From: Rhizophagus irregularis
Lineage: Eukaryota
DNA length: 64,000 nt
Direction of reading: 5' to 3'
Assembly (NCBI RefSeq): GCF_026210795.1
Contig: NC_089432.1
Coordinates: 3,906,001-3,970,000 of the forward strand
Program-made: the position numbers and the translations under genes
Notes under the pieces: model-generated
Told to the model about the DNA's origin: nothing
Databases searched by the model: none
Seen by the model: the letters and a program-made list of their open reading frames with translations, nothing else
Shown: in pieces, positions 1 to 64,000 of the stretch
How the letters are laid out: each line of letters opens with the position of its first letter
How positions within the stretch are numbered: position 1 is the stretch's first letter

Positions 1-654
1 GATTATTTAAACCCGTTATAAATTGAGGAAAAAAAAAAAAAAGAAAATTTCTTTCTTGCGGTTTACGGTCAACAGGTTTTTTCCTTGTAAATTATACGGT
101 TCTGGACCATTTTAAATATAAAGAATTAAATTTCCCCCCTTCTTTCACGATCCTTTTTGTCAACAAAAAAAAAATTTATATAACGTCTCTCCTATAAATT
201 ATTGGAAAAAAAAATTTTTTTTTGGTTTTTTTTTTGTTTGTTTTTTTTTTTGTGAAGATCTAAGATTTATCATCTATTTTTTTTTTAAGATGATGATTTG
301 TTAACCTTCATATATCTCCATAAGGAAGTATGATGTATAGAGATTTGGTGAAAAAAGGTATGAAAAATGTGAAAGATTTCTTTTTCACTGTCATCTCCTT
401 CTGATCATATCGAAGCCACCTTTTTTTTTTTCATGGGAAAAAATTCGTATTGATTCGCAATCCCCCCTTTTTTCTCTTTCAAAAAAAAAAAAATAAACAA
501 ATCGTCATATTTTAGAATTTGGGAAGTTTGAAGAAAAAAAAATAAAGCTATAGTAAAAACTCAACATTTGATGATTCATTTCTTCCTTACGTCCCGTTTA
601 GATTTTATCACACCTTACAAAACCCACTGAAACTAGAAACAAAAAACTTACATC

Positions 655-1628
655 ATGCCCGCAAAACTTTCGACCGTCTGCTACGTTCATGAGTGTACTG
701 AACGTCTTACTCAGGAGTATACCGTAAAGGAGGTTATGGTGGTAGTAAGATTAGACGATGTTGACCCGACGAAGGTGGTCTATCTTAAAGTAAAAATCTT
801 CATACCCTCTGACCAGAACATACCGACACAGATTGAGGATTTTGAGAAAGGTGACGTGGTGTTCCTGAGAGGCAAATTCGTGGCCTGTGCCGGATGGTAC
901 AGCGTAAGTATCCGTATGTTTTTTTAGTAACTCGTAGTTTTCCCATCCCTTCACTGATTTTATATCTTGACTACCCTAAGATAAACGCCACTTCCCTGAA
1001 GGTTATGGATAACCTGGACTTTGATACAATGCCCAGCATTGGTCTGGACATCATGATCATTGGGATTACGACGAAAACGGTTCAGAATGTCGACGGTAAA
1101 TCTGTCTTAGACTTTTACGTGGAGGAGAACCTCAGTGATTGTGAACCCCGTGATTTTTGGGTTGAAGTCAGTCATGACCCTAATGTAAGGTACCTTTCGA
1201 ACAAGACCAACTCGATCAATCAATCGATGCGTTCTACTACGGCGATAATTATGGGCACGATCGTTTATCAAGCGCCCGTTATCAATGAGGTCACTCAAGA
1301 AGAATCATCCCCCGGTAAACATGTCATTAACCTTGAAGACATCTCGTTGATCTCCACGAATCGCAACAGCGCCAATGCCGCGCAATCGTTGAACCTCCCA
1401 TGGTTGAACGCCCAAGCTAATGGAAGACACGGTAGTAGATCGAACCGAAGTCCCAGGGGTGCAACTCCCAGAACCTCACGTAGAGGACGAACTACTCTGT
1501 CCCAGATGAATCAACCGGCCAGAAATCAGAATATTTCGGCCGCCTTGGAGGCGAACCCAATACTGACCATGGCTGATTCTACAAGTTCCACCAGTCATAA
1601 CCCCATTTCTGAAGAGCAAGCCGATTAA
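655..1628 (+). CDS. Spliced two-exon gene (655-903, 981-1628; ~298 aa). Probable tandem OB-fold ssDNA-binding (RPA-like) accessory protein of the Helitron
   Basis: Donor GTAAGT at 904 and acceptor ctaag ending at 980 join ORF 655 in frame to ORF 894-1628. Beta-strand pattern (FEKGDVVFLRGKF, IMIIGIT) plus a basic disordered tail. Lies directly upstream of RepHel. The OB-fold call is by pattern only. Confidence 0.55.
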
Positions 1629-2250
1629 TCATATCTAAACCTGACAAAACCTATCATCTTCAGTTCTATTTTCTTTTACTTTATTTTCTCCGTGTAAAAA
1701 AAAAAAAATCAATAAAATTACATGTTTCATACCATGATTTTGATAAGATATCCTCTCGTTATAATGTATTTACGGGATCAACTCTCTTATTCTTGTAATT
1801 TTTTCTACGTTAGTCTCATCTTCACCTCGATGATCCCATAGATCGTTTTCCTTTACCTCTCACATCGTGACTTTAGTTCACAACTTATTAAATGACAAAT
1901 GATAAATTATAATGTACCTCCGAAAAAATAAAAACTATATCATTTAAAATTGTAAAATATGAAAAAAAAGAGTATGTCATCATAATAAATTAAAAAGCAC
2001 AAGAAAAAATCGAAAAATTGAATCTCCTTAATTAACATGACCAGTTACTCTCTTTCATTTATCTTTCAAACCCGTTTTATTTGTTTGTATTTTTTTCATT
2101 TTTTGATCTTTTTTTTTATGATAAATTTTTCGTTAATATTATAAAATAAATTATGTTATAAATATGCGCTCGATTCTTTGAAAAAAAAAGAGTGTAAAAA
2201 TAAAAATTTTCGATACCGATATTAATAAGAGACGAGAAAAAGACTGAATC

Positions 2251-5200
2251 ATGACCCATCTGATCCACACCGTATACATTTTCAACAATGAATACGAGAC
2301 TTTGCTAGATTTGTCATTGGCTGATGACGATCTTACCCTTATATCTCATGCAGATGAGACTGATAATCTTCATAGCCACCTATCTCAATCTTCATATTGG
2401 AGACCTTCGTCAAATTTGAAGAGGTTATACGACAGATTCCAAAACACCACTCTATCTTAATGGCCACGAATACCTTATGTCTATTGCAGGAGAGTTCTTT
2501 ACCCCAAGAAGGCGTGCTGGACATTTTACGACTCGTCAGTTACTTACCCTTTACAACAAAATGTACCTGGCATTTCGTTGTCTTTCAACCCAAATGTTAA
2601 CTGCATTCCCAATTTAAGAGTCCCTACCTGTGAATCGTGCAAGAAACCTTCTACTAGGTTCCTGTTCTCCCACCTCTCCCCTTTGCCAGAAGAGATACTT
2701 TCTGTCCTTCCGCACAAAAGAAGGTACCTCTCCCCTGTTTTCCTTTACTGTTCGCTGGGAAGGACCCCTAATAGCAACCCTTATTCGCAATACAAAACTT
2801 TAACCGGTGCTATGAACTACTCATGTAACGTCAGGGCTCACGCCCTATACTCTGGATCCCTGGGAGCTTTTTTGGACTCGAACGAAGGACAACCCACCGG
2901 TAATGGAGCCTCATATGATGAAACTTTACGTCGAGCAGCTGCTTGGTTGGCAGTGAATAATCCTTACCTTCGTCCGTTCACGAACATCTTGACATCAACT
3001 CGTCATACTCATGTTTTAACCGATCCTTTCCCATCGCAAGACACCTCCAAATGGACGTTACCGCACCTTCTGTCAACAGTCGCGATATCGTCGTACCTAA
3101 CTATGATTTTCCCGCTGAAGTTCATGACGAAGATTTTCACTACAGTAGACTGATGGCAGGTTTCATTTAAGAAAGCGATACTTTACGGTTACCCATCTCT
3201 AACCATGATCTGAACCTGGAACCTTTGCTCTTCCTGGACCTGTTCACCGATGGGAAAGGTCACTTCACCGATCTGCCGAACCTAACAAATCCTGCTAATG
3301 AATCTTGTACTGAAACTTACGGTTAATACATTAAGTCACGTTTGATGAACATTGACACCTGTTGGAGGTTATACCACCATTGGCCCTCATAGTCGTACCT
3401 CCAACTAGAAAAGCTACGCCACCACCAAAATATTCAACGTTTGCTGCTCCAGTCTCACTTGAATTTCAACCTTAACAATAACGTGTCTCTCCCAACCGCC
3501 AGAGATCTACTTTCCCCTAGCATGTACTCCTCCCAAAACATCATAGATGAGAGTAAGACGATTTCTATTCCGACCTTTATACGGACGGGAGACACTTATT
3601 TTCATCAGAAGCAGCTTCACCTCAATGCGATGTTGAACAAGCTCGGGTTACCCACCTTATTCATAACCTTAAGTATGGCGGAAAACCGTTAGTTACACCT
3701 TCAGGATATACTTTCCAATAGTGATAATGGTGATACGTTACCCACGAATAGGCCCTTTCACTGCGCGAATTACTTTATCTATCGGTTCCAATCTTTGAGG
3801 AAAGAACTTTATAAGAAACCTGATCTCACAGGTTTTGGCGACATTACTAATTTCTTTGATCAGGTTGAGTTTCAGAACAGAGGTGCTGCCCACACCCATA
3901 GTTGTTACTGGACCGCGAACTCCATCGAGAACATGATCGAGAACGATGTCATCCATTCAACCATCCCCGATCCTCTTTACAAACTTGAACTCTACGCTGC
4001 TGTGTTGTCAAACCAGATACATACATGCAATTCCAGATGTCAAGGTCCGGCTCCTCCAGGTCAATTGTGTAAGAAAGGATTCCCCTGTCCTTATAGCCAG
4101 ACGACTCATTATGTAAAGAATGAATTCCGTTACGTATACAGATATTTGACCGAGGCAGATTCCTGGGTTGTCCCGTACCATCCTGCGATCCTTTTGCTTT
4201 GGGATGCGCATATAAACGTTCAATACATAACAGACAAAGGATTCGCTCGATACATGACGAAGTACATCACGAAAAGAGAACCTTCCCATATTTTTAACAT
4301 CTACGAGAATGATCTCTTGAGGGAACATGTTATTGCGCGGCAACTTAGCTCAATAGAGCTTATGTTTTTGCTTCTGGGTCATGAAATCTGTAATTCCTCT
4401 GCCACTGTGAAGTTCCTCACTACCGATCCTCCTGCCACAAGAACCCGTACTATACTTCCTGTTTACATGATAGATGATGATGACGATAACCCTTACTATG
4501 ATGATACCATCATGAAGTACATGTCCCAGCCTCATCTTTCTCAATTTGATGATCTCACCTATTTTCAATACTTTGAGAGATACTCGATCATACCTTCCCC
4601 TCCTGCAACATCTCGTCCTGTATATCGTGATGAATTGAATAATTATGTTGTCAAGCGAACGAAAGAGTTAATCACCAGGCATCGATTTCTTAAGATAGAA
4701 GATGGAGAGTTATACTTCTACCAGCAATTACTATTGAACGTCCCAGCGAGAAGCGAATCTGAACTCAAATCATCTCCTGATACGACTTACCGTAAAACAT
4801 TTTTACAACTTTTCCCTAACTTTTTAACAAACTTGCAGAATCAAACTATGAACACGCATCATTCACGTTTGTCACGTCTGGACAATTGCTTCGCTGAAAT
4901 GTTAAGCAGGTTGCTGGAATCATTAAGTATCCATCTTACCACTGACCTCACACAGATTGTACACGCTCAATTGACCGACTTGAAGCTCCTTCCTCATATT
5001 TATCCGAAAACTGCTATGCTTGAGCTTCCTCAGGATCAATATCGAGTTCTCTCTGCTATCAGCATGTACCTGGGTAGAAATGATGGTGTCAGGTGGCCTT
5101 TCTTTTTTATAACCGGTTCAGCTGGAACTGGGAAATCATACGTTATAAACATGATAACCAGGATGCTTACTCAATCGTCCCATTCTTTTATCCTCTTGGC

Positions 5201-6344
5201 TCCTACCGGTGTGGCAGCCCAGAATGTAGGTGGGTTCACCATACATTCGGCCCTCCACATAATCTCTGCACGCGGAAGTTTCTTCACCCGTGCCTACGTG
5301 GACAATGAATTAAGAGTATCCTTGAAACGGATAACCACCATCATTATCGAGAAAATATCTATGGTCTCCGCTGACCTGCTGGATTTTATCTCTAATATGT
5401 TCACGAATTTACATAATAACGATCTTGCTTTTGGTGGCATAAATGTTATTGTTGTGGGCGATCTGGCACAACTCCCTTCCATCAATAATCACCTCGTATT
5501 TCGTGCTGCAGTCTGGCCTTTTTTTTACCCGTTATTTTTGTCAACTCTCCACCGTCAGCATAATGATTCAGAATTGTATTCTATGTTGGAGGAGATTCGG
5601 ATGGACAACATGTCACCTGAAACTTGGGCTAAACTGCAACAACGTAACTCGGAATTTCTGGTTCACGCCTCGGCAGGTCCTCTACTCAACACCACCCACA
5701 TTGTAGGCTTTAGGGAGAACGCTCAGCATATCAATAGAATGATATGCAATCTTCTACCTGTTCCTGACAACAAATTCTTGATCTCTCAGGCTGTAGATGT
5801 TGTAAACTCTGTCCAATGGGACCCTTCCTCTTCAGAATTTATGTTCAAACCCAAGACGAACCTCCCCCTTTCTGTTCGTCTTCAGCCAGGTGCTCGCGTC
5901 ATGTATCTAAACAATTCTCTTATTTCCCACGGCATTTGCAATGGTACAATAGGCGTGGTCACTGATGTCAACCCTTTAGAAGACTACGCTAGGATCGCCT
6001 TTTCTATCAGGGGCTCCTTGGTTGACATTGATATTTATAAGCATACCCACTATTTTAACATCAATGGAAGTAATTGCAGTCGCTCCCAATTCCCTCTCCA
6101 GAATTCTTTCACCCTGACCGTGCATAAAACCCAAGGCTTGACCTTACCCAGGGTTTGTCTAGTACTCGATGGAAACATCTTCTCTCCTGGTCAGGCATAT
6201 GTCGCTCTCAGCAGGTGCTCTTCCTGGAACAATATTGAGATATCTCACCTCAATAGATCGGCTTTTATGGTTGATCGTGATGTCATCTTGGAGTATCAGA
6301 GGTTGACTCATATCGCTAATACAAGTCCTCATCTCTTTTCATGA
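2251..6344 (+). pseudogene. Helitron Rep (HUH endonuclease)-PIF1 helicase; N-terminal part broken by stops and frameshifts
   Basis: Rep motifs PTLFITLS, VEFQNRGAAHTH and YMTKYITK. PIF1 motifs TGSAGTGKS, LAPTGVAA, FGGINVIVVGDLAQLP, TVHKTQGLTL and GQAYVALSR. N-terminal WLAVNNPY motif. Confidence 0.92.
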
Positions 6345-6870
6345 TTCTTTATTCTTGTGTCTATCATCCTTACCTTTGGACCTATATGAATAAGATGTTA
6401 CCCCAATTTTAGAAATAATCGGTTGTTTTCTTTTAACTCATTACTTTTCATCATTGATTTATTCATTAATAAAAAAAAATTTACTCTGTTTCTTATATGC
6501 TAACATTTAATTTATTTGATTTATTTAATAACCTTACATTTGCTGATCGTGTTTGCAAATGTTACATGTTTATCTTGTGATCTGCGTTATACACCTATCT
6601 ATAACTAAGTAATCTAAGTAAACTAAGTCCTGCTTCTGCTGTGTCACCTCCTCCGTGTCCTATGTAACCGTGGGTACTGGGAAAAAAATACTGGCTAGTT
6701 ATAAGATTAATTTATTTCGCACTTTTGTTCAGTAATTAATGTTACGTAATTAATATGTCAATATTTAGCAGACAATTGGTATAAATTATAAAATCTAACG
6801 TCATAAAATTGATAATCTTTTTTTTATTTTATACGTTTATTTTTTAAAAAAAGATTAATAGTATAATAAT

Positions 6871-8791
6871 ATGCCACCTAAAAGAAAAGCTGTACAATTA
6901 ACATTAATAGAACGGTCAGAACCAGTTCCCAGAAGTAAAGGTGAACGCCCACAAGATCCTGTTTGGACACATTTTATTCAGACTCCTTTAGCAACAGCTG
7001 GTCATTTTGCAGCTGAGTGTCTTTATTGTGGAAAAAAATGGCCAAAAGGATGACCACAAGACCTTCAGGTTCATCTTGCTAAAGATTGTCTTAATGTTAA
7101 TGATGAAATAAGAAGGGTTTTTATTGAAATATTTTGCGTTTATGTGATGACGATGATGATATCATAGATGATGAAAGTAACAAACATCAGAAACTTGATC
7201 AGCTTAACATTACCGATTTTTGGAATAATGAACATAACAAAGCATTATCAAAACCAAGACAAGACTCGATGGATCAATCTTTAATTAAAATGTTTGTATG
7301 CTGCGGTATTCCCTTTAGTGTTGTTGAACATCCATTTTTCATAGAGATGTTTAAGAAAGCTTGTCCCGGTTATACTTTACCTTCCTGTGATAAACTGTCA
7401 GGAATAATGCTTTCACATTTGGCAGTCAAAATTGAAGACAAAATCAATACTATATTTAAAAATACAACAAATTTAACGTTAAGTAACATTAAATACATTA
7501 TATTAATTATATTAATAATTTTTTTTCTATATTTAGTGGATTTATCAATTTATAAATAATATTACTTATTTACTTTCATTCCTGTTATAGGTTTGGATGG
7601 CTGGATGAACCCTGCAGGCCATTCTATTTATAATTTTATAATAATGACATATAATCGTTGAGAATTTCTCTATCAACTTCGAGATCTTTCAATTGTAAAG
7701 TATACAGCTCAACTTATAGCTGAAGAAATTGAAAAAGTACTTAAAGATATTGGACCTAACAAGTTTGTAGCCATCATTACGGATAATGTGGCTAATTGTG
7801 CTACAGCTTGAAATATTATTAGTGAAAAATATCCTTTTATATTTAATACCCGTTGTGTTGCATATTGTGTAAATTTAATTACTAAAGATATACTAGGTAT
7901 TATTTATTTAAAAGTAATACGCCCAAATATGCATTATGATGATCGTAAATTCAATTTTTTTTTTTACATTTAAATAGATTACAATTTTTCAAAACGGATT
8001 TTAACTGCAAGTAATGAAATAGTGAAATTTTTCAAAAAATCGCATCAAGGAAAGGCTTTATTAGAAAATACACTAAAGATCTTAAAATTAAAGGCGGAGG
8101 ATTAAAGTCTTGGGTTGAGACACAATGGACGACAATGTTTGAATCTGCAGACTCTATTTGGCGTCTAAAATTAGCACTAGAAAAAGTACCGCACTATTGT
8201 AAAATTTAAAAATTATTTTTATTAAATTATTAATTTTTTTAACATAATAATAATTTAATAGGTTGCAAATGAAAACAGTAATATTATTACCAGCAAGAGT
8301 GTATTGAAAAGCATTAATGCTCGAGGTTTCTTCCACGATGTTAACTTATTATTAAAAGTGTTAGACCCATTAAAGAAGACAGTTTTGTCTGTTGCAATTA
8401 TGCAGATTGTTTTATTGCTTTGATTCGTCTAGCAAATGCTATTGAACAAATTCCAGTTGAACGAGGTTTAGTTGGCTTTCGAAATCACGCAATAGATTCT
8501 ATTAATAGGCATTGGGAATCTTTTGATAATATGCCATTTATATTAACTTATTTTCTTCATCCTGGTTATCGGGGTAAGTTAATTTAATAGTTTAGAAAAG
8601 TTTTTTTTTTGGTCATTAACTTATGGTTTGTCTATTTAATTTAGGTGAGGAATTAAAACAAGGCATGTGGACAAAAATTTCGGCTTATGCACAAGACATC
8701 TGGAAGAATATGGGATATGACATTAATGATCAAGAAATCCTAATTGCTCAAATGTTAAATTTCAAAGATAAATAAGGTACTTACGCAGTAC
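6871..8791 (+). pseudogene. hAT-family transposase with BED zinc finger, intron-containing, truncated
   Basis: DPVWTHF..CLYC BED finger; GIPFSVVEHPFF; DGW after an intron (~7596); IITDN; RCVAYCVNL; FLHPGYRG; multiple premature stops. Confidence 0.85.
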
Positions 8792-10050
8792 TAAGGATGG
8801 GTCTGCAAATGATTTTCAAATTCCGCAATATTGCGGATTTTGGAGTTGAATTGCGGTTAGTAGCCCGCAATTCCGCAATTCTAATTGCTGCCCATAACTG
8901 TAGTTTTGTATATTTATAAAAATGCCGGAACTATGGGTTCCAGCGTTTTCTTTTATTTTTTTTACATAAAAACGCCGGTACTATGGTCCCGGCATTTTCT
9001 TTTATTTTTTTTTACATAAAAACGCTGGTACTATAGTTCTGGCGTTTTCTTTTGATTTTTTTTGCATAAAAATGCCGGTACTATGGTCCCGGCATTGTCT
9101 TTAGAATTTTTTTGCATAAAAACGCCAGTACTATGATACCGGCATTTTCTTTTATTTTTTTTTTACATAAAAAATGCCGGAACTATAGGTTCCGGCGTTT
9201 TCTTTTATTTTTTTTTACATAAAAATGCCAGTACTATGGTCCCGGCATTTTCTTTTGATTTTTTTTTACATAAAAATGCCGGAACTATAGTTCCGGCATT
9301 TTCTTTTATTTTAACTATGGGTTCCGGTATTTTCTTTTATTTTTTTTACATAAAAACACCAGAACTATGGGTTCCGGCATTTTCTTTTATTTTTTTTACA
9401 TAAAAATGCCGGAACTATGGGTTTCGGCGTTTTCTTTTTTTTTTTTTACATAAAAACGCTGGTACTATAGTTCTGGCATTTTCTTTTGATTTTTTTTACA
9501 TAAAAACGCTGGTACTATGGTTCTGGCGTTTTCTTTTAATTTTTTTATGTAAAAACGCCGAAACTATTATTTCAGGCATTTTTTTTTATTTTTTTTTTAT
9601 TGAAATTGCCAGAACTATTAGTTCCAGCATTTTTTTTTTGCAGTTGTAATAAGAGAAAATGCCGTTTCTGGCAGTTTTTCCAATTACCAATCCATCTTTT
9701 TCTAAAAAATAAAATCATTTTTATTTAAATTTTGTTAATGAAAAATGATTTTTTTTTTATGATTAATAATAAGAGAAAATATATTTTTTAGTAGTTAAAT
9801 TAAAAAATTATATAAATTATATTTCATTAAAAAAAAAATAAGTTTTTTTTGTGAACATTCCTCAAATCCGCAAATATTCTGCAATTGAATTGTGGTACTT
9901 TGGATATTTGCAGATTTGTGGAATATTTGCGGGATTGCGGACAATTGCAGATTTGCAGATCTGCAGATTTTAGATTTAAAAATCCGCAATGTTCTGCAAT
10001 ACCGTAAATCGCAATTATTCCACAATTACATATTTGCGGCACTATCCTTA
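8792..10050. mobile_element. Non-autonomous hAT-type element (MITE, 1259 bp)
   Basis: Imperfect TIRs taaggatgggtctgcaaat / atttgcggcactatcctta. Exact 8-bp TSD cgcagtac at 8784-8791 and 10051-10058. Subterminal ttgcgg/ccgcaa repeats. Confidence 0.88.
8918..9640. repeat. Tandem array of ~55-60-bp units, each with a GC hairpin (gccgg-actat-ccggc) and a T/A tract
   Basis: Repeated aaaa(c/t)gccggtactatggt(t)ccggc(a/g)ttttcttttattttttttacat; roughly a dozen diverged copies. Confidence 0.9.
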
Positions 10051-10329
10051 CGCAGTACACTGGTTAAAAACTAGGCAAACATGGCATAGTAGCCTTCATC
10101 TTTATTAATAATTATTCAAACTTTTACAATTTACAAACATAAAAAGAAAAATATAAAAATAAAACTAACTAAAAACAAAACTATATAGTCTCCTAAGAAA
10201 AAATTAAGTAAAAAATTAATCTAAAAAAGAAAAATCGCATTACACTAAATTTCCCTAGATCTTCCCCCTTGATATATTCCAACCAAAGTAGAAGCAACTA
10301 TGCTAATGAAATAACGAATAGCGCGCCCA

Positions 10330-13300
10330 CTATAAAAATCGACACTCCATCCTGCAAAAGCTGTTATTAAGTAGCACCGTTAGACGACCCATAAAACCCG
10401 AAAAGTGATTAAACCAAGGCAAACCATATTTCATCGAGTTTTTCAACCAATCGGTCCTGGAGTCACGTGAATCGTGTAGGGTTGGAGGTGGTAAAGATGA
10501 GTAGAGTATGTACTTGGACAATGGCAAATTAGAAGGCTTCAGAGTAGTTTTCAACTTATAGGTAATGTTCATCGCGTTTTCCCATCTACATTTTTCATAA
10601 GAACGCAGATTCCAAATTCGTCTTCTGAATTTTTGGACAAAATTATTATGAATAGCAGCGATAACCTTTATCGCAGAAATTCTCAGAATGGATAAATCGA
10701 CAAATAAGTCAATAAAGAGTTTGGGTAAGCAACCACGGACCAGGGCATAAGAGGACCAATTTGTAGAAGAAAAGGACCAGCATGAAAGAGAAGTGAGTTT
10801 AGCAATAAATAGAGTAGAATCAATGTCAGCCAATATACCGGCTTCTAAAATTTTGGAAATCAAATGTTTTTGATAAGATTGTAAAATTCGTTGCATAGGC
10901 GGACGACGATTTTTGCACATAAAAAGGTGCATCAAGTCTTCCATGCGGTCAATACAAGAACGGCAAGTTAATTCGTCCATATATAAATCTGGTCGAGTCT
11001 GTTTAAGCTTTTCCAATGTAGGTAAGTCATCCAAAAAAAGTTTGAACTTAAAGGTTTGGTGCCTTGAAGCATGTTCATAAGTGAAGAATGCATCGTGAGA
11101 AGACTTGAAATTTAAAGTGAACCAAGTAAGTTCCCAGTCAACCACATAATCTATATTAGGTGATAGTAAAGAAATAAAATGAAACCGCATTAAATTTAAT
11201 AAATCACGCATTAACTGCATTTGATAATATTGTTTGAGGAGATGTCGTGGATTAAATTCACAAACAACATCATTGTCATAAATTAAGACAAAATCATGAG
11301 CAGAGGCAAGGTCCATTCCAGAAATCAAAATACTGGATGACGCAATATGAGCAGTATTGGCCAAGGAATTAGCAAAATCGTTTAAATAGTTGCCAGAGTG
11401 AGCTTTAATTTTAATAGGGGAGACCGACAAGTTTTTGGAAAGGATGGTTCGCTTAATGATAGCCCAAAGTTCAAAATTTGTAGTTTTGTAATACAAACGA
11501 CTATTTGAGTAAACAGAGGAAGAGCAGTTTCGAAGACCATCAATGGCTGTAGTGCTCCGCACGAGCCAGTCCAGCTCGAGCCGGCTCGCGAGCTAGGTAT
11601 ATCGAGCCGAGCTGAGCCGCGGCTCGTAATAAATTTGGCTCGGCTCATTCGAGCGAGCTTTGTCTGGCTAGGTTCGAGCTGGCTCGCGAGTTATGAGCTG
11701 GCTCGCGAGCTCCAGAACTTTTTTTCTTTATTATTGCCGGCGTCACGTGATTTTTAATTTTGGCCGGAATTAAGTGATCGACATGGAAATTTCCTTTTTT
11801 GGAATCCTGTGCAACGCATTTCCCCATTTTTGATAAGAAATAAAATTGCCTTTTTTGGGTTGTGTAACGTTACTCAGGTATTCAAAAAAGGAAATTTCCA
11901 TGTCGATTACTTAATTCCGGCCAAAATTAAAAAAAATCACGAGAAATATGCAGAATTTGATAAAAGCTCGGCTCGAGGTTGGCATTCGACACGAGCCAAG
12001 CTCGAAAATTCTAATCGAGCCGATTCCGGCTCGAATTTTGGCTCAGCTCGGCTCGAGCCGGCTCGTGCGGAGCTTTAAATACCTGTTTGCGAGTCAGTAT
12101 AAATAATAACTTCTGAGTCGCGGGAAGAAATAGTTAAAACTGCATAAATAGCAGCAGCTTCAGCTCGAGAAGAAGAAGGATTATCTCGAATGAGACCATG
12201 AGCATAAGTGGCGATTGAATTAGGAAAGCCTGCATCAGGAATGATTTGCATCCAGGACCAGCCTATAGAAACTTCAGGAGTGCCTAAATTAATAAGAAAC
12301 ACATCAGTGAAGAAAATATAACGCGAATCTGGAGAAACAACCAACGGGAAGTTTGCAAAAACAGCAGCAGCCGAGGATTCAATAGTGACAGGAGTAACAG
12401 GAGCTACAACGGTATCGATAGAAGCGGAATCAAAATCAAATTCCAATCTACTGTAATAAAGACGGACACTGTCTTCTATATCAGCCCAAGTAAAGGGGAA
12501 GTCACTTCAGAAGTATTACGTCTAATCTGCTCATTAGTAGTGGCAGAATAAGTGAATGTTGTAATGAGACCGTGGGTGTACAAAGGGTTAAATCAGCATT
12601 CCGTTTTTTGGAAGAAGGTAAAGGAATATGAACAGCGCAGCCAGGCAAGGAGAAAGTCTAATGAGATCACCAGGCGAAGATTCACAATCAGGAGAAACCT
12701 AATGGACAATAGAACAAGTACCACGACTTGCTTGGACCAAAAGTTGTTTGCCAAAGATGGAAGAACCAAGATCATCCAATGTGACAATCCAATTTTTAGT
12801 AGTGGGCGGAGAGGAAAGACAAGGTTCCAATTCATAAAAGGAAGAATCAATCGTAGGCATAGTAATAAATTTCTCTAGCAAACGATTATTGGAGTCAGGA
12901 ATAGTAGTAGCTTGTTGGATATCTTTGTACCAATAAGGGATACGGTCAGGGCCACGTTGTCCAACCAAATTGTCATAGTAAGCCTTCCAGGCAATTAAAT
13001 GAGTACCTTGAGGAGTAATAAGCTGAGATAAATAAAACAGCTTTCGTTTACGCAGGATGGGAAAATAGGCTTTGAAGGCTTTAGGCGTCATGCATTCAAA
13101 TAAAGGAACACGTCCATCTATCAAGGATAAGTTCAGAAGCTTCGAAAGTTCAGTATGAAGCAAACGAAAGGGAGTAGAAGCTAAGAGAGCAATAGTGCAT
13201 GCAATATAATCTTTCTTAAAAGAAAAAAGAGAAGATCATATAGACCAATCCTTAATTAAAAGAGGAGAAATAGGAATCAAAAAATTATATTGAATCAAAC

Positions 13301-16300
13301 ATAATCTATAAATAAAAAGAGATTGAATAAATGAAGAAGAAGAATTAGCCATTAAAAATAAATTAGTAATATGACATTGTCGTTGATGAGCAAACAAATT
13401 AATTAAGCCCAAGGCTTGAGACAAAAATAAAATGGGATTGGGTAAAGAATGAGAAAAATTTGCTTTATGCTTCACGACAGATCGTATACTTCTCGTTATT
13501 AAGTGGTAGTCAGATTCAGACAAGTGGGTAACTTGCATCCGGTATTCAAGTTTCGGTATAAGAACAGCATTATGTAAATATACAACTTGTTTGGAGGAAA
13601 GCTTTGCGGGTCGAATGATTGTAGCAAAGGAGCAGCATTCGCGTTTGAGTTGTTTTTTGACAAAATCACAGGAGCTTTTAATGTTGAACCAAACACCTAA
13701 AAAACGAAAAGAAGTTGTCATGGAAATTGGGGTAATAGTGATAGAAGGAACACTATTTAAAGAGGATAAATCCAAATTAAAAGTAATAGGGGATAAAGAA
13801 GAATTCGAAGTCAAGGGCAACGAATTTGTAATTAACATATATTTGTTATGATTGGCAGAAGTGTTATTAATTTGATAGAATTCTTCAGTAATAGATAACA
13901 TAAATTCCATGCCAGCTTTTGACGAGGAAATAAGAGTAGAGTCATCCATAAATACTAAATTATTAATCTTCATATCAAGAGAAGAATTTAAAGAACCAAT
14001 TAAAGATGGTATAGAAAGAACATAGGGGTCCATCATTTCATTCTTCAAAACAGTAAGCAAGAGATCAATATAAATAACCCATAAAAGAGGAGAAATAACT
14101 TCGCCTTGGTTAATACCAATGCGAACCCTATAAGCAGGAGTAGATCTATGAGCAGTGAAAATGCGATTAGTGCGCTTCGTGAAAAGTGAAAGGATAAACT
14201 TAACAGCAGAAGCAGGAAGACGTATACGTTCTAGAGCAAAACGTAACATTGTCAGATCGACCGAATCAAAAGCTTTAGAGATATCTTGGGAAAGAATCCA
14301 AAGTGGATTTTTATTGATATCAGCATCATGGATAATAGATTCTAGAGTAATGATAGGGTCGTGGCAAGAACCACCAGGAAGACCAGCGAAGTTACCACCT
14401 TTAAGAACATCATGTGAAGCCATAATAGCAGAAAGGCGATTATAGAAAAGTTTGACAAGAGATTTTCTAATCACTTCAAGTAAAGTAATAGGGCGAGTAT
14501 TTTTTAATTGACACTTCCATTCGTGAGGCTTGGGAATGGGAAAAACCATTGCTTGTCGCCATAAGTCGGGAATATCAGCTTTGGAGAGACAAGCTTGAAT
14601 TAAAATGAGGAGCAAAGCCGAGGTACGAGTTCCAATGTGTTTGAGCATCTCATAGGTGATCATGGAAGGACCAGAGGCTTTCCCATTAGGGGTGGAAGAA
14701 ACGGTGGATAACCATTCATCAAGGGTAGGGGATTCATTAAAGAATCATAGATGGAGGAAGGCACATCATCCGTCCATAGGTCAATAAGCAGAAGACCATC
14801 TATCGGGTAGTGTTTCAATAGACATCGGAGGAGTGGACTTTATAGGAACAAAGTTTTGGAAATGGTTAATAACAGCATCATCTATATTCTTAGGATCAGT
14901 TAACAACTGAGGCTGAGTAGGATGGTCAATAAAGACACGGTCCAAAGTGATACAGCGACGAGTGCGAGAGAGCGCTGAATCAATAAAAGAGGAAAGGTCA
15001 GTCTCGAAATTATTGTTTTTATCGTCTAAGTGAGCACGGATGGAGGAGTCTTGAAATTCTTTTTCTTGTAGTAAATAAAGTTTCCGTAAGGATTTTGAGA
15101 TATTAGATAAAATATCAAGAAGTGACTTGAAATTATCTTGTCGACATGATGAAAGAGAAGAAGGCAAAGTGGGAATAGAAATGAACACTTTCTTATACAA
15201 TTGAAAAATGTTCTGAAGTCTATGCAAATGAATAGACCATTTATAATTGTGAGCAGCAGAATAGGTTGAAGGATATTTGCGCAATATACGTATTGAATGT
15301 ATAAGGCGATTTAGAAACTGATAATGTTGAGTTATAATTTCCAGATCTTTAGGGACCTTAGGAGTATAATTGTTGCCAACGGTAGAAGAGGGTAAAGTAG
15401 CGTTGGCGGCTTTAAGGATTCGTGATTGGAGATATTCGCACATTTGATTGATATGCCAAGAGGAAAAGGTTGAAGGAGAAGCGTCACATAAATTATCAGC
15501 ATAGTCAGTGAATTCCGTCCATTGGGAGTCAGTAACAGAGTCAAATTTGAAGACACGACGGGTTTGGCGCTTAAGTTGTCGAGCGCGAGCCAATTTGGTG
15601 AAGGCAATAAGTAAAGACATATCATAATATGTAATGACAGGGTTATGATCAGAAGTGCAAATGTCTTGAGCATCAAAGATGCAAGCAGTAAGAGCGAATC
15701 CTTTGAGAAGAGGGCAGGACCATACATAATCAACACGAGTAACTAGGTCATTGCGATGAAAGGTACCTAAAGAGTTGGAAAGATTAATAGGAGTACAATC
15801 TTCATATCCATGAGAAAGGAGATGAAAAAATAATCGGTGAATATGTTTTGAGGCAATTTGGGGTTGATTAAAATATATAGGATAATATTTGTCTAAATAC
15901 ATATTAAAATCGCCATAAACAGCATGGTGAAAACCAGATTGTTTGGTGAGGGTAAGTTGTTGAATAAGCAAATCAATAGTGTCAGAGCGCAAAACACTTT
16001 CAGCAGGGGGAGGGATATAAATAACAAATATACATAATTTAACGTTGCCTTTAAAATATAAATCAACAGAAAGCAAACGTGAAGAATGAGATTTAAAATC
16101 TTGAACATGTGAAGCAAGGGAATTTTCTATAAAAAGAGAAACACCACCAGAAGAAAGAATTTGTTTAGAAGTATCCAAATCGGAAGAAAATACAGTATAA
16201 TTAGAAATGCGCTTGGATAAAAACTTCATTTGTTTGGGATGAAGATGAGTATCAACAATACCACTAAAGGAAATATGTTTTAAAGAAAAAAAAGTTGAAA

Positions 16301-16493
16301 TTTCTTCTAATTTAGTTTGGCCATACATTTTAAGGCCATTAACATTAAAAGAAGAAATATTAAATGAGTTGGGGATAAAAGAAGTATTACTAGGAGAAGA
16401 AAATAACGATTCATGTGAAAAAATTTTAGTAGCATCATCAGGGTTGGGAGGGTTTCGTACAAAGGTGTCGTAATTAAAATTATTGTCCGACAT
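10330..16493 (-). pseudogene. LINE ORF2: AP endonuclease, reverse transcriptase, RNase H, C-terminal CCHC finger
   Basis: APE: SFNVNGL, GDFN, RVDYVW, SDHNPV. RT: RPITLLE, DISKAFDSV, QGEVISPLLW, FMDD. RNase H: SSRAEAAAI, YTDSQ, KIKAHSG..ND. Zn finger CRSC..EDLMHLFMC. Split by stops, frameshifts and the 11550 MITE. Confidence 0.93.
11550..12077. mobile_element. hAT-type MITE (528 bp) inserted in the LINE RNase H domain
   Basis: TIRs tagtgctccgcacgagcc / ggctcgtgcggagcttta. TSD aatggctg / aatacctg (6 of 8 match). Removal restores DSQT-AIDGLR. Dense gctcg/cgagc motifs and an internal inverted repeat at 11744-11803 / 11881-11942. Confidence 0.85.
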
Positions 16494-16542
16494 TAAAACA
16501 CAATGATAAAAACAGTCGGGGAGTAAAAATTAAAGAAGAAAA

Positions 16543-16797
16543 TTAATTGGAGGAAGCTGAATCAGCTTGTTCCAGGGAAGCACCACCAATGGAGCTAATA
16601 AATTGTTGGATATGACCGGTCAGTTGGTCCAATTTACTTTCAATAACGACTCTACTATTTTTGAGATCGTTGATTTCTTCTTGTGTAGAGGAGATGGGGG
16701 TAAAGGAAGGAGCATTTGGGGAAAGATGAGAAGAAAGAGGCGACGTGTTGGAAACAATAGTGGTTGGAGGTAGAGGTCGCGTTAAAATACTTTTGGG
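16543..16797 (-). pseudogene. LINE ORF1, C-terminal coiled-coil end (continues from 28746)
   Basis: ...AKASLP|PKSILTRPLPP...QEEINDLKNSR...SSN* reads continuously after removing 16806-28737. Ends 50 bp before the ORF2 ATG. Confidence 0.8.
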
Positions 16798-16849
16798 GGG
16801 GCAAGTAGGGTTGCAGACATTTCTTTTGCCAAGGGTAGTTACCTTACGG

Positions 16850-18070
16850 TGAGATCCCCCAATTCCCCCTGTCATCAATTTACAAGGTTGCCACATCGAA
16901 CGGGCATTCTCATGGTCGAACGAACGAATGAGCGAACAAACAAACGAACGAACGAGCAATCAAACGAACAAACACGTGATCAAAACATAATTAACGAACA
17001 ACAACATCAGCGAACAATATACAACAACATTCTTGGTTCACAAAATAAATAGCGTTAGCAATATAAAGCGTTGAACGGTATAAAATAAAATTAACTTCTC
17101 TGAATTTTCCTCAATTTATATCCACTTTCGATTTCAAACTGCGATAGCTCTCGCTACGAATTATTATCTTCCAAAGGTATATATTTAATTCATCTTAAAT
17201 TTTCATTAATTAAAATTAATTAATCAAACATTAATTAAAGTTTAGGGCGAACCTATTACCTTTAATTAATATTAAACTTCATTAATAATTAAAAAATAAA
17301 ACTTATATTTTATTGAGTTCTGTGGATGCGAACTATGGAATTACTTTGAATTCCGTTCTCTATATATACAATTCTTATGCTATTTTCTATTCTATCTATA
17401 TACTATCTTTTATGTTCTTTACATATTATCTTTGAACTATCTTTCTAATATACTATCTATATTTTAAATACGCTATCTTTTAATATGCTATCTTTTATAT
17501 TATTTTATATGTTATCTTTTCTATTATTCAAATATTACATCGCAAAGAAATAATTTATAACCCATCTTTTATGGCTGTGCTACCTTTTCTTTAAATAATC
17601 TTTCAAATATTATGTCGTAAAGATATAATTCGTCTTTTGTGGCTGTGTTATCTTTATATATGTTATCTTTTATATTCCATCTTTATGCCATCTTTTCATA
17701 TTATCTTCTATATTATTTTGTGTTCTCCAATCTTTCCGACATTATTTTATATATTCTTTTAATCCACTTTATGTGTTTCGCTCATAATCTACCTTTTGTG
17801 GCTTATAATTATTCTTTCTTGTCGTTCTCATTGTTAAAGATCGCTAAGCCGCAAATGATCGACTCTATTTATCCTATTGGTTCTTTGTCAATCATTCAAT
17901 AAATATTACATCATGTAGATCATTACTCTTCTTAAATGTTTATCCTTTTCGGCTAATTATTTATCCATCCACGCCAATCCACGATTAATTCGTTCGTTCT
18001 TAATACTTGATAATTACATTTGGTGGTTGAATTTTATCTTCTTTTCGTACTTGATATTTGGCCGTTTACA
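16850..18070 (-). repeat. 3' LTR of Gypsy element 1 (1221 bp)
   Basis: Direct repeat of 27238-28459; only a 1-nt indel noticed by eye. Confidence 0.95.
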
Positions 18071-18084
18071 TTATCCCCTCTTCG
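18071..18084 (-). promoter_or_regulatory. Polypurine tract, element 1
   Basis: Sense-strand cgaagaggggataa immediately before the 3' LTR. Confidence 0.85.
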
Positions 18085-18145
18085 CTATTTGTGACCTCAC
18101 AAATAACTTTAAAAGAATCAAACTCGGGTCTCGTTCATAATAATT

Positions 18146-19357
18146 CTAATTGAATCGAACTCGGGTCTTATCGAATACCTCTTTTCCTTTGATTACTATT
18201 TTTGGTGTAAATTCCCTTCGATCATAAAATTTCTTTAACCATTCTCCATTTTGTGGTGTTTTCAATATTCTTCCGTCTAATTCTTTGAGTTTATATGCTC
18301 CGTTTCCAAATTCTTCGTGAATTAAATATGGTCCTTTCCATTTGCTCTGTAATTTTCCAGACCATTGTTTCTCTCTCCATGCTTCATATAATAATACTTT
18401 TTCTCCTATTTCAAATTTAGGTTTTCTAATTCCCCTTTTGTCGTGTTGTTATTTTTCTTGAGCTTTTTTCACATTTTCTTTTATTTTTCTTCTTATTACT
18501 GGTAGCTCCTCAATTAGTATTTTTACTCTATTAGCTAACGTTATCTTGTTTTCATCTTTGTCTAATGGTAATTTCGCTCTCCTTCCGTACGTTGCATAAA
18601 AAGGTTTAATTCCTGTTGACGATTGCTTCTTTGTTCTGTATGCAAATAATACATGTTTATCCCAATCTTCTTCTCCTAATTTGGCTAATCCTTCGCATAA
18701 AGTTTTATTGAATCTTTCGACCAAACCATTTGTCTGTGGCCTATATGGTGTACTTAATCTATGATTTATCCCACATCTTTCTACTAATTCCTCCATCATT
18801 TTATTGTTAAAGTGAGTCCCTCTATCGCTAATTATTTTCTTTGGACATCCATGTCTACAAATTATGTCCCTCCAAATAAATTCTACTACCTCTTTTGCTG
18901 TAGCTTCTTTTAGTGGTGCGGCCTCGGGCCATTTTGTAAAATAATCCATTGCTACTACCATGTACTTATTTCCCTTTTCTGTCTCTTTTAACGGTCCAAC
19001 TATATCTATCCCAATCATCTCAAATGGTTCATTTATCTTTATTGGCGTTAATTCGTTCTTTCCTCTTGGTTTTCCTCTCATTTGACAATTCCAACACGTC
19101 CTTACATATTCTTCTACATCTTCTTTCATATTTTTCCACCAATAATTTTCTTTTATTCTATCTAATGTCGCTTCTATCCCAAAATGTCCTGATAATTCAT
19201 TATCATGCATCATGTATATCAATCCCTCGTATTCATAATCCCTGATTACTCTAAATCTGTTTTGTCCTTTTATTCTATATAAAATTCCTTCTTTCAATTC
19301 ATATTTATTCTCTTTTTCGATATTGTCAATTATTCTCTCATAATTATTTTCCTCCAT
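18146..19357 (-). pseudogene. Integrase as a separate ORF (HHCC, DDE, GPY/F), with one premature TAA at 18449-18451
   Basis: H...GHFG..CWNC; GIDIVGP; ISDRGTHF; LVERFN. The frame continues past the stop through KWKGPY to a TAG at 18146. Confidence 0.9.
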
Positions 19358-19416
19358 AATATTTCTTTAATTGATTCTACTTCTGAGTTTGTTATTTTCG
19401 TTATGTGTTCTATATT

Positions 19417-21498
19417 TTAGTTCTGTGCTCTTCTCCATTTTTCCACCTCTTTAAATACTTTTCTCCAACTACTATTGTCATTTTTAACTTTTACTCGACT
19501 GTATCTTTTGGTATCTTTATACACACTTTGATTTTCTTCAAACATTTTAACCATGTCCAAATATTCATCCTTCTTTAATGTTGGATATGATGATTTTTCC
19601 GTTTTCTTTGTTTCTCTTCCAATGTAATTTTCCCAACATACATTGCCATCTTTTTCTAAAAATATCACTATTGATTTATCTATTGTTTCTTTCAGTCTGA
19701 ATATTTCTTTCTCCATCTCATGATTTCCATGTGGAGTAATTAATCCTCTGTCAAAACTTTTCGTCTTTTGGTAATAATATTCACAATATGGTGATTTGTC
19801 CAAAATTATTATATCTGTATCTTCATCGTATTCTACCATTCTTCTATTTATTTGTTCCACTACTTCTTTTCTGAATTTCCATTCTGTATCCATCTTTGAT
19901 TCGTGAAATTCATCTTTATCTTTTCTTCTTCTTTTATAAGTATTGAATCTTACTTTTAATCCTTGTTCTTCCCATTCTTTAATTAAATTTTGTACTATAC
20001 TTGTTTTTCCCAATCCGTCTACTCCATCGATTATTACTATTTCTGGTTGTTCCTCCACTATCTTTAATAATCTACTTAGTGCGTCGGCGTTCGTATTTTC
20101 TTTTCCCGACCTATGTACTACTTCGAAATTATATTGCTGTAATTCCATTACCCATCTTGCTCTTCTTCCTTTCGGTATTTTTGCGTTCATTAATCCTTTT
20201 AATGCACTGTGATCTGTTATTACTTTAAATTTTCTATCGATTAAATACTTATGAAAATGTTGAATTCCCCAAACTATTCCTAAACATTCCAATTCTGTTA
20301 TCGGATAATTTTCTTCTGCTGGTAATAAACTTCTACTTGCATATGCTATTACTACTTCTTTTCCTTTTTCATCTTTTTGGCTTAATACTGCACCTAATCC
20401 TTTTCCTGATGCATCTGTTATTAATAAAAATTCTTTCTTCCAATCTGGATGTCGCAATATTGGATATTGTATTAACTTTTCTTTCAACTTTTCAAACGCT
20501 TCTTGTTGTTCTCTTCCCCAAATAAAAGGTATCCCCTTCTTTCTCAAATCGCTTATTGGTCTTGCTATCTTTGAAAAATTCTTCACAAATTTTCTGTAAT
20601 ATGAACAAAGTCCTAAAAATGATCTTACTTCTTTCACCGTTGTCGGTGCCTTCATTTCTTTTATCTTTTCTATCTTTTTATCGTCCGGCCTCAATCCATC
20701 ATTTCCTACTATATGTCCTAAAAATTCTATATTTCTTTCCAAAAATCTACATTTCTTTAATTTTATTATCAAATTATTCTCCTGTAACTTCTTTAATACT
20801 TTTTCCACATGTTCCATATGGTCTTTCAAATTTCCTGAATATATCATAATATCGTCAATATATACTACCACAAAATCATTTATGTATTCTTCTAATATTT
20901 CATCCATTAATCTTTGAAATGTTGCTGGTGCGTTCGTTAAACCGAATGGCATTACATTATACTCAAATAATCCCTTTGAACATACAAATGCTGTTTTTTC
21001 TTTGTCTTCTTCTTTCATTTCTACTTGATTAAATCCTGCTGCTAAATCTATGCTTGAAAACCATTTTGCTTTTCTATATTTGTCTAACAATTCATCCATT
21101 CTTGGTAAAGGAAAACTATCCATTATAGTTATCTTGTTTAACTTTCTGTAATCAATACAGAATCTATATTTTCCCGTTTTCTTTCCTGCTAATGTAACCG
21201 GTGAACTCCATGGACTTTTTGATTTTCTTATCCTTCCTTGTCTTAATAATTTATCTACTTCTTCGCTTATAAATTTTGCCTTTTCGTCTGTTTCCTTGTA
21301 TCTTCTTTGTTTTATCGGTTCTACTCCATCTTTTATTTTTATCTCATGTTGCGCCGCTTTTGTTCTCCCTTCTATTTCTTTGTCATATTCCAAAATATCT
21401 TGGTATTCTAATAATAATTTTACCATATTTTCCCAAATTGGTTCTTCTACTTTCCCTATACTTAATTTTTGCATAAATTTTTCACTTGGTTCGAGCAT
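19417..21498 (-). CDS. Reverse transcriptase-RNase H fused to a C-terminal thymidylate/deoxynucleoside-kinase-like P-loop domain
   Basis: RT: FCIDYRKLN, MPFGLTNAP, YIDDI. RH: TDASG, ELECLG, TDHSAL, ADALSR. Then ~208 aa with IVIIDGVDGLGKTS and IIILDKSPYCEYYYQ. Confidence 0.9.
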   Translation of the reverse strand: MLEPSEKFMQKLSIGKVEEPIWENMVKLLLEYQDILEYDKEIEGRTKAAQHEIKIKDGVEPIKQRRYKETDEKAKFISEEVDKLLRQGRIRKSKSPWSSPVTLAGKKTGKYRFCIDYRKLNKITIMDSFPLPRMDELLDKYRKAKWFSSIDLAAGFNQVEMKEEDKEKTAFVCSKGLFEYNVMPFGLTNAPATFQRLMDEILEEYINDFVVVYIDDIMIYSGNLKDHMEHVEKVLKKLQENNLIIKLKKCRFLERNIEFLGHIVGNDGLRPDDKKIEKIKEMKAPTTVKEVRSFLGLCSYYRKFVKNFSKIARPISDLRKKGIPFIWGREQQEAFEKLKEKLIQYPILRHPDWKKEFLLITDASGKGLGAVLSQKDEKGKEVVIAYASRSLLPAEENYPITELECLGIVWGIQHFHKYLIDRKFKVITDHSALKGLMNAKIPKGRRARWVMELQQYNFEVVHRSGKENTNADALSRLLKIVEEQPEIVIIDGVDGLGKTSIVQNLIKEWEEQGLKVRFNTYKRRRKDKDEFHESKMDTEWKFRKEVVEQINRRMVEYDEDTDIIILDKSPYCEYYYQKTKSFDRGLITPHGNHEMEKEIFRLKETIDKSIVIFLEKDGNVCWENYIGRETKKTEKSSYPTLKKDEYLDMVKMFEENQSVYKDTKRYSRVKVKNDNSSWRKVFKEVEKWRRAQN

Positions 21499-21533
21499 CT
21501 TTTCCGTCTCTCTCTCTTCAGAGCCAAGACTCT

Positions 21534-22046
21534 CTATTTAAAATTCTGGTGCATTTTGAATACCTCTCCCTCATCGTTACTTTCATATTTTTCATCGTCC
21601 TCACTCTCTTCGCTTTCATATATTGCTTCTCTTTCATATCCTACTGGGATCGTTATTATTTCTCCCTGTTTTTCTATCCTTAAGGTATGATCTTCGAAAT
21701 TTATTTTTGCATTATACAGCTTCCATATATCATTTCCCAAAATTAGATCCTCTTCTTCTGAATCTATTACTTCAACTTCTTTTAGTATCTCTAATTCATC
21801 TTCGTATCTTAAAGTTATATTTGCTTTTCCTAACGCTGCTATCTTTTGCCCATTTGCTATTGTACATCTAAATTTACTTTTTCCAAATATAGGTATATTC
21901 AATCTTCTTCTTAATTTATCTGTTATCACACTTACTGCTGCTCCGGTATCTATTATTACGCTCACTAATTGATCTTCAACTTCTAATTCTGTTCTCATTG
22001 CTGTAGTTTTCTTCTCTTCATTTTTCATAGTTCCCACCGAGTGTAG
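21534..22046 (-). CDS. Aspartic protease (retropepsin), in frame with gag after its TGA
   Basis: IIDTGAAVSV and LILGND motifs. Confidence 0.9.
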   Translation of the reverse strand, partial: LHSVGTMKNEEKKTTAMRTELEVEDQLVSVIIDTGAAVSVITDKLRRRLNIPIFGKSKFRCTIANGQKIAALGKANITLRYEDELEILKEVEVIDSEEEDLILGNDIWKLYNAKINFEDHTLRIEKQGEIITIPVGYEREAIYESEESEDDEKYESNDEGEVFKMHQNFK

Positions 22047-25000
22047 TCAATTTTTTTCGTTTATACTTCTTGGTCTATATGTTGCTTCTCTCAATTGTTT
22101 ATGATACTTAGGATTCCCATTTATTAATTGTCCATATGTTATATTCGCTCTACAATTTTTCACATCCCCTACAATATCATAAGGTGGTATTCCGTCAGTT
22201 AATCTTGGTCCATACTCCCTGGACTTCATTGGTCCTCCTGCTTCTCTCCATTTTCTTAGTCCTTCTGTTGGGTCATAATAAGCTTGCCTTTTATTACTCC
22301 ATCTCATTCCTTTTGGTCCTATTGGTCTATCCCCATTTTGTTCAGTTCGTTCAGGTATATAATTTGGTGCTGTCATACCAGTTGGTATTTCTCTATCATC
22401 CATTCTATTTCCTGCTTCTCTTAATTCTTCCTGTAAATTTCCCTCTTCATTATTATTTTTATATCCCACTATTGGACTCGTCCTTCTTGATTGTCTTCTT
22501 CCTTTTACTGCGTCATCCTTTGCGTATAACTCATTATGATAATTTAATTCTCTATCTTCATAATCATCGTAATAGCCTTGTGCATAATATACTTCGTTAT
22601 ATTGTGGATCCTCGTATCCATATTCATCATAATAATATTCTTCTTGATCATCATATTCGTCCATCATATTTACTCTCGCATTCCTTCCTTCGGGACAATT
22701 ATTCTTGTAATGCCCCATTCTATTACATCCGAAATACGTTGGTACCCTATTCTGGTTTGATTGATAACTATTCCTATTACCATTATTTAATCTCCTTCCC
22801 ATATTTGGTTGATACCTATCCCTATTATCGTTGTTTAATCTTCTCTCCATATTTGCTACCATTCTTTCTAATTTACTAATTTTCGCCTTCTCTTTAAACA
22901 TTTCAGCTAATTCGTCCTCATAATTTTCGTTCAATGGTTTTGCGAACATATTTTGTCTATTGTCATCTTTTCCGATATCTATTTTCGTACTAATTGGTGT
23001 TCCTATTGCTTTTCTTAAAAATTCGTCTTTTGCACCTTCTTCTCTTACTGCTATTTCTATCGCCCCATTTAAGTTCGCTGGATTCTGTCTTCTAACTTGA
23101 TATCCTATTGTTGGTTCTAATCCTTCGATGTAAAAATCTACTTGATATTCATCTGCTAATGCATGTCCTCTAGTTGCTATTCTTAATATTTGTCTAAATC
23201 TTCTTGTATATTCTTCAACACTTTCATTTGTTCCTTGTCGAGTTTTTCTTAATTCTAGCATTTTCTTTCTTCTAACATCCTCTCTGGTAAATCTTCTTTT
23301 TATTCTATGCTTTAAATCATTATCATTATCTGCATCTGCCCAATTCACTAAGTGACCTGCATTTACTTCTTTCATTTCATTATACCATTGCGCTGCTGCT
23401 CCTCTTAAATGTGCTGCTGCGTATACCGCTTGTCTTACGCCATTAGCTCCCGCTGCTTTTCCGACTGCTGCAAATGCTACCTCGAATTGTCTAACCCAAT
23501 CAGTAACATCTTCATCTTCTCTTCCATAAAAGAGTGGTATACTAATTGTTCCTCCTGCTTCATTTCCTGCATTTTCGATCCTATCTATCAAACTTCCTCC
23601 TGCTCCTACTGCTGCGTTCAAAGTATTAGCCGGATAGCCTAAAGCGTTCTCTAACACTCTCCTTACTTGGTCCTCAGTTGCCATATTCAATATATTCTCT
23701 TGAAATAAATCTTGTAAATTGTAATCAGATAATTCACTTTCGTTGTCAGAATTTTTAATATTTAATGAACTATTCGTATCTGAATTTTGACTTAAGTCGC
23801 TATCCCCTCTATTTATAACATTTTCAACTTCATCTTCAAACTCTTCTTCGTTAAAATTTTCAATATCTTCATCCCATCTTTCATCCGGACTTAGTATTTC
23901 TCCAATCTTTTCTGAATCATCTGTATTATCTTCTTCTGATTCTTCATTATCGCTTCTTTCACCACTTTCTTCACTATCTATTATTCCCGCTTGTTCTTTC
24001 AACAACTTATCTAATTTTTTCTTCAATTCTTTTTCCGACTCATCTTTATTTTCTTGAAAGATTTCAATGAATTCTTTATCTAAAATTTCTCCATCTGTAT
24101 ATCCCATACTAGTTAATCTCAACAATTCTTCTTCAGTTATTATTGTTCCAATATCTTCAAAAATCTTCTGTAATCTTTTTACCCGATCATCAATTTCATC
24201 GATATTTTCTTCTTCACAATCTTTGCATACCATTCCTCTTACTCTAGACATATCATCCATCCATCCTAATCTAAACATATCATTCATCCATCTTATTTCG
24301 CATCTTTCGCACCAAGTTGTATTCTGGTTTAACCACTTATGAATTTCTTTTCTTAATTCTTTATCTTCCAAATCTATCATTTCCATATATTCTTCCACAA
24401 ATTCTTTAGTTACTATTATTCGATTATTTACCCCAAAACTCTTCATTCTTTGAATTTCTGACACATCTATTTCATATCCCAATTTTTCTAAGTTGTTTCT
24501 TAATTCTATTAGCTCATCTTGTTCATTCTTCTGCGCTTCTTTAACACATTCCCCGCATTCGCTATCCGCTTCGTCCATTTCGAACCTTCTATTACCACAT
24601 TTTTCACATCTTATTGTTTCTTTTTCTAACCATTCTTTTATCCTCAATTCTTTTTCCCTTTCATCCAATTCCTCTATCTCTTGAATTTTATCCATAAATA
24701 TTCTCGTTACCAATATATCCATTTCTATCATCAACTTTATTCCTATCTTCCAAATGTACCTCAGTTGATCTTCATCCATAACATTTGACCTTCTTCTTAA
24801 TTCACTAAATTTCCATGATTTATCTCCTATTATTATCTCTAATTCTTCCTTGGAATCATTTTCCAATTCGTAACTTGCTGGACTATCTTCACTTTCTGAA
24901 TCTTCTGGTTCTTTTGTAAATCCCCTAGTATCTATAAATATTCTTATTATCTTTTGCATCATATTCTTGTGATATTCGTGAACATTTTCTATATGTATGT

Positions 25001-25568
25001 TCTCATATTCTATTTTGGACATTAGTTCCTTTACTTTCTCCCCATTCATAGCTATTCCTTCTTCTTCATATAGTAACTCCCTAAACGTCTCTATTGCTCC
25101 TGTCTTTACTCGTAATGGTCCAATTTCTTTTGATGTGATTCTATACCATTGCCAAAATTTCTCAAACCTTCTTTCAACATCCCAATCTTCCAAAATATAT
25201 TTGTGTTCTATTAATTCAGGATTTCCAATTAATCTATCAAATACTTCATTCCCCAGATTTCTTTCAATACAGTCTCTTACAATTACTAATATAATCGTTC
25301 GTAATCCCCTTTCTTTCATTTTTGGTTGTATTCTATATCTTATTGATTCCGTTATTCTATCCATTATGTCTCTACATTTCCCTTTATGTATTGTATCTTC
25401 CCTTTCTGAATTATTCATACTTAATAAATCTAATACTCCCTTAATCGTTACGTCATTGTATATTATTATTGCATCTTCAAATTTAAATAACGCGTCCCAA
25501 AATTTCTTGAATACTATTGGTTCATTTACTATTGGATAACATAATTCACAATTTAAACATTCATCCAA
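22047..25568 (-). CDS. Gag with a ~630-aa acidic, CxxC-containing N-terminal extension
   Basis: IPLFYGREDEDVTDW; HLRGAAAQWY; MHR-like QGTNESVEEY; degenerate knuckle YFGCNRMGHYKNNC. True start uncertain. Confidence 0.85.
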   Translation of the reverse strand: MDECLNCELCYPIVNEPIVFKKFWDALFKFEDAIIIYNDVTIKGVLDLLSMNNSEREDTIHKGKCRDIMDRITESIRYRIQPKMKERGLRTIILVIVRDCIERNLGNEVFDRLIGNPELIEHKYILEDWDVERRFEKFWQWYRITSKEIGPLRVKTGAIETFRELLYEEEGIAMNGEKVKELMSKIEYENIHIENVHEYHKNMMQKIIRIFIDTRGFTKEPEDSESEDSPASYELENDSKEELEIIIGDKSWKFSELRRRSNVMDEDQLRYIWKIGIKLMIEMDILVTRIFMDKIQEIEELDEREKELRIKEWLEKETIRCEKCGNRRFEMDEADSECGECVKEAQKNEQDELIELRNNLEKLGYEIDVSEIQRMKSFGVNNRIIVTKEFVEEYMEMIDLEDKELRKEIHKWLNQNTTWCERCEIRWMNDMFRLGWMDDMSRVRGMVCKDCEEENIDEIDDRVKRLQKIFEDIGTIITEEELLRLTSMGYTDGEILDKEFIEIFQENKDESEKELKKKLDKLLKEQAGIIDSEESGERSDNEESEEDNTDDSEKIGEILSPDERWDEDIENFNEEEFEDEVENVINRGDSDLSQNSDTNSSLNIKNSDNESELSDYNLQDLFQENILNMATEDQVRRVLENALGYPANTLNAAVGAGGSLIDRIENAGNEAGGTISIPLFYGREDEDVTDWVRQFEVAFAAVGKAAGANGVRQAVYAAAHLRGAAAQWYNEMKEVNAGHLVNWADADNDNDLKHRIKRRFTREDVRRKKMLELRKTRQGTNESVEEYTRRFRQILRIATRGHALADEYQVDFYIEGLEPTIGYQVRRQNPANLNGAIEIAVREEGAKDEFLRKAIGTPISTKIDIGKDDNRQNMFAKPLNENYEDELAEMFKEKAKISKLERMVANMERRLNNDNRDRYQPNMGRRLNNGNRNSYQSNQNRVPTYFGCNRMGHYKNNCPEGRNARVNMMDEYDDQEEYYYDEYGYEDPQYNEVYYAQGYYDDYEDRELNYHNELYAKDDAVKGRRQSRRTSPIVGYKNNNEEGNLQEELREAGNRMDDREIPTGMTAPNYIPERTEQNGDRPIGPKGMRWSNKRQAYYDPTEGLRKWREAGGPMKSREYGPRLTDGIPPYDIVGDVKNCRANITYGQLINGNPKYHKQLREATYRPRSINEKN

Positions 25569-27223
25569 TTCTTCCGTTCCTAATTCGTGTTCTTCTTTAT
25601 GTGTTCTATATTTGCTTTCCCATTGATGGTATCATTCCATTGTATGCTTTAGTTAAATTGCTATGAATATCCATCCAGAATCTCAATCGGATTCCTCTCT
25701 CTATATATATATATTTCACTCTTATCATTTCTATTTTTGATCTTCTAAACATTCTTTCATCTTTAAATAGATTACTTCTTTTAATCTTAGATTCCATCTT
25801 TCGGTTCTATATATTTACTTCGTCATATTTTACTATTAATTTTTGCTGCGCCTCGAAATTTCAAAAATTTTTCTAAGTCCACGATCTCCTCAGGCTGCGG
25901 AGGTTTTTTACTGCGCCATAAAATTTATCTTTTATCACCGATTTCCCTAATTTCACATGTCACATCTTTTCGTCACCGTGATTCATAGTTTCACTTATCA
26001 CCTCTTTTTGTCACATCTTTTTGTCACATCTTTTTGTCACCAAGATCCATAATTTCACATATCACAAACTTTATGAAAATTTTGGAATTTTAAGGTTTGC
26101 GAATTTCCAATCTTTCTTATCGTCCACATAAATCCTTCTTACTATATATTCTATATTATATAAATTAATCTATAACACACAAAATATCGTTCTTTTCAGA
26201 TAAATGTCTTTCTTTTCAAATAAATGTTCTTTTTCAAATAAATGTCCTTCTTTTCGGATTTTACTCTATTATTAAATACTGCACGTAATGTTCATTATAC
26301 GGCTCGTTAATGTGTAAATATCCTTCTATTTTTTTCTTCTTTTAACGGAACATTGTAATGAAAGCGTGAACTAGGACACTACACCAGGAACCCTCATCTG
26401 AAATGTAGCCTAGGACCTGTAACAATACAACGTATCCGTCTTTTCCTCCTTCGTTGGCCGACTCATCTCTTAACGGGTGAATCTAATCTTCCGAAATCCA
26501 GTTTCAAAAGTCATCAGCTACCCATAAAACTCATCTAAACCAACTTTCTTAAATTGGTGGACCTATACTGAGCTTATCTCTATCTTTTACCCGCTGGAGA
26601 TACCCCACATTGAAATAAAAGCACGACAGTTTTCAGGTTTGTCCCATTTTATCCATCCAATGTTTCTTGATAGTAGGTGTCTTTACAATTTTCATTCCCC
26701 GTCCCCAAAGCAATTCACGTGTTATTGAGCTGGGTATCCAGATTTGACGTAACCCATACGTTATAATCTTTAATGTCGAAGAATAAAAATTTTCCAATCT
26801 CGAGCATTTATCCAAAATCCAAACTCAGAGGTAACCCATACCACACAGATGAACCCCGGATAATACATTGGTGTTCTCCCATTATTAATCTTTATTTCAA
26901 AATCCATCTTTCACTTCCACATCTCCTTATGAAATTTCTCAGGTACTTTATTCCCGAAAGAAATATTCTTGTGCTTTCTATCGATTAAATGATTACTTGC
27001 ACAACTTCAAACTTCAATCTTTCACCTTTTCAAGTTTTTAACTCGATTAAATCCTTGTTGATTTATTGGTTCCTTTTGAACTCGTCAAAACCTGAAATCT
27101 AAAAATAAATTCTAAAATAAAATATTGATTAATAATACCTATCAGTGACTTACTAACGAAATTAAATTTTCATATTCATTATAATAATAATAATCATGTG
27201 ATGATGATCATTTCCTTTCTTGC

Positions 27224-27235
27224 GAGCATGCACCA
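27224..27235 (-). promoter_or_regulatory. Primer binding site TGGTGCATGCTC, element 1
   Basis: Starts 2 nt inside the 5' LTR boundary. Identical 12-mer in element 2 (61661-61672). Confidence 0.88.
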
Positions 27236-27237
27236 TA

Positions 27238-28459
27238 TGAGATCCCCCAATTCCCCCTGTCATCAATTTACAAGGTTGCCACATCGAACGGGCATTCTCA
27301 TGGTCGAACGAACGAATGAGCGAACAAACAAACGAACGAACGAGCAATCAAACGAACAAACACGTGATCAAAACATAATTAACGAACAACAACATCAGCG
27401 AACAATATACAACAACATTCTTGGTTCACAAAATAAATAGCGTTAGCAATATAAAGCGTTGAACGGTATAAAATAAAATTAACTTCTCTGAATTTTCCTC
27501 AATTTATATCCACTTTCGATTTCAAACTGCGATAGCTCTCGCTACGAATTATTATCTTCCAAAGGTATATATTTAATTCATCTTAAATTTTCATTAATTA
27601 AAATTAATTAATCAAACATTAATTAAAGTTTAGGGCGAACCTATTACCTTTAATTAATATTAAACTTCATTAATAATTAAAAAATAAAACTTATATTTTA
27701 TTGAGTTCTGTGGATGCGAACTATGGAATTACTTTGAATTCCGTTCTCTATATATACAATTCTTATGCTATTTTCTATTCTATCTATATACTATCTTTTA
27801 TGTTCTTTACATATTATCTTTGAACTATCTTTCTAATATACTATCTATATTTTAAATACGCTATCTTTTAATATGCTATCTTTTATATTATTTTATATGT
27901 TATCTTTTCTATTATTCAAATATTACATCGCAAAGAAATAATTTATAACCCATCTTTTATGGCTGTGCTACCTTTTCTTTAAATAATCTTTCAAATATTA
28001 TGTCGTAAAGATATAATTCGTCTTTTGTGGCTGTGTTATCTTTTATATATGTTATCTTTTATATTCCATCTTTATGCCATCTTTTCATATTATCTTCTAT
28101 ATTATTTTGTGTTCTCCAATCTTTCCGACATTATTTTATATATTCTTTTAATCCACTTTATGTGTTTCGCTCATAATCTACCTTTTGTGGCTTATAATTA
28201 TTCTTTCTTGTCGTTCTCATTGTTAAAGATCGCTAAGCCGCAAATGATCGACTCTATTTATCCTATTGGTTCTTTGTCAATCATTCAATAAATATTACAT
28301 CATGTAGATCATTACTCTTCTTAAATGTTTATCCTTTTCGGCTAATTATTTATCCATCCACGCCAATCCACGATTAATTCGTTCGTTCTTAATACTTGAT
28401 AATTACATTTGGTGGTTGAATTTTATCTTCTTTTCGTACTTGATATTTGGCCGTTTACA
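27238..28459 (-). repeat. 5' LTR of Gypsy element 1 (1222 bp)
   Basis: Direct repeat of 16850-18070. Confidence 0.95.
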
Positions 28460-28745
28460 ACGGCATACGTCACGTCAAGATACAACATATGCTGTAACAC
28501 AAGAAAAAAAAATTTTTCATATCAAACCTACTTAAACCTACTTGTAATGATCAATTACTACAGTAATTGCCATACTTAATTTTGGCTGAAAGTACAATTT
28601 GGCTAGAGTTAAAATTAAAATTACTACCTTACTACCCCATACGTCAATACGGCAAAATATTTGAAAAGTAGTATCTTCTTACTACATTGACATATTGACG
28701 TATAAGGTAACTACCTTAAGATATGTCTGCAACCTTAGAGGCAAG

Positions 28746-30615
28746 GAAGCTTTAGCAGAGGGTTGAATGTTAAGCGGAACATGAGATATGGGGGCATCAT
28801 CTTGCATAAGATCCAGATCAGGTTCATTGGGTGTAGGAAGCGGGTCAAGGCCAAGGTGTGTTTCGATTCGAGCCATCCATTGGTCAGCGAGTTCAAGAGC
28901 GGAGATGCGTTTATGAAAATTTGCAACTTCACATTGCAATTCACGCAAAAGGTTTAAGATGTTGTTGGCATCATCAGAAGATAATGCAGAATTTGGAGTT
29001 TGTCAGGACAAGGTGCGTGTAATAGAACGAGAGGAGGAAGAAAAAGAGACCGATCGTTCTTTACTATTATGCCAGGCACGTCGTGAGGTATTGGGATTGG
29101 GTATATTATTATTATTAACATTGTTATTGTGGTCTTGAGAATTATTAATATCACGTCTGGAGTTAGAAGCTGATCGATCTTTTGATTTTGAGCGAGATCG
29201 GGAGCAAGAACGTGAATTAGCAGCATTGGGATTGGAGCGGCGAGGAGGTTGATTGACATTAAATTGCTCTTTGAGTTTAATTACGGGGTCGTGAGTACGA
29301 GTATAACCTCTAGTTTGTTTGAGTGGGCAGAAATTCGGGGCACAACCTAATTTGCCACATCTGTGACAAAGTTTATTAGTATTATCTGGGGAGAACCAAA
29401 AAAGCACCTTGTCTTGGAAGCTGACAGTTTGTTCCATAGCAGCATCCATGGTTTCTTGGGAATTGAAAGTAACGTAGGCCCATCTTTTGGGTTTGTATGA
29501 ATTTAAGGAAAGCAGTACATTGACAGCTTTAGCACCAAGGTCACGAGTAAGAGGAGCCAAGTTGATATCCTTAACATTGGGGAGAAGTTGAGTGAGGGTG
29601 GCGACGTATTATTGGCGTGCAGCCTTTTGATCCACAGTATAGAAGCATGGAGTGATCCTAAGACAAGTGGAGAAACAGTATACAGCCCATTGATCAGTAA
29701 AGCGAGCAATCGAATCGGCATGATCATAAACGATACGAGCTTGTTGGACTTTGGCATTAGGCCTAGAAAAAAGGCGGCAAGAGGTGATATTTCCAAATTT
29801 TTTGAAGTAAGCCATTAGATTATCCTTTTTAATAAAGAAAGGGATATCGGTAACTTGGATAGCCCGTTGATCTTCATTAGAGCGAAGTTGGCGAGGGTCA
29901 TGGGCATGAAAGATCAAGTCAGGGAACTCAGGATGAGTAGAACCAACACACAAATCACGTGCTTCATCGGTATGGAAGTGGATAATGAGGCGTTTAGCTT
30001 CGCCAGAACCAGTCATACGAGCTTTTCCAGTGAATGACTCGTATGTTTCTAAAAAAAGGTTAGGTTATTAACAGCCTCGATAAGGGCTTTATTGGTAGGG
30101 AATTTCTTGAGAGATTCAGAGGCAGCATTCGGCACAGCCGCAGCCTAAAAATCATCTCTGGTTATGGCGAGGGTCACCACTGGATCGGGAGTATGATCAC
30201 CATCTGGAACACCAGTGATATCCATATTAGGCGACGCGTTAGGGGGTTGTTGCAAGTCTTTATTAGAAGGTGCATGCATAGACGCATCCACATTTCTAGA
30301 AGACACGACGTGACTGGGCGCAGATGGCGCAGCAGATTTTTTCAGGGAGGAGGTCAAAGTATTTTCGCCAGAGACATTTTGTTGAGGAGAAGAGGAAGGT
30401 CCATTTACTCCAACGTCAGTTATCTGGGTATCGGCAACGTAGTCTTCTTCCATAGAATTTTCAGTAATCGTACGATTACGTTTCTGCTGGATAGTGTTTT
30501 CACCATCGGAGCTTGAATTATCAGAGTTATTATTATTTTTTCATTCTTGACAGGAAGCTTTCCTACTGTTAGGGTTATGACTTCCACGGCCTCTCTTGGC
30601 ATAGTTACCAGACAT
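28746..30615 (-). pseudogene. LINE ORF1, N-terminal and main part (RRM-like domains and zinc knuckle)
   Basis: ATG at 30615 is in frame with ORF 30453. IQVTDIPFF..FKKFGNI; WAYVTFNS; CHRCGKLGCAPNFC; RS-rich region; several stops and frameshifts. Confidence 0.82.
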
Positions 30616-30746
30616 AGTAGAGGGCTTTGAGTTGGAAATATATAAAATATAAAATTTTATTAGTAGCTTGTATTATTTTTTAAAAATAATAAAAAATTAT
30701 TTTCGTCGAAAATTTTCATTTTTGAAAAATTCAGGAGAGAGTTACT

Positions 30747-31040
30747 ACTGGTTAAAAACTAATATATCAGGTAGCAGATATGTATCAGATATGTACCTGA
30801 TATGTGTAGTATTAATGCTGAAAATCGGGTACCCAATATGTGTAAGATATGTGTAAATATATATATTATATACATATCGGTACCCGATATGTATATGATA
30901 TGTAAATGATATGTAGACGATATATATATTTACACATATCTTATACATATCGGGTACCCGATTTTCAGCATTAATACTACACATATCAGGTACATATCTG
31001 ATACATATCTGCTACCTGATATATTAGTTTTTGATCAGTA
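30747..31040. mobile_element. Foldback MITE related to the CACTA-type MITE at 33164
   Basis: ~130-bp inverted arms (actggttaaaaactaatatatcagg... / ...cctgatatattagtttttgatcagt). Shares catatcgggtacc and gatatgtgta units with 33164-33440. Exact left end ambiguous. Confidence 0.8.
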
Positions 31041-31049
31041 GTAGCAGTG

Positions 31050-31500
31050 AATTCTCTCCTACAAAAAATATAAAAAACAAACTGGAAATGAGCCATGGCA
31101 ATTATTGGAAGCTGTGATAGATATGTTAGCAGAACTGGTCCCTTGCCCTAAGCGCCTTGGGCTGGGACTACCTCAAGCCTCTGATTTCAAGCCTATCACC
31201 TTCGAAGCCAGACCTGATCCAGAATCAATTATCCAGTTAGTCTTAGAGCACTTCCCATACTTGAAATTCGGAAATAGTTTCAGAGGGATTGATAATTATG
31301 ATTTTACATCACCTCAGCCGTGAAGCTCACCATGTCCTATTTGCGATGGAAAATATGCAAAAATGGGAATCAGTTCCCTTATGATCCTGAATTAGCGAAG
31401 TTGCTATCTCAAAATAAGTTGGAATATTGTCTTACCTGCAACACTTTAAGCAATAAACTCAAGTTCGCGATTGTGGCTTAGACCAGAGGAATTATGAAGA
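31050..31500 (+). pseudogene. Fragment of an unidentified gene
   Basis: Coding-like frame YKKYKKQTGNEPW...LEHFPYLKF...*SSPCPICDGK; no start; interrupted. Confidence 0.35.
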
Positions 31501-31939
31501 AAAAATATTCGTATATTATTTCATTTCTTTTTTTTCAAATCTCGTAGGTGGCTTATGCAAAGAAACTGGAATCAGAGCAGTAATCCTGCACCCGTGATGT
31601 AACTAGGACCCCGGAAAATACTTATATAGGTAAGGTCCCAAAAATATTTTTTATTAGTAGCTCTAAGCATAGGTTTTTACTATGATCACTAAGCATTGTT
31701 GATATCTAACCTTAAAAATTATATAAAAATAAGCAAATCAATCTTCTAACCTAATTAAATTTTTATTATAACACATATAATTTATAAAATATATTTATAA
31801 TTAATATATTTTATTAAATCCAATTTTAAATATGTTGTAAAGCTAAACTAAACATAATATACAAGTAGATTAACAATATTCAATTAATAAAGTTAATAAA
31901 TAGTAAAAGAAAAATTCGAAATTAATACTATTACAATAA

Positions 31940-32430
31940 ATGTAAATTTCTCCATAAGTATTATACTTACACCCATAAAAATTAATATGTAGGTAGTTTC
32001 GACCTTGCTGAACAATTTTCAATTAATTTAGAAAGTCGATTTCATTTGACCAAAGGGGTGTAATTACGCTCTGAAGTTATAAACGGAGAAATGAAAAATT
32101 CGGAAGTTAGTACCGTTATGAAAAATGCACTTTTCTCCATAAGTATTATACCCACACTCATGAAAATTAATATATAAGTAGTTTCGACCTTGCTGAACAA
32201 CTTTCAATTAATTTAGAAAGTCGATTTCATTTGACTGAAGTGGTGTAATTACGCTCTGAAGTTGTAAATGAAAAAGTGAAAAATTTAAAATTATTACCGT
32301 TATAAAAAATATGCTTTTCTATATAAATATCATACTTAGCCTTATGAAAATTAAAATACAAGTAGATTTAACTTGCTGAACAACCTTACTTAAGCATAAA
32401 AGATAATTTGATATAACCAAAGTGGTGAGT
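31940..32430. repeat. ~185-bp direct repeat, about 3 diverged copies
   Basis: ttctccataagtattatac...gtagtttcgaccttgctgaacaa...ttagaaagtcgatttcatttgac recurs at ~31948, ~32133 and ~32317. Confidence 0.8.
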
Positions 32431-33163
32431 AGTGAAATTATATTTTAAAGTAAAACATATTTACAGTAATTTTATTTAAAAAATAAACATGTATAATATA
32501 GTAATTTTATATTAAAAATAATACACTGAGTTTAATAAAAATTAAAAATAAAACATTGAAAAAAAAAACTGAAATTTCATCAAAAAAAAATTTTTGTTTA
32601 TGTATTTATATAAAATCGTGAAATGTAGTACAAAATTAATATTTACCGTTAGTGAAAATAAAATAAAAATTAATTATAAATTCAATATATAACAGTCAGT
32701 GGAAATGTCATTTCTCTTGCCGATCATTAATTAAAATAATTTTGTGTAACCATAATTGAATATATCACCACGTAGCTAAAAAAAGAAATTTTTAATACAA
32801 TACTTATACAAATTAAGTAAATTAATAGTTCATCATGTGTAATATAAATATTCGTCATCATTTCCTCTTTAGTAATATTTTTTTTTTTCTTTACATATTA
32901 CAAGAAAGTTCGTCTTAAAAATGAAGTTTTCCTCAAAATGCAACTTAAAGGTGGGTATAAAATACAATTTAAATAACGCAAATATATGTAATTTTACGAG
33001 AAGAAAAAGATTTATTAAGTTAAAAAAGGCAGTTATTTAGGGAGATTTTGTGTAAACTGCAAAAAACCAATTTTTATAATAAAAAAAATTTTTCTTGATT
33101 TCAATAAAACTCTTAACAAAAGCTTTCTTAACCAGCAATTATTTCATTTTTAGGTATAATTTG

Positions 33164-33440
33164 CACTGGTCAAAAAATGATCTATCCTACACATATCCTA
33201 CACATATCTTACACATATCGGGTACCTAAAATGCGGAAAATCCTACACATATCCTATACATATCGGGTACTTATATATATCCTACATATATCGGGTACCT
33301 GATATGTGTATGATATGTGTAGGATATATATAAGTACCCGATATGTATAGGATATGTGTAGGATTTTCCGCATTTTAGGTACCCGATATGTGTAAGATAT
33401 GTGTAGGATATGTGTAGGATAGATCATTTTTTGACCAGTG
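33164..33440. mobile_element. CACTA/EnSpm-type foldback MITE (277 bp)
   Basis: Ends cactggtcaaaaaa / ttttttgaccagtg; ~129-bp near-perfect arms; 3-bp TSD ttg at 33161-33163 and 33441-33443. Confidence 0.92.
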
Positions 33441-34609
33441 TTGGTGAAATGAACAACTTTTGTTAAGCTTAGAATGGTGATTATTAAGCTAGATTTTTTG
33501 TTATTTATAAATTTTGTTGAATTTTTTAATTATAGTGCTAATAAAAAAAATTTTTTTTATTAGAATAATATTATTAGGTCTATTTGGGCGTTATAAATGA
33601 GGTTTAATTGCAAAAATAGTTAAATATTATGTTTTTATTTGTTTATTTAAATTAGACATTTAATGCTTAATTCTTAATATTATAGTAATCATGTAAATTA
33701 TTATAACATTAAAAAAAACTTTAAAATTTTTAATTTTAGTTCGTTTAACAAGAAAATAAAACAAAAATTATTTATTCATAGAAAAATTCTTATTGACTAT
33801 TAGGTCTATTTACTTTGTTAAGTCATAAATACAAATAGTATAATATGAATAAGTAAAATATTTTTTTATATATATAAAAAGTATCTAAAGTAGCGTTAAA
33901 ATAAAAGATATTTATTGAATATTTAAAAAAAATAAGCAAAAGAATAAGGTTAAATAAATTTTCTTAATTTTTATTAGTTTGTTGTATTAAAATAACCATA
34001 TAATTGACTACTTTCTTTGGCCAGATGCAACCGAATAAAGTGAAGTTTTTGACTTTTAAAAGGTTTAAAAATATTTTTCAAACCTTGAACGAACATGTTT
34101 ACTATTATTGGAAAAAATGTTACATTGCATAAATATGGTGTTACCTTTGACCTAAAAATTTCGATTTTAATGTAATTTAGGCCGGCATTACGAATTCGGC
34201 CAGAATTAAGAAAATTTCGGCCAGAATTAAGATCTGAAAATTGTCGATTTTAGCCATTTGTACTAACTTTGGCCAACCTTAAGTTTACATATATACTATA
34301 TGCCATATAGCCATACTGTCCCAATAATTTATATTGAGATATCATAGTACAAAAAATCTCCCTCTAATTTTTGGGAACATTTCCACTGACTGATAATAAT
34401 TTAAAAAGTTCTATAAATATGAAAAATAAGCAACTAGAAACTCTTAGTATTTTAAAATAATACCAAAAATATGCAATTTAATTATTTTACATAGTATAAA
34501 ATTTTCTCAAAATTAAGCATTATAAAATTCTTACATCATAAAATTTTTCTATGTTGGCTAAGCACCTTGGTACCTTACATATATAAGCATTTTCCGGGGT
34601 CCTGCTAGC

Positions 34610-35146
34610 ACCACCTACCTCCGGGTCTACGACCCGTCGCAGTACCTATATGGCCCCTATGGGGCTCAGGTATCCTCCATATATACTACCACCATGGCCA
34701 CAGCTGGCGCTGGTCACACTACTTTCCAACTCCTTTTTTTATCCATTTTTTCTTATACATAAAACTACTATGACCACTATGACCACTATGACCAGACTAC
34801 TAAAAAGTGGATAAAAATGCGAATAAAGCCAAAATCAGACAGAATATCCGGTCATAGTACTGGCCACAGTTCGAAAAACTTATGATAATACTATGGCCAC
34901 CTTAGTTAGCCCCTCAGGCTCTAAAACCCGATTTAAGCTATGACCACCCTTTATCTACATATCTGAGACACCGAACTATGCCACCGAACTATGACCACTG
35001 AACTATGACCACCGAACTATGACCGCCGAACTATGACCACCCTTTATCTATTTACCTGGAACACCGAACTACGACCGCTGAACTACGACCACCGAACTAC
35101 GGCCACTTTCCCCGTCAGAAAAAATAAGTAATTGAACAATGGGTAT
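34610..35146 (+). repeat. Left TIR of the Maverick-like element
   Basis: Reverse complement of 49682-50250. Begins accacc; contains 9-bp actatgacc and 14-bp gaactatgaccacc arrays. Confidence 0.95.
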
Positions 35147-35240
35147 ACCATAAGTAATATACAATAATGAACTTACACGCAGCCACTTCTCTTGCCAAAG
35201 ACCTTGGTCTCGATCTTGTAGACATTTATGGATTTCATAA

Positions 35241-36212
35241 ATGGATCCAAATGCAGGCATCGCCCTCAACGACCCGGATATAGTAGCAGAAATAGTCAGA
35301 AACCTTCCGGCCAAAGAATTCGGAAAGCACCTCAAGAGGACCCTGAACAATACTAATATAGGTAGGAGCTGATGATGCGTCGTCATCTTAGTAGCTCTCA
35401 ATATGTTAGAATTTGGGAATGCGTACAATCATCAAAAAATTTTGATAAGGTTAGAATTTGATTTTGCGTAATTTTGATTGGATTTTAGGATGGTAAGATG
35501 TTGGATTTGCTTATTTTTGGTATATTTTTGGAAATAAGTAATAATAATTAATTTTATTTAACGATCATCTTAAAATAAATTTTTTTTTTTCGAAAAAAAT
35601 CTTTTCTGTATTGCATACATAAAGTTTCATTGGAAATATGGTAAAGAGTGATTGGCTAACATAAATACGTTACTCATATTGTTAATGCAAAAAAAGTAGT
35701 ATGTATATGTGGGAAAGGAATTAAATTAAACCACAGGTATGAAGAAGATTATTTAAATAGACATGTAGCATGTTCAGGATGTAAAGCAGACGAAGACAGA
35801 GAACAATTTGATATAACTAATAAAAGAGCCAATTAAAATTTTAAAAACTGACTTGAAGTTAGAGGATTAAAATGTGTATTTTGTAAAAATTTCAGGGGTT
35901 AGGAGCTATAAATGCGTACTGATCATAGTCAAAAGTGCTGCGTACAGCTAATAGTAAATTTTTTTTTCTGGACCTTACCTATATCAGTATTGTTCGGGGT
36001 CCTACCTCAAGATAAACAGACTCTGGTACAACTGTTGTAAAGCCGAGTTGTGGAAGCGATATGAGAAAGCCAAGAAGACATACGACAGGACAGTAGAAAA
36101 GAAGGAAAAGCGGGGGATGATCTTGGTCAATCATTTGAGGAGAAGGGTATTGGAAATCGTGAACTTTATGAGCTTAATTGGAAGGAGTATCAAAAAGCTT
36201 GTAAAGAGTTAA
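35241..36212 (+). pseudogene. F-box-like protein, interrupted by the 35337-36003 insertion
   Basis: Rejoined frame MDPNAGIALNDPDIVAEIVRNLPAKEFGKHLK|INRLWYNCCKAELWKRY fits the F-box pattern. Confidence 0.65.
35337..36003. mobile_element. 667-bp non-autonomous TIR element with 8-bp TSD
   Basis: TIRs aggaccctgaacaatactaatataggta / tacctatatcagtattgttcggggtcct. Exact TSD acctcaag at 35329-35336 and 36004-36011. Confidence 0.9.
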
Positions 36213-36324
36213 CGGACGCTAGAAAAGAGCAAATGATGGTAAGGTGGGCTCTTGAGCGATGTGGATTTTACTAAATATACGTGGATTGAAAAGGGGAAAG
36301 GAAAGATTTAGAGCAGTCGTAAAT

Positions 36325-36792
36325 TAGAGCTCCGAACGAGTCGAGTCGAGTCGAGTTATATGTAAACTCGATTCGACTCGAGTTAAATCGAGTCAAGTCG
36401 AGTCGAGTTAAAATTATAAAAATATAAACTTGACTCGATTCGAGTCGAGTTGGCCCGTCAAACCGAATCGAGTCGAGTCGAATTAAATCACGTGATTTTA
36501 TTCGGCTATGTCGATCATTTCCTTTTTTTGGCGATAGCTGTTCCACAAAATTCCATTTTTGTAATTTTCAAAAATTTTTCGTCTCGGATTTTGTGTAACA
36601 TAATTTCCAAAAAAGGAAATTCCATAAATTTGGACGGAATTATGTTTAATTCGGCTTAACTCGACTCGACTCGATTTTATTAAATTATTAACTCGACTCG
36701 ACTCGAATCATTTTGATTGTAATTTTCAACTCGACTCGACTCAACTCGACTCGACCAACTCGCAAGTCAACTCGACTCGTTTCAGAGCACTA
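36325..36792. mobile_element. hAT-type MITE with gagtc/gactc pentamer arrays, related to the 11550 MITE
   Basis: TIRs tagagctccgaacgagtcgag / ctcgactcgtttcagagcacta. Shares cacgtga, tgtgtaac and aaaaaaggaaat with 11550-12077. TSD imperfect (tcgtaaa, offset by 3 nt). Confidence 0.8.
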
Positions 36793-36981
36793 GACTCGTA
36801 AAGGTTTGTGGTTTATAGTTTTTTTTTTACCCCTAGAAGATAACCAGATATAACTAGAGGATCGCAGAACCGCAGAACCGCAGGACTACAGGACTACAGG
36901 AGGGTAACCAGGTAGGAGTGCAGATCTTTGGAAAAAATATTCGGCAATTGAAGATTAGGTAACTATAAATTAGTACTCGAT

Positions 36982-39461
36982 TTGATAGAACAAAAAATAA
37001 CTGCCCAAGTTCCAGCAATCTTTAACCCCAACAACCGTTTCTTTTACGATGACCTTCTTAAAAAGTGTATAGGTACACACACAAAAGAAAGCGTCAATTC
37101 AGCAATCTCAGCTTCTGTGGCTTTCATCACCACGAAGTCCGGCATGTGGATCAGAAAAAAGAAGGCTTATAATAGAAGCATATACTTCGAGTTTGCTGCA
37201 GATCTCAAGGGAATTTCTACTAAGCACAAGGTAAGTATTCAGTCAGATGCAGGAGAAGATGATGGTATGACCACATCTACTAAGTTAAAGGACCTTCTTA
37301 TCCATGCCTCAGTTACAAAGATCTGTTATACAGATGTAAACTTCATGCCGTATCCCCCAAATGCACCAAAGTATAATCCTGAATTCTTCAATCTCTTCCT
37401 AGGTTTCAGGGCTCAACCTGCTAAGCGCATCAAACTAAATCTAGTTAATTCAATTATCCGACACGTTCATGAGGTATGGTGTGCAGAGGATAAGCAATTA
37501 ACCATATACATCCTCAACTGGCTCGCATTTCTAATTCAAAATCCAGACAAAAAACCCGGTACAGCAATTATCATGCGCAGTCCCCCAGATGTGGTAAGAA
37601 TATCTTAACCGATTTTATCGGAGAACGTATTCTTGGCCGTGAAAACTTCCTCTCCACTACGCGTTTTGAAGATATAATGGGAAGGTTCAATGCAGCTGTT
37701 CGTGCCAAAAAACTCATCATCCTCAATGAATGTGATATGACAGGTAAGGAATGGCATGGAGCAAATAACTGACTTAAAAGTTTAATCACTGAGCCTTACA
37801 TCTCTATTGAGAAAAAGGGGATAGATGTGAAGGTTATTGATGACTTTGCTGGCTACATGATCCTAAGTAATCATGCTATGCCAATCTGCATAGAAATGGG
37901 AGATGAAAGATTTATAGCCCTCAATGTATCAGACAAATATAAGGGCAATAGAGAATACTTCGGTTCTCTCGTAAAAGTATTAGAAAATCTGGATACAGCC
38001 AGTTCCTTCATGTCCTACCTACTTAGCCGAGACTTAACTAGCTTCAATCCCCGATCTATTCCTGATACTCAAATAAAACGGGAGTTAATCGAAGCAAGTA
38101 TCCTGAATCTCTAGCGTTTTATACAATATTACCTTGAAATGATGTGGCCCGACAATTGCGACACACTTGAAATCCTGTGTACAAATTTCTATAGCACTTA
38201 CCAGAATTGGTGCAGTGAAAAGGGTGAAAACAAAACACTTAGTGATAATAAGTTTGGTATGGAGATTAAGCAATTCATTCCTAAAACTCGCCCAAGACGT
38301 TCAGGTGCTCGAATAAACTATTACATACTAGATAAAGCAAAAATTGCAAAGAATTTTAGTAGAGTAATCCAGGAGACACAAGACATACAGGATGTACAGG
38401 TAGATCAAGAGGAAGTGGAGCTAGTTGTTGAGAAACCTGCTGAGGAAAAACCCGCTCCTGTCGAGAAGAAGCCTACTAAAGAGAAACCAGTTTTCAAAAA
38501 GACTCCACCACCAGTACCACTTAAGCCCGAGTGCTTGAAGATAAAACCCGTACCTGTTATCAATGAGGATCCTATTCCTGAAGAATCTCCAGCTTCTATA
38601 GAGTCAGATACTGATGAACCTATAGATAGCTTCTCAGACTGTTATCTATCTGATGAGGAACCTAATTAAGAAAATGAGCCGCCTGCTGAGGAACCTGCAT
38701 TTAAAGCTGATGATGACTACGACGTTTTAGATGACTTGCTATCTGACTCAGATTCTACAATCGCTAACCCAGTTCTTGAGCAACAACCCGAGTCACCTGC
38801 AGAATCTTCTGCAAAATCTGAATCCCTCGCAGATTCCAAATCTTCTACAGAACCTGTAGTAGAACCGGCTCCCAAAGAGCAACCTATCCCAGAACCCGAC
38901 ACAGAACTAGAAGTTGACTGGGACCCTGAACTAAAGGAAGGTACTCAAGCACACTGGGCTTGGCACGAAAGACACTGATGGGATCGTAAGCCATGGGTCA
39001 AGAATTCAAAGGACCAGGTCTTCAATGATCTCTATAATACAGGTAAGGAATTATGGGCTAAGTACCAAGACGCGTCAGACGAGTATGACTGGGAAATACT
39101 CGCGTTTGAAGTAGAGGAATGTCCCACAACACGTATTGAGGACTAGTACCAGTACTACTTTATGGAAGTAGTAGACCACTTCAAGGACTGGATCGAATAT
39201 AATGGGCACTTACCTAAAACACCTAGCTGTAAAAAACTCGCAGATCTAATAAGAGTATACAAGGAGGATCGTGATGCCGAGATTATCCCTACCACCTCTG
39301 GTTATGAAACTATGAAGATGAATAAGGGTAAAGCACGAGAAATCCCAGAGGAACGTCCAAAAACTGATATGGAACGTAAATGGAAAGCCGCCAATGGAAT
39401 TGTCGACGACTGGGATGAAGAGGATCTTGATTGTGTATGCAGCAAGATTGACTCCTTTTAA
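36982..39461 (+). pseudogene. SF3 helicase (D5/DUF5906-like) with winged-helix region and long P/E-rich tail
   Basis: FNLFLGF; ILNWLAFLIQNPDKKPGTAIIMRSP..CGKN (Walker A across a frameshift); LIILNE; LKSLITE..IEKKG; ILSNH..GDERF; YQNWCSEKGE..FG. Several stops. Confidence 0.85.
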
Positions 39462-39544
39462 TAAGATAAGCACTTCTTAGTTATCTTATATTTTTTGTAT
39501 AAAAAACCTATATTACAACTGAACACAATTCATAAATACATCAA

Positions 39545-41423
39545 ATGGTTTATTCAGAGATTGTCCGTGCTTTACCTACAAGACCAGATATCAAAGAATT
39601 ACAGTATTCAGGCGCAAGATTTTCCAGAGGAGCAATAGCAAGACTTGGACAGCGACTCCAATCCCGGTATCCGACACATAAATTTCAGATTCTGCTCCCT
39701 ATGAAAACTGGAAACCCGGTGGATGGACATCAGGAAACCAACCAGCCAGCCTCTTCTCACTCTTGGACCACTACAACGAAGCACAACTACCAGATGACGC
39801 AGACCCTAATTATTTTGAATGATTCATAATTTATGTGAGAGATGCCTACCGGTTGCAGGGAGTTGCAACGGGGAGCTAAATGATTGCCTGTATGAACGCC
39901 TGAAATATATCTACAGCACATTCTCTAAAATGCCAAAGTCAATCGAAAAGCCCGAGTATATCAAAAAGGCATTAGGTCTCAATCGTGATGCTCCAATTCC
40001 AGTCTCATATATGGATAAGGTTGAACAACTTGCAGGAAGCTTTGCACTTAATATTGTAGGGGATTCCACTTGAATTTCTAAAAGCAAATCTGACAGACGT
40101 GCAACACTTATCCTGTCTGAAGGCCACTACTCTCTTGCACTGAATCCCGGAAGACTCCATCCTAGCAAATTAGATAGAAAACAAAAGTCTTTCTTTGTTT
40201 ATTGTGAAGATGGGGTTAATAATGTAGTAACAATATACAATGGTAAGACAGTTAAGTCTCTTACAGTTAGACAGTTTCAGAAAGGTAAGAACTCTGATAG
40301 TTACTCCTTCATCCCTATCGAGAAGAATTGTAAAACTGAAATATATGAAACACTTGAGGAAACATACCAGAGGATCCATGAAGAGCGGGATTCCTTCCTA
40401 CAGGCTACAAAGAAGTTCGGTTTAGGAATCAACTTATCTTACCACAACTGGTCGTACAAGAGAACTGCACTCTGGCTTTTTGAACGGTTTAGTGTAGGGG
40501 TTCCAGCAAATGATCCTCTTGACCCAGTCGAAGCAGAGTGGATAAGTGATGCAATGATGGGAGGTCTTATCTAGGCAGATAATGAATGGAAGGGTTATGG
40601 AAGGCAATACAACATGACAAGTTTGTATCCAAGTATTCAGCAATCAAATGCAAACTTTCCAATCCGACAAGGTAAGTTTCAAATACTCAAAGACTTTGTA
40701 GACCACAGAGGTTATGCCTTGTATGGATTATTTCGTGCTAGCTCCCAGGGAGCGCCCAAGGGCAAGGTAAGTGGTAATGACATTCTCTTCTGACAGAATA
40801 AGAGGGGAGTCTATACATTCATTGACTTACAACAAGCAAAAAAACTTGGTCTCAATATACAGTTAATCCAGGATGGAAAGCCAAATGCCTTGATATATGA
40901 TAGAGAAGCAAGAATTCCTGGGACTGTAATATTTGGTGAGTATGTTCACTTTCTCTTCAATATAAAGAACCAGGGTGGCGTGGCCGGTCGTGTTGCAAAA
41001 AGAGTTCTCAATACACTATGGGGAGCACTCTGCCAAAGGAAACACAATTACAAGATACTCACCACAGATCAAACAGATCCATTCAAGTTTCCAGAAGGCC
41101 ACACACTTGACTCCATCGTACCAGTAAGATCTGACCAGTGGCAATTCCAGTTCACAAACCCAGGTAGTCCCTTCAAGGGTAAGTATCCTAGGATCGCTCC
41201 ATTCTTATTAGCATATGGACGGAAGACGACTTCAGAGTTATTAGAACCATATAAGGATAAAGTACGACGCATCCATATAGATGGATTTATTCTAGAGGAA
41301 CAGCTGAGTAGTCCTACACTTATTACTTGTCCAGAAAATGCATCCAAAGCATTGAAAGCTCTCAAGTTTGAAACTGCAGAATACTGCCATGTGAAAAATG
41401 CAAACAAGGTTATCTGGACATGA
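39545..41423 (+). pseudogene. Compact family-B DNA polymerase, protein-primed type (~625 aa reconstructed)
   Basis: AMMGG; motif A YNMTSLYPS (40608-40634); motif B AKRVLNTLWG; motif C RIHIDGF. N-terminal NDCLY...GHY resembles an OTU-type catalytic pair. Stops and frameshifts. Confidence 0.8.
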
Positions 41424-41536
41424 TTGCCAAGAATGCGGTTGGGTTTACAGTAGGTATATATATTTTTTCTTGCTTGAATGTAAAATCAATTTGAAGATTC
41501 CTATTTATTACAAAGTACAAAAAAGTATAAGGAATC

Positions 41537-42007
41537 ATGTCAACATATACCGAATTAGCAAGCATTATTAACAGCACTGACAGCATTAGTGATGAAGTTA
41601 TTTATGATGCATCATGCAATCAGTTCACCATTGTCTCTGATGAAACTGTCTTCAAGATTATCCGTGCATTGAAAGACACTATAGTAGTCACATTAGTATC
41701 TGGGTTTAGCAAAACCAGCTACCTTGTCCAGGATCATGTGAAGTATATCAAGAGAATCCAGACAGCAAAGTCTTCTGTATCATATGTGAAGTTCGTAGCC
41801 AGAAAACTCTTCCCAGATAATGCAGCATATACTGCTAAGATAGCAAAGATTCGTGAATCATACAAGAATAAACAAGCTCTTTTAGACAAACTTAAGGCCC
41901 TCTTCGAGTTGTATTATAATGTGACTAAGGACTCATTAACAGGTCCCCCAAAGCGAGCTGTCACTATGAATGAGGCTGAGAAAACCTTAGCAGAACTTCT
42001 TGTATAA
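41537..42007 (+). CDS. Hypothetical protein (156 aa) of the Maverick-like element
   Basis: Intact ORF; preceded by ATTTGAAGA and followed by a T-tract, like its neighbours. Confidence 0.65.
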   Translation: MSTYTELASIINSTDSISDEVIYDASCNQFTIVSDETVFKIIRALKDTIVVTLVSGFSKTSYLVQDHVKYIKRIQTAKSSVSYVKFVARKLFPDNAAYTAKIAKIRESYKNKQALLDKLKALFELYYNVTKDSLTGPPKRAVTMNEAEKTLAELLV

Positions 42008-42100
42008 GCGGCTTCTGTACGAATTTAGTTTATATTTTTTATCCATTTGTAATGGGCATACAGTAATTGAAGATGGCTATAGTATAAGTAACATAACATC

Positions 42101-42517
42101 ATGTTGGACCGATTACCAGTAGAAATAGTCGAACGCATTGTTGCAAAGATCCCAGATACTGACCTTATTGCAGCGAGTAAAGTAGATAGTGTGTGGTGGC
42201 AGGAGGTTCGTCAAGAAGCATATAAGAGATGGAAAAATTACGCTACTACAATTGGGCATGTCCAAGCTCTTGGAAAGCCGTTTGAAAAAGGGAATATTGA
42301 CTGGATATCATTTGAAGATGTAAACGACTTCTATAAAAGATGGATAGACCGCCTCACCGAGGATCAGCTTTATATTATGGAGAAAATACTTAGGAATGGG
42401 ATGGTCGTAGATCTCCAAGAGAGGGAAACCATAGAGTATGCATTAAGTGAACAAAGATGGGGAGGCGACCCTTGGGGACTGAACTGGGAGTGGAACGAAT
42501 GGACTCAACAGGAGTAG
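42101..42517 (+). CDS. F-box protein (138 aa)
   Basis: N-terminal LDRLPVEIVERIVAKIPDTDLIAASKVDSVW matches the F-box consensus. Confidence 0.8.
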   Translation: MLDRLPVEIVERIVAKIPDTDLIAASKVDSVWWQEVRQEAYKRWKNYATTIGHVQALGKPFEKGNIDWISFEDVNDFYKRWIDRLTEDQLYIMEKILRNGMVVDLQERETIEYALSEQRWGGDPWGLNWEWNEWTQQE

Positions 42518-42523
42518 CTTATT

Positions 42524-42722
42524 TATCGGGTATCCTCATATTTCTTGACAAGGACTGATGACCATATAACCTTATCATCAGGTATCCTTGCATTTTTTCG
42601 ACAAGGACTGATGACCATATAACCTTATCATCAGGTATCCTTGCATTTTTTCGACAAGGATTGATGACCATGTAACCTTATCATCAGGTATCCTTGAATT
42701 TTTTCGACAAGGATTGATGACC
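42524..42722. repeat. 53-bp tandem repeat (~3.7 copies), each unit a stem-loop
   Basis: gacaagga recurs at 42547, 42600, 42653 and 42706. tcatcag..tccttg pairs with caagga.ctgatga. Confidence 0.92.
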
Positions 42723-42787
42723 GTGTCACTTGGTTATTGTAAATTGAAGAAAACTATTAGGTATGTAGATACGTACAGAAAAAAGAC

Positions 42788-43366
42788 ATGTCTTACCCTT
42801 ATATAGCTAACCCTATAACTGGACGTCCAATTATTATCGGTGGAGATACCTTTAATCGAATAGTTATGGAATCCCATGATTATATCGATGGAAGGCTTGT
42901 CCGTAGACAAACTGCACCTCCACCTGAAGAGCAACCTGTATATTTAAATACAGATACAGGACGTTATGTTCGACGTGGTACTAGAACATATCATAGACTG
43001 ATTGAAAGTGACTATGAAGTAGTTGAGGATTACTACCTTGTCCATTATGAAGAAGAGGCGCTTATAGAGGAAATCATCAATGAAATACGCTATAATGAGG
43101 AAAATCTTGATGGCCAGCGGTTAACTTTCAATGATATACAACAAATCAGGACTGCTATTCAGGCTGACCAAGATGAATATGATGATTTTATCTTACAGCA
43201 GGATATGACTGATATGACAACTATCGGTCCTTCCGGTCGTCCACAAACTTTGGAGGACCATACCCCGAGACTTGCAGAGCTTAATATTGAGTTGTGTAGG
43301 GAATGTCTCATGCCTGTAAGCCCAAGTGACTTAACGGACAAGTTGTGCAAGGACTGCTCCGAATAG
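42788..43366 (+). CDS. Protein with two NPxTGR-type repeats (2C_adapt-like, common in large DNA viruses) and a C-terminal CxxC..CxxC finger
   Basis: IANPITGRPIIIGGDTFNRI; YLNTDTGRYVRRGTRTYHRL; CREC...CKDC. Confidence 0.6.
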   Translation: MSYPYIANPITGRPIIIGGDTFNRIVMESHDYIDGRLVRRQTAPPPEEQPVYLNTDTGRYVRRGTRTYHRLIESDYEVVEDYYLVHYEEEALIEEIINEIRYNEENLDGQRLTFNDIQQIRTAIQADQDEYDDFILQQDMTDMTTIGPSGRPQTLEDHTPRLAELNIELCRECLMPVSPSDLTDKLCKDCSE

Positions 43367-43411
43367 TTACTTAATTTTGAATAATTCTTTTTTACATAAA
43401 GAAAGATAGCC

Positions 43412-43972
43412 ATGTCAATATCAATCGTAATAAACCAGTGCCAAAACTGTAGAGTAATCACTCCAAAAACAGCATATAGAGGATTATCCAGTGTATTATA
43501 CAGACAGATTATAAAGAAGATTAGTGATGAGAATGACCTTCTACAAGCCTTGGGACTTGCTAGGGATAAGTTAGTTCAGATCATTCGTCAGGGAAGTAAT
43601 GTGGACTTTACACAATTGTTTACACAAAGACTGGATATGAATATTATGGATGGAGAGCCATATGATGATATTAGGAAGTGGCTTCTCGAACAGCTTATAG
43701 CCATAGGTTGTGACAGTGGAGAAATTGCTTTATATCAATTTCTATGAGATACATATCCAGATGGTATTGACGAGCCTTTCACTACATTCTATGAGAACTA
43801 TGTAAATCATATAAGTAATCCAATGACTAAGAATTTTGCTTCTCGTGCTTTAGGAGCAATAGGGTTGAAGGCTAAGATGTTAAGGATTGACTTTGAAGGC
43901 CGTAAAAAAAGTGCTATGATTCTTAGAGCTTCTGCAGACGAATTACTTGATATTCTCACAAGATACTATTAA
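43412..43972 (+). pseudogene. Hypothetical protein (186 codons) with one internal TGA; C-terminus may be a winged helix
   Basis: The frame continues past TGA 43745-43747 (FTTFYENYVNH..KNFASRALGAIG) to TAA 43970-43972. Confidence 0.55.
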
Positions 43973-45179
43973 TCCCTACTTGTAATGCTCGACGGTCCAT
44001 ATGGCTCTTAGAAAAGATCTGTAGAAGGACTTCAATACCTTCTATTATTTGTTTATTATCCAGAGGGCGACTAGACTTCAGGGCTTCATATCGGGAGAAT
44101 AACTCCTTCACATTCTCAGTTTTCAGAGTTTCAGTCTTTGCAGTCCTACCCTGTACTTTTGCTAAGAAATCCTGAAAGTCAGCTTCTAGGGTCTTACCAG
44201 AGAGTCCATAAGCTTCTCGAAAGACATATTTAATCCAGGTATCTGCATTCTTGGCTAAGACACCAGGTACAAGTAAATGTTGACGTTCTTTAGGGAATGG
44301 AAATACCCGAGCAAATTCAATCAAGTGTCCACCTTTTTTTGCTTCAAATACAGCTTTCTGACCATAGGGACTAAACTTAGATCGAACTGTGATTGAACTG
44401 GGTTCAGACTGAGATCGAACTGGGTTCAAACTTGGATCAAACTGAGATTGAACTGAGATCGAACTAGGATTGAACTGAGATTGCTCTGTGATAGAACTGA
44501 GACTAGTATCCCATCTTACTCGAATGGACAGTGGATCACTTTTGGACCATCTAAGATCAAACACTACAAATTCACGTTGCAGAGTAAGATCATCAATTAC
44601 TGGTGCTAATGACTCTGATTCTTCTGTATATAGGCGGATGATTCTCTTGGTATCTGTAAGGCTCCCATGACCTCCATGCAGTGAGATGTAGTTAACATTT
44701 TCTCGAATAGCCTTAGGAATGGCAAAGAATCTTCGGGCTACATAAATATATGAAATATTTTTGTGTCGTCCATGTGTAAAGTAACCAGTGATAAGATCCT
44801 GGATTTTTTTAGGTGCATCCATCAGATCCTCGAAGATTACCACAGTAGCTTTAGTAGGGTCGAAGGAGTCAATCTCTGGAATCTCACTATGGGTTACTGC
44901 AGTGAATGGGATCTTCTCCTCTTTGAAAAAATCATGTACAACTGCCCACTTCGGCTCATCAAGATATCTGCTAACTAAAAGTACTGCATCACATAGTACA
45001 TACCGATTACCATCCTCCTTTGCTTTCTTGTCACCCATTAACAAATTAATGATCATAGTTGTCTTACCTGAGTCTGAGCTACCTGCTACAGCTAATCGAA
45101 AGGGCCATAATGGAGCAAACTCATTGCCTTGTCTTGAGTCGGTCGTGTACTCATCCAAATTGTATACATAAAGATCCAT
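43956..45179 (-). CDS. A32/FtsK-HerA-like DNA packaging ATPase
   Basis: PFRLAVAGSSDSGKTT (Walker A); VVIFEDLM (Walker B); FTHGRHKNISY...IPKAIRENVNY, typical of Polinton/NCLDV packaging ATPases. Confidence 0.9.
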   Translation of the reverse strand: MDLYVYNLDEYTTDSRQGNEFAPLWPFRLAVAGSSDSGKTTMIINLLMGDKKAKEDGNRYVLCDAVLLVSRYLDEPKWAVVHDFFKEEKIPFTAVTHSEIPEIDSFDPTKATVVIFEDLMDAPKKIQDLITGYFTHGRHKNISYIYVARRFFAIPKAIRENVNYISLHGGHGSLTDTKRIIRLYTEESESLAPVIDDLTLQREFVVFDLRWSKSDPLSIRVRWDTSLSSITEQSQFNPSSISVQSQFDPSLNPVRSQSEPSSITVRSKFSPYGQKAVFEAKKGGHLIEFARVFPFPKERQHLLVPGVLAKNADTWIKYVFREAYGLSGKTLEADFQDFLAKVQGRTAKTETLKTENVKELFSRYEALKSSRPLDNKQIIEGIEVLLQIFSKSHMDRRALQVGINSIL

Positions 45180-45210
45180 TTGAATTTTATTCTAACTTAG
45201 TTTAAATACT

Positions 45211-47423
45211 ATGTCGACATCAACACCAATTCCAGTTTATACTCCTTCAGAACCTACTGGACCGCCTCCTGCACACTTGGTCAATGAAAAAGATGATGAT
45301 GAATTAGTTAGAATACTAAAGGCTCATGCAAATTTATTGACTACCAGGGGTCGTTTAACTGTTGATTCAGAGATACAGGAGGCAAATAATCAAATTAAAC
45401 ATATTATTAATATATTAATAATGTATCGCTGTAAAGCAAAACATGAAGAACTTGGTATTACAAAAGATTTGTTAGTTTTTGCACAAGGTAAGATAAATGC
45501 ATTTGATGAAACGTTTACTAATTTAGAACGTCAATTAGTTATTATACGTGCTGCCAATGATAATTTCATAGAAGAAAACCATAACCTGCAAAGAGATTAT
45601 GATACTATGGTAGAGCTTCGTCGACAGGCTATAGGTGAACGTAATCAGGCATGACATGAACGTAATGTATTACAAGCAGATTATACTCAAGCATTAAGGG
45701 ATCGTAATGAGGCTCAAAATGCTGAGAATCGTGGTAATATCCTTTTAAATCATTGGCGGCTGAGGGCTACTCGGACTGGAGGACAACTTGTATTGGTTAA
45801 TGCGCAACTTGGACAGGTTAATGCACAGCTAGCACATGCTAATAATAGGGTGCGTTTTGGGATTCAGACATTAGGGAGACTTAAGAATAGACTTTTCCAA
45901 CAGATAGCTGCTCTTAGAATTCAGGTACAATGGTTTCAAATTAGACAATTGAACCCTCCTCCACCTATATTAAACAATCCACTAGAGACGATATGGCTAC
46001 CACTGCGATAGGATTACCGATTTTTGAGGGTAAAGCAACTGATGATATTGATACATTTGTTAGGCTTTATATGGGTTATCTTGATACTATTAATCTTAAT
46101 CCATACGCTGCTGGAGGGCCACCAGAATCTTGGAAAAGAGCTATGGGTATACTTAGAAGCTGCATGGCTGGTGAAGCGGCTGAATGGTTTGATCGAGAAA
46201 TTACAGGAAAAAATTGGAAACTTTCTGGTATCACTTCAAGAGGTGGAGCTAATTTAGCTGCTTTTGTAGCATTAGTAATACCAGAAGGTGCAGGAGGACC
46301 AAATGCAGGTACCTATGTAAATGGGTCTGAAGCACATGTTTATGCTACAGATGCAGCTAATGCATTAGTAACTATTAGAGCAGCATTTATTCCTACCCAT
46401 GATTTAATAGGTGGAGATAAAGCTTGGGGAAGAGCTGATGCTCGTCCGACAGATAGAGTTGCTCCAGCTACTGCAGATGCTGATGTTGCTGCTGCTAATA
46501 ATCATCCTATAGTTTTTCCAGGTATTAAACCTAACCAGGCGCTTTATTGGCTTAGAACACAATTTCCAACTATTTTAGATGAAAAGAAACGTATCCATTT
46601 TAACAGTCTTTATCAGGAAAATGAGCCAGTTGATGCATTTTATGGAACTGTAAAGAGAGCTGGAAAATTACTAAAACTAACTGATAATCTTATTATTGAC
46701 CAATTCTTTAGAGGTCTTTCGGCTGATAATATTTTTGAAGCAGAAAGGTTTAGTAATCTTAATCCTGATGACTTGGTTAAACATCTGAGAAATTTAGAAC
46801 GGAGAAGGGCTGAAATGCGCTTGGGGTTACAAGATAGAAATCGACGACTTCAAGCAGATTATAGTGATGTAACTCAACCTCCGTTAGGAAAACAGGAACC
46901 TGTCGTACTGACATCAAAGTCATCTGGGGTTACTCAAGAACAATTACAAGAGTTACTTAAGGCTCAAGCTGAGGAACTTACCAAGAATTTTCAGGTGCAA
47001 TTTAAACAATTACAGGCTCGACCAGTTCGTAATCCACCAGTCTATAGACAGCAGATTAAACCTGTTCAACCAAAACCACAGAGACGTATTGTTCAGGATC
47101 ATCAGGATCCTGATTGGGATGATGGTTATGTAGAACCTGATGTTGGTGATGACCCTGATGCTCCTGAGTGGACTTTGGATGATCATCAAAATGCTATTGA
47201 TCTTATTATGGGATATAAACGTGGGACGTCTAAAATACTTACAAATCAACTTCAGAAGGCTAAAGATAAACGTGATGATCTGGATTTGGCCTGAGCAATG
47301 AGAAACCTTGATCTTAACAATGATGCTATGGACATTGATACTGTGAGTTTTGGTGAAAAGGTAAAATTGAGAGAAAAAGATGGTGATGTCTATATGGTTT
47401 GTGTTGGGTCAAAAAAAAAGTAG
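45211..47423 (+). pseudogene. Coiled-coil N-terminal region plus Ty3-like Gag capsid protein (capsid domain starts at MAT, 45993)
   Basis: LPIFEGKATDDIDTF; LRSCMAGEAAEWF; LYQENEPVDAFY; IDQFFRGL; MDID. In-frame TGAs at 45652 and 47292 and a frame change near 45993. Natural stop TAG 47421-47423. Confidence 0.8.
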
Positions 47424-48160
47424 GTTCAAGTATCTCAAAACTTCTTAAGTCGTCCCCAAATAAGACAGCAGTTAGCTCTTCTAGTGTGCCATTGAAAGGC
47501 AAAGCAACCCCTGTTAAGATTTCTGTGAAAGTTACTGGTAGTAAGTCTACACCTGCAAAAGCTGTTACTAAGAATGACTTATTAAGCCTGTTAAGGTCTG
47601 CAGACTTTAGGAAATTACTCCGTGAGATTCTTCAGGAGGAGTTATTGTCTGCTAGAAAAGTCACAGAGATTCCGGAGAACCTAGTTGAAGAGGAACAAGA
47701 AGAGGATATCAGGGTAGATGATCCTATGGATATTGACATAGCTCGTTTAGAGAATACTAAAGATCTTTTAGCACTGGATAAAAAGGTTAATGGAATAGCA
47801 ATTCAGTGTTTAGCAGACACTTGTGCTAATGCGTCTTTTATTTAGAGAGAAGCTGCTAAGGAATTAGGGTTGAATATCGACAAGAGTATTACATACAACA
47901 TATCTGGTGCTTCAGGAACAGGTAGGACATTCGGCATGGTAAAGGGAGTGTTAATCAAACTTACCCCTGATTATGCTATCACTGAGGATCTTGCAGTTTT
48001 AGATGGATACAAGCATAGGGAGATTGGGTTAAGCCGAACGTGTCTGAAACGTTACAATTATGATGTCCATGAATCACGTGAACATATAGCCTTTACCTGT
48101 GATGGGAAGAATGTTTTTATCCCGATAGTTCCTGATGCTAATCGAGGGGATAAAAAATAA
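47399..48160 (+). pseudogene. Retropepsin-like aspartic protease in the -1 frame of gag; one internal TAG
   Basis: VNGIAIQCLADTCANASFI*REAAKELGL..ISGASG..IGLSRTCLKRYN. ORFs 47399 and 47870 are in the same frame. Confidence 0.78.
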
Positions 48161-48185
48161 GACCCTTTAATTCTTCTATTTTTTT

Positions 48186-49313
48186 TTATTCCCAAAATTT
48201 GCGAATTAAGTCAGGGACATCCTCCTTCAACCGGTCAGCAGGTTCCCAAGTAGCCTCAGTGTCTGGATAGCGCTCCCACTTAACCAAATACTGGTCTTGA
48301 CCTTTTCTAATGCGATGCCAAAGTATCTGCTCAGGAACAAATCTTTCAGGTTGTCCTCTTATCACAGAGTCAGGTGGAGGCTTTTCATTAATAGGAACTA
48401 CTTGTAATTCCTTTCGGGTATATGCACATCTGGATACACCTAATCGACCATGTGGTCCATTAAGGAGATATGTAGGAGGCTGTTCGGGTGAGAGTATCAT
48501 TTTTTTGATTATACGAATGTTTGGGTTCCATCTTATATCTCCTGTACAGAATTTTCTGTGAAGTTTGTTACCAAGTACAGAAATAGGTTCATCTAACTTG
48601 ACTCTGACATATGCTTCTTCAAAGAGGAGATCCGTCTTTTTTGACACTTTAGGTGACCCTGTCAGAATGTCTGGGGGATTTCTCTGCCAGAGTTCATTTA
48701 CTTTACTCACTATATTATGGAAATCTTCTGACCATTTCACGGATGTCACCTCGGTTTTCAACTCCTGTGCTACTATTCGTTTAAGAAGGAGTTCTTGGAT
48801 GGCTTGGATAGCTCTTTCAGCATAAGATTGCTGTTTATGCTTTCCTGGCTCTCCGAACCTCATCATTACCCCTAGGCTGTTCAGAAAAAAATCACGTACC
48901 TGGTCGTTAGTGAATTCTGATCCAGAGTTCATCTCCAGTCGGTGTGTTAGAGGCTTGATACGATTTCTTCTGTAGATTTTGACAAACCCGTTTAGAACTC
49001 TATTTGCAGTCTTATCCTTTAGGGGTTCTGCATCGACTCTCTTTCCTGCAACTTCCACCACTACGAGAAAATAGTGGAATCCTTTGGGGTCAACTGGCAT
49101 CTCTGCAAGATCTGCCTGATGTGTTGCATTTGGTTTCCATACAATTACCTTTGGGCGTTCTGTTGACTTTTCCTTTAAAGGCTTTTTGTATAGGTTGTAG
49201 TGCTCTTCACCTTTTAAAATTTGTGCTGGTACTCTGGATAGACTGTAGTACTTGTAGTAATTCTTTAATTGTGACATATTACGACAAATTAAAGGAAAGA
49301 TTTCAGACTTCAA
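48186..49313 (-). CDS. RVE (c-integrase-type) integrase with C-terminal chromodomain; second catalytic Asp appears mutated to Asn
   Basis: HQADLAEM; LEMNSGSEF; AERAI; chromodomain PEQILWHRIRKGQDQYLVKWERYPDTEATWEP. Confidence 0.92.
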   Translation of the reverse strand: MKSEIFPLICRNMSQLKNYYKYYSLSRVPAQILKGEEHYNLYKKPLKEKSTERPKVIVWKPNATHQADLAEMPVDPKGFHYFLVVVEVAGKRVDAEPLKDKTANRVLNGFVKIYRRNRIKPLTHRLEMNSGSEFTNDQVRDFFLNSLGVMMRFGEPGKHKQQSYAERAIQAIQELLLKRIVAQELKTEVTSVKWSEDFHNIVSKVNELWQRNPPDILTGSPKVSKKTDLLFEEAYVRVKLDEPISVLGNKLHRKFCTGDIRWNPNIRIIKKMILSPEQPPTYLLNGPHGRLGVSRCAYTRKELQVVPINEKPPPDSVIRGQPERFVPEQILWHRIRKGQDQYLVKWERYPDTEATWEPADRLKEDVPDLIRKFWE

Positions 49314-49642
49314 ATCTCAAGATAACACGATTTTACTGTCTAAAGTGCAAGAAGGAAACTGAGACTGCTAGTGAAATACAAGATATGACTACAAATGGGC
49401 GTTACCGGCTGCATGGTGACTGCACAATTTGTGGTATGCATAAGAATACTTTTACTGGAGTAGACTGGGTGATCAAGAAGAAGACTAAGGAGAAAAAGAA
49501 AGAAACCGCTGCTAAGAGACATCAGACGGCTTACAATCGGCAATGCAAAAAACTTGGACAGAAAATCTTAGATTCTGATGACGCGTGTAAACAGTATATT
49601 GATAAATGCCTTAAGGAGGCAAAAAAGAGGAAGACGGATTAG
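49004..49642 (+). CDS. Basic Zn-ribbon protein (DUF5679-like); the real coding part is probably only the last ~110 codons
   Basis: FYCLKCKKETE....TTNGRYRLHGDCTICGMHKNTF plus a Lys-rich tail. The 5' part overlaps the integrase antisense. Confidence 0.65.
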   Translation: MQSYPLGVLHRLSFLQLPPLRENSGILWGQLASLQDLPDVLHLVSIQLPLGVLLTFPLKAFCIGCSALHLLKFVLVLWIDCSTCSNSLIVTYYDKLKERFQTSNLKITRFYCLKCKKETETASEIQDMTTNGRYRLHGDCTICGMHKNTFTGVDWVIKKKTKEKKKETAAKRHQTAYNRQCKKLGQKILDSDDACKQYIDKCLKEAKKRKTD

Positions 49643-49681
49643 TACTGCCTTCTAAACTTATCTGGATATGCTCTATTCCTA

Positions 49682-50250
49682 ATACCCATTGTTCAATTAC
49701 TTATTTTTTCTGACGGGGAAAGTGGCTATAGTTTGGCGGTCATAGTTCGGCGGTCATAGTTCAGTGTTCCAGGTAAGTAGATAAAGGGTGGTCATAGTTC
49801 GGCGGTCATAGTTCGGTGGTCATAGTTCGGCGGTCATAGTTCGGTGGTTATAGTTCAGTGGTCGTAGTTCGGTGGCATAGTTCAGTGTCCCAGGTATGTA
49901 GATAAAGGGTGGTCATAGCTTAAATCGGGTTTTAGAGCCTGAGAGGCTAACTAAGGTGGCCATAGTATTATCATAAGTTTTTCAAACTGTGGCCAGTACT
50001 ATGACCGGATATTCTGTCTGATTTTGGCTTTATTCGCGTTTTTATCCACTTTTTAGTAGTCTGGTCATAGTGGTCATAGTGGTCATAGTAGTTTTATGTA
50101 TAAGAAAAAATGGATAAAAAAAAGGAGTTGGAAAGTAGTGTGACCAGCCATGGCCACTGTGGCCATAGTGGTAGTATATATGGAGGATACCTGAGCCCCA
50201 TAGGGGCCATATAGGTACTGCGACGGGTCGTAGACCCGGAGGTGGGTGGT
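49682..50250 (-). repeat. Right TIR of the Maverick-like element
   Basis: Reverse complement of 34610-35146 with extra 14-bp units; ends ggtggt. Confidence 0.95.
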
Positions 50251-50276
50251 GCTAGCACCTCTCACATCCAGCCCGA

Positions 50277-51183
50277 TGACACATTTCATAATGGCAAGAA
50301 TTTCATCTTGACGAAACTCCTCTACTTCTTGTTTGTTATATAATTTGTGACATTTCATACATGCTGCAAAGCAATGAAATCAATTTTCTATGTTGAGAAT
50401 ATTTCTCGCTTTGTATAAAGTGATGGAAAAATTTTCAAATGCGGTATCGCCAATTTCATCCAATAACAGTTTTATGAACTTTATTAGTGATTCAGTTGCT
50501 ATTTCTGGAATGTTAAATCTCATTCAAAATTTCATAATCCATATTAAAATCCATAAAAACTTATTATCATCGCTAGTTGGAGTTGCAGTGACATCTGGGT
50601 CTTGATATAGTTCAAAAGAAGGGCATGAATAATCTTCAAAAGTTTCAGAATTGTTATTTTCCGATTCATCATCTCCATTCGATTCGTTATCTTCATTAGT
50701 GTCTTCGCTTTGATCTTCAGCCGTACTTTCTCTCAATGATAAATCTTGTTCGATGTTACCGATGTTACCAATGGAAACTCTAGTCAAAATGTACCTTGAT
50801 CTACATCTTTGAGGTAATCGGTCAACTCTTTGCTCATTTAAAATAGTCAATTGAGATGATTCATCATTAATATTTTCAGTATTTTCCAAAACTTCAGATG
50901 GTTCATTATCCCGAATTTCAGTATTTTCCAAAACTTCGGATAGTTCGTTATCTCAAATTTCAGTATTTTCGATAACTACTTCTGAAATATCTGATAAAAG
51001 TTGGCTCGATAATTTATGTCAATTCTTTGTGCAAGGAGCAACTAACATTCCTTCGCAATCGCTACAGAAACAGGGTACTTTACGAATTCTTGGCTGAACG
51101 ATTGATCGAGTAGTAACTCGAGGTGATCTGGTAGTAATAGGATTTTCATCAAGTACACTAGATATCGTTCTTTTTCGTCCCAT
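50277..51183 (-). pseudogene. N-terminal fragment of a probable CACTA/EnSpm-type transposase
   Basis: MGRKR...PCFCSDC; acidic linker; WILIWIMKF*MRFNI..ATESLIKFIK; FAACMKCHKLY. Truncated next to the Maverick-like element. Confidence 0.6.
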
Positions 51184-52953
51184 TTTGTCAAAAATTTCAG
51201 ATAATTTTGATAATTATGGAATTGTATCGAAATTTATTTCGATTCAATAATTATCATATAATTTTTGCTAGTAAAGTTTTGACTAACGAATTTTCAACTT
51301 GAGCGATCAACTTAAAAGTGATTTATCGAATTCTTATCAAACTTTACGAATTTTCCATCAACTTTAAGTGATATATTGAATTCTCATCAAATTTAAGTGA
51401 TTTGGCGAATTTCACATCAACTAAAATTGATTTATCGAATTTCCATCAACTTAACGTAAAGTAACTTATCGAATTATTAATAAAAAATTCGATAAATCAC
51501 TTATCAAATTTAAGAATTTAATAGTATAAATTAAGCTTTTGATCAAATTTTTAACTATAAATAAATTATAAAAAAACTCGATTCTTCAAAGTTTCGTCCT
51601 AGAACTTAACTTTTTTTTTCTTACAATTTCAAAATACTTTCGTGTAAAATTTTATTATATATTTTTACAAATTTAATAAATTTAATAAGAGTAAATAAAT
51701 TTTGGCTATTTTAACAATTAAAAAAAGTTCTATTTTTTTCAAATATGTCAAAGGACACATCACAGAATATTAATAAAAAGAGAGAGAAAGAAGGAACTGA
51801 AAGAAATGAAAGAGATGTTTTTTATCTTGTCCCTCCTAATGTTGATGAGAAAGAAACTGCTTTACGAACCTCCAATATGTCATCAGAAACTTTATGATCC
51901 CCCTTCAATACGAAATTATCTTCTTCATCACTGAGTACTTTAAGATTCCCTTCAACACGAAATCATCTTCATCACCAAGTGCTTCACGAACCTCTTTCTC
52001 TAATACGAAATCATCTTCATCACTGAGTGCTTCACGAACTTCTCTCTCCAATACGAAAACATCTTCATCACCAAGTGCTTTACAAACTTCTCTCTCCAAT
52101 ACGAAATCATCGTCAAATATTATTAAATCAAAGCTTGCAGGCTTACAAGTAAAATTCCAAAAATCCATTTACCAAAATCGATGATTCTAGACAAAAGTCG
52201 AGTTGAAGCAACCGAAACTTTGCGATCATTGGAAAAAAATTTGAGTAATTTTGGTAAATTTTGATTATTGATTCTTAATTGTTTATTGATGAATATTTTT
52301 ATGATATATAGATATATATTTGAAAACCTTCAATTTTTAGATCTGAAGGTAGAAAATGGGAAATTAAGAGCCGATAATATGGAATTGCAATATAAGATAG
52401 ACAAACTTAATAAAGAACTTGAAGAGTCAAAAGAACTAAATGAAATGCTAATAAAAATAAATGAGGAATTCGGAAAAGAGAACGACAGACTTTATGAACA
52501 AATCGATTTTTATAAGAACCTTCGAATGTCAAGAAGCATGAAAAAAAGCTCAAAGCCTAAACGTAAACATCAAAGGTATCATAAATTTTTGTTATCCGTT
52601 TTATAACTATTCGTATAATTAATTACCTTTTATTTGCCAACGTTAGGAATAATGATAGTGAAGATTCAGATGACGAAATTATTGACGTGGATGTTGAAAT
52701 GGACGAAAAAGATGAAAAGGATGATAAAGATGCAAGGGTTAGTAATATTTTAAAAAATGGTTTCGTGCTAATATTTACTGAATTTTTTATTACTGTTAAT
52801 AATTTAGATGGAAATGAAGACCATTTTAAAAACTATGCCTGCCAAATTCGACCTGGACTATGATCAAATGTTTATGAGCAAAACTAACGTAGACATAAGA
52901 AAACAATTAATACCAGAATTAATGAAGAGCTTAAAGCCGAATTTTAATCCCAC

Positions 52954-53527
52954 TGTGACACGCCACCCATAGGACATTAAAATAAAATATCGTATGTTGC
53001 CACCGACGTGTTGAGTTCGTGTAGTCTCTATGCTTGGTTTAAAATAAAAATTAGTTACAAAACATTAATAAACCATTAATTAAAATAATTAATGTGGCAC
53101 TTTTTACTCATAAGAAAAAGGCAAAAAGAATGTGTTAGTTTTTATTAAGGGCGAATTAAAAATTTTTTATTTTTCTAAAAAATTGAACTCTGGAATTTCC
53201 TATCGAAATCCACTTGTATTTATACATTTTAAGAAAATCATTTCTACTATCTACTACTTTTTCTCTATTAAAATTCTAAGAATAATAAGAAATAAAAGAT
53301 GTATTATCATATGACTTTCTCGTTACACTAAACTAAACTATAAATATAATTTTATTGGCTAATTATTTATCCATCGGCTAAATATTTATCCGTCACTTAC
53401 TGCGCCATGTGACTTGTCACGTGACTTTTGTATTCCCAACTGTTTCTTCTTGTGTAACCATATCATGTGACCTACTGCGCCACAGGATTTACTGCGTCAT
53501 TTATCTATTATATTTTCGGTTATTACA
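52954..53527 (-). repeat. 3' LTR of element 2
   Basis: Direct repeat of 61677-62250; about five transitions seen by eye. Confidence 0.95.
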
Positions 53528-53596
53528 TTTATCCTCCTCTTGAAAAATTTATGTCCCATAAATTAATTTAAGAATCGAATTCGGGTCTCAAACATA

Positions 53597-54820
53597 TTAT
53601 ATTACTATATATGGTTCAAATATTTCTCTATCAAAATATTCTTTTAATAATTCTCCATTTACTGGTCTTCTTAAAATTCTTCCATTTAATTCTTTAATTT
53701 TGTATGATCCATTTACTATTATTTCATGTATATAATATGGTCCTTTCCATTTTTCTTCTAGTTTTCCTGTATGTGTTTTGTATTTTGCCGCATCAAAATA
53801 TAATACTTTATCTCCTATTTGAAAGTTTTGTTTTCATTTTCCAATTTTGTCATGATATTTCTTCTGTTGTTCTTGTGCTTTTTCAATATTCTTCTTCGCT
53901 TCATATCTTTTTATTGGTAATTCTTCTATTATATGTTCTATTCTTTTAATCATTGTAATTCCTTTAACTTCTTCATCATTCGGTAATATTACTTTTCTTC
54001 CATAAGTTAAATAAAATGGTGTCATTTTACTTGATTTCTGTATTTTACTTCTATATGCAAACAATATTGGTGCTATTCTTTGATCCCAATTTTTATCTTC
54101 ATATTCTCTATTTCTATATATCGTTAATTTTTCTTTTACTAATTTCGCCAATGATTCTATTAATGTTTTATTAAATCGTTCTACTAATCCATTTGTTTTA
54201 GGGTGATAAGGAGTTGAGAATTTATGTTGAACATTAAATTTTTCTGTAAGATCTTTAGTTAATTGATTATTAAATTCCGATCCGTTATCTGTAAGTATTT
54301 TCTTTGGACATCCATGTCGACAAATTATTTCTTCATAAATGAATTTTGATATTTCTTTTGCATTTGCTTCTTTTATTGCTTTTGCTTCTGGCCATTTCGT
54401 AAAGAAATCTATTGCTACTACTATATATTTATTTCCTTCTTCTGTTCTTGGTAATGGTCCTATTACATCTATTCCAATCATATGAAAAGGTTCTTTTACT
54501 TCTATTGGATGTAATTCATGTAACCCTTGTGGATTATTTCTTCTTTGACAATTATCACAACTTTTTACATATTTTTCTACATCTCGTTTCATATTCTTCC
54601 ACCAATATTTTTCCTTTACTTTTTCATATGTAGCTTGAATTCCAAAATGTGCTGATAATTCATGATCATGCATCATATACATTATTCCTTCTAATTCAAA
54701 TCTTCTTATTATTCTAAATTTATTTTCATCTTTAATTTTATATAAAACTCCATTTTCTTGTATGTATTTTTCTTCTTTTTCTATATTCTTTAAAATTTTA
54801 TCATATTCTTTTTCATCCAT
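53597..54820 (-). pseudogene. Integrase as a separate ORF; frameshift near 53834 before the GPY/F region
   Basis: HDHELSAHFG..CDNC; GIDVIGP; LTDNGSEF; LVERFN; downstream KWKGPY in another frame. Confidence 0.9.
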
Positions 54821-55013
54821 TTGTTAATAAATTTTCTATTTCGTTTTCAAATGGTAAAATAAATTTTATTTCTTTATCTTCAAATAATACGCAATGATAA
54901 TTTATATTTGTATGAATTATAAATATATATATTTCTAATCCTATTCTTTCAATCATTTTTTTTTTTATCTCGTTATTCATTACTATTTATTATTTTCTAA
55001 ACTTTTATCTTTC

Positions 55014-56441
55014 TCATATTAACCTTGACATCGCATCAGCATTCTTATTTTCTTTTCCTGGTTTATGTATTATCTCAAAATCATATTGTTGTAATTCCAT
55101 CATCCATCTTCCTCTTCTTCCTTTAGGAACTTTTGATGTACTTATAAATCCTTTTAATGCTGCATGGTCTGTTATTACTTTAAATTTTCTTCCAATTAAA
55201 TATTTATGAAAATATTTTATTTCCCAAAATACTGCTAAACATTCTAATTCTGTTATCAGATACCTCTTTTCTGCATTTACTAAACTTCTACTTGCATAAC
55301 TAATAACTATTTCTCTATTATTTTCATCTAATTGTTCTAATATAGCTCCTAATCCTTCTCCTGATGCATCTGTTATTAATATAAATTCCTTTTCAAAATT
55401 TGGATGTTGTAATATCAGATAATTTATTAATTTTTCTTTTAATTCTTCTAATGCTTTTTGTTGTTTATCTGTCCATACAAAAGGAACATTCTTTCTCGTT
55501 AATTCCATTATTGGTTTTACTATTTTTGAATATCCTTTCACAAATTTTCTATAATATGAACATAATCCATTTATTTCTCTTACTTGTTTGATATTCTTTG
55601 GCGGTTTTAAATTTTTGATCTTTTCTATTTTCTTTTCATCTGGTTTTAATCCATCTGTTCCTACTATATGTCCCAAATATTCTACATTCCTTTTCGCCCA
55701 TTCACATTTCTTTAACTTTAACATCATATTCGCCTTTCTTAATTCTTCTAATACTATTTTTATATGTTGTAAATGTTCATTCCAATCTTTCGAATATATT
55801 ATAATATCATCTATATATACGTTCATAAATTTATCTAAGTATTCTTTAAATATTTTATTCATTGTTCTTTGAAATATTGCCGGTGCATTTTTTAATCCAA
55901 ACGGCATAACATTAAATTCATATAATCCTTGACTACAAATAAATGCTGTCTTTTCCTTATCTTCTTCTTTCATCTCTATTTGCCAATATCCACTTGCTAA
56001 ATCAATTGTTGTAAACCATTTTGCTACTCTAAATTTTTCTAATAAGTCGTCTATTCTTGGCAAAGGATATGCGTCTGTTATCGTCATTTGATTTATTTTT
56101 CTAAAATCTATACAAAATCTTTTATCTCCTGTCTTCTTATTTACTATTACTACTGGTGACGACCATGGACTACATGATTCTTGTATTATTTCTTCTTTTA
56201 ACATTTTATCTATTTCTCTTTTTATTATTTCTCTATTTTCTGTACTTTCTCTATATGCTTTTTGATTTATTGGCATTTCATCTTTCAACCTTATATTGCA
56301 TTTTACTATATTTGTTTTACTTATTTTCTTATCCCCATATATACAAATATCTTCGTATTCTTTAACTAAATCTTTTAATTCTTTCTCTTGTAATTTCTCT
56401 AAATCTTTATATTTTATTTCATCTGTCCAATCTTTGTGCAT
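55014..56441 (-). CDS. Reverse transcriptase-RNase H (no kinase extension)
   Basis: FCIDFRKIN; MPFGLKNAP; YIDDI; TDASG; TDHAAL; ADAMSRLI*. Confidence 0.93.
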   Translation of the reverse strand: MHKDWTDEIKYKDLEKLQEKELKDLVKEYEDICIYGDKKISKTNIVKCNIRLKDEMPINQKAYRESTENREIIKREIDKMLKEEIIQESCSPWSSPVVIVNKKTGDKRFCIDFRKINQMTITDAYPLPRIDDLLEKFRVAKWFTTIDLASGYWQIEMKEEDKEKTAFICSQGLYEFNVMPFGLKNAPAIFQRTMNKIFKEYLDKFMNVYIDDIIIYSKDWNEHLQHIKIVLEELRKANMMLKLKKCEWAKRNVEYLGHIVGTDGLKPDEKKIEKIKNLKPPKNIKQVREINGLCSYYRKFVKGYSKIVKPIMELTRKNVPFVWTDKQQKALEELKEKLINYLILQHPNFEKEFILITDASGEGLGAILEQLDENNREIVISYASRSLVNAEKRYLITELECLAVFWEIKYFHKYLIGRKFKVITDHAALKGFISTSKVPKGRRGRWMMELQQYDFEIIHKPGKENKNADAMSRLI

Positions 56442-56473
56442 CTTTAATGTCTCTCCATTATTATGGCCAAGAC

Positions 56474-57029
56474 CTAATAGTTTTCCTCTATGATATGTCC
56501 TTTTTCTTCATTATTTATTAAATATATTTCTCGTTCACTTGTTTCTTCATATTCATTTTCACTATTTTCATCTTCACTATCATCACTATCATTATCGTCA
56601 TTAATATTTCTGTCATTATTTTCATATTCTATTGGTATTTCAATATCTTTTTCATCTTCTCTTAATATTAATATCTTTTCATTATAATCTATTATTCCTT
56701 TCTTTTCTCTTAACACATCATTTCCTAATATTAATTCTTTCTCTACTGATTCAATTACATCCCATTTCTGTGTTTTCATTTACTTTTATTGTTATTTCTA
56801 TTTTTCCTTTTGATGCAACTCTTGTTCCGTTAGCCATTATAAATCTAATATCACTCTTTTCTATTATTGGAATATTTAATTCTTTTCTTAATTTATCTGA
56901 TATTAAACTGACTGATGCTCCTGAATCTATTATTATTGATACTAATTTTCCTTTTATTATAACTTCACTTCTCATTGCTCTAGTTTCACTTTTATTATCT
57001 GCACTTTTTATTTGTTGGTCTGAGTGTAG
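56474..57029 (-). pseudogene. Aspartic protease with one internal frameshift
   Basis: IIDSGASVSL in ORF 56975 and LILGND in ORF 56779. Confidence 0.85.
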
Positions 57030-60000
57030 TCATGCATTATCATCTTCATCATAATTTCTAGCTATTCTTCTAAATTTTGGATTTTCATTGTAAATTTGTC
57101 CATATGTTATATTTGCTTTTTCATTAAACATATCCATTACATATTTTTCTGGTGGTACATTAACTCGTACTCTAATATTTTTATTTCCTCTTTTCATTCC
57201 TGGATTTGGACATTCTCTTATAAAATGACCTGTTAATCCACATCTTTCACATCGGTTATGTCTTCTTCTCGATTGATATGCTCTATCTCTATCTTCTTTA
57301 TTAGAAAATCCTCCTTTTCTTTCACCATCAATATCCATTTTCATATCATATTCTCTTTTGGTGGTATTGGGACATCTTCAATTTCCATCTCATTATAGTC
57401 ATTATCTAAATCTCTTCCATATTTTCTACCGCTTCTTAAAGTTGGAAATATTTCTTTTTCATAATTATATATTTCGTGATTATTATAATATTCATTATCA
57501 TTATATCCTTTATTATCATAATATCTTTCGTGATCCATTAAATTTATATTTCTATTATTATTATTATTTCTTCTTTCATTATTATTCCTATTAAAATTAT
57601 TTTGCGTTCTATAATTATTTCTTCGTCTTAATTGTGGACATTCTGGTCTTATATGACCTTCTTCATTGCATTCATAGCATCTCATAATTCTTGCATTTCT
57701 TGTATTTGTGTTTCTATTTATATTTCTTCTTTGTTGATTTTTTATCTCATTTAACCTTTCTTCCATAGCTATTTTTTCTGCTCTAAATTGTTCTAATGCT
57801 TTGCTTAATTCATCAATATCTTTTTCATTAACTGGCTTTTGCATCTTTCTATATATTTCATTTTCTTCTTTTTTATTCGTTTCTTCTTTTAAAATTTCTT
57901 CTATATTCTTTTCTTGTCTTATTTGTTCTATATTTACACCCGTTATTTTCATCATCAATTCATTTTTAGCTTCTTCTTCTCCTCTTGCTGTAATAATTGC
58001 ATCACTTAAATTTGTTGGATTACTTCTTCTAACTTGGTACCCCAATGTAGGTTCTAACCCTTGAATATAATAATTTACTTGATACATATCGTGTAATGCT
58101 TGACCTCTAGTTGCAATTCTTAATATTGACCTAAATCTTCTAATATATTCTTCAACACTCTCATTTTTTTCTTGTTTAATCCTTGTCAATTCTATCATTT
58201 TTCTTCTTTTAACATCTTCTCTAGTGAATCTATTAATTAATTTATTTTTCAAATTTCTATCATCATTATGATCACACCAGTTTACTAAATTAGCTGCTAC
58301 TCTTTCTTTTTCTTCATTATACCATTGTAATGCAGTTCCTCTTAAACATGTTATTGCTACATTTGCTTTATTTTGTCTACATATACCTCCTCCAACATTT
58401 CCTTCTGTTCTTCCACTTACTGTAAATGTTACTTCAAATTGTCTAATCCAATCGTTAACATCTTCATCTTCTTTTCCACTAAAAGTTGGCATACCTACTA
58501 TTCCTCCCATTCCTGCAGTTTGAATTCTATCTAATAAAGTTTGTCCTGCTCCTAATGCATTATCTAATGCATTAGGTGCGAGTCCTATAGCATTTTCTAC
58601 TATTCTTCTCATTTGTGCTTCTGTTGCCATGTTTAATAATATATTTTCCTGTAAATTATAATCAGATAGTTCACTTTCTGTATCAGAATTTTCAATATCA
58701 GAATCCTTAATATTCAACAAATTATTCGAATCTGAATTTTGACTTAAGCCAGAATCTTCTGTATTTATAATATTTTCATCATTATTTCCAGTTTCATTCT
58801 CATTGAAGTCTTCAGAATTTCCTTCCCAAATCTCATGTTCTTCTGGATCTAATATTTCTCCAATCTTTTCTGAATCATCTGAATTATCATTTTCTTCTTC
58901 ACTCTCTTCAATCTCGAATTTCTTTAAGTACTCATCCAATATTCTCCTTATTTCCCTTTCTGATTCATTTTTATATTCTTGAAATTTTCTTATAAAGTCT
59001 GCACTTAATATATCAACATCTCTATATCCCATACTTATTAATCTTAATAATTCTCCATCAGAAACTTCAATTTCTAAAACTTTAATTAAATTTCTTAGCT
59101 GTTCTAATCTTTTCTCCATTTCCGTTTCATCATCCAATTTATTCTCGTCTTCCAAATTTTCTGGTCCTTTTTCATAACAACTTTTACATATCTTTTCTAT
59201 AAATTCTTCATTATATTCTACCGCTTCTATTGCTTCTTTCTTTAATATTATTTTATTGCACATTGGACATTCTCTCGTATACATATAATGCCATATTTTT
59301 AATTCTTCTTCTATTCCTTTATCACCTAATTCTTCAATAGTTTTGTAAAAACTCATAAATTCTTTAGTCTTCATTATTTCATATTCCACTCTGAAATTTA
59401 TTATTCGTCTTATCTCTTCAATATCAATTTCATAACCATTCTCTAACCAATAATTTCTGTATGTTCTTTCTATATATTCATCTCCTTCATTCGAACTTAG
59501 TTCTCCCGCATCATCTGAACTTTCCAGTTCTCCTACATCACTTTGTTCTTCAACAAAACCTTTTGCCTCTACAATTTTCCTTATTATTTTATCTGTTATA
59601 TCGTCATTTGTCCATGGTCTCAGGTATTTATTTCCATCCCACCATTGATATGTTATACTTTTCTGAAACTTCCTGACTTTCTCTCTATTCTCTTCTTCTA
59701 CTATATTTTCTTCTAAATGCAATATTTCCTTGAAATATCTCATAGTACCATATCCTTTGTTTTTGATGGTTATTGATTCTGTCTTTTCTAACCATTCTTC
59801 AAATTTTGCAAATCTTATATCCAATTCATCATCTTCTATAATATATCTATATGTTAACAATTCCCTATTTCCTAATAGATTCTCTTCTGTTCGATCGTCT
59901 AATATAAACTCATTATCTTCACTCAATATGTAATGTTCACAGATCACTTTTATCACTGATATAATTCCCATTTTTCTGTAATCTGATTTATTTCTATACC

Positions 60001-60352
60001 TAATTGACCTTACAACTATATCTAACAGTTTTTCCCCTTCTTTTCTTATTTTTTCAAATTCTCTATTTCTTTTCTTTTTACTAGATGGATAACTTTCTTC
60101 CCCATCCTTTCTTGTTAGTATTATATATTCCATTAATTTTACATATGTATTTCTGTTATAACTCATCGCTTCTAATATTACTTTTTGAAAAATCTTCCAA
60201 AATCTTTTAAACCAATCTTCTATCTCTATTTCATCAGTACTATAACATTTTAGACATGAAGGGTCCACTTGATATTCTTTTCTTAATTCATTATGTTTCT
60301 CTATTTCATGTCTATTCTTAATCTCTTCTAACTCATCGTATATATCAGACAT
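57030..60352 (-). pseudogene. Gag with long acidic N-terminal extension and two CCHC knuckles; frameshift near 57342
   Basis: MPTFSGKEDEDVNDW; CLRGTALQWY; QEKNESVEEY; CYECNEEGHIRPEC; CERCGLTGHFIREC. Confidence 0.88.
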
Positions 60353-61366
60353 TTTTTATTTACTTAAACATTTCATAATTTCACTTTTATTTATATTTTA
60401 TAAAATTTTATCATCATTTAGATTACTATTTTATCTTTTACTTCTTTTAAAATACAATTTAAATTTTAATATTTTCAAAGTTCCAGCTTTGATTCTATAC
60501 TTTCTTTATACATTCTATAATATAATTTATAATTTATAATCGCGATTTTATTTATAAACTTTCTATATCTTGCGCAAATAAACTGTGATCAAGGCTAGGG
60601 ATTATTTATAACTGGGGCCACCCAGTATCAGACTAATATGATCACTAACAAAGGCTTATTTATACTGGGTCCTCCCAGTGTGCTCTTATTTATACTGGGG
60701 TTCTCCCAGTTTTATATACGAAATTAAACTTTTTAATAACTCTTAATCTTTTTCTTATATTAACTTCTAAAATATTTATTTCAACTCTATTTCATATTAT
60801 TTTACTTCTCACATTTCATTTTGTTTACGCAACATGCTTACATAATTTCTTTTATTATATTATTTTATTTCATATAATTCATTATTATCTTTTATAATCT
60901 TTCATATCATTCTTTTTATCGTAATAAAATTATTTCTCATATATTAAATAATAACATTTCAATATTTCTCATATTTACAATATCTTTTAATTTTCTCTTT
61001 CATTTAGTAACCTGTACCGGGCTTGCCTTTACCTTCTTCATAGAAGTATAGTAGTTTACGGGTTTGTTACTAATAACTTTTCTTTTCTTATAATACTTTT
61101 CAAATTTTTCAATCATTTATTAACTTTTTATTATTCACAAAATTCATTCTCATTATAAATTTTTATTTTCATTCAATTTTAAATCTTTTCATTATTATCT
61201 TGAATATTTCATTTATCTTTTCGATATATACTTTTTCAATATATTGTATATTTTCATTTCTCATATATTCTGTAATATTCCTTTTTCATAATATTACTTT
61301 TACTATATCTTTTTCATATATAGTAACATTTTTCTCATATTTCAGATAAGTCTTCTTTATCTTATC

Positions 61367-61566
61367 ATTTCTTTGATGATTTCACATATCATCCTTCCTT
61401 TCTTATATTTCTTTGATGATTTCACATATCATCTTTCCTTTCTTATATTTCTTTGATGATTTCTCATATCATCTTTCCTTTCTTATATTTCTTTGATGAT
61501 TTCTCATATCATCTTTCCTTTCTTATATTTCTTTGATGATTTCTCATATCATCTTTCCTTTCTTAT
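61367..61566. repeat. 40-bp tandem repeat, 5 copies, in the element 2 leader
   Basis: ctttgatgat recurs at 61371, 61411, 61451, 61491 and 61531. Confidence 0.93.
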
Positions 61567-61660
61567 TAATTTCACAAATTTTTCTTTCATTTTCTCATAT
61601 ACTTTTCTTTTATTTCTCATTTAGATCTTGTATGAAGACAACAATCTTTTATTTTCTCAT

Positions 61661-61672
61661 GAGCATGCACCA
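61661..61672 (-). promoter_or_regulatory. Primer binding site TGGTGCATGCTC, element 2
   Basis: 4 nt from the 5' LTR; identical to the element 1 PBS. Confidence 0.88.
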
Positions 61673-61676
61673 AAAA

Positions 61677-62250
61677 TGTGATACGCCGCCCATAGGACAT
61701 TAAAATAAAATATCGTATGTTGCCACCGACGTGTTGAGTTCATGTAGTCTCTATGCTTGGTTTAAAATAAAAATTAGTTACAAAACATTAATAAACCATT
61801 AATTAAAATAATTAATGTGGCACTTTTTACTCATAAGAAAAAGGCAAAAAGAATGTGTTAGTTTTTATTAAGGGCGAATTAAAAATTTTTTATTTTTCTA
61901 AAAAATTGAACTCTGGAATTTCCTATCGAAATCCACTTGTATTTATACATTTTAAGAAAATCATTTCTACTATCTACTACTCTTTCTCTATTAAAATTCT
62001 AAGAATAATAAGAAATAAAAGATGTATTATCATATGACTTTCTTGTTACACTAAACTAAACTATAAATATAATTTTATTGGCTAATTATTTATCCATCGG
62101 CTAAATATTTATCCGTCACTTACTGCGCCATGTGACTTGTCACGTGACTTTTGTATTCCCAACTGTTTCTTCTTGTGTAACCATATCATGTGACCTACTG
62201 CGCCACAGGATTTACTGCGTCATTTATCTATTATATTTTCGGTTATTACA
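61677..62250 (-). repeat. 5' LTR of element 2
   Basis: Direct repeat of 52954-53527. Confidence 0.95.
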
Positions 62251-64000
62251 CCACCTACGATAAGTTAACGAAATAGCTAATGTCATTGCATAAATCTAGA
62301 CGAAGTAGGAATAATTACAAGAAGAAGGGAAAACTCAATAGTAACGATCATTGTCTACACGCAAATAGGAGGATGAATGACGTAAGAATTTTGGTTGTTT
62401 TTAGTTAAATATAAACGTTTTACCCATGTTATTTTGCGTTTAGAAAAAAATTCGTCAACTAAAAGCTGCCAAAGTTTTATATGATAAAGACAACGTGAGA
62501 ATCACTCACTATGAAAAACAAGAGATGATCAATATCATTCAAGATATCAGATATCATTCACCGGAGTTGAGTAAAACGGATGAGGAAAATGCGTCGGAAA
62601 AATGTCAAATAGTTGTGTATAATCGATCATGGAGATCATCGGAGGTATGTACTAACTTTCGATTTATTATAGTAATTTATAGATTTACACTAACTTGTTT
62701 CTTTCTAGTTAAAAACTTTTTTTAGGGAAGTATTGGATCCTTATTTATTTACACAACAAAACGCACAACTAACCAGACGTAGAAATTATGACGATACGTT
62801 GCAAAATTTTGACGTCCAACCTCCGAACGATGCACCACAATGGACGTATGTAGAACCAGGAAATGGTAATAATGTGATTCCGATATAGGATACGAGAGTA
62901 TATACGATGATTATATGTACGATGATGCAGACACGTTTTAATGGAGTGTTGGTAATTATTATATACATTCGATGTTATTTCGCTAAAATTTAATGTTCGA
63001 TGTTATTTTGGTATAATTTTGCTTTAACCTTTATTTTATTTGTTTATTGTATCAAAAAATTAGCGTTGTGAATGAAGTTGATGATGAAAGTCGTCTTGAA
63101 GGTGTTATATTATATAAATAGGACATTCTTATAATACATTATTATTAGCGTAGCATATAAATTGAACATTATAATAATTAGTATAAATTAGTATTAAATA
63201 TATAGTATTAAATATTTTATTAAATAAATAACAATTTATTGCGTTTAAAAGCTGACCGAATGTTAAGTATTTGTTATAATGAATGTTATCTGAAAGTTAT
63301 ACGATTTTTTATTCTGAAAGTCATGCGAATGGTAGATCAAAATCTACCGAAGTTTAGCTAAAATTTAGACGAGTGGCAGTCTGAATGGTAACACTTGATA
63401 AAAACTTTTGGTTAAGAGATTTGTCTAACTTCGGCCAAATTTCAGCCATAATTCAGGCCAAATTTGCCTATACGAAATCTGGCCGAATTGGACTATTTCG
63501 ACTAGTGCATAGATACATCACCCTGCAGTCCTTCTTCTACATAAACCCACTTTTCTGGAGGCTTTCTTAAAAATACTTGAATACCTCCTAAATTTTTAAA
63601 CTGGTTATTTGTTGCTATGTTAAATACGTTGTAAAACTGGCAACAATCTGTAATATAAGCAACACCTTTACAATCTTATCTGAAACGATTGTTTTTGCTT
63701 CTTTAAGTACACACATACAACAAAGAAACCTATTGTGCAATAAAGATATTGGGTACAAAATTGAAAAAGTATATTTATATGTTAATAAAAAGTCACAGCT
63801 GATCTATTGGTAAAACACAGCTGATCTAATGGTCAATTTTAATGATCTGATTATAAATCACGTGATTAATTTTAACCAATCAAATTGATAAAATATGTGT
63901 TGTTCAACTGTCCTTTATTTGTCCAATGGGAGGGGGTTATGTTAAACAAAGGTTTGGATTTGAGCGGCCTTAACATTCATATGTTAAAAAAAGCAATGGA

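Follow-up and report, generated by a model that had tools for sequence, protein, structure and literature searches.

Retroelements are thought to depend on the deoxynucleotide pools of their hosts, and to our knowledge the captured nucleotide enzyme known from them is dUTPase, a hydrolase. Non-primate lentiviruses encode the dUTPase between RNase H and integrase, and the enzyme is important in non-dividing cells (PMC4531489). In LTR elements of fungi, rotifers and planarians the dUTPase is located between protease and reverse transcriptase (PMC6431247, PMC5408684). Other enzymes captured by Ty3/Gypsy elements are an AlkB m6A demethylase in orchids (PMC9289625) and DEDDy and GDSL ORFs in rotifers (PMC5408684). 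Proteins that combine a NUDIX hydrolase with a deoxynucleoside kinase (dNK) have been described in Diversisporales (subfamilies C and F), together with NUDIX proteins carrying retrotransposon domains in Glomerales (subfamily K), and the accessible part of that work draws no link from the kinase to retroelements (PMC12210691). A recent Gypsy expansion in Rhizophagus irregularis has been reported in a preprint on transposable elements, whose available text mentions protein kinases only (10.1101/2021.03.30.436303). The word 'kinase' does not occur in the available portions of PMC6431247, PMC5408684, PMC3248453, PMC13465315 and PMC9289625, and a literature search, with most subscription journals, Repbase and GyDB outside its scope, found no description of a kinase in a retroelement.

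The window analysed, a stretch of 64 kb of R. irregularis DNA, includes a Ty3/Gypsy element (element 1) with a predicted nucleotide kinase encoded between RNase H and integrase, which belongs to a real, conserved and apparently so far undescribed family. Like the lentiviral dUTPase, this kinase is a captured nucleotide-pool enzyme in pol and occupies the same slot (PMC4531489). Unlike that hydrolase, it is predicted to be anabolic, has an unrelated fold and is often encoded by its own ORF, with the integrase translated separately. As in the orchid AlkB and the rotifer DEDDy/GDSL elements, a lineage-specific enzymatic cargo has been kept across subfamilies, whereas the enzyme class is another one and the cargo lies inside the pol region instead of at the 3' end (PMC9289625, PMC5408684).

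Element 1 and its kinase-less sister

27238..28459, minus strand: 5' LTR with TG...CA ends, followed in the element sense by a TGG primer-binding site; target duplication ACGG at 28460-28463
22047..25631, minus strand: Gag, a long ORF with a Ty3 capsid domain (Pfam)
21534..22046, minus strand: aspartic protease frame, continuing the Gag frame after a TGA-CTA stop
20062..21537, minus strand: Ty3-like reverse transcriptase and RNase H, sharing one ORF with the kinase; first Met at 21498
19417..20061, minus strand: P-loop kinase domain with a predicted TMK/dNK fold, forming the C terminus of the RT-RNase H ORF; stop at 19417-19419
18449..19366, minus strand: integrase in its own ORF; first Met 59 nt past the kinase stop
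16850..18070, minus strand: 3' LTR, preceded in the element sense by a polypurine tract; target duplication ACGG at 16846-16849
52954..62250, minus strand: sister element (element 2) of the same family, kinase absent; LTRs of 574 bp that are 99.1% alike, target duplication CCAC
About 54820-54990, minus strand: small hydrophobic ORF of about 50 codons in the sister element; it follows the kinase in five relatives

Element 1 is a young Ty3/Gypsy (Metaviridae) LTR retrotransposon. Its two LTRs differ by one 1-bp gap only, the 4-bp duplication ACGG is found on both flanks, and all the LTR hallmarks of Metaviridae (TG...CA ends, target duplication, primer-binding site and polypurine tract) are present. 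The domain order is that of the same family, Gag-protease-RT-RNase H-integrase with Ty3-like RT and capsid in Pfam; the best solved relative of the RT was the Ty3 enzyme (E 3e-105, the next family reaching 5e-71) and the RNase H in ORF 19417-21537 was recognised by Pfam at E 1e-37. A single continuous Pol polyprotein is usual in Metaviridae, though it is no universal trait. In element 1 and in the soil locus L040, protease, RT-RNase H(-kinase) and integrase lie in separate frames, and the integrase starts with its own Met in every locus where it was matched. Because the integrase is a separate ORF, the kinase forms the end of the RT protein and stands outside any continuous Pol.

The first-pass annotation of this DNA had noticed that the RT-RNase H frame goes on past ADALSR (20088-20071) for about 208 residues. 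The extension is there, running to the stop at 19417-19419, and its length had been put a little short, since the minus-strand ORF 19417-21537 encodes RT, RNase H and then 217 residues past ADALSR. The motifs pointed out at that stage (IVIIDGVDGLGKTS, IIILDKSPYCEYYYQ and SIVIFLE) are all found in the ORF translation, and the corresponding sister ORF does end at ADAMSRLI, as had been read.

The integrase of element 1 has a premature stop ahead of its C-terminal domain and lacks 9 nt that reads of other copies contain, so that this copy is probably defective despite its recent insertion. The 9.2-kb interior is covered by 97 and 119 poly(A) reads only, out of 11 million; element 1 is thus nearly silent in the poly(A) RNA runs examined. 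The Gag stop (22047-22049 in element 1, where the context is TGA-CTA) is followed by an in-frame L-H-S and the protease, and the same arrangement is present in the sister element. Readthrough of this stop into the protease is probable in both elements, with TGA-CTA in element 1 as a readthrough context.

The RNase H of the sister element is 63-77% identical to those of kinase-bearing elements, which is inside the range of these elements among themselves, and a search for a kinase remnant in its spacer gave nothing significant (p 0.77-0.98). The RT tree places the sister among kinase-bearing elements with an SH-aLRT of only 86, and loss of the kinase is therefore graded as likely at most. The sister transposed recently without a kinase of its own, though perhaps helped in trans. 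A conserved hydrophobic ORF of about 50 codons, without a Pfam match, is located directly before the integrase in L034, L035, L037, L039 and L050.

A kinase position conserved across the family

A search near the length of the domain recovered 72 homologs among 147 candidates and a search of longer proteins 44 among 561; RNase H domains were present in 34 of these 44 and integrase domains in 7 more, counts of multi-domain homologs that may be affected by fungal gene models in which ORFs are merged through false introns. Altogether more than 100 homologs were found, with identities down to 33%, and those with a species name come from Rhizophagus irregularis (up to 98% identical), R. clarus, R. 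diaphanus and Glomus cerebriforme. The earlier reading of the domain as captured cargo of an LTR element with many family members is upheld by these 72 and 44 homologs and by the soil loci described below, and several Rhizophagus proteins annotated as 'thymidylate kinase-like' can now be re-annotated as transposon cargo. No Gigaspora or Diversispora protein was among the named homolog matches, and subfamilies C and F of PMC12210691 are therefore probably another lineage, set apart by the species of the named matches. Both pair NUDIX with a nucleotide kinase and are encoded by multi-copy genes of arbuscular mycorrhizal fungi, and NUDIX domains are also described within retrotransposon proteins (PMC12210691).

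Among 27 soil metagenome loci, 5 were of the NUDIX type described further below and 22 were not. RNase H upstream and/or integrase downstream of the kinase was found in 20 of the 22, the other two being short contigs. Of the 175 proteins inspected, 37 join the RNase H end to the kinase in a single chain; the linkers have 15-16 or 85-94 residues, apart from one of 56 residues and four that could not be measured. Element 1, L030, L033, L035, L039 and L040 have the kinase fused to RNase H; in L028, L052 and L053 it is a separate ORF, and a frame change also occurs in L032, L036 and L042. It is the kinase's position, flanked by RNase H and integrase, that is conserved, and the fusion is variable; the fusion, to which the first-pass annotation had given the main weight, loses this role because several relatives have the kinase as a separate ORF.

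In 15 of 17 loci the ORF that follows has its ATG between -19 and +3 nt from the stop of the kinase, and the junction often reads ATGA or TAATG. This packing suggests coupled translation from one polycistronic RNA. The entire family appears to be polycistronic, with stop-start overlaps between ORFs. In L031 an F-box ORF (670-1086, Pfam E 2e-5) is placed between kinase and integrase, with its start overlapping the kinase stop, and the slot therefore accepts other cargo too.

Selection was estimated as Nei-Gojobori dN/dS with bootstrap ranges, some dS values being close to saturation. The kinase of element 1 gave 0.073 (0.034-0.131) against L033 and 0.068 (0.030-0.127) against L040, and the core domains gave similar values (RNase H 0.041 and 0.061, respectively, integrase 0.076 and RT 0.041). 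In the unsaturated kinase pairs (45 of 190) the median was 0.185 (0.046-0.449), with 0.23-0.30 for the core domains. After the coverage filter 26 loci remained, of which 25 had an intact kinase and one had a stop in it. The dN/dS comparison proposed at the outset thus points to purifying selection, about 0.07 among close relatives and comparable to that on RNase H and integrase, and the fusion is shared by many proteins (37 of 175). A neutral passenger or chance read-through in one copy, to which the Pfam score below threshold could lend some colour, is refuted by this dN/dS of about 0.07, by the intact frames at 25 of 26 loci and by the more than 100 homologs, the most distant of them at 33% identity, and its probability is negligible.

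It is also very improbable that the kinase is kept for the benefit of the host or as a non-catalytic structural addition, the element being a mere carrier. The kinase-less sister would fit such a role, as would a cassette that seems to have been swapped between subfamilies: the protein P0124 is a mosaic whose RNase H is 92% identical to that of P0129 and whose kinase is 89% identical to that of element 1, and P0123 is also mosaic, which suggests cassette exchange or possibly an artefact of the gene models. Against a passive role, the P-loop Lys is retained in 45 of 46 sequences, selection matches that on RNase H in strength, the same slot is always used in mobile and recently active elements, and almost no transcript of these copies is present in the poly(A) runs. 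Selection on the kinase on a par with RNase H, throughout a Ty3 lineage, suggests that retrotransposition in arbuscular mycorrhizal fungi is limited by the supply of precursors, a limit that the element would bear a cost to lift.

Predicted fold, motifs and candidate substrate

20002..20028, minus strand: P-loop DGVDGLGKT; Asp15, Gly18 and Lys19 almost invariant
19924..19944, minus strand: basic motif N-T-Y-K-R-R-R after strand 2; N40, K43 and R46 in 49 of 49 sequences
19768..19800, minus strand: DKSPYCEYYYQ, counterpart of DR..S..YQ in thymidylate kinases (TMKs); D88, K89, Y92, Y97 and Q98 in 49 of 49 sequences

The profile PHROG 761 ('thymidylate kinase') covers kinase residues 7-209 at E 2e-13 and was matched by 17 of 17 members of alignment A2. 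The scores were below threshold with Pfam Thymidylate_kin (PF02223; 20.7 for a cut-off of 27 bits) and with the NCBIfam TMK model TIGR00041 (19.7 for a cut-off of 83.25), and the Pfam cut-off was passed by 2 of 12 homologs scanned. The HMM comparison advised in the first-pass annotation was therefore successful with the PHROG profile and reached Thymidylate_kin only below its cut-off. Searching the PDB by sequence brought up designed PPR repeats and FtsY P-loops, which are no guide to identity, and was set aside.

An AlphaFold model of the domain, built from a 49-sequence alignment, had a pLDDT of 92.8 and a pTM of 0.89. Human dGK (2ocp; Z 15.9, rmsd 3.2, 197 aligned residues), Staphylococcus aureus TMK (4dwj; Z 15.8, rmsd 3.2, 184 aligned) and Giardia dAK (8puu; Z 15.3, rmsd 3.7, 198 aligned) tied as the best structural matches, in agreement with Foldseek, followed by NadR, NDUFA10-like and AbmG kinases (Z 13-14) and by adenylate and uridylate kinases (Z 12.3 or lower). 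The thymidylate/deoxynucleoside-kinase-like nature first proposed for the domain thus agrees with the predicted model (Z 15-16), which has an NMP-kinase fold of the TMK/dNK type; the model accommodates both the TMK and the dNK fold, and a predicted fold cannot tell dNMP kinases from nucleoside kinases. In fold, P-loop, motif order and length (about 205 residues) the domain is like the type II/bacterial-like TMKs (PF02223) and the dNKs (PF01712), including those of large DNA viruses, and differs from them in its 8-19% structural identity, in DK where they have DR or ER, in KRRR after strand 2 and in forming a separate clade. It is placed outside both families in the strict sense and is predicted to act like them.

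The P-loop of TMKs is xGxDGxGKT/S with Asp, and their DR motif carries Arg; dNKs have a catalytic Glu after strand 2, an ERS motif with ERSxxSD spacing and an NI pair in the P-loop. The kinase domain has the TMK-type P-loop, with D15 in 44 and K19 in 45 of 46 aligned sequences. DKSPYCEYYYQ aligns with DRSFISTLAYQ of a phage TMK, and Lys replaces the Arg of TMKs family-wide (124 DK, 1 EK and 0 DR among 125 motifs matched). This change, which had initially been suspected to alter or abolish activity, is no sign of decay, because the Lys is fixed across the kinase family. As judged from the alignment of sequences, the domain has N-T-F/Y-K-R-R-R and DKS in place of the Glu after strand 2 and the ERS motif of dNKs. 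The residues invariant in 49 of 49 sequences are N40, K43, R46, F63, R64, D88, K89, Y92, Y97, Q98, R105, W143 and R149. The N-T-Y-K-R-R-R motif is a putative phosphate-acceptor site, in a tentative mapping of the active site drawn from sequence alignment and the motifs of TMKs and dNKs.

The reading that we favour, with a probability of about 0.55, is that the kinase gene between RNase H and integrase in this Ty3/Gypsy lineage of Glomeraceae encodes a dNMP kinase, which would raise the precursors for DNA synthesis by the element. The phosphate acceptor would be a monophosphate (dNMP to dNDP), because the family combines the TMK-type P-loop Asp with invariant Lys/Arg residues at the site after strand 2 that in dNKs is taken by the catalytic Glu. 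The alignment of its YQ-ending motif with that of TMKs also speaks for a dNMP kinase. The enzyme would be made together with RT from one polycistronic RNA, either as an RT fusion or by termination-reinitiation, and the increased supply would serve reverse transcription or repair at integration. A dNMP kinase yields dNDPs only, and host NDP kinase would therefore still be needed for the triphosphate; since the host would complete the triphosphate, the benefit would be a local or cytoplasmic pool and not a self-contained supply in the particle. A fused kinase would travel with RT, and as packaging of a kinase from a separate ORF is not assured, action inside the particle is not required. Several observations count against a dNMP kinase: the Arg of the TMK DR motif is replaced throughout by Lys, the scores are under the Pfam and NCBIfam TMK cut-offs, the kinase-less sister inserted recently (LTRs 99.1% alike), and the element interior is almost without poly(A) reads. 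In yeast, higher dNTP levels gave no more Ty1 cDNA, and an effect on recombination was described (PMC3002893), a result that also counts against it.

A salvage kinase that converts deoxynucleosides (or other nucleosides) to dNMPs is considered unlikely. Giardia deoxyadenosine kinase was the top Foldseek match and dGK tied for the best Z, weak matches to the Pfam dNK profile were found in P0088, P0101 and P0018, DKSxYxE is similar to the ERSxxSD spacing of dNKs, and NUDIX+dNK fusions are reported from Diversisporales (PMC12210691). These likenesses are countered by N-T-F/Y-K-R-R-R in place of the Glu after strand 2, by a P-loop that carries Asp instead of the NI pair, and by the NUDIX-fused homolog described below, whose best 13 Foldseek matches were all TMKs.

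Rather unlikely as well is an action on unusual nucleotides or nucleic acid ends, that is, on modified or chain-terminating nucleotides as a counter-defence, or binding of RNA or DNA ends through KRRR. Family-specific invariants (KRRR, FR, DKSPY, R105, W143 and R149) do differ from canonical TMKs, the presumed ancestral partner is a NUDIX hydrolase, an Mrr-like nuclease adjoins in L044 and L047, and weak matches to a PHROG polynucleotide kinase were obtained in 3 of 17 sequences; however, polynucleotide kinases were absent among the best 50 structural matches. We know of no defence target in this system, which also counts against such an action.

Proposed origin from NUDIX-kinase fusions, and other elements

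The more distant homologs (33-46% identity) combine NUDIX with the kinase in one fusion (P0146, P0088, P0096, P0172 and L044). In the model of P0146 (pLDDT 80.7), residues 44-189 are matched by NUDIX structures and residues 190-393 by TMKs. Many of the LTR-element kinases begin with an extension of 50-60 residues, the last 30 of which match, in register, the 30 residues of the NUDIX C-terminal segment that precede the kinase (6 of 6 sequences tested, p 0.0003-0.02); the anchored segment scored above every other segment in each of these six. Without anchoring, an HMM test gave a weak result for the NUDIX remnant, with 5 of 14 sequences at or under 5 of 200 shuffles. The element 1 subfamily, in which the extension is absent, is a derived clade (99/98). 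In the tree, the kinase family forms one side of a long branch (100/100) separating it from six generic TMK/dNK rows, and the NUDIX lineages sit on long branches at its unresolved base, for which reason the direction of transfer is taken from the remnant and not from the tree. The kinase would thus descend from a NUDIX-kinase fusion in which NUDIX was lost stepwise, being first kept as a remnant and then deleted in the element 1 subfamily.

An endobacterial or viral donor had been envisaged in the first-pass annotation, and the donor searches turned up no close bacterial, phage or giant-virus relative. A GTDB genome scan gave 18 pattern matches, none of them confirmed, which weighs little against an endobacterial donor because a single motif was used. 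Searches with the family motifs, the L047 RT and the L047 kinase gave no match, and tblastn against phages found none for the kinase domain of element 1 and 8 at E 0.2-0.9 for P0146. HHalign gave a probability of 9% to the TMK of phage ACP1 and of 96% over 81 columns to the TGBSV TMK, and every BFVD structural match was 8-19% identical. The 26 IMG/VR loci retrieved (E 3e-7 to 1e-3) were rejected, the five translated resembling ordinary DR-type TMKs. An unrelated viral contig (L002, about 7560-8680) encodes a fusion of NUDIX with a TMK of the canonical DR type; the pairing of NUDIX and kinase thus recurs independently.

The kinase family also leads to a large RT element that is apparently undescribed. 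L047 (1-13947), a soil contig of 13.9 kb with all ORFs on one strand, encodes an RS-rich protease-like protein, a divergent RT-RNase H, several unknown ORFs, a NUDIX-kinase, an Mrr-like nuclease, a coiled coil and a zinc-knuckle Gag-like protein, the last of these downstream of pol; in L044 the NUDIX-kinase is likewise paired with an Mrr-like nuclease. L048, L049 and L051 are 96-99% identical to L047, its RT was found on 28 contigs (the longest of 19,064 nt), and clusters of 71-128 members belong to this type of element. No integrase was detected in L047-type contigs with an integrase profile built for this analysis (control L040, E 3e-194), the L047 contig being incomplete. It is a possibility, though a doubtful one, that RT elements in soil fungi maintain a nucleotide metabolism of their own, as large DNA viruses do, in which case the nuclease and NUDIX-kinase of L047 would scavenge nucleotides from host DNA and the Ty3 lineage would have taken the kinase, trimmed NUDIX and joined the kinase to RT. 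If true, an anabolic nucleotide enzyme would here be seen in a retroelement for the first time, and reverse-transcribing viruses of a so far undescribed group would be indicated.

The window carries further mobile elements and repeats. A Polinton/Maverick-like element with long terminal inverted repeats extends over 34603-50257 and includes a Pox_A32 ATPase (43956-45191) and an integrase with a chromodomain (48186-49316). LINE-like endonuclease and RT ORFs (13236-16529, minus strand) adjoin the 3' LTR of element 1, and a Helitron-like Rep/PIF1 helicase ORF lies at 3693-6344. Near-perfect hairpin-type inverted repeats are located at 30743-31043 and 33164-33440 (arms of 136 and 129 nt, loops of 19-29 nt), and a tandem array with a 50-bp unit occupies 8829-9655.

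Follow-up and report, generated by a model that had tools for sequence, protein, structure and literature searches.

Which capsid a Polinton of arbuscular mycorrhizal fungi uses is the question raised by a DNA element of Rhizophagus irregularis, since the Glomus Polinton is listed as still lacking a major capsid protein (MCP) in PMC7805220. We analyzed a window of 64,000 nucleotides (NC_089432.1, positions 3,906,001 to 3,970,000) that contains the element, and compared it with relatives in 21 metagenome loci (L numbers), the Gag of which is 31–55% identical over the best segment. The features of the element, in window positions, are:

34604..34609, no strand, left flanking 6-bp duplication GCTAGC, palindromic, likely a target site duplication (TSD)
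34610..50250, element proper, 15,641 bp, bounded by terminal inverted repeats (TIRs) and the 6-bp flanking duplication
34610..35146, forward, left TIR, starts ACCACC, 14-bp subrepeats inside
35329..36005, no strand, secondary MITE-like insertion with 9-bp duplication, splits a small ORF remnant
36317..36795, no strand, secondary MITE-like insertion, 479 bp
36952..39461, forward, D5-like SF3 helicase (Pfam DUF5906, Pox_D5), frameshift and stops, start uncertain
39545..41423, forward, Polinton-type PolB (Pfam DNA_pol_B_2), broken in this copy
41537..42007, forward, 156-aa accessory ORF without assignment, a relative sits elsewhere in L018
42101..42517, forward, F-box-like ORF (Pfam F-box E 0.011 here, E 3.4e-6 in L010)
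42788..43366, forward, 192-aa ORF, 2C_adapt-like motif, C-terminal Cys pairs
43412..43972, forward, 185-aa conserved ORF, helical domain and winged helix, one stop in this copy
43956..45179, reverse, A32-like packaging ATPase (Pox_A32 E 1.6e-8), family-specific C-terminal extension
45211..46011, forward, coiled-coil ORF in matrix position, 19-nt overlap with the CA start, stop at 45652
45993..47423, forward, Gag CA, NTD with an insertion of about 110 aa and CTD, followed by a linker, stop at 47292
47408..48160, forward, retropepsin ORF in the -1 frame, Lys-rich basic segment, helix and retropepsin, stop at 47843
47411..47419, forward, A9 tract ahead of the gag stop, in -1 register, where frameshifting or slippage is predicted
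48179..48187, forward, T9 tract behind the protease stop, where the coiled-coil/CA/protease unit is predicted to be terminated
48186..49277, reverse, RVE integrase with chromodomain (rve E 1.4e-6, Chromo)
49331..49642, forward, DUF5679 zinc-ribbon ORF, conserved neighbour of the integrase
49682..50250, reverse, right TIR
50251..50256, no strand, right flanking 6-bp duplication GCTAGC

The TIR arms align over 545 nt (34603–35146) and 577 nt (49682–50257), the latter figure counting the GCTAGC flanks, which bears out an earlier note on this DNA that had described a 15.6-kb unit with TIRs of about 550 bp and gctagc flanks. Since GCTAGC is palindromic and no copy of the site without the element was seen, TSD and TIR tip are only partly separable. 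Long TIRs with a presumed 6-bp TSD, an A32-like packaging ATPase and an RVE integrase are thus all found; TIRs, 6-bp duplication, PolB, RVE-chromodomain integrase and A32 are shared with Polintons/Mavericks (Polintoviricetes), including that of Glomus intraradices (= R. irregularis). From 36969 to 49642 neighbouring ORFs are at most 270 nt apart, and nearly all coding space is accounted for, as the note had stated. The window copy is dead, with premature stops in the helicase, PolB, the 185-aa ORF, the coiled coil, CA and protease.

PolB, SF3 helicase, A32-like ATPase and chromodomain integrase, all read at first from the letters alone, were each borne out by Pfam matches. The separate helicase sets the element apart from Polintons; its relative in L002 is intact (780 aa). 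DNA_pol_B_2 matches at cutoff in the window and in L002, where PolB is 624 aa long, suggest a PolB of the protein-primed type, and its motifs A, B and C could be located in the window element. Judging from motif spacing, its exonuclease is probably reduced. OTU-like Cys/His motifs were also spotted by eye in the PolB ORF. The ATPase is 54–56% identical to four relatives with conserved Walker motifs, while the integrase has its second Asp replaced by Asn in the window copy and an intact DDE in relatives.

Between ATPase and integrase, the earlier note had placed a single Gag with an aspartic protease at 45211–48160. Gag and protease are both present, but the cassette consists of three ORFs in three frames, namely coiled coil, CA and protease. 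The CA ORF holds a PMDID-like motif and a terminal KKK and no CCHC knuckle. The retropepsin is corroborated by PF13650/PF13975 matches on relatives (PF13650 above cutoff in L005, L016, P0202 and P0205) and by the alignment, across which the catalytic Asp of its D-T-C triplet is kept. Of 18 gag/pro junction rows, 14 have an A-AAA-AAA slip site in -1 register. The distances given for the cassette, 31 nt head-to-head with the ATPase and 25 nt tail-to-tail with the integrase, are exact; its flanks are merely these intergenic stretches, and no LTR with PBS was found there. No direct repeat surrounds the cassette (best direct match between the flanks 13 nt), tblastn searches with both Ty3 pol ORFs of the window and with a LINE RT gave no RT match in the element or the 21 loci, and a YxDD-type motif is likewise absent from these loci, in agreement with the description of a cassette devoid of LTR, PBS, RT and TSD. 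CCHC knuckles are present in several related Gags and in no Polinton-linked one (0/8 Polinton-linked tree rows); among the 21 loci only L016, which is not integrase-linked, has one.

We compared the CA fold by VIA-align and Foldseek. Among 48,161 chains, the best 26 are all capsids of retroviruses or retrotransposons or capsids derived from them, and the CA model aligns with MLV CA (Z 8.8, rmsd 5.5, 186 aligned) and HERV-K (Z 9.5, rmsd 3.1, 81 aligned), confirming the Ty3/Arc-like fold that had been suggested for 45993–47423. A PEG10 CA profile also matches (E 0.0016), and Retrotrans_gag matched 13 of 34 family members at E ≤ 0.1. The likeness seen by eye to the two Gypsy Gags of the window is real (HMM E 3.4e-10 and 4.9e-6) but distant (hhalign probability 30%), and the insertion of about 110 aa splits the CA NTD. 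Hence the Gag CA fold and the retropepsin of Metaviridae are both found: two-domain CA, retropepsin, -1 gag/protease slip and PMDID-like motifs are shared with Ty3/Gypsy and other Ortervirales, whereas, unlike Ty3/Gypsy, the element lacks RT, RNase H, LTR, PBS and CCHC knuckle and has the NTD insertion, a coiled coil as its own ORF and a DNA replicon. A single origin of the Polinton-linked Gags, recovered in 27% of bootstrap trees, is compatible with the tree.

Synteny in other copies had been named as a check, and sister as well as distant copies retain gag-pro at the same position. The ATPase is head-to-head with the cassette in 9/9 loci extending beyond the coiled-coil ORF, and the integrase tail-to-tail in 7/8 loci extending more than 100 nt beyond the protease. 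L002 carries helicase, PolB, ATPase and CA; since it overlaps L001 at 99% and has a 659-nt inverted repeat in common with L015, a second TIR-bounded lineage is covered, with gaps of at most 229 nt. An Entrophospora gene model (P0182) fuses Gag, protease, this integrase and PolB. As family members L001/L002, L005 and L009 are naturally intact, experimental tests are within reach. Codon comparisons suggest that gag-pro is mostly under purifying selection, with dN/dS of 0.18 (L006/L008) and 0.23 (L006/L012) for CA, 0.19 for the coiled coil, 0.29 for protease, 0.15 for ATPase and 0.21 for integrase. The dN/dS check proposed for gag thus gives values well below 1 for the most part, but not for CA in two pairs with L001 (0.82 with L003, 0.78 with L015); a higher ATPase value also occurs (0.56, L009/L010).

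From gene content, conserved order, CA fold, the missing zinc knuckle, slip site, selection and the T-runs described below, we consider it probable that in a Glomeromycota Polinton lineage gag-pro replaces the jelly-roll module and that the linear DNA of the element itself is carried in the Gag shell, which the ATPase likely fills. Unlike Polintons, the element has Gag and retropepsin, and no jelly-roll gene was recognised in it, neither of the double kind nor of the single kind found in pentons, nor was a cysteine protease for maturation. The simplest reading of an intact ATPase kept beside the sole capsid gene is that the two form one morphogenesis module; nine MCP-less elements lost ATPase and protease together (PMC4028283). 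Since a conserved retro-type capsid and protease stand beside the motor in distant relatives, packaging of DNA within the Gag shell is likely. PolB and helicase would replicate the DNA starting at the TIR ends, and the integrase would insert it, making the 6-bp duplication. CA would be translated from its own ATG, and a minority slipping at the A-tract would yield a Gag-basic-protease product by which the shell is matured. Binding of nucleic acid may fall to the Lys-rich segment in place of the RNA-binding knuckle, the coiled coil may be scaffold or spike, and the retained A32 ATPase would likely fill the shell with linear DNA. RNA is the usual assembly substrate of Gag shells, and we know of no A32 ATPase that works with one. 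The DNA that caulimoviruses and foamy viruses carry in shells of Gag type is made by reverse transcription. No Gag or packaging ATPase is known from Bidnaviridae. They are a precedent for a Polinton-derived PolB with an unrelated capsid and, unlike the element, parvovirus-derived ssDNA viruses (bioRxiv 2024.03.18.585575). If the shell holds DNA, the virion would cross two virus realms, as a motor-filled Gag capsid with replicative dsDNA and no RT, Gag shells could take about 14.5 kb of pumped DNA, and fungi would have in this element a candidate for a small dsDNA virus. The capsid question of the Glomus/Rhizophagus Polinton, as put in PMC7805220, is answered in that a capsid gene is present, and of retro type.

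The remark that no such element had been described probably goes too far: under 'MELD viruses (and related elements)', the legend to Fig. 5 of Starrett 2021 (PMC8502044) includes the labels 'Matrix/Capsid/NC/Pro' and S3H, and the legend to Fig. 3 names a Rhizophagus PolB. Adintovirus-like PolB, Gag-like matrix/capsid/NC, retropepsin and D5-like helicase are common to that element and ours, and the four labels fit the layout of coiled coil, CA, basic segment and protease. We think there is a good chance that the two are the same Polinton family. The legend leaves the host of that element unnamed, 'gag' and 'retropepsin' appear once each in the text, and legend and section 3.4 neither discuss the element nor analyse its synteny, selection, fold, frameshift or transcription. 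Later papers, where they deal with the Glomus Polinton, still treat it as capsid-less. A32s from Glomus and Rhizophagus cluster with those of Maverick-Polintons (bioRxiv 2026.06.19.733378).

Alternatively, gag-pro might be a stable accessory that shelters RNA or integrase-DNA or restricts host Ty3, in a capsid-less Polinton with an otherwise employed ATPase. Domesticated Gags (PEG10, Arc, PNMA2, Ty1 p22, Drt2) are among the fold matches and RT-less gag-pro relatives without a seen integrase exist (L016); since related CCHC-bearing gag-pro genes (L016, P0338) are also without RT in the parts read, gag-pro may serve a function of its own, apart from the packaging of Polintons. We regard this as unlikely, because it leaves unexplained an intact A32 ATPase head-to-head with gag across lineages, as well as the retention of protease and slip site, which in retroelements serve particle maturation.

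The T-runs concern transcription. Coding strands hold 3 sense-strand T6+ runs versus 21.0 expected (0/300 shuffles as low), gag-pro 0 versus 12.6, and no sense-strand T6 interrupts the coiled-coil/CA/protease unit across 2.95 kb; A6+ runs are not depleted (100 versus 90.5 expected). T6+ runs lie within 100 nt of 24/32 gene ends versus 4.1 by shuffle. The window element alone gives a weak signal (2 versus 3.8 expected), and the control, the window's Ty3 ORFs, has the opposite pattern; this control is underpowered (1.5 expected) and includes no host genes. This pattern is a new observation for the family. It fits polyT termination as described for ASFV (PMC10965686), the polymerase itself not being identified by it, and its resemblance to asfarvirus-type terminators is a hint of a helper among the giant viruses. 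An endogenous region related to asfarviruses, with genes for RNA polymerase and capping, is present in R. irregularis strain 4401 (PMC10640383). We give slightly less than an even chance to transcription by a non-self-encoded oligo-T-terminating polymerase, the most plausible source being a giant virus of these fungi that resembles asfarviruses. Through the terminator pattern, a link to the giant viruses of mycorrhizal fungi, which have been elusive, can be tested. Mavirus-type virophages likewise have a short PolB with reduced exonuclease, a separate S3H and an RVE integrase (bioRxiv 2024.03.18.585575), and may have giant-virus polymerase dependence in common with the element. Mavirus differs in that its capsids are of the jelly-roll type and its protease is a cysteine protease. 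The complete picture, a chimeric dsDNA virus lineage of mycorrhizal fungi with Polinton replicon, integrase and motor, a retropepsin-matured Gag shell, no RT and the life of an asfarvirus-like-polymerase satellite, is put forward tentatively.

With a helper polymerase suggested by the T-runs and the region in strain 4401 (PMC10640383), the element might also ride, transpoviron-like, in the particle of a helper giant virus, the Gag shell being an intracellular replication or storage compartment. We find this improbable, as the element retains its own packaging ATPase, whereas transpovirons lost the structural module (bioRxiv 2024.03.18.585575).

A divergent jelly-roll capsid, in an unrecognised small ORF or in trans from another Polinton class of the same genomes, appears very improbable. 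Missing MCPs of other protist Polintons were found later (PMC7805220), and among the small ORFs folding covered the 185-aa one and not those of 156, 192 and 106 aa, which were not seen at a fixed position, in a search sample without a whole host genome. Against it, the ORF inventory of the window element and of the L002/L001/L015 lineage, both fully covered, leaves none longer than 200 aa without an assignment, and the reported absence of a double jelly-roll MCP is upheld in these two lineages. A search for hidden double jelly rolls had been advised as well: the only conserved unassigned ORF (185 aa), modelled by AF2 on its L005 relative (pLDDT 78.8), consists of helices and a winged helix rather than a jelly roll, with winged-helix structural matches (Z 6–8), and is likely a DNA-binding protein. 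No MCP was reported from five R. irregularis genomes in PMC10640383, which missed A32 and D5 too, so that this negative is of limited sensitivity. An adenain/Ulp1 cysteine protease had no Pfam match among 27 window and 11 locus ORFs, absence from Pfam not being proof; protease matches among those locus ORFs were confined to four protease ORFs.

Nested insertions are common in the window, two of them within the element, but a one-off LTR-retrotransposon fragment that landed in this copy has a negligible probability and was rejected, as the cassette keeps position and orientation in lineages of 31–55% Gag identity, has intact frames, purifying selection and neither LTR nor RT in relatives, and shares its T-run pattern with the Polinton genes. 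Both insertions, 35329–36005 and 36317–36795, are skipped by the sister copies.

The element family is a real, old and selected chimera. In its replicon, integrase, ends and ATPase it is a Polinton; it is neither one of the jelly-roll viruses nor an LTR retrotransposon. The window copy is 15,641 bp long, begins with the bases ACCACC and is bounded by terminal inverted repeats (TIRs), whose inverted alignment gives arms of 545 nt (left) and 577 nt (right). Pfam assigns to it a D5-like helicase, DNA_pol_B_2, Pox_A32, rve together with Chromo, an F-box-like ORF and DUF5679. Arm alignment and Pfam hence agree with the earlier note on this DNA, which had described a unit of about 15.6 kb with TIRs of about 550 bp, GCTAGC flanks, PolB, SF3 helicase, A32-like ATPase and RVE-chromo integrase; the intergenic gaps that it gave, 31 nt head-to-head between ATPase and cassette and 25 nt tail-to-tail between protease and integrase, are both exact. 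The cassette, described there as Gag plus retropepsin at 45211–48160, does contain a capsid (CA) fold and a protease, but it consists of three ORFs (coiled coil, CA and a −1-frame protease), with the coiled coil in a separate frame from CA. The features are:

34604–34609 and 50251–50256, GCTAGC flanks
45211–46011, coiled-coil ORF, whose 3′ end overlaps the first 19 nt of CA in a different frame
45993–47423, CA ORF, for which a structure model was made

The window copy is dead: stops interrupt six of its ORFs, the second catalytic Asp of its integrase is an Asn, and it carries two insertions, both skipped by contigs from sister copies. Without these insertions, the element measures about 14.5 kb. 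The closest named homologs of its CA ORF are Rhizophagus irregularis proteins with at most 91% identity over the full query, which makes this species the very likely source of the window. Contigs too short to inform on copy number or expression span the entire element in all four runs, and a further set was similar, with one run patchy. A MITE inside the element (35329–36005) and the sequence immediately left of the element (about 34567–34603) have similar GGACCC/GGGTCC ends, and the Polinton directly abuts such an end. A 53-bp tandem repeat with a T-run in every unit lies 3′ of the F-box ORF (42541–42729), and an 11-bp repeat within the ATPase linker (44374–44516) differs in length among relatives.

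The order ATPase–gag-pro–integrase, for which the earlier note had proposed a comparison with other Glomeromycota copies, is kept in metagenome loci. One metagenome scan yielded 21 loci, which DNA similarity sorts into about ten lineages. Upstream of the cassette, the ATPase is head-to-head in 9/9 loci reaching past the coiled-coil ORF, and the integrase follows tail-to-tail in seven of the eight whose sequence continues for over 100 nt beyond the protease. The eighth, L016, belongs to the CCHC-bearing relatives, and its protease is followed by non-coding DNA and no integrase. In locus L002, helicase (780 aa) and PolB (624 aa) are intact, a single frameshift interrupts the ATPase, and coiled coil and CA are present as well. 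The locus overlaps with L001 (99%) and has a 659-nt inverted repeat in common with L015. For this second lineage, coverage runs from one TIR to the other with no gap larger than 229 nt, and every unassigned ORF is shorter than 200 aa. R. clarus, R. diaphanus, Entrophospora and Diversispora have named homologs. One Entrophospora gene model joins Gag, protease, an element-type integrase and a PolB C-terminus, so that the linkage holds there in a different order. As the earlier note had claimed for the cassette, reverse transcriptase (RT) was found neither in the element nor in any of the 21 loci. Scans of IMG/VR with Gag, ATPase, a Gag alignment, a CCHC-type Gag, integrase and PolB returned no relative, and sequence searches of the PDB with PolB and ATPase no match. 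An integrase-like piece spotted by eye in protein P0333 found no support on testing. In L020 (150–1443), a truncated CA lies against an inverted helicase fragment, a rearranged copy. A second CA type occurs in R. irregularis-like copies (L013 2–1455, P0041, P0205); its coiled coil is 90% identical to that of the window, its CA only 44%, and P0205-type proteins have a closely shared linker and protease, which suggests that copies exchange CA domains.

The CA model, built from 34 sequences (pLDDT 69.5), was compared with 48,161 chains, and the top 26 rows were all retroviral, retrotransposon or derived capsids, some of the matches covering both domains. The match to MLV CA reached Z 8.8 (rmsd 5.5, 186 aligned, model residues 3–289). 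Since the match list agrees throughout, and not because of single Z values, which at 8–9.5 are modest singly, the predicted structure of 45993–47423 is a retro-type capsid fold, as the earlier note had anticipated. Foldseek gave PEG10 CA-CTD as best rows (E 3.5e-3) and no row at 1e-3, and a profile search with CA reached PEG10 at E 0.0016. The N-terminal domain (NTD) of CA holds an insertion of about 110 residues. A predicted complex of CA and ATPase, run without alignments, scored 0.00 and is informative neither way.

The coiled-coil frame is open into the same CA overlap in 11 of 13 rows examined. At the other end, the protease is encoded in the −1 frame relative to CA, and its relatives exceed the Asp_protease_2 cutoff and keep the catalytic Asp. 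An A-AAA-AAA in −1 register stands shortly before the gag stop in 14/18 junction rows; of the other four, one contig ended early and three reached an earlier stop. The −1 frame is open for at least 225 codons in 11 loci, and 9–14 Lys/Arg are found among the first 50 residues past the slip in all eight sequences. No consistent RNA structure was found 3′ of the A-tract, so that slippage may be either ribosomal or transcriptional. In L009/L010, the slip tract is accompanied by a protease-frame ATG overlapping the gag stop (ATGA; L009 3157–3174), a possible second route to the protease. Inspection by eye of the sequence upstream of the ATGs showed no common promoter motif.

The earlier note had seen no jelly-roll capsid ORF. 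For a double jelly roll this holds, as the element has no room for one. The sole shared unassigned ORF (185–197 aa) is predicted to form a helical domain and a winged helix (pLDDT 78.8). A penton among the remaining small ORFs (156, 192 and 106 aa) is unlikely. In the Atlas, all leads for the 185-aa ORF stayed below 0.9, and the 156-aa ORF had none.

We calculated dN/dS pairwise at unsaturated distances, setting aside pairs with dS of about 1 or more. The values for gag, pro and ATPase, a measure proposed beforehand, were mostly well below 1: CA gave 0.18 (L006/L008), 0.23 (L006/L012), 0.13 (L009/L010) and 0.43 (L007/L019), the protease 0.29 and 0.37, and the ATPase 0.15, the latter like the integrase (0.21) at dS near 0.96. 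Higher values were obtained for the CA of L001 (0.82 versus L003, 0.78 versus L015) and for the ATPase of L009/L010 (0.56, few changes). The coiled coil gave 0.19 (window/L013) and 0.77 (L009/L010, few changes).

In sequence composition, too, gag-pro obeys the rules of the element itself rather than those of the Ty3 elements, whether or not a helper exists, since one T-run pattern is common to gag-pro and the Polinton genes and reversed in Ty3 ORFs. Across 49 element ORFs (47 kb), sense-strand runs of T6+ number 3, where synonymous shuffling, done locus by locus, predicts 21.0, with 0/300 shuffles as low; the gag-pro module has none versus 12.6. A6+ runs are not depleted (100 versus 90.5). In the window's Ty3 ORFs, A6+ runs are the rare ones (10 versus 40.9; T5+ 12 versus 9.5), the coding strands at 18449–25631 and 53834–60355 (−) mirroring the Polinton's T-run avoidance. 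T-runs are not depleted in LINE and Helitron ORFs, and the window copy alone is weak (2 versus 3.8). A T6+ run occurs within 100 nt past the stop at 24/32 gene ends (shuffle mean 4.1, maximum 11 in 1000 rounds), a set omitting the CC (coiled-coil) and CA ends, since these lie inside the unit, as well as gene ends close to the edge of a contig. According to PMC10965686, the ASFV polymerase terminates at polyT of the non-template strand, and according to PMC10640383, R. irregularis strain 4401 contains a region related to asfarviruses that includes genes for a polymerase and for capping. Together with the T-run pattern and an element that encodes no RNA polymerase, this makes a helper giant virus a reasonable candidate, and we tentatively suggest, with slightly less than even confidence, that such a virus might transcribe the element genes.

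A direct donor of gag among the window's Ty3 elements is rejected in view of path lengths above 4 to the nearest tree row; in the CA tree (49 rows, midpoint root) their Gags form a distant outgroup. The eight Polinton-linked rows, all without CCHC, fall within a 31-row branch (95/97) and seven of them within a 24-row clade (99/96), and outside those clades fall most of the Gags that combine a CCHC knuckle with this NTD insertion. A single origin of the Polinton-linked Gags would be allowed (27% of bootstrap trees). Several of the outside Gags carry the coiled coil in the CA reading frame, and the simplest history would be that the Polinton lineage captured a gag-pro of this in-frame kind, then lost the knuckle and split off the coiled coil. 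RT is also absent from CCHC-type relatives where read (L016, P0338), and a search for long Gag-Pol relatives (955–2725 aa) gave a single protein, a Gag-Pro that lacks RT; as evidence this is weak. A broad Glomeromycota clade combines coiled coil, CA with insertion and protease, many members with a CCHC knuckle and no RT where read (L016 3–2215; P0338, P0223, P0235, P0237, P0171, P0177).

A T=9 Gag shell has an inner diameter of about 40 nm. By a rough estimate from such dimensions, 14.5 kb would fill close to half of its volume, a phage-like density, so that packaging would need a motor. We regard it as probable that the element's DNA is packaged in a Gag shell: the ATPase would load the DNA, the frameshifted retropepsin would mature the shell, integration would produce a 6-bp duplication, and a short PolB, with the helicase assisting, would carry out protein-primed replication in a mavirus-like manner (bioRxiv 2024.03.18.585575). 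If such packaging is true, the virion would be categorically new.

The earlier note knew of no description of such an element. It has probably been labelled once in a figure and never analysed in the searchable literature: within full texts outside subscription journals and Repbase, the one relevant mention was the legend of Fig. 5 in Starrett et al. 2021 (PMC8502044), where 'Matrix/Capsid/NC/Pro' and S3H are listed, and our best guess from this legend text is that the element labelled there belongs to the same Polinton-with-Gag family. As far as the accessible text of each source goes, PMC7805220 states that the Polinton of G. intraradices had yielded no MCP, the A32s of Glomus and Rhizophagus are placed close to Polintons in a 2026 preprint that does not contain the word 'gag', PMC4028283 contains neither 'glomus' nor 'gag', bioRxiv 2021.03.30.436303 reports recent Maverick activity in R. 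irregularis, and PMC11296320 and PMC5751038 add nothing on Gag.

Elsewhere in the window, the first Ty3/Gypsy element, with LTR copies near 16850–17952 and 27238–28341, carries a thymidylate-kinase-like P-loop domain fused after RNase H (19417–20070, −), a Pfam match below cutoff (E 3.8e-4). This domain is missing at the end of the second Ty3 pol ORF (55014–56507). A Helitron Pif1 helicase ORF and LINE-like fragments, the latter by eye, occupy 3693–6344 (+), 10330–16529 (−) and 29003–30064 (−). Two near-perfect palindromes with arms of 136 and 129 nt, built of 11-bp repeats, lie at 30743–31043 and 33164–33440.
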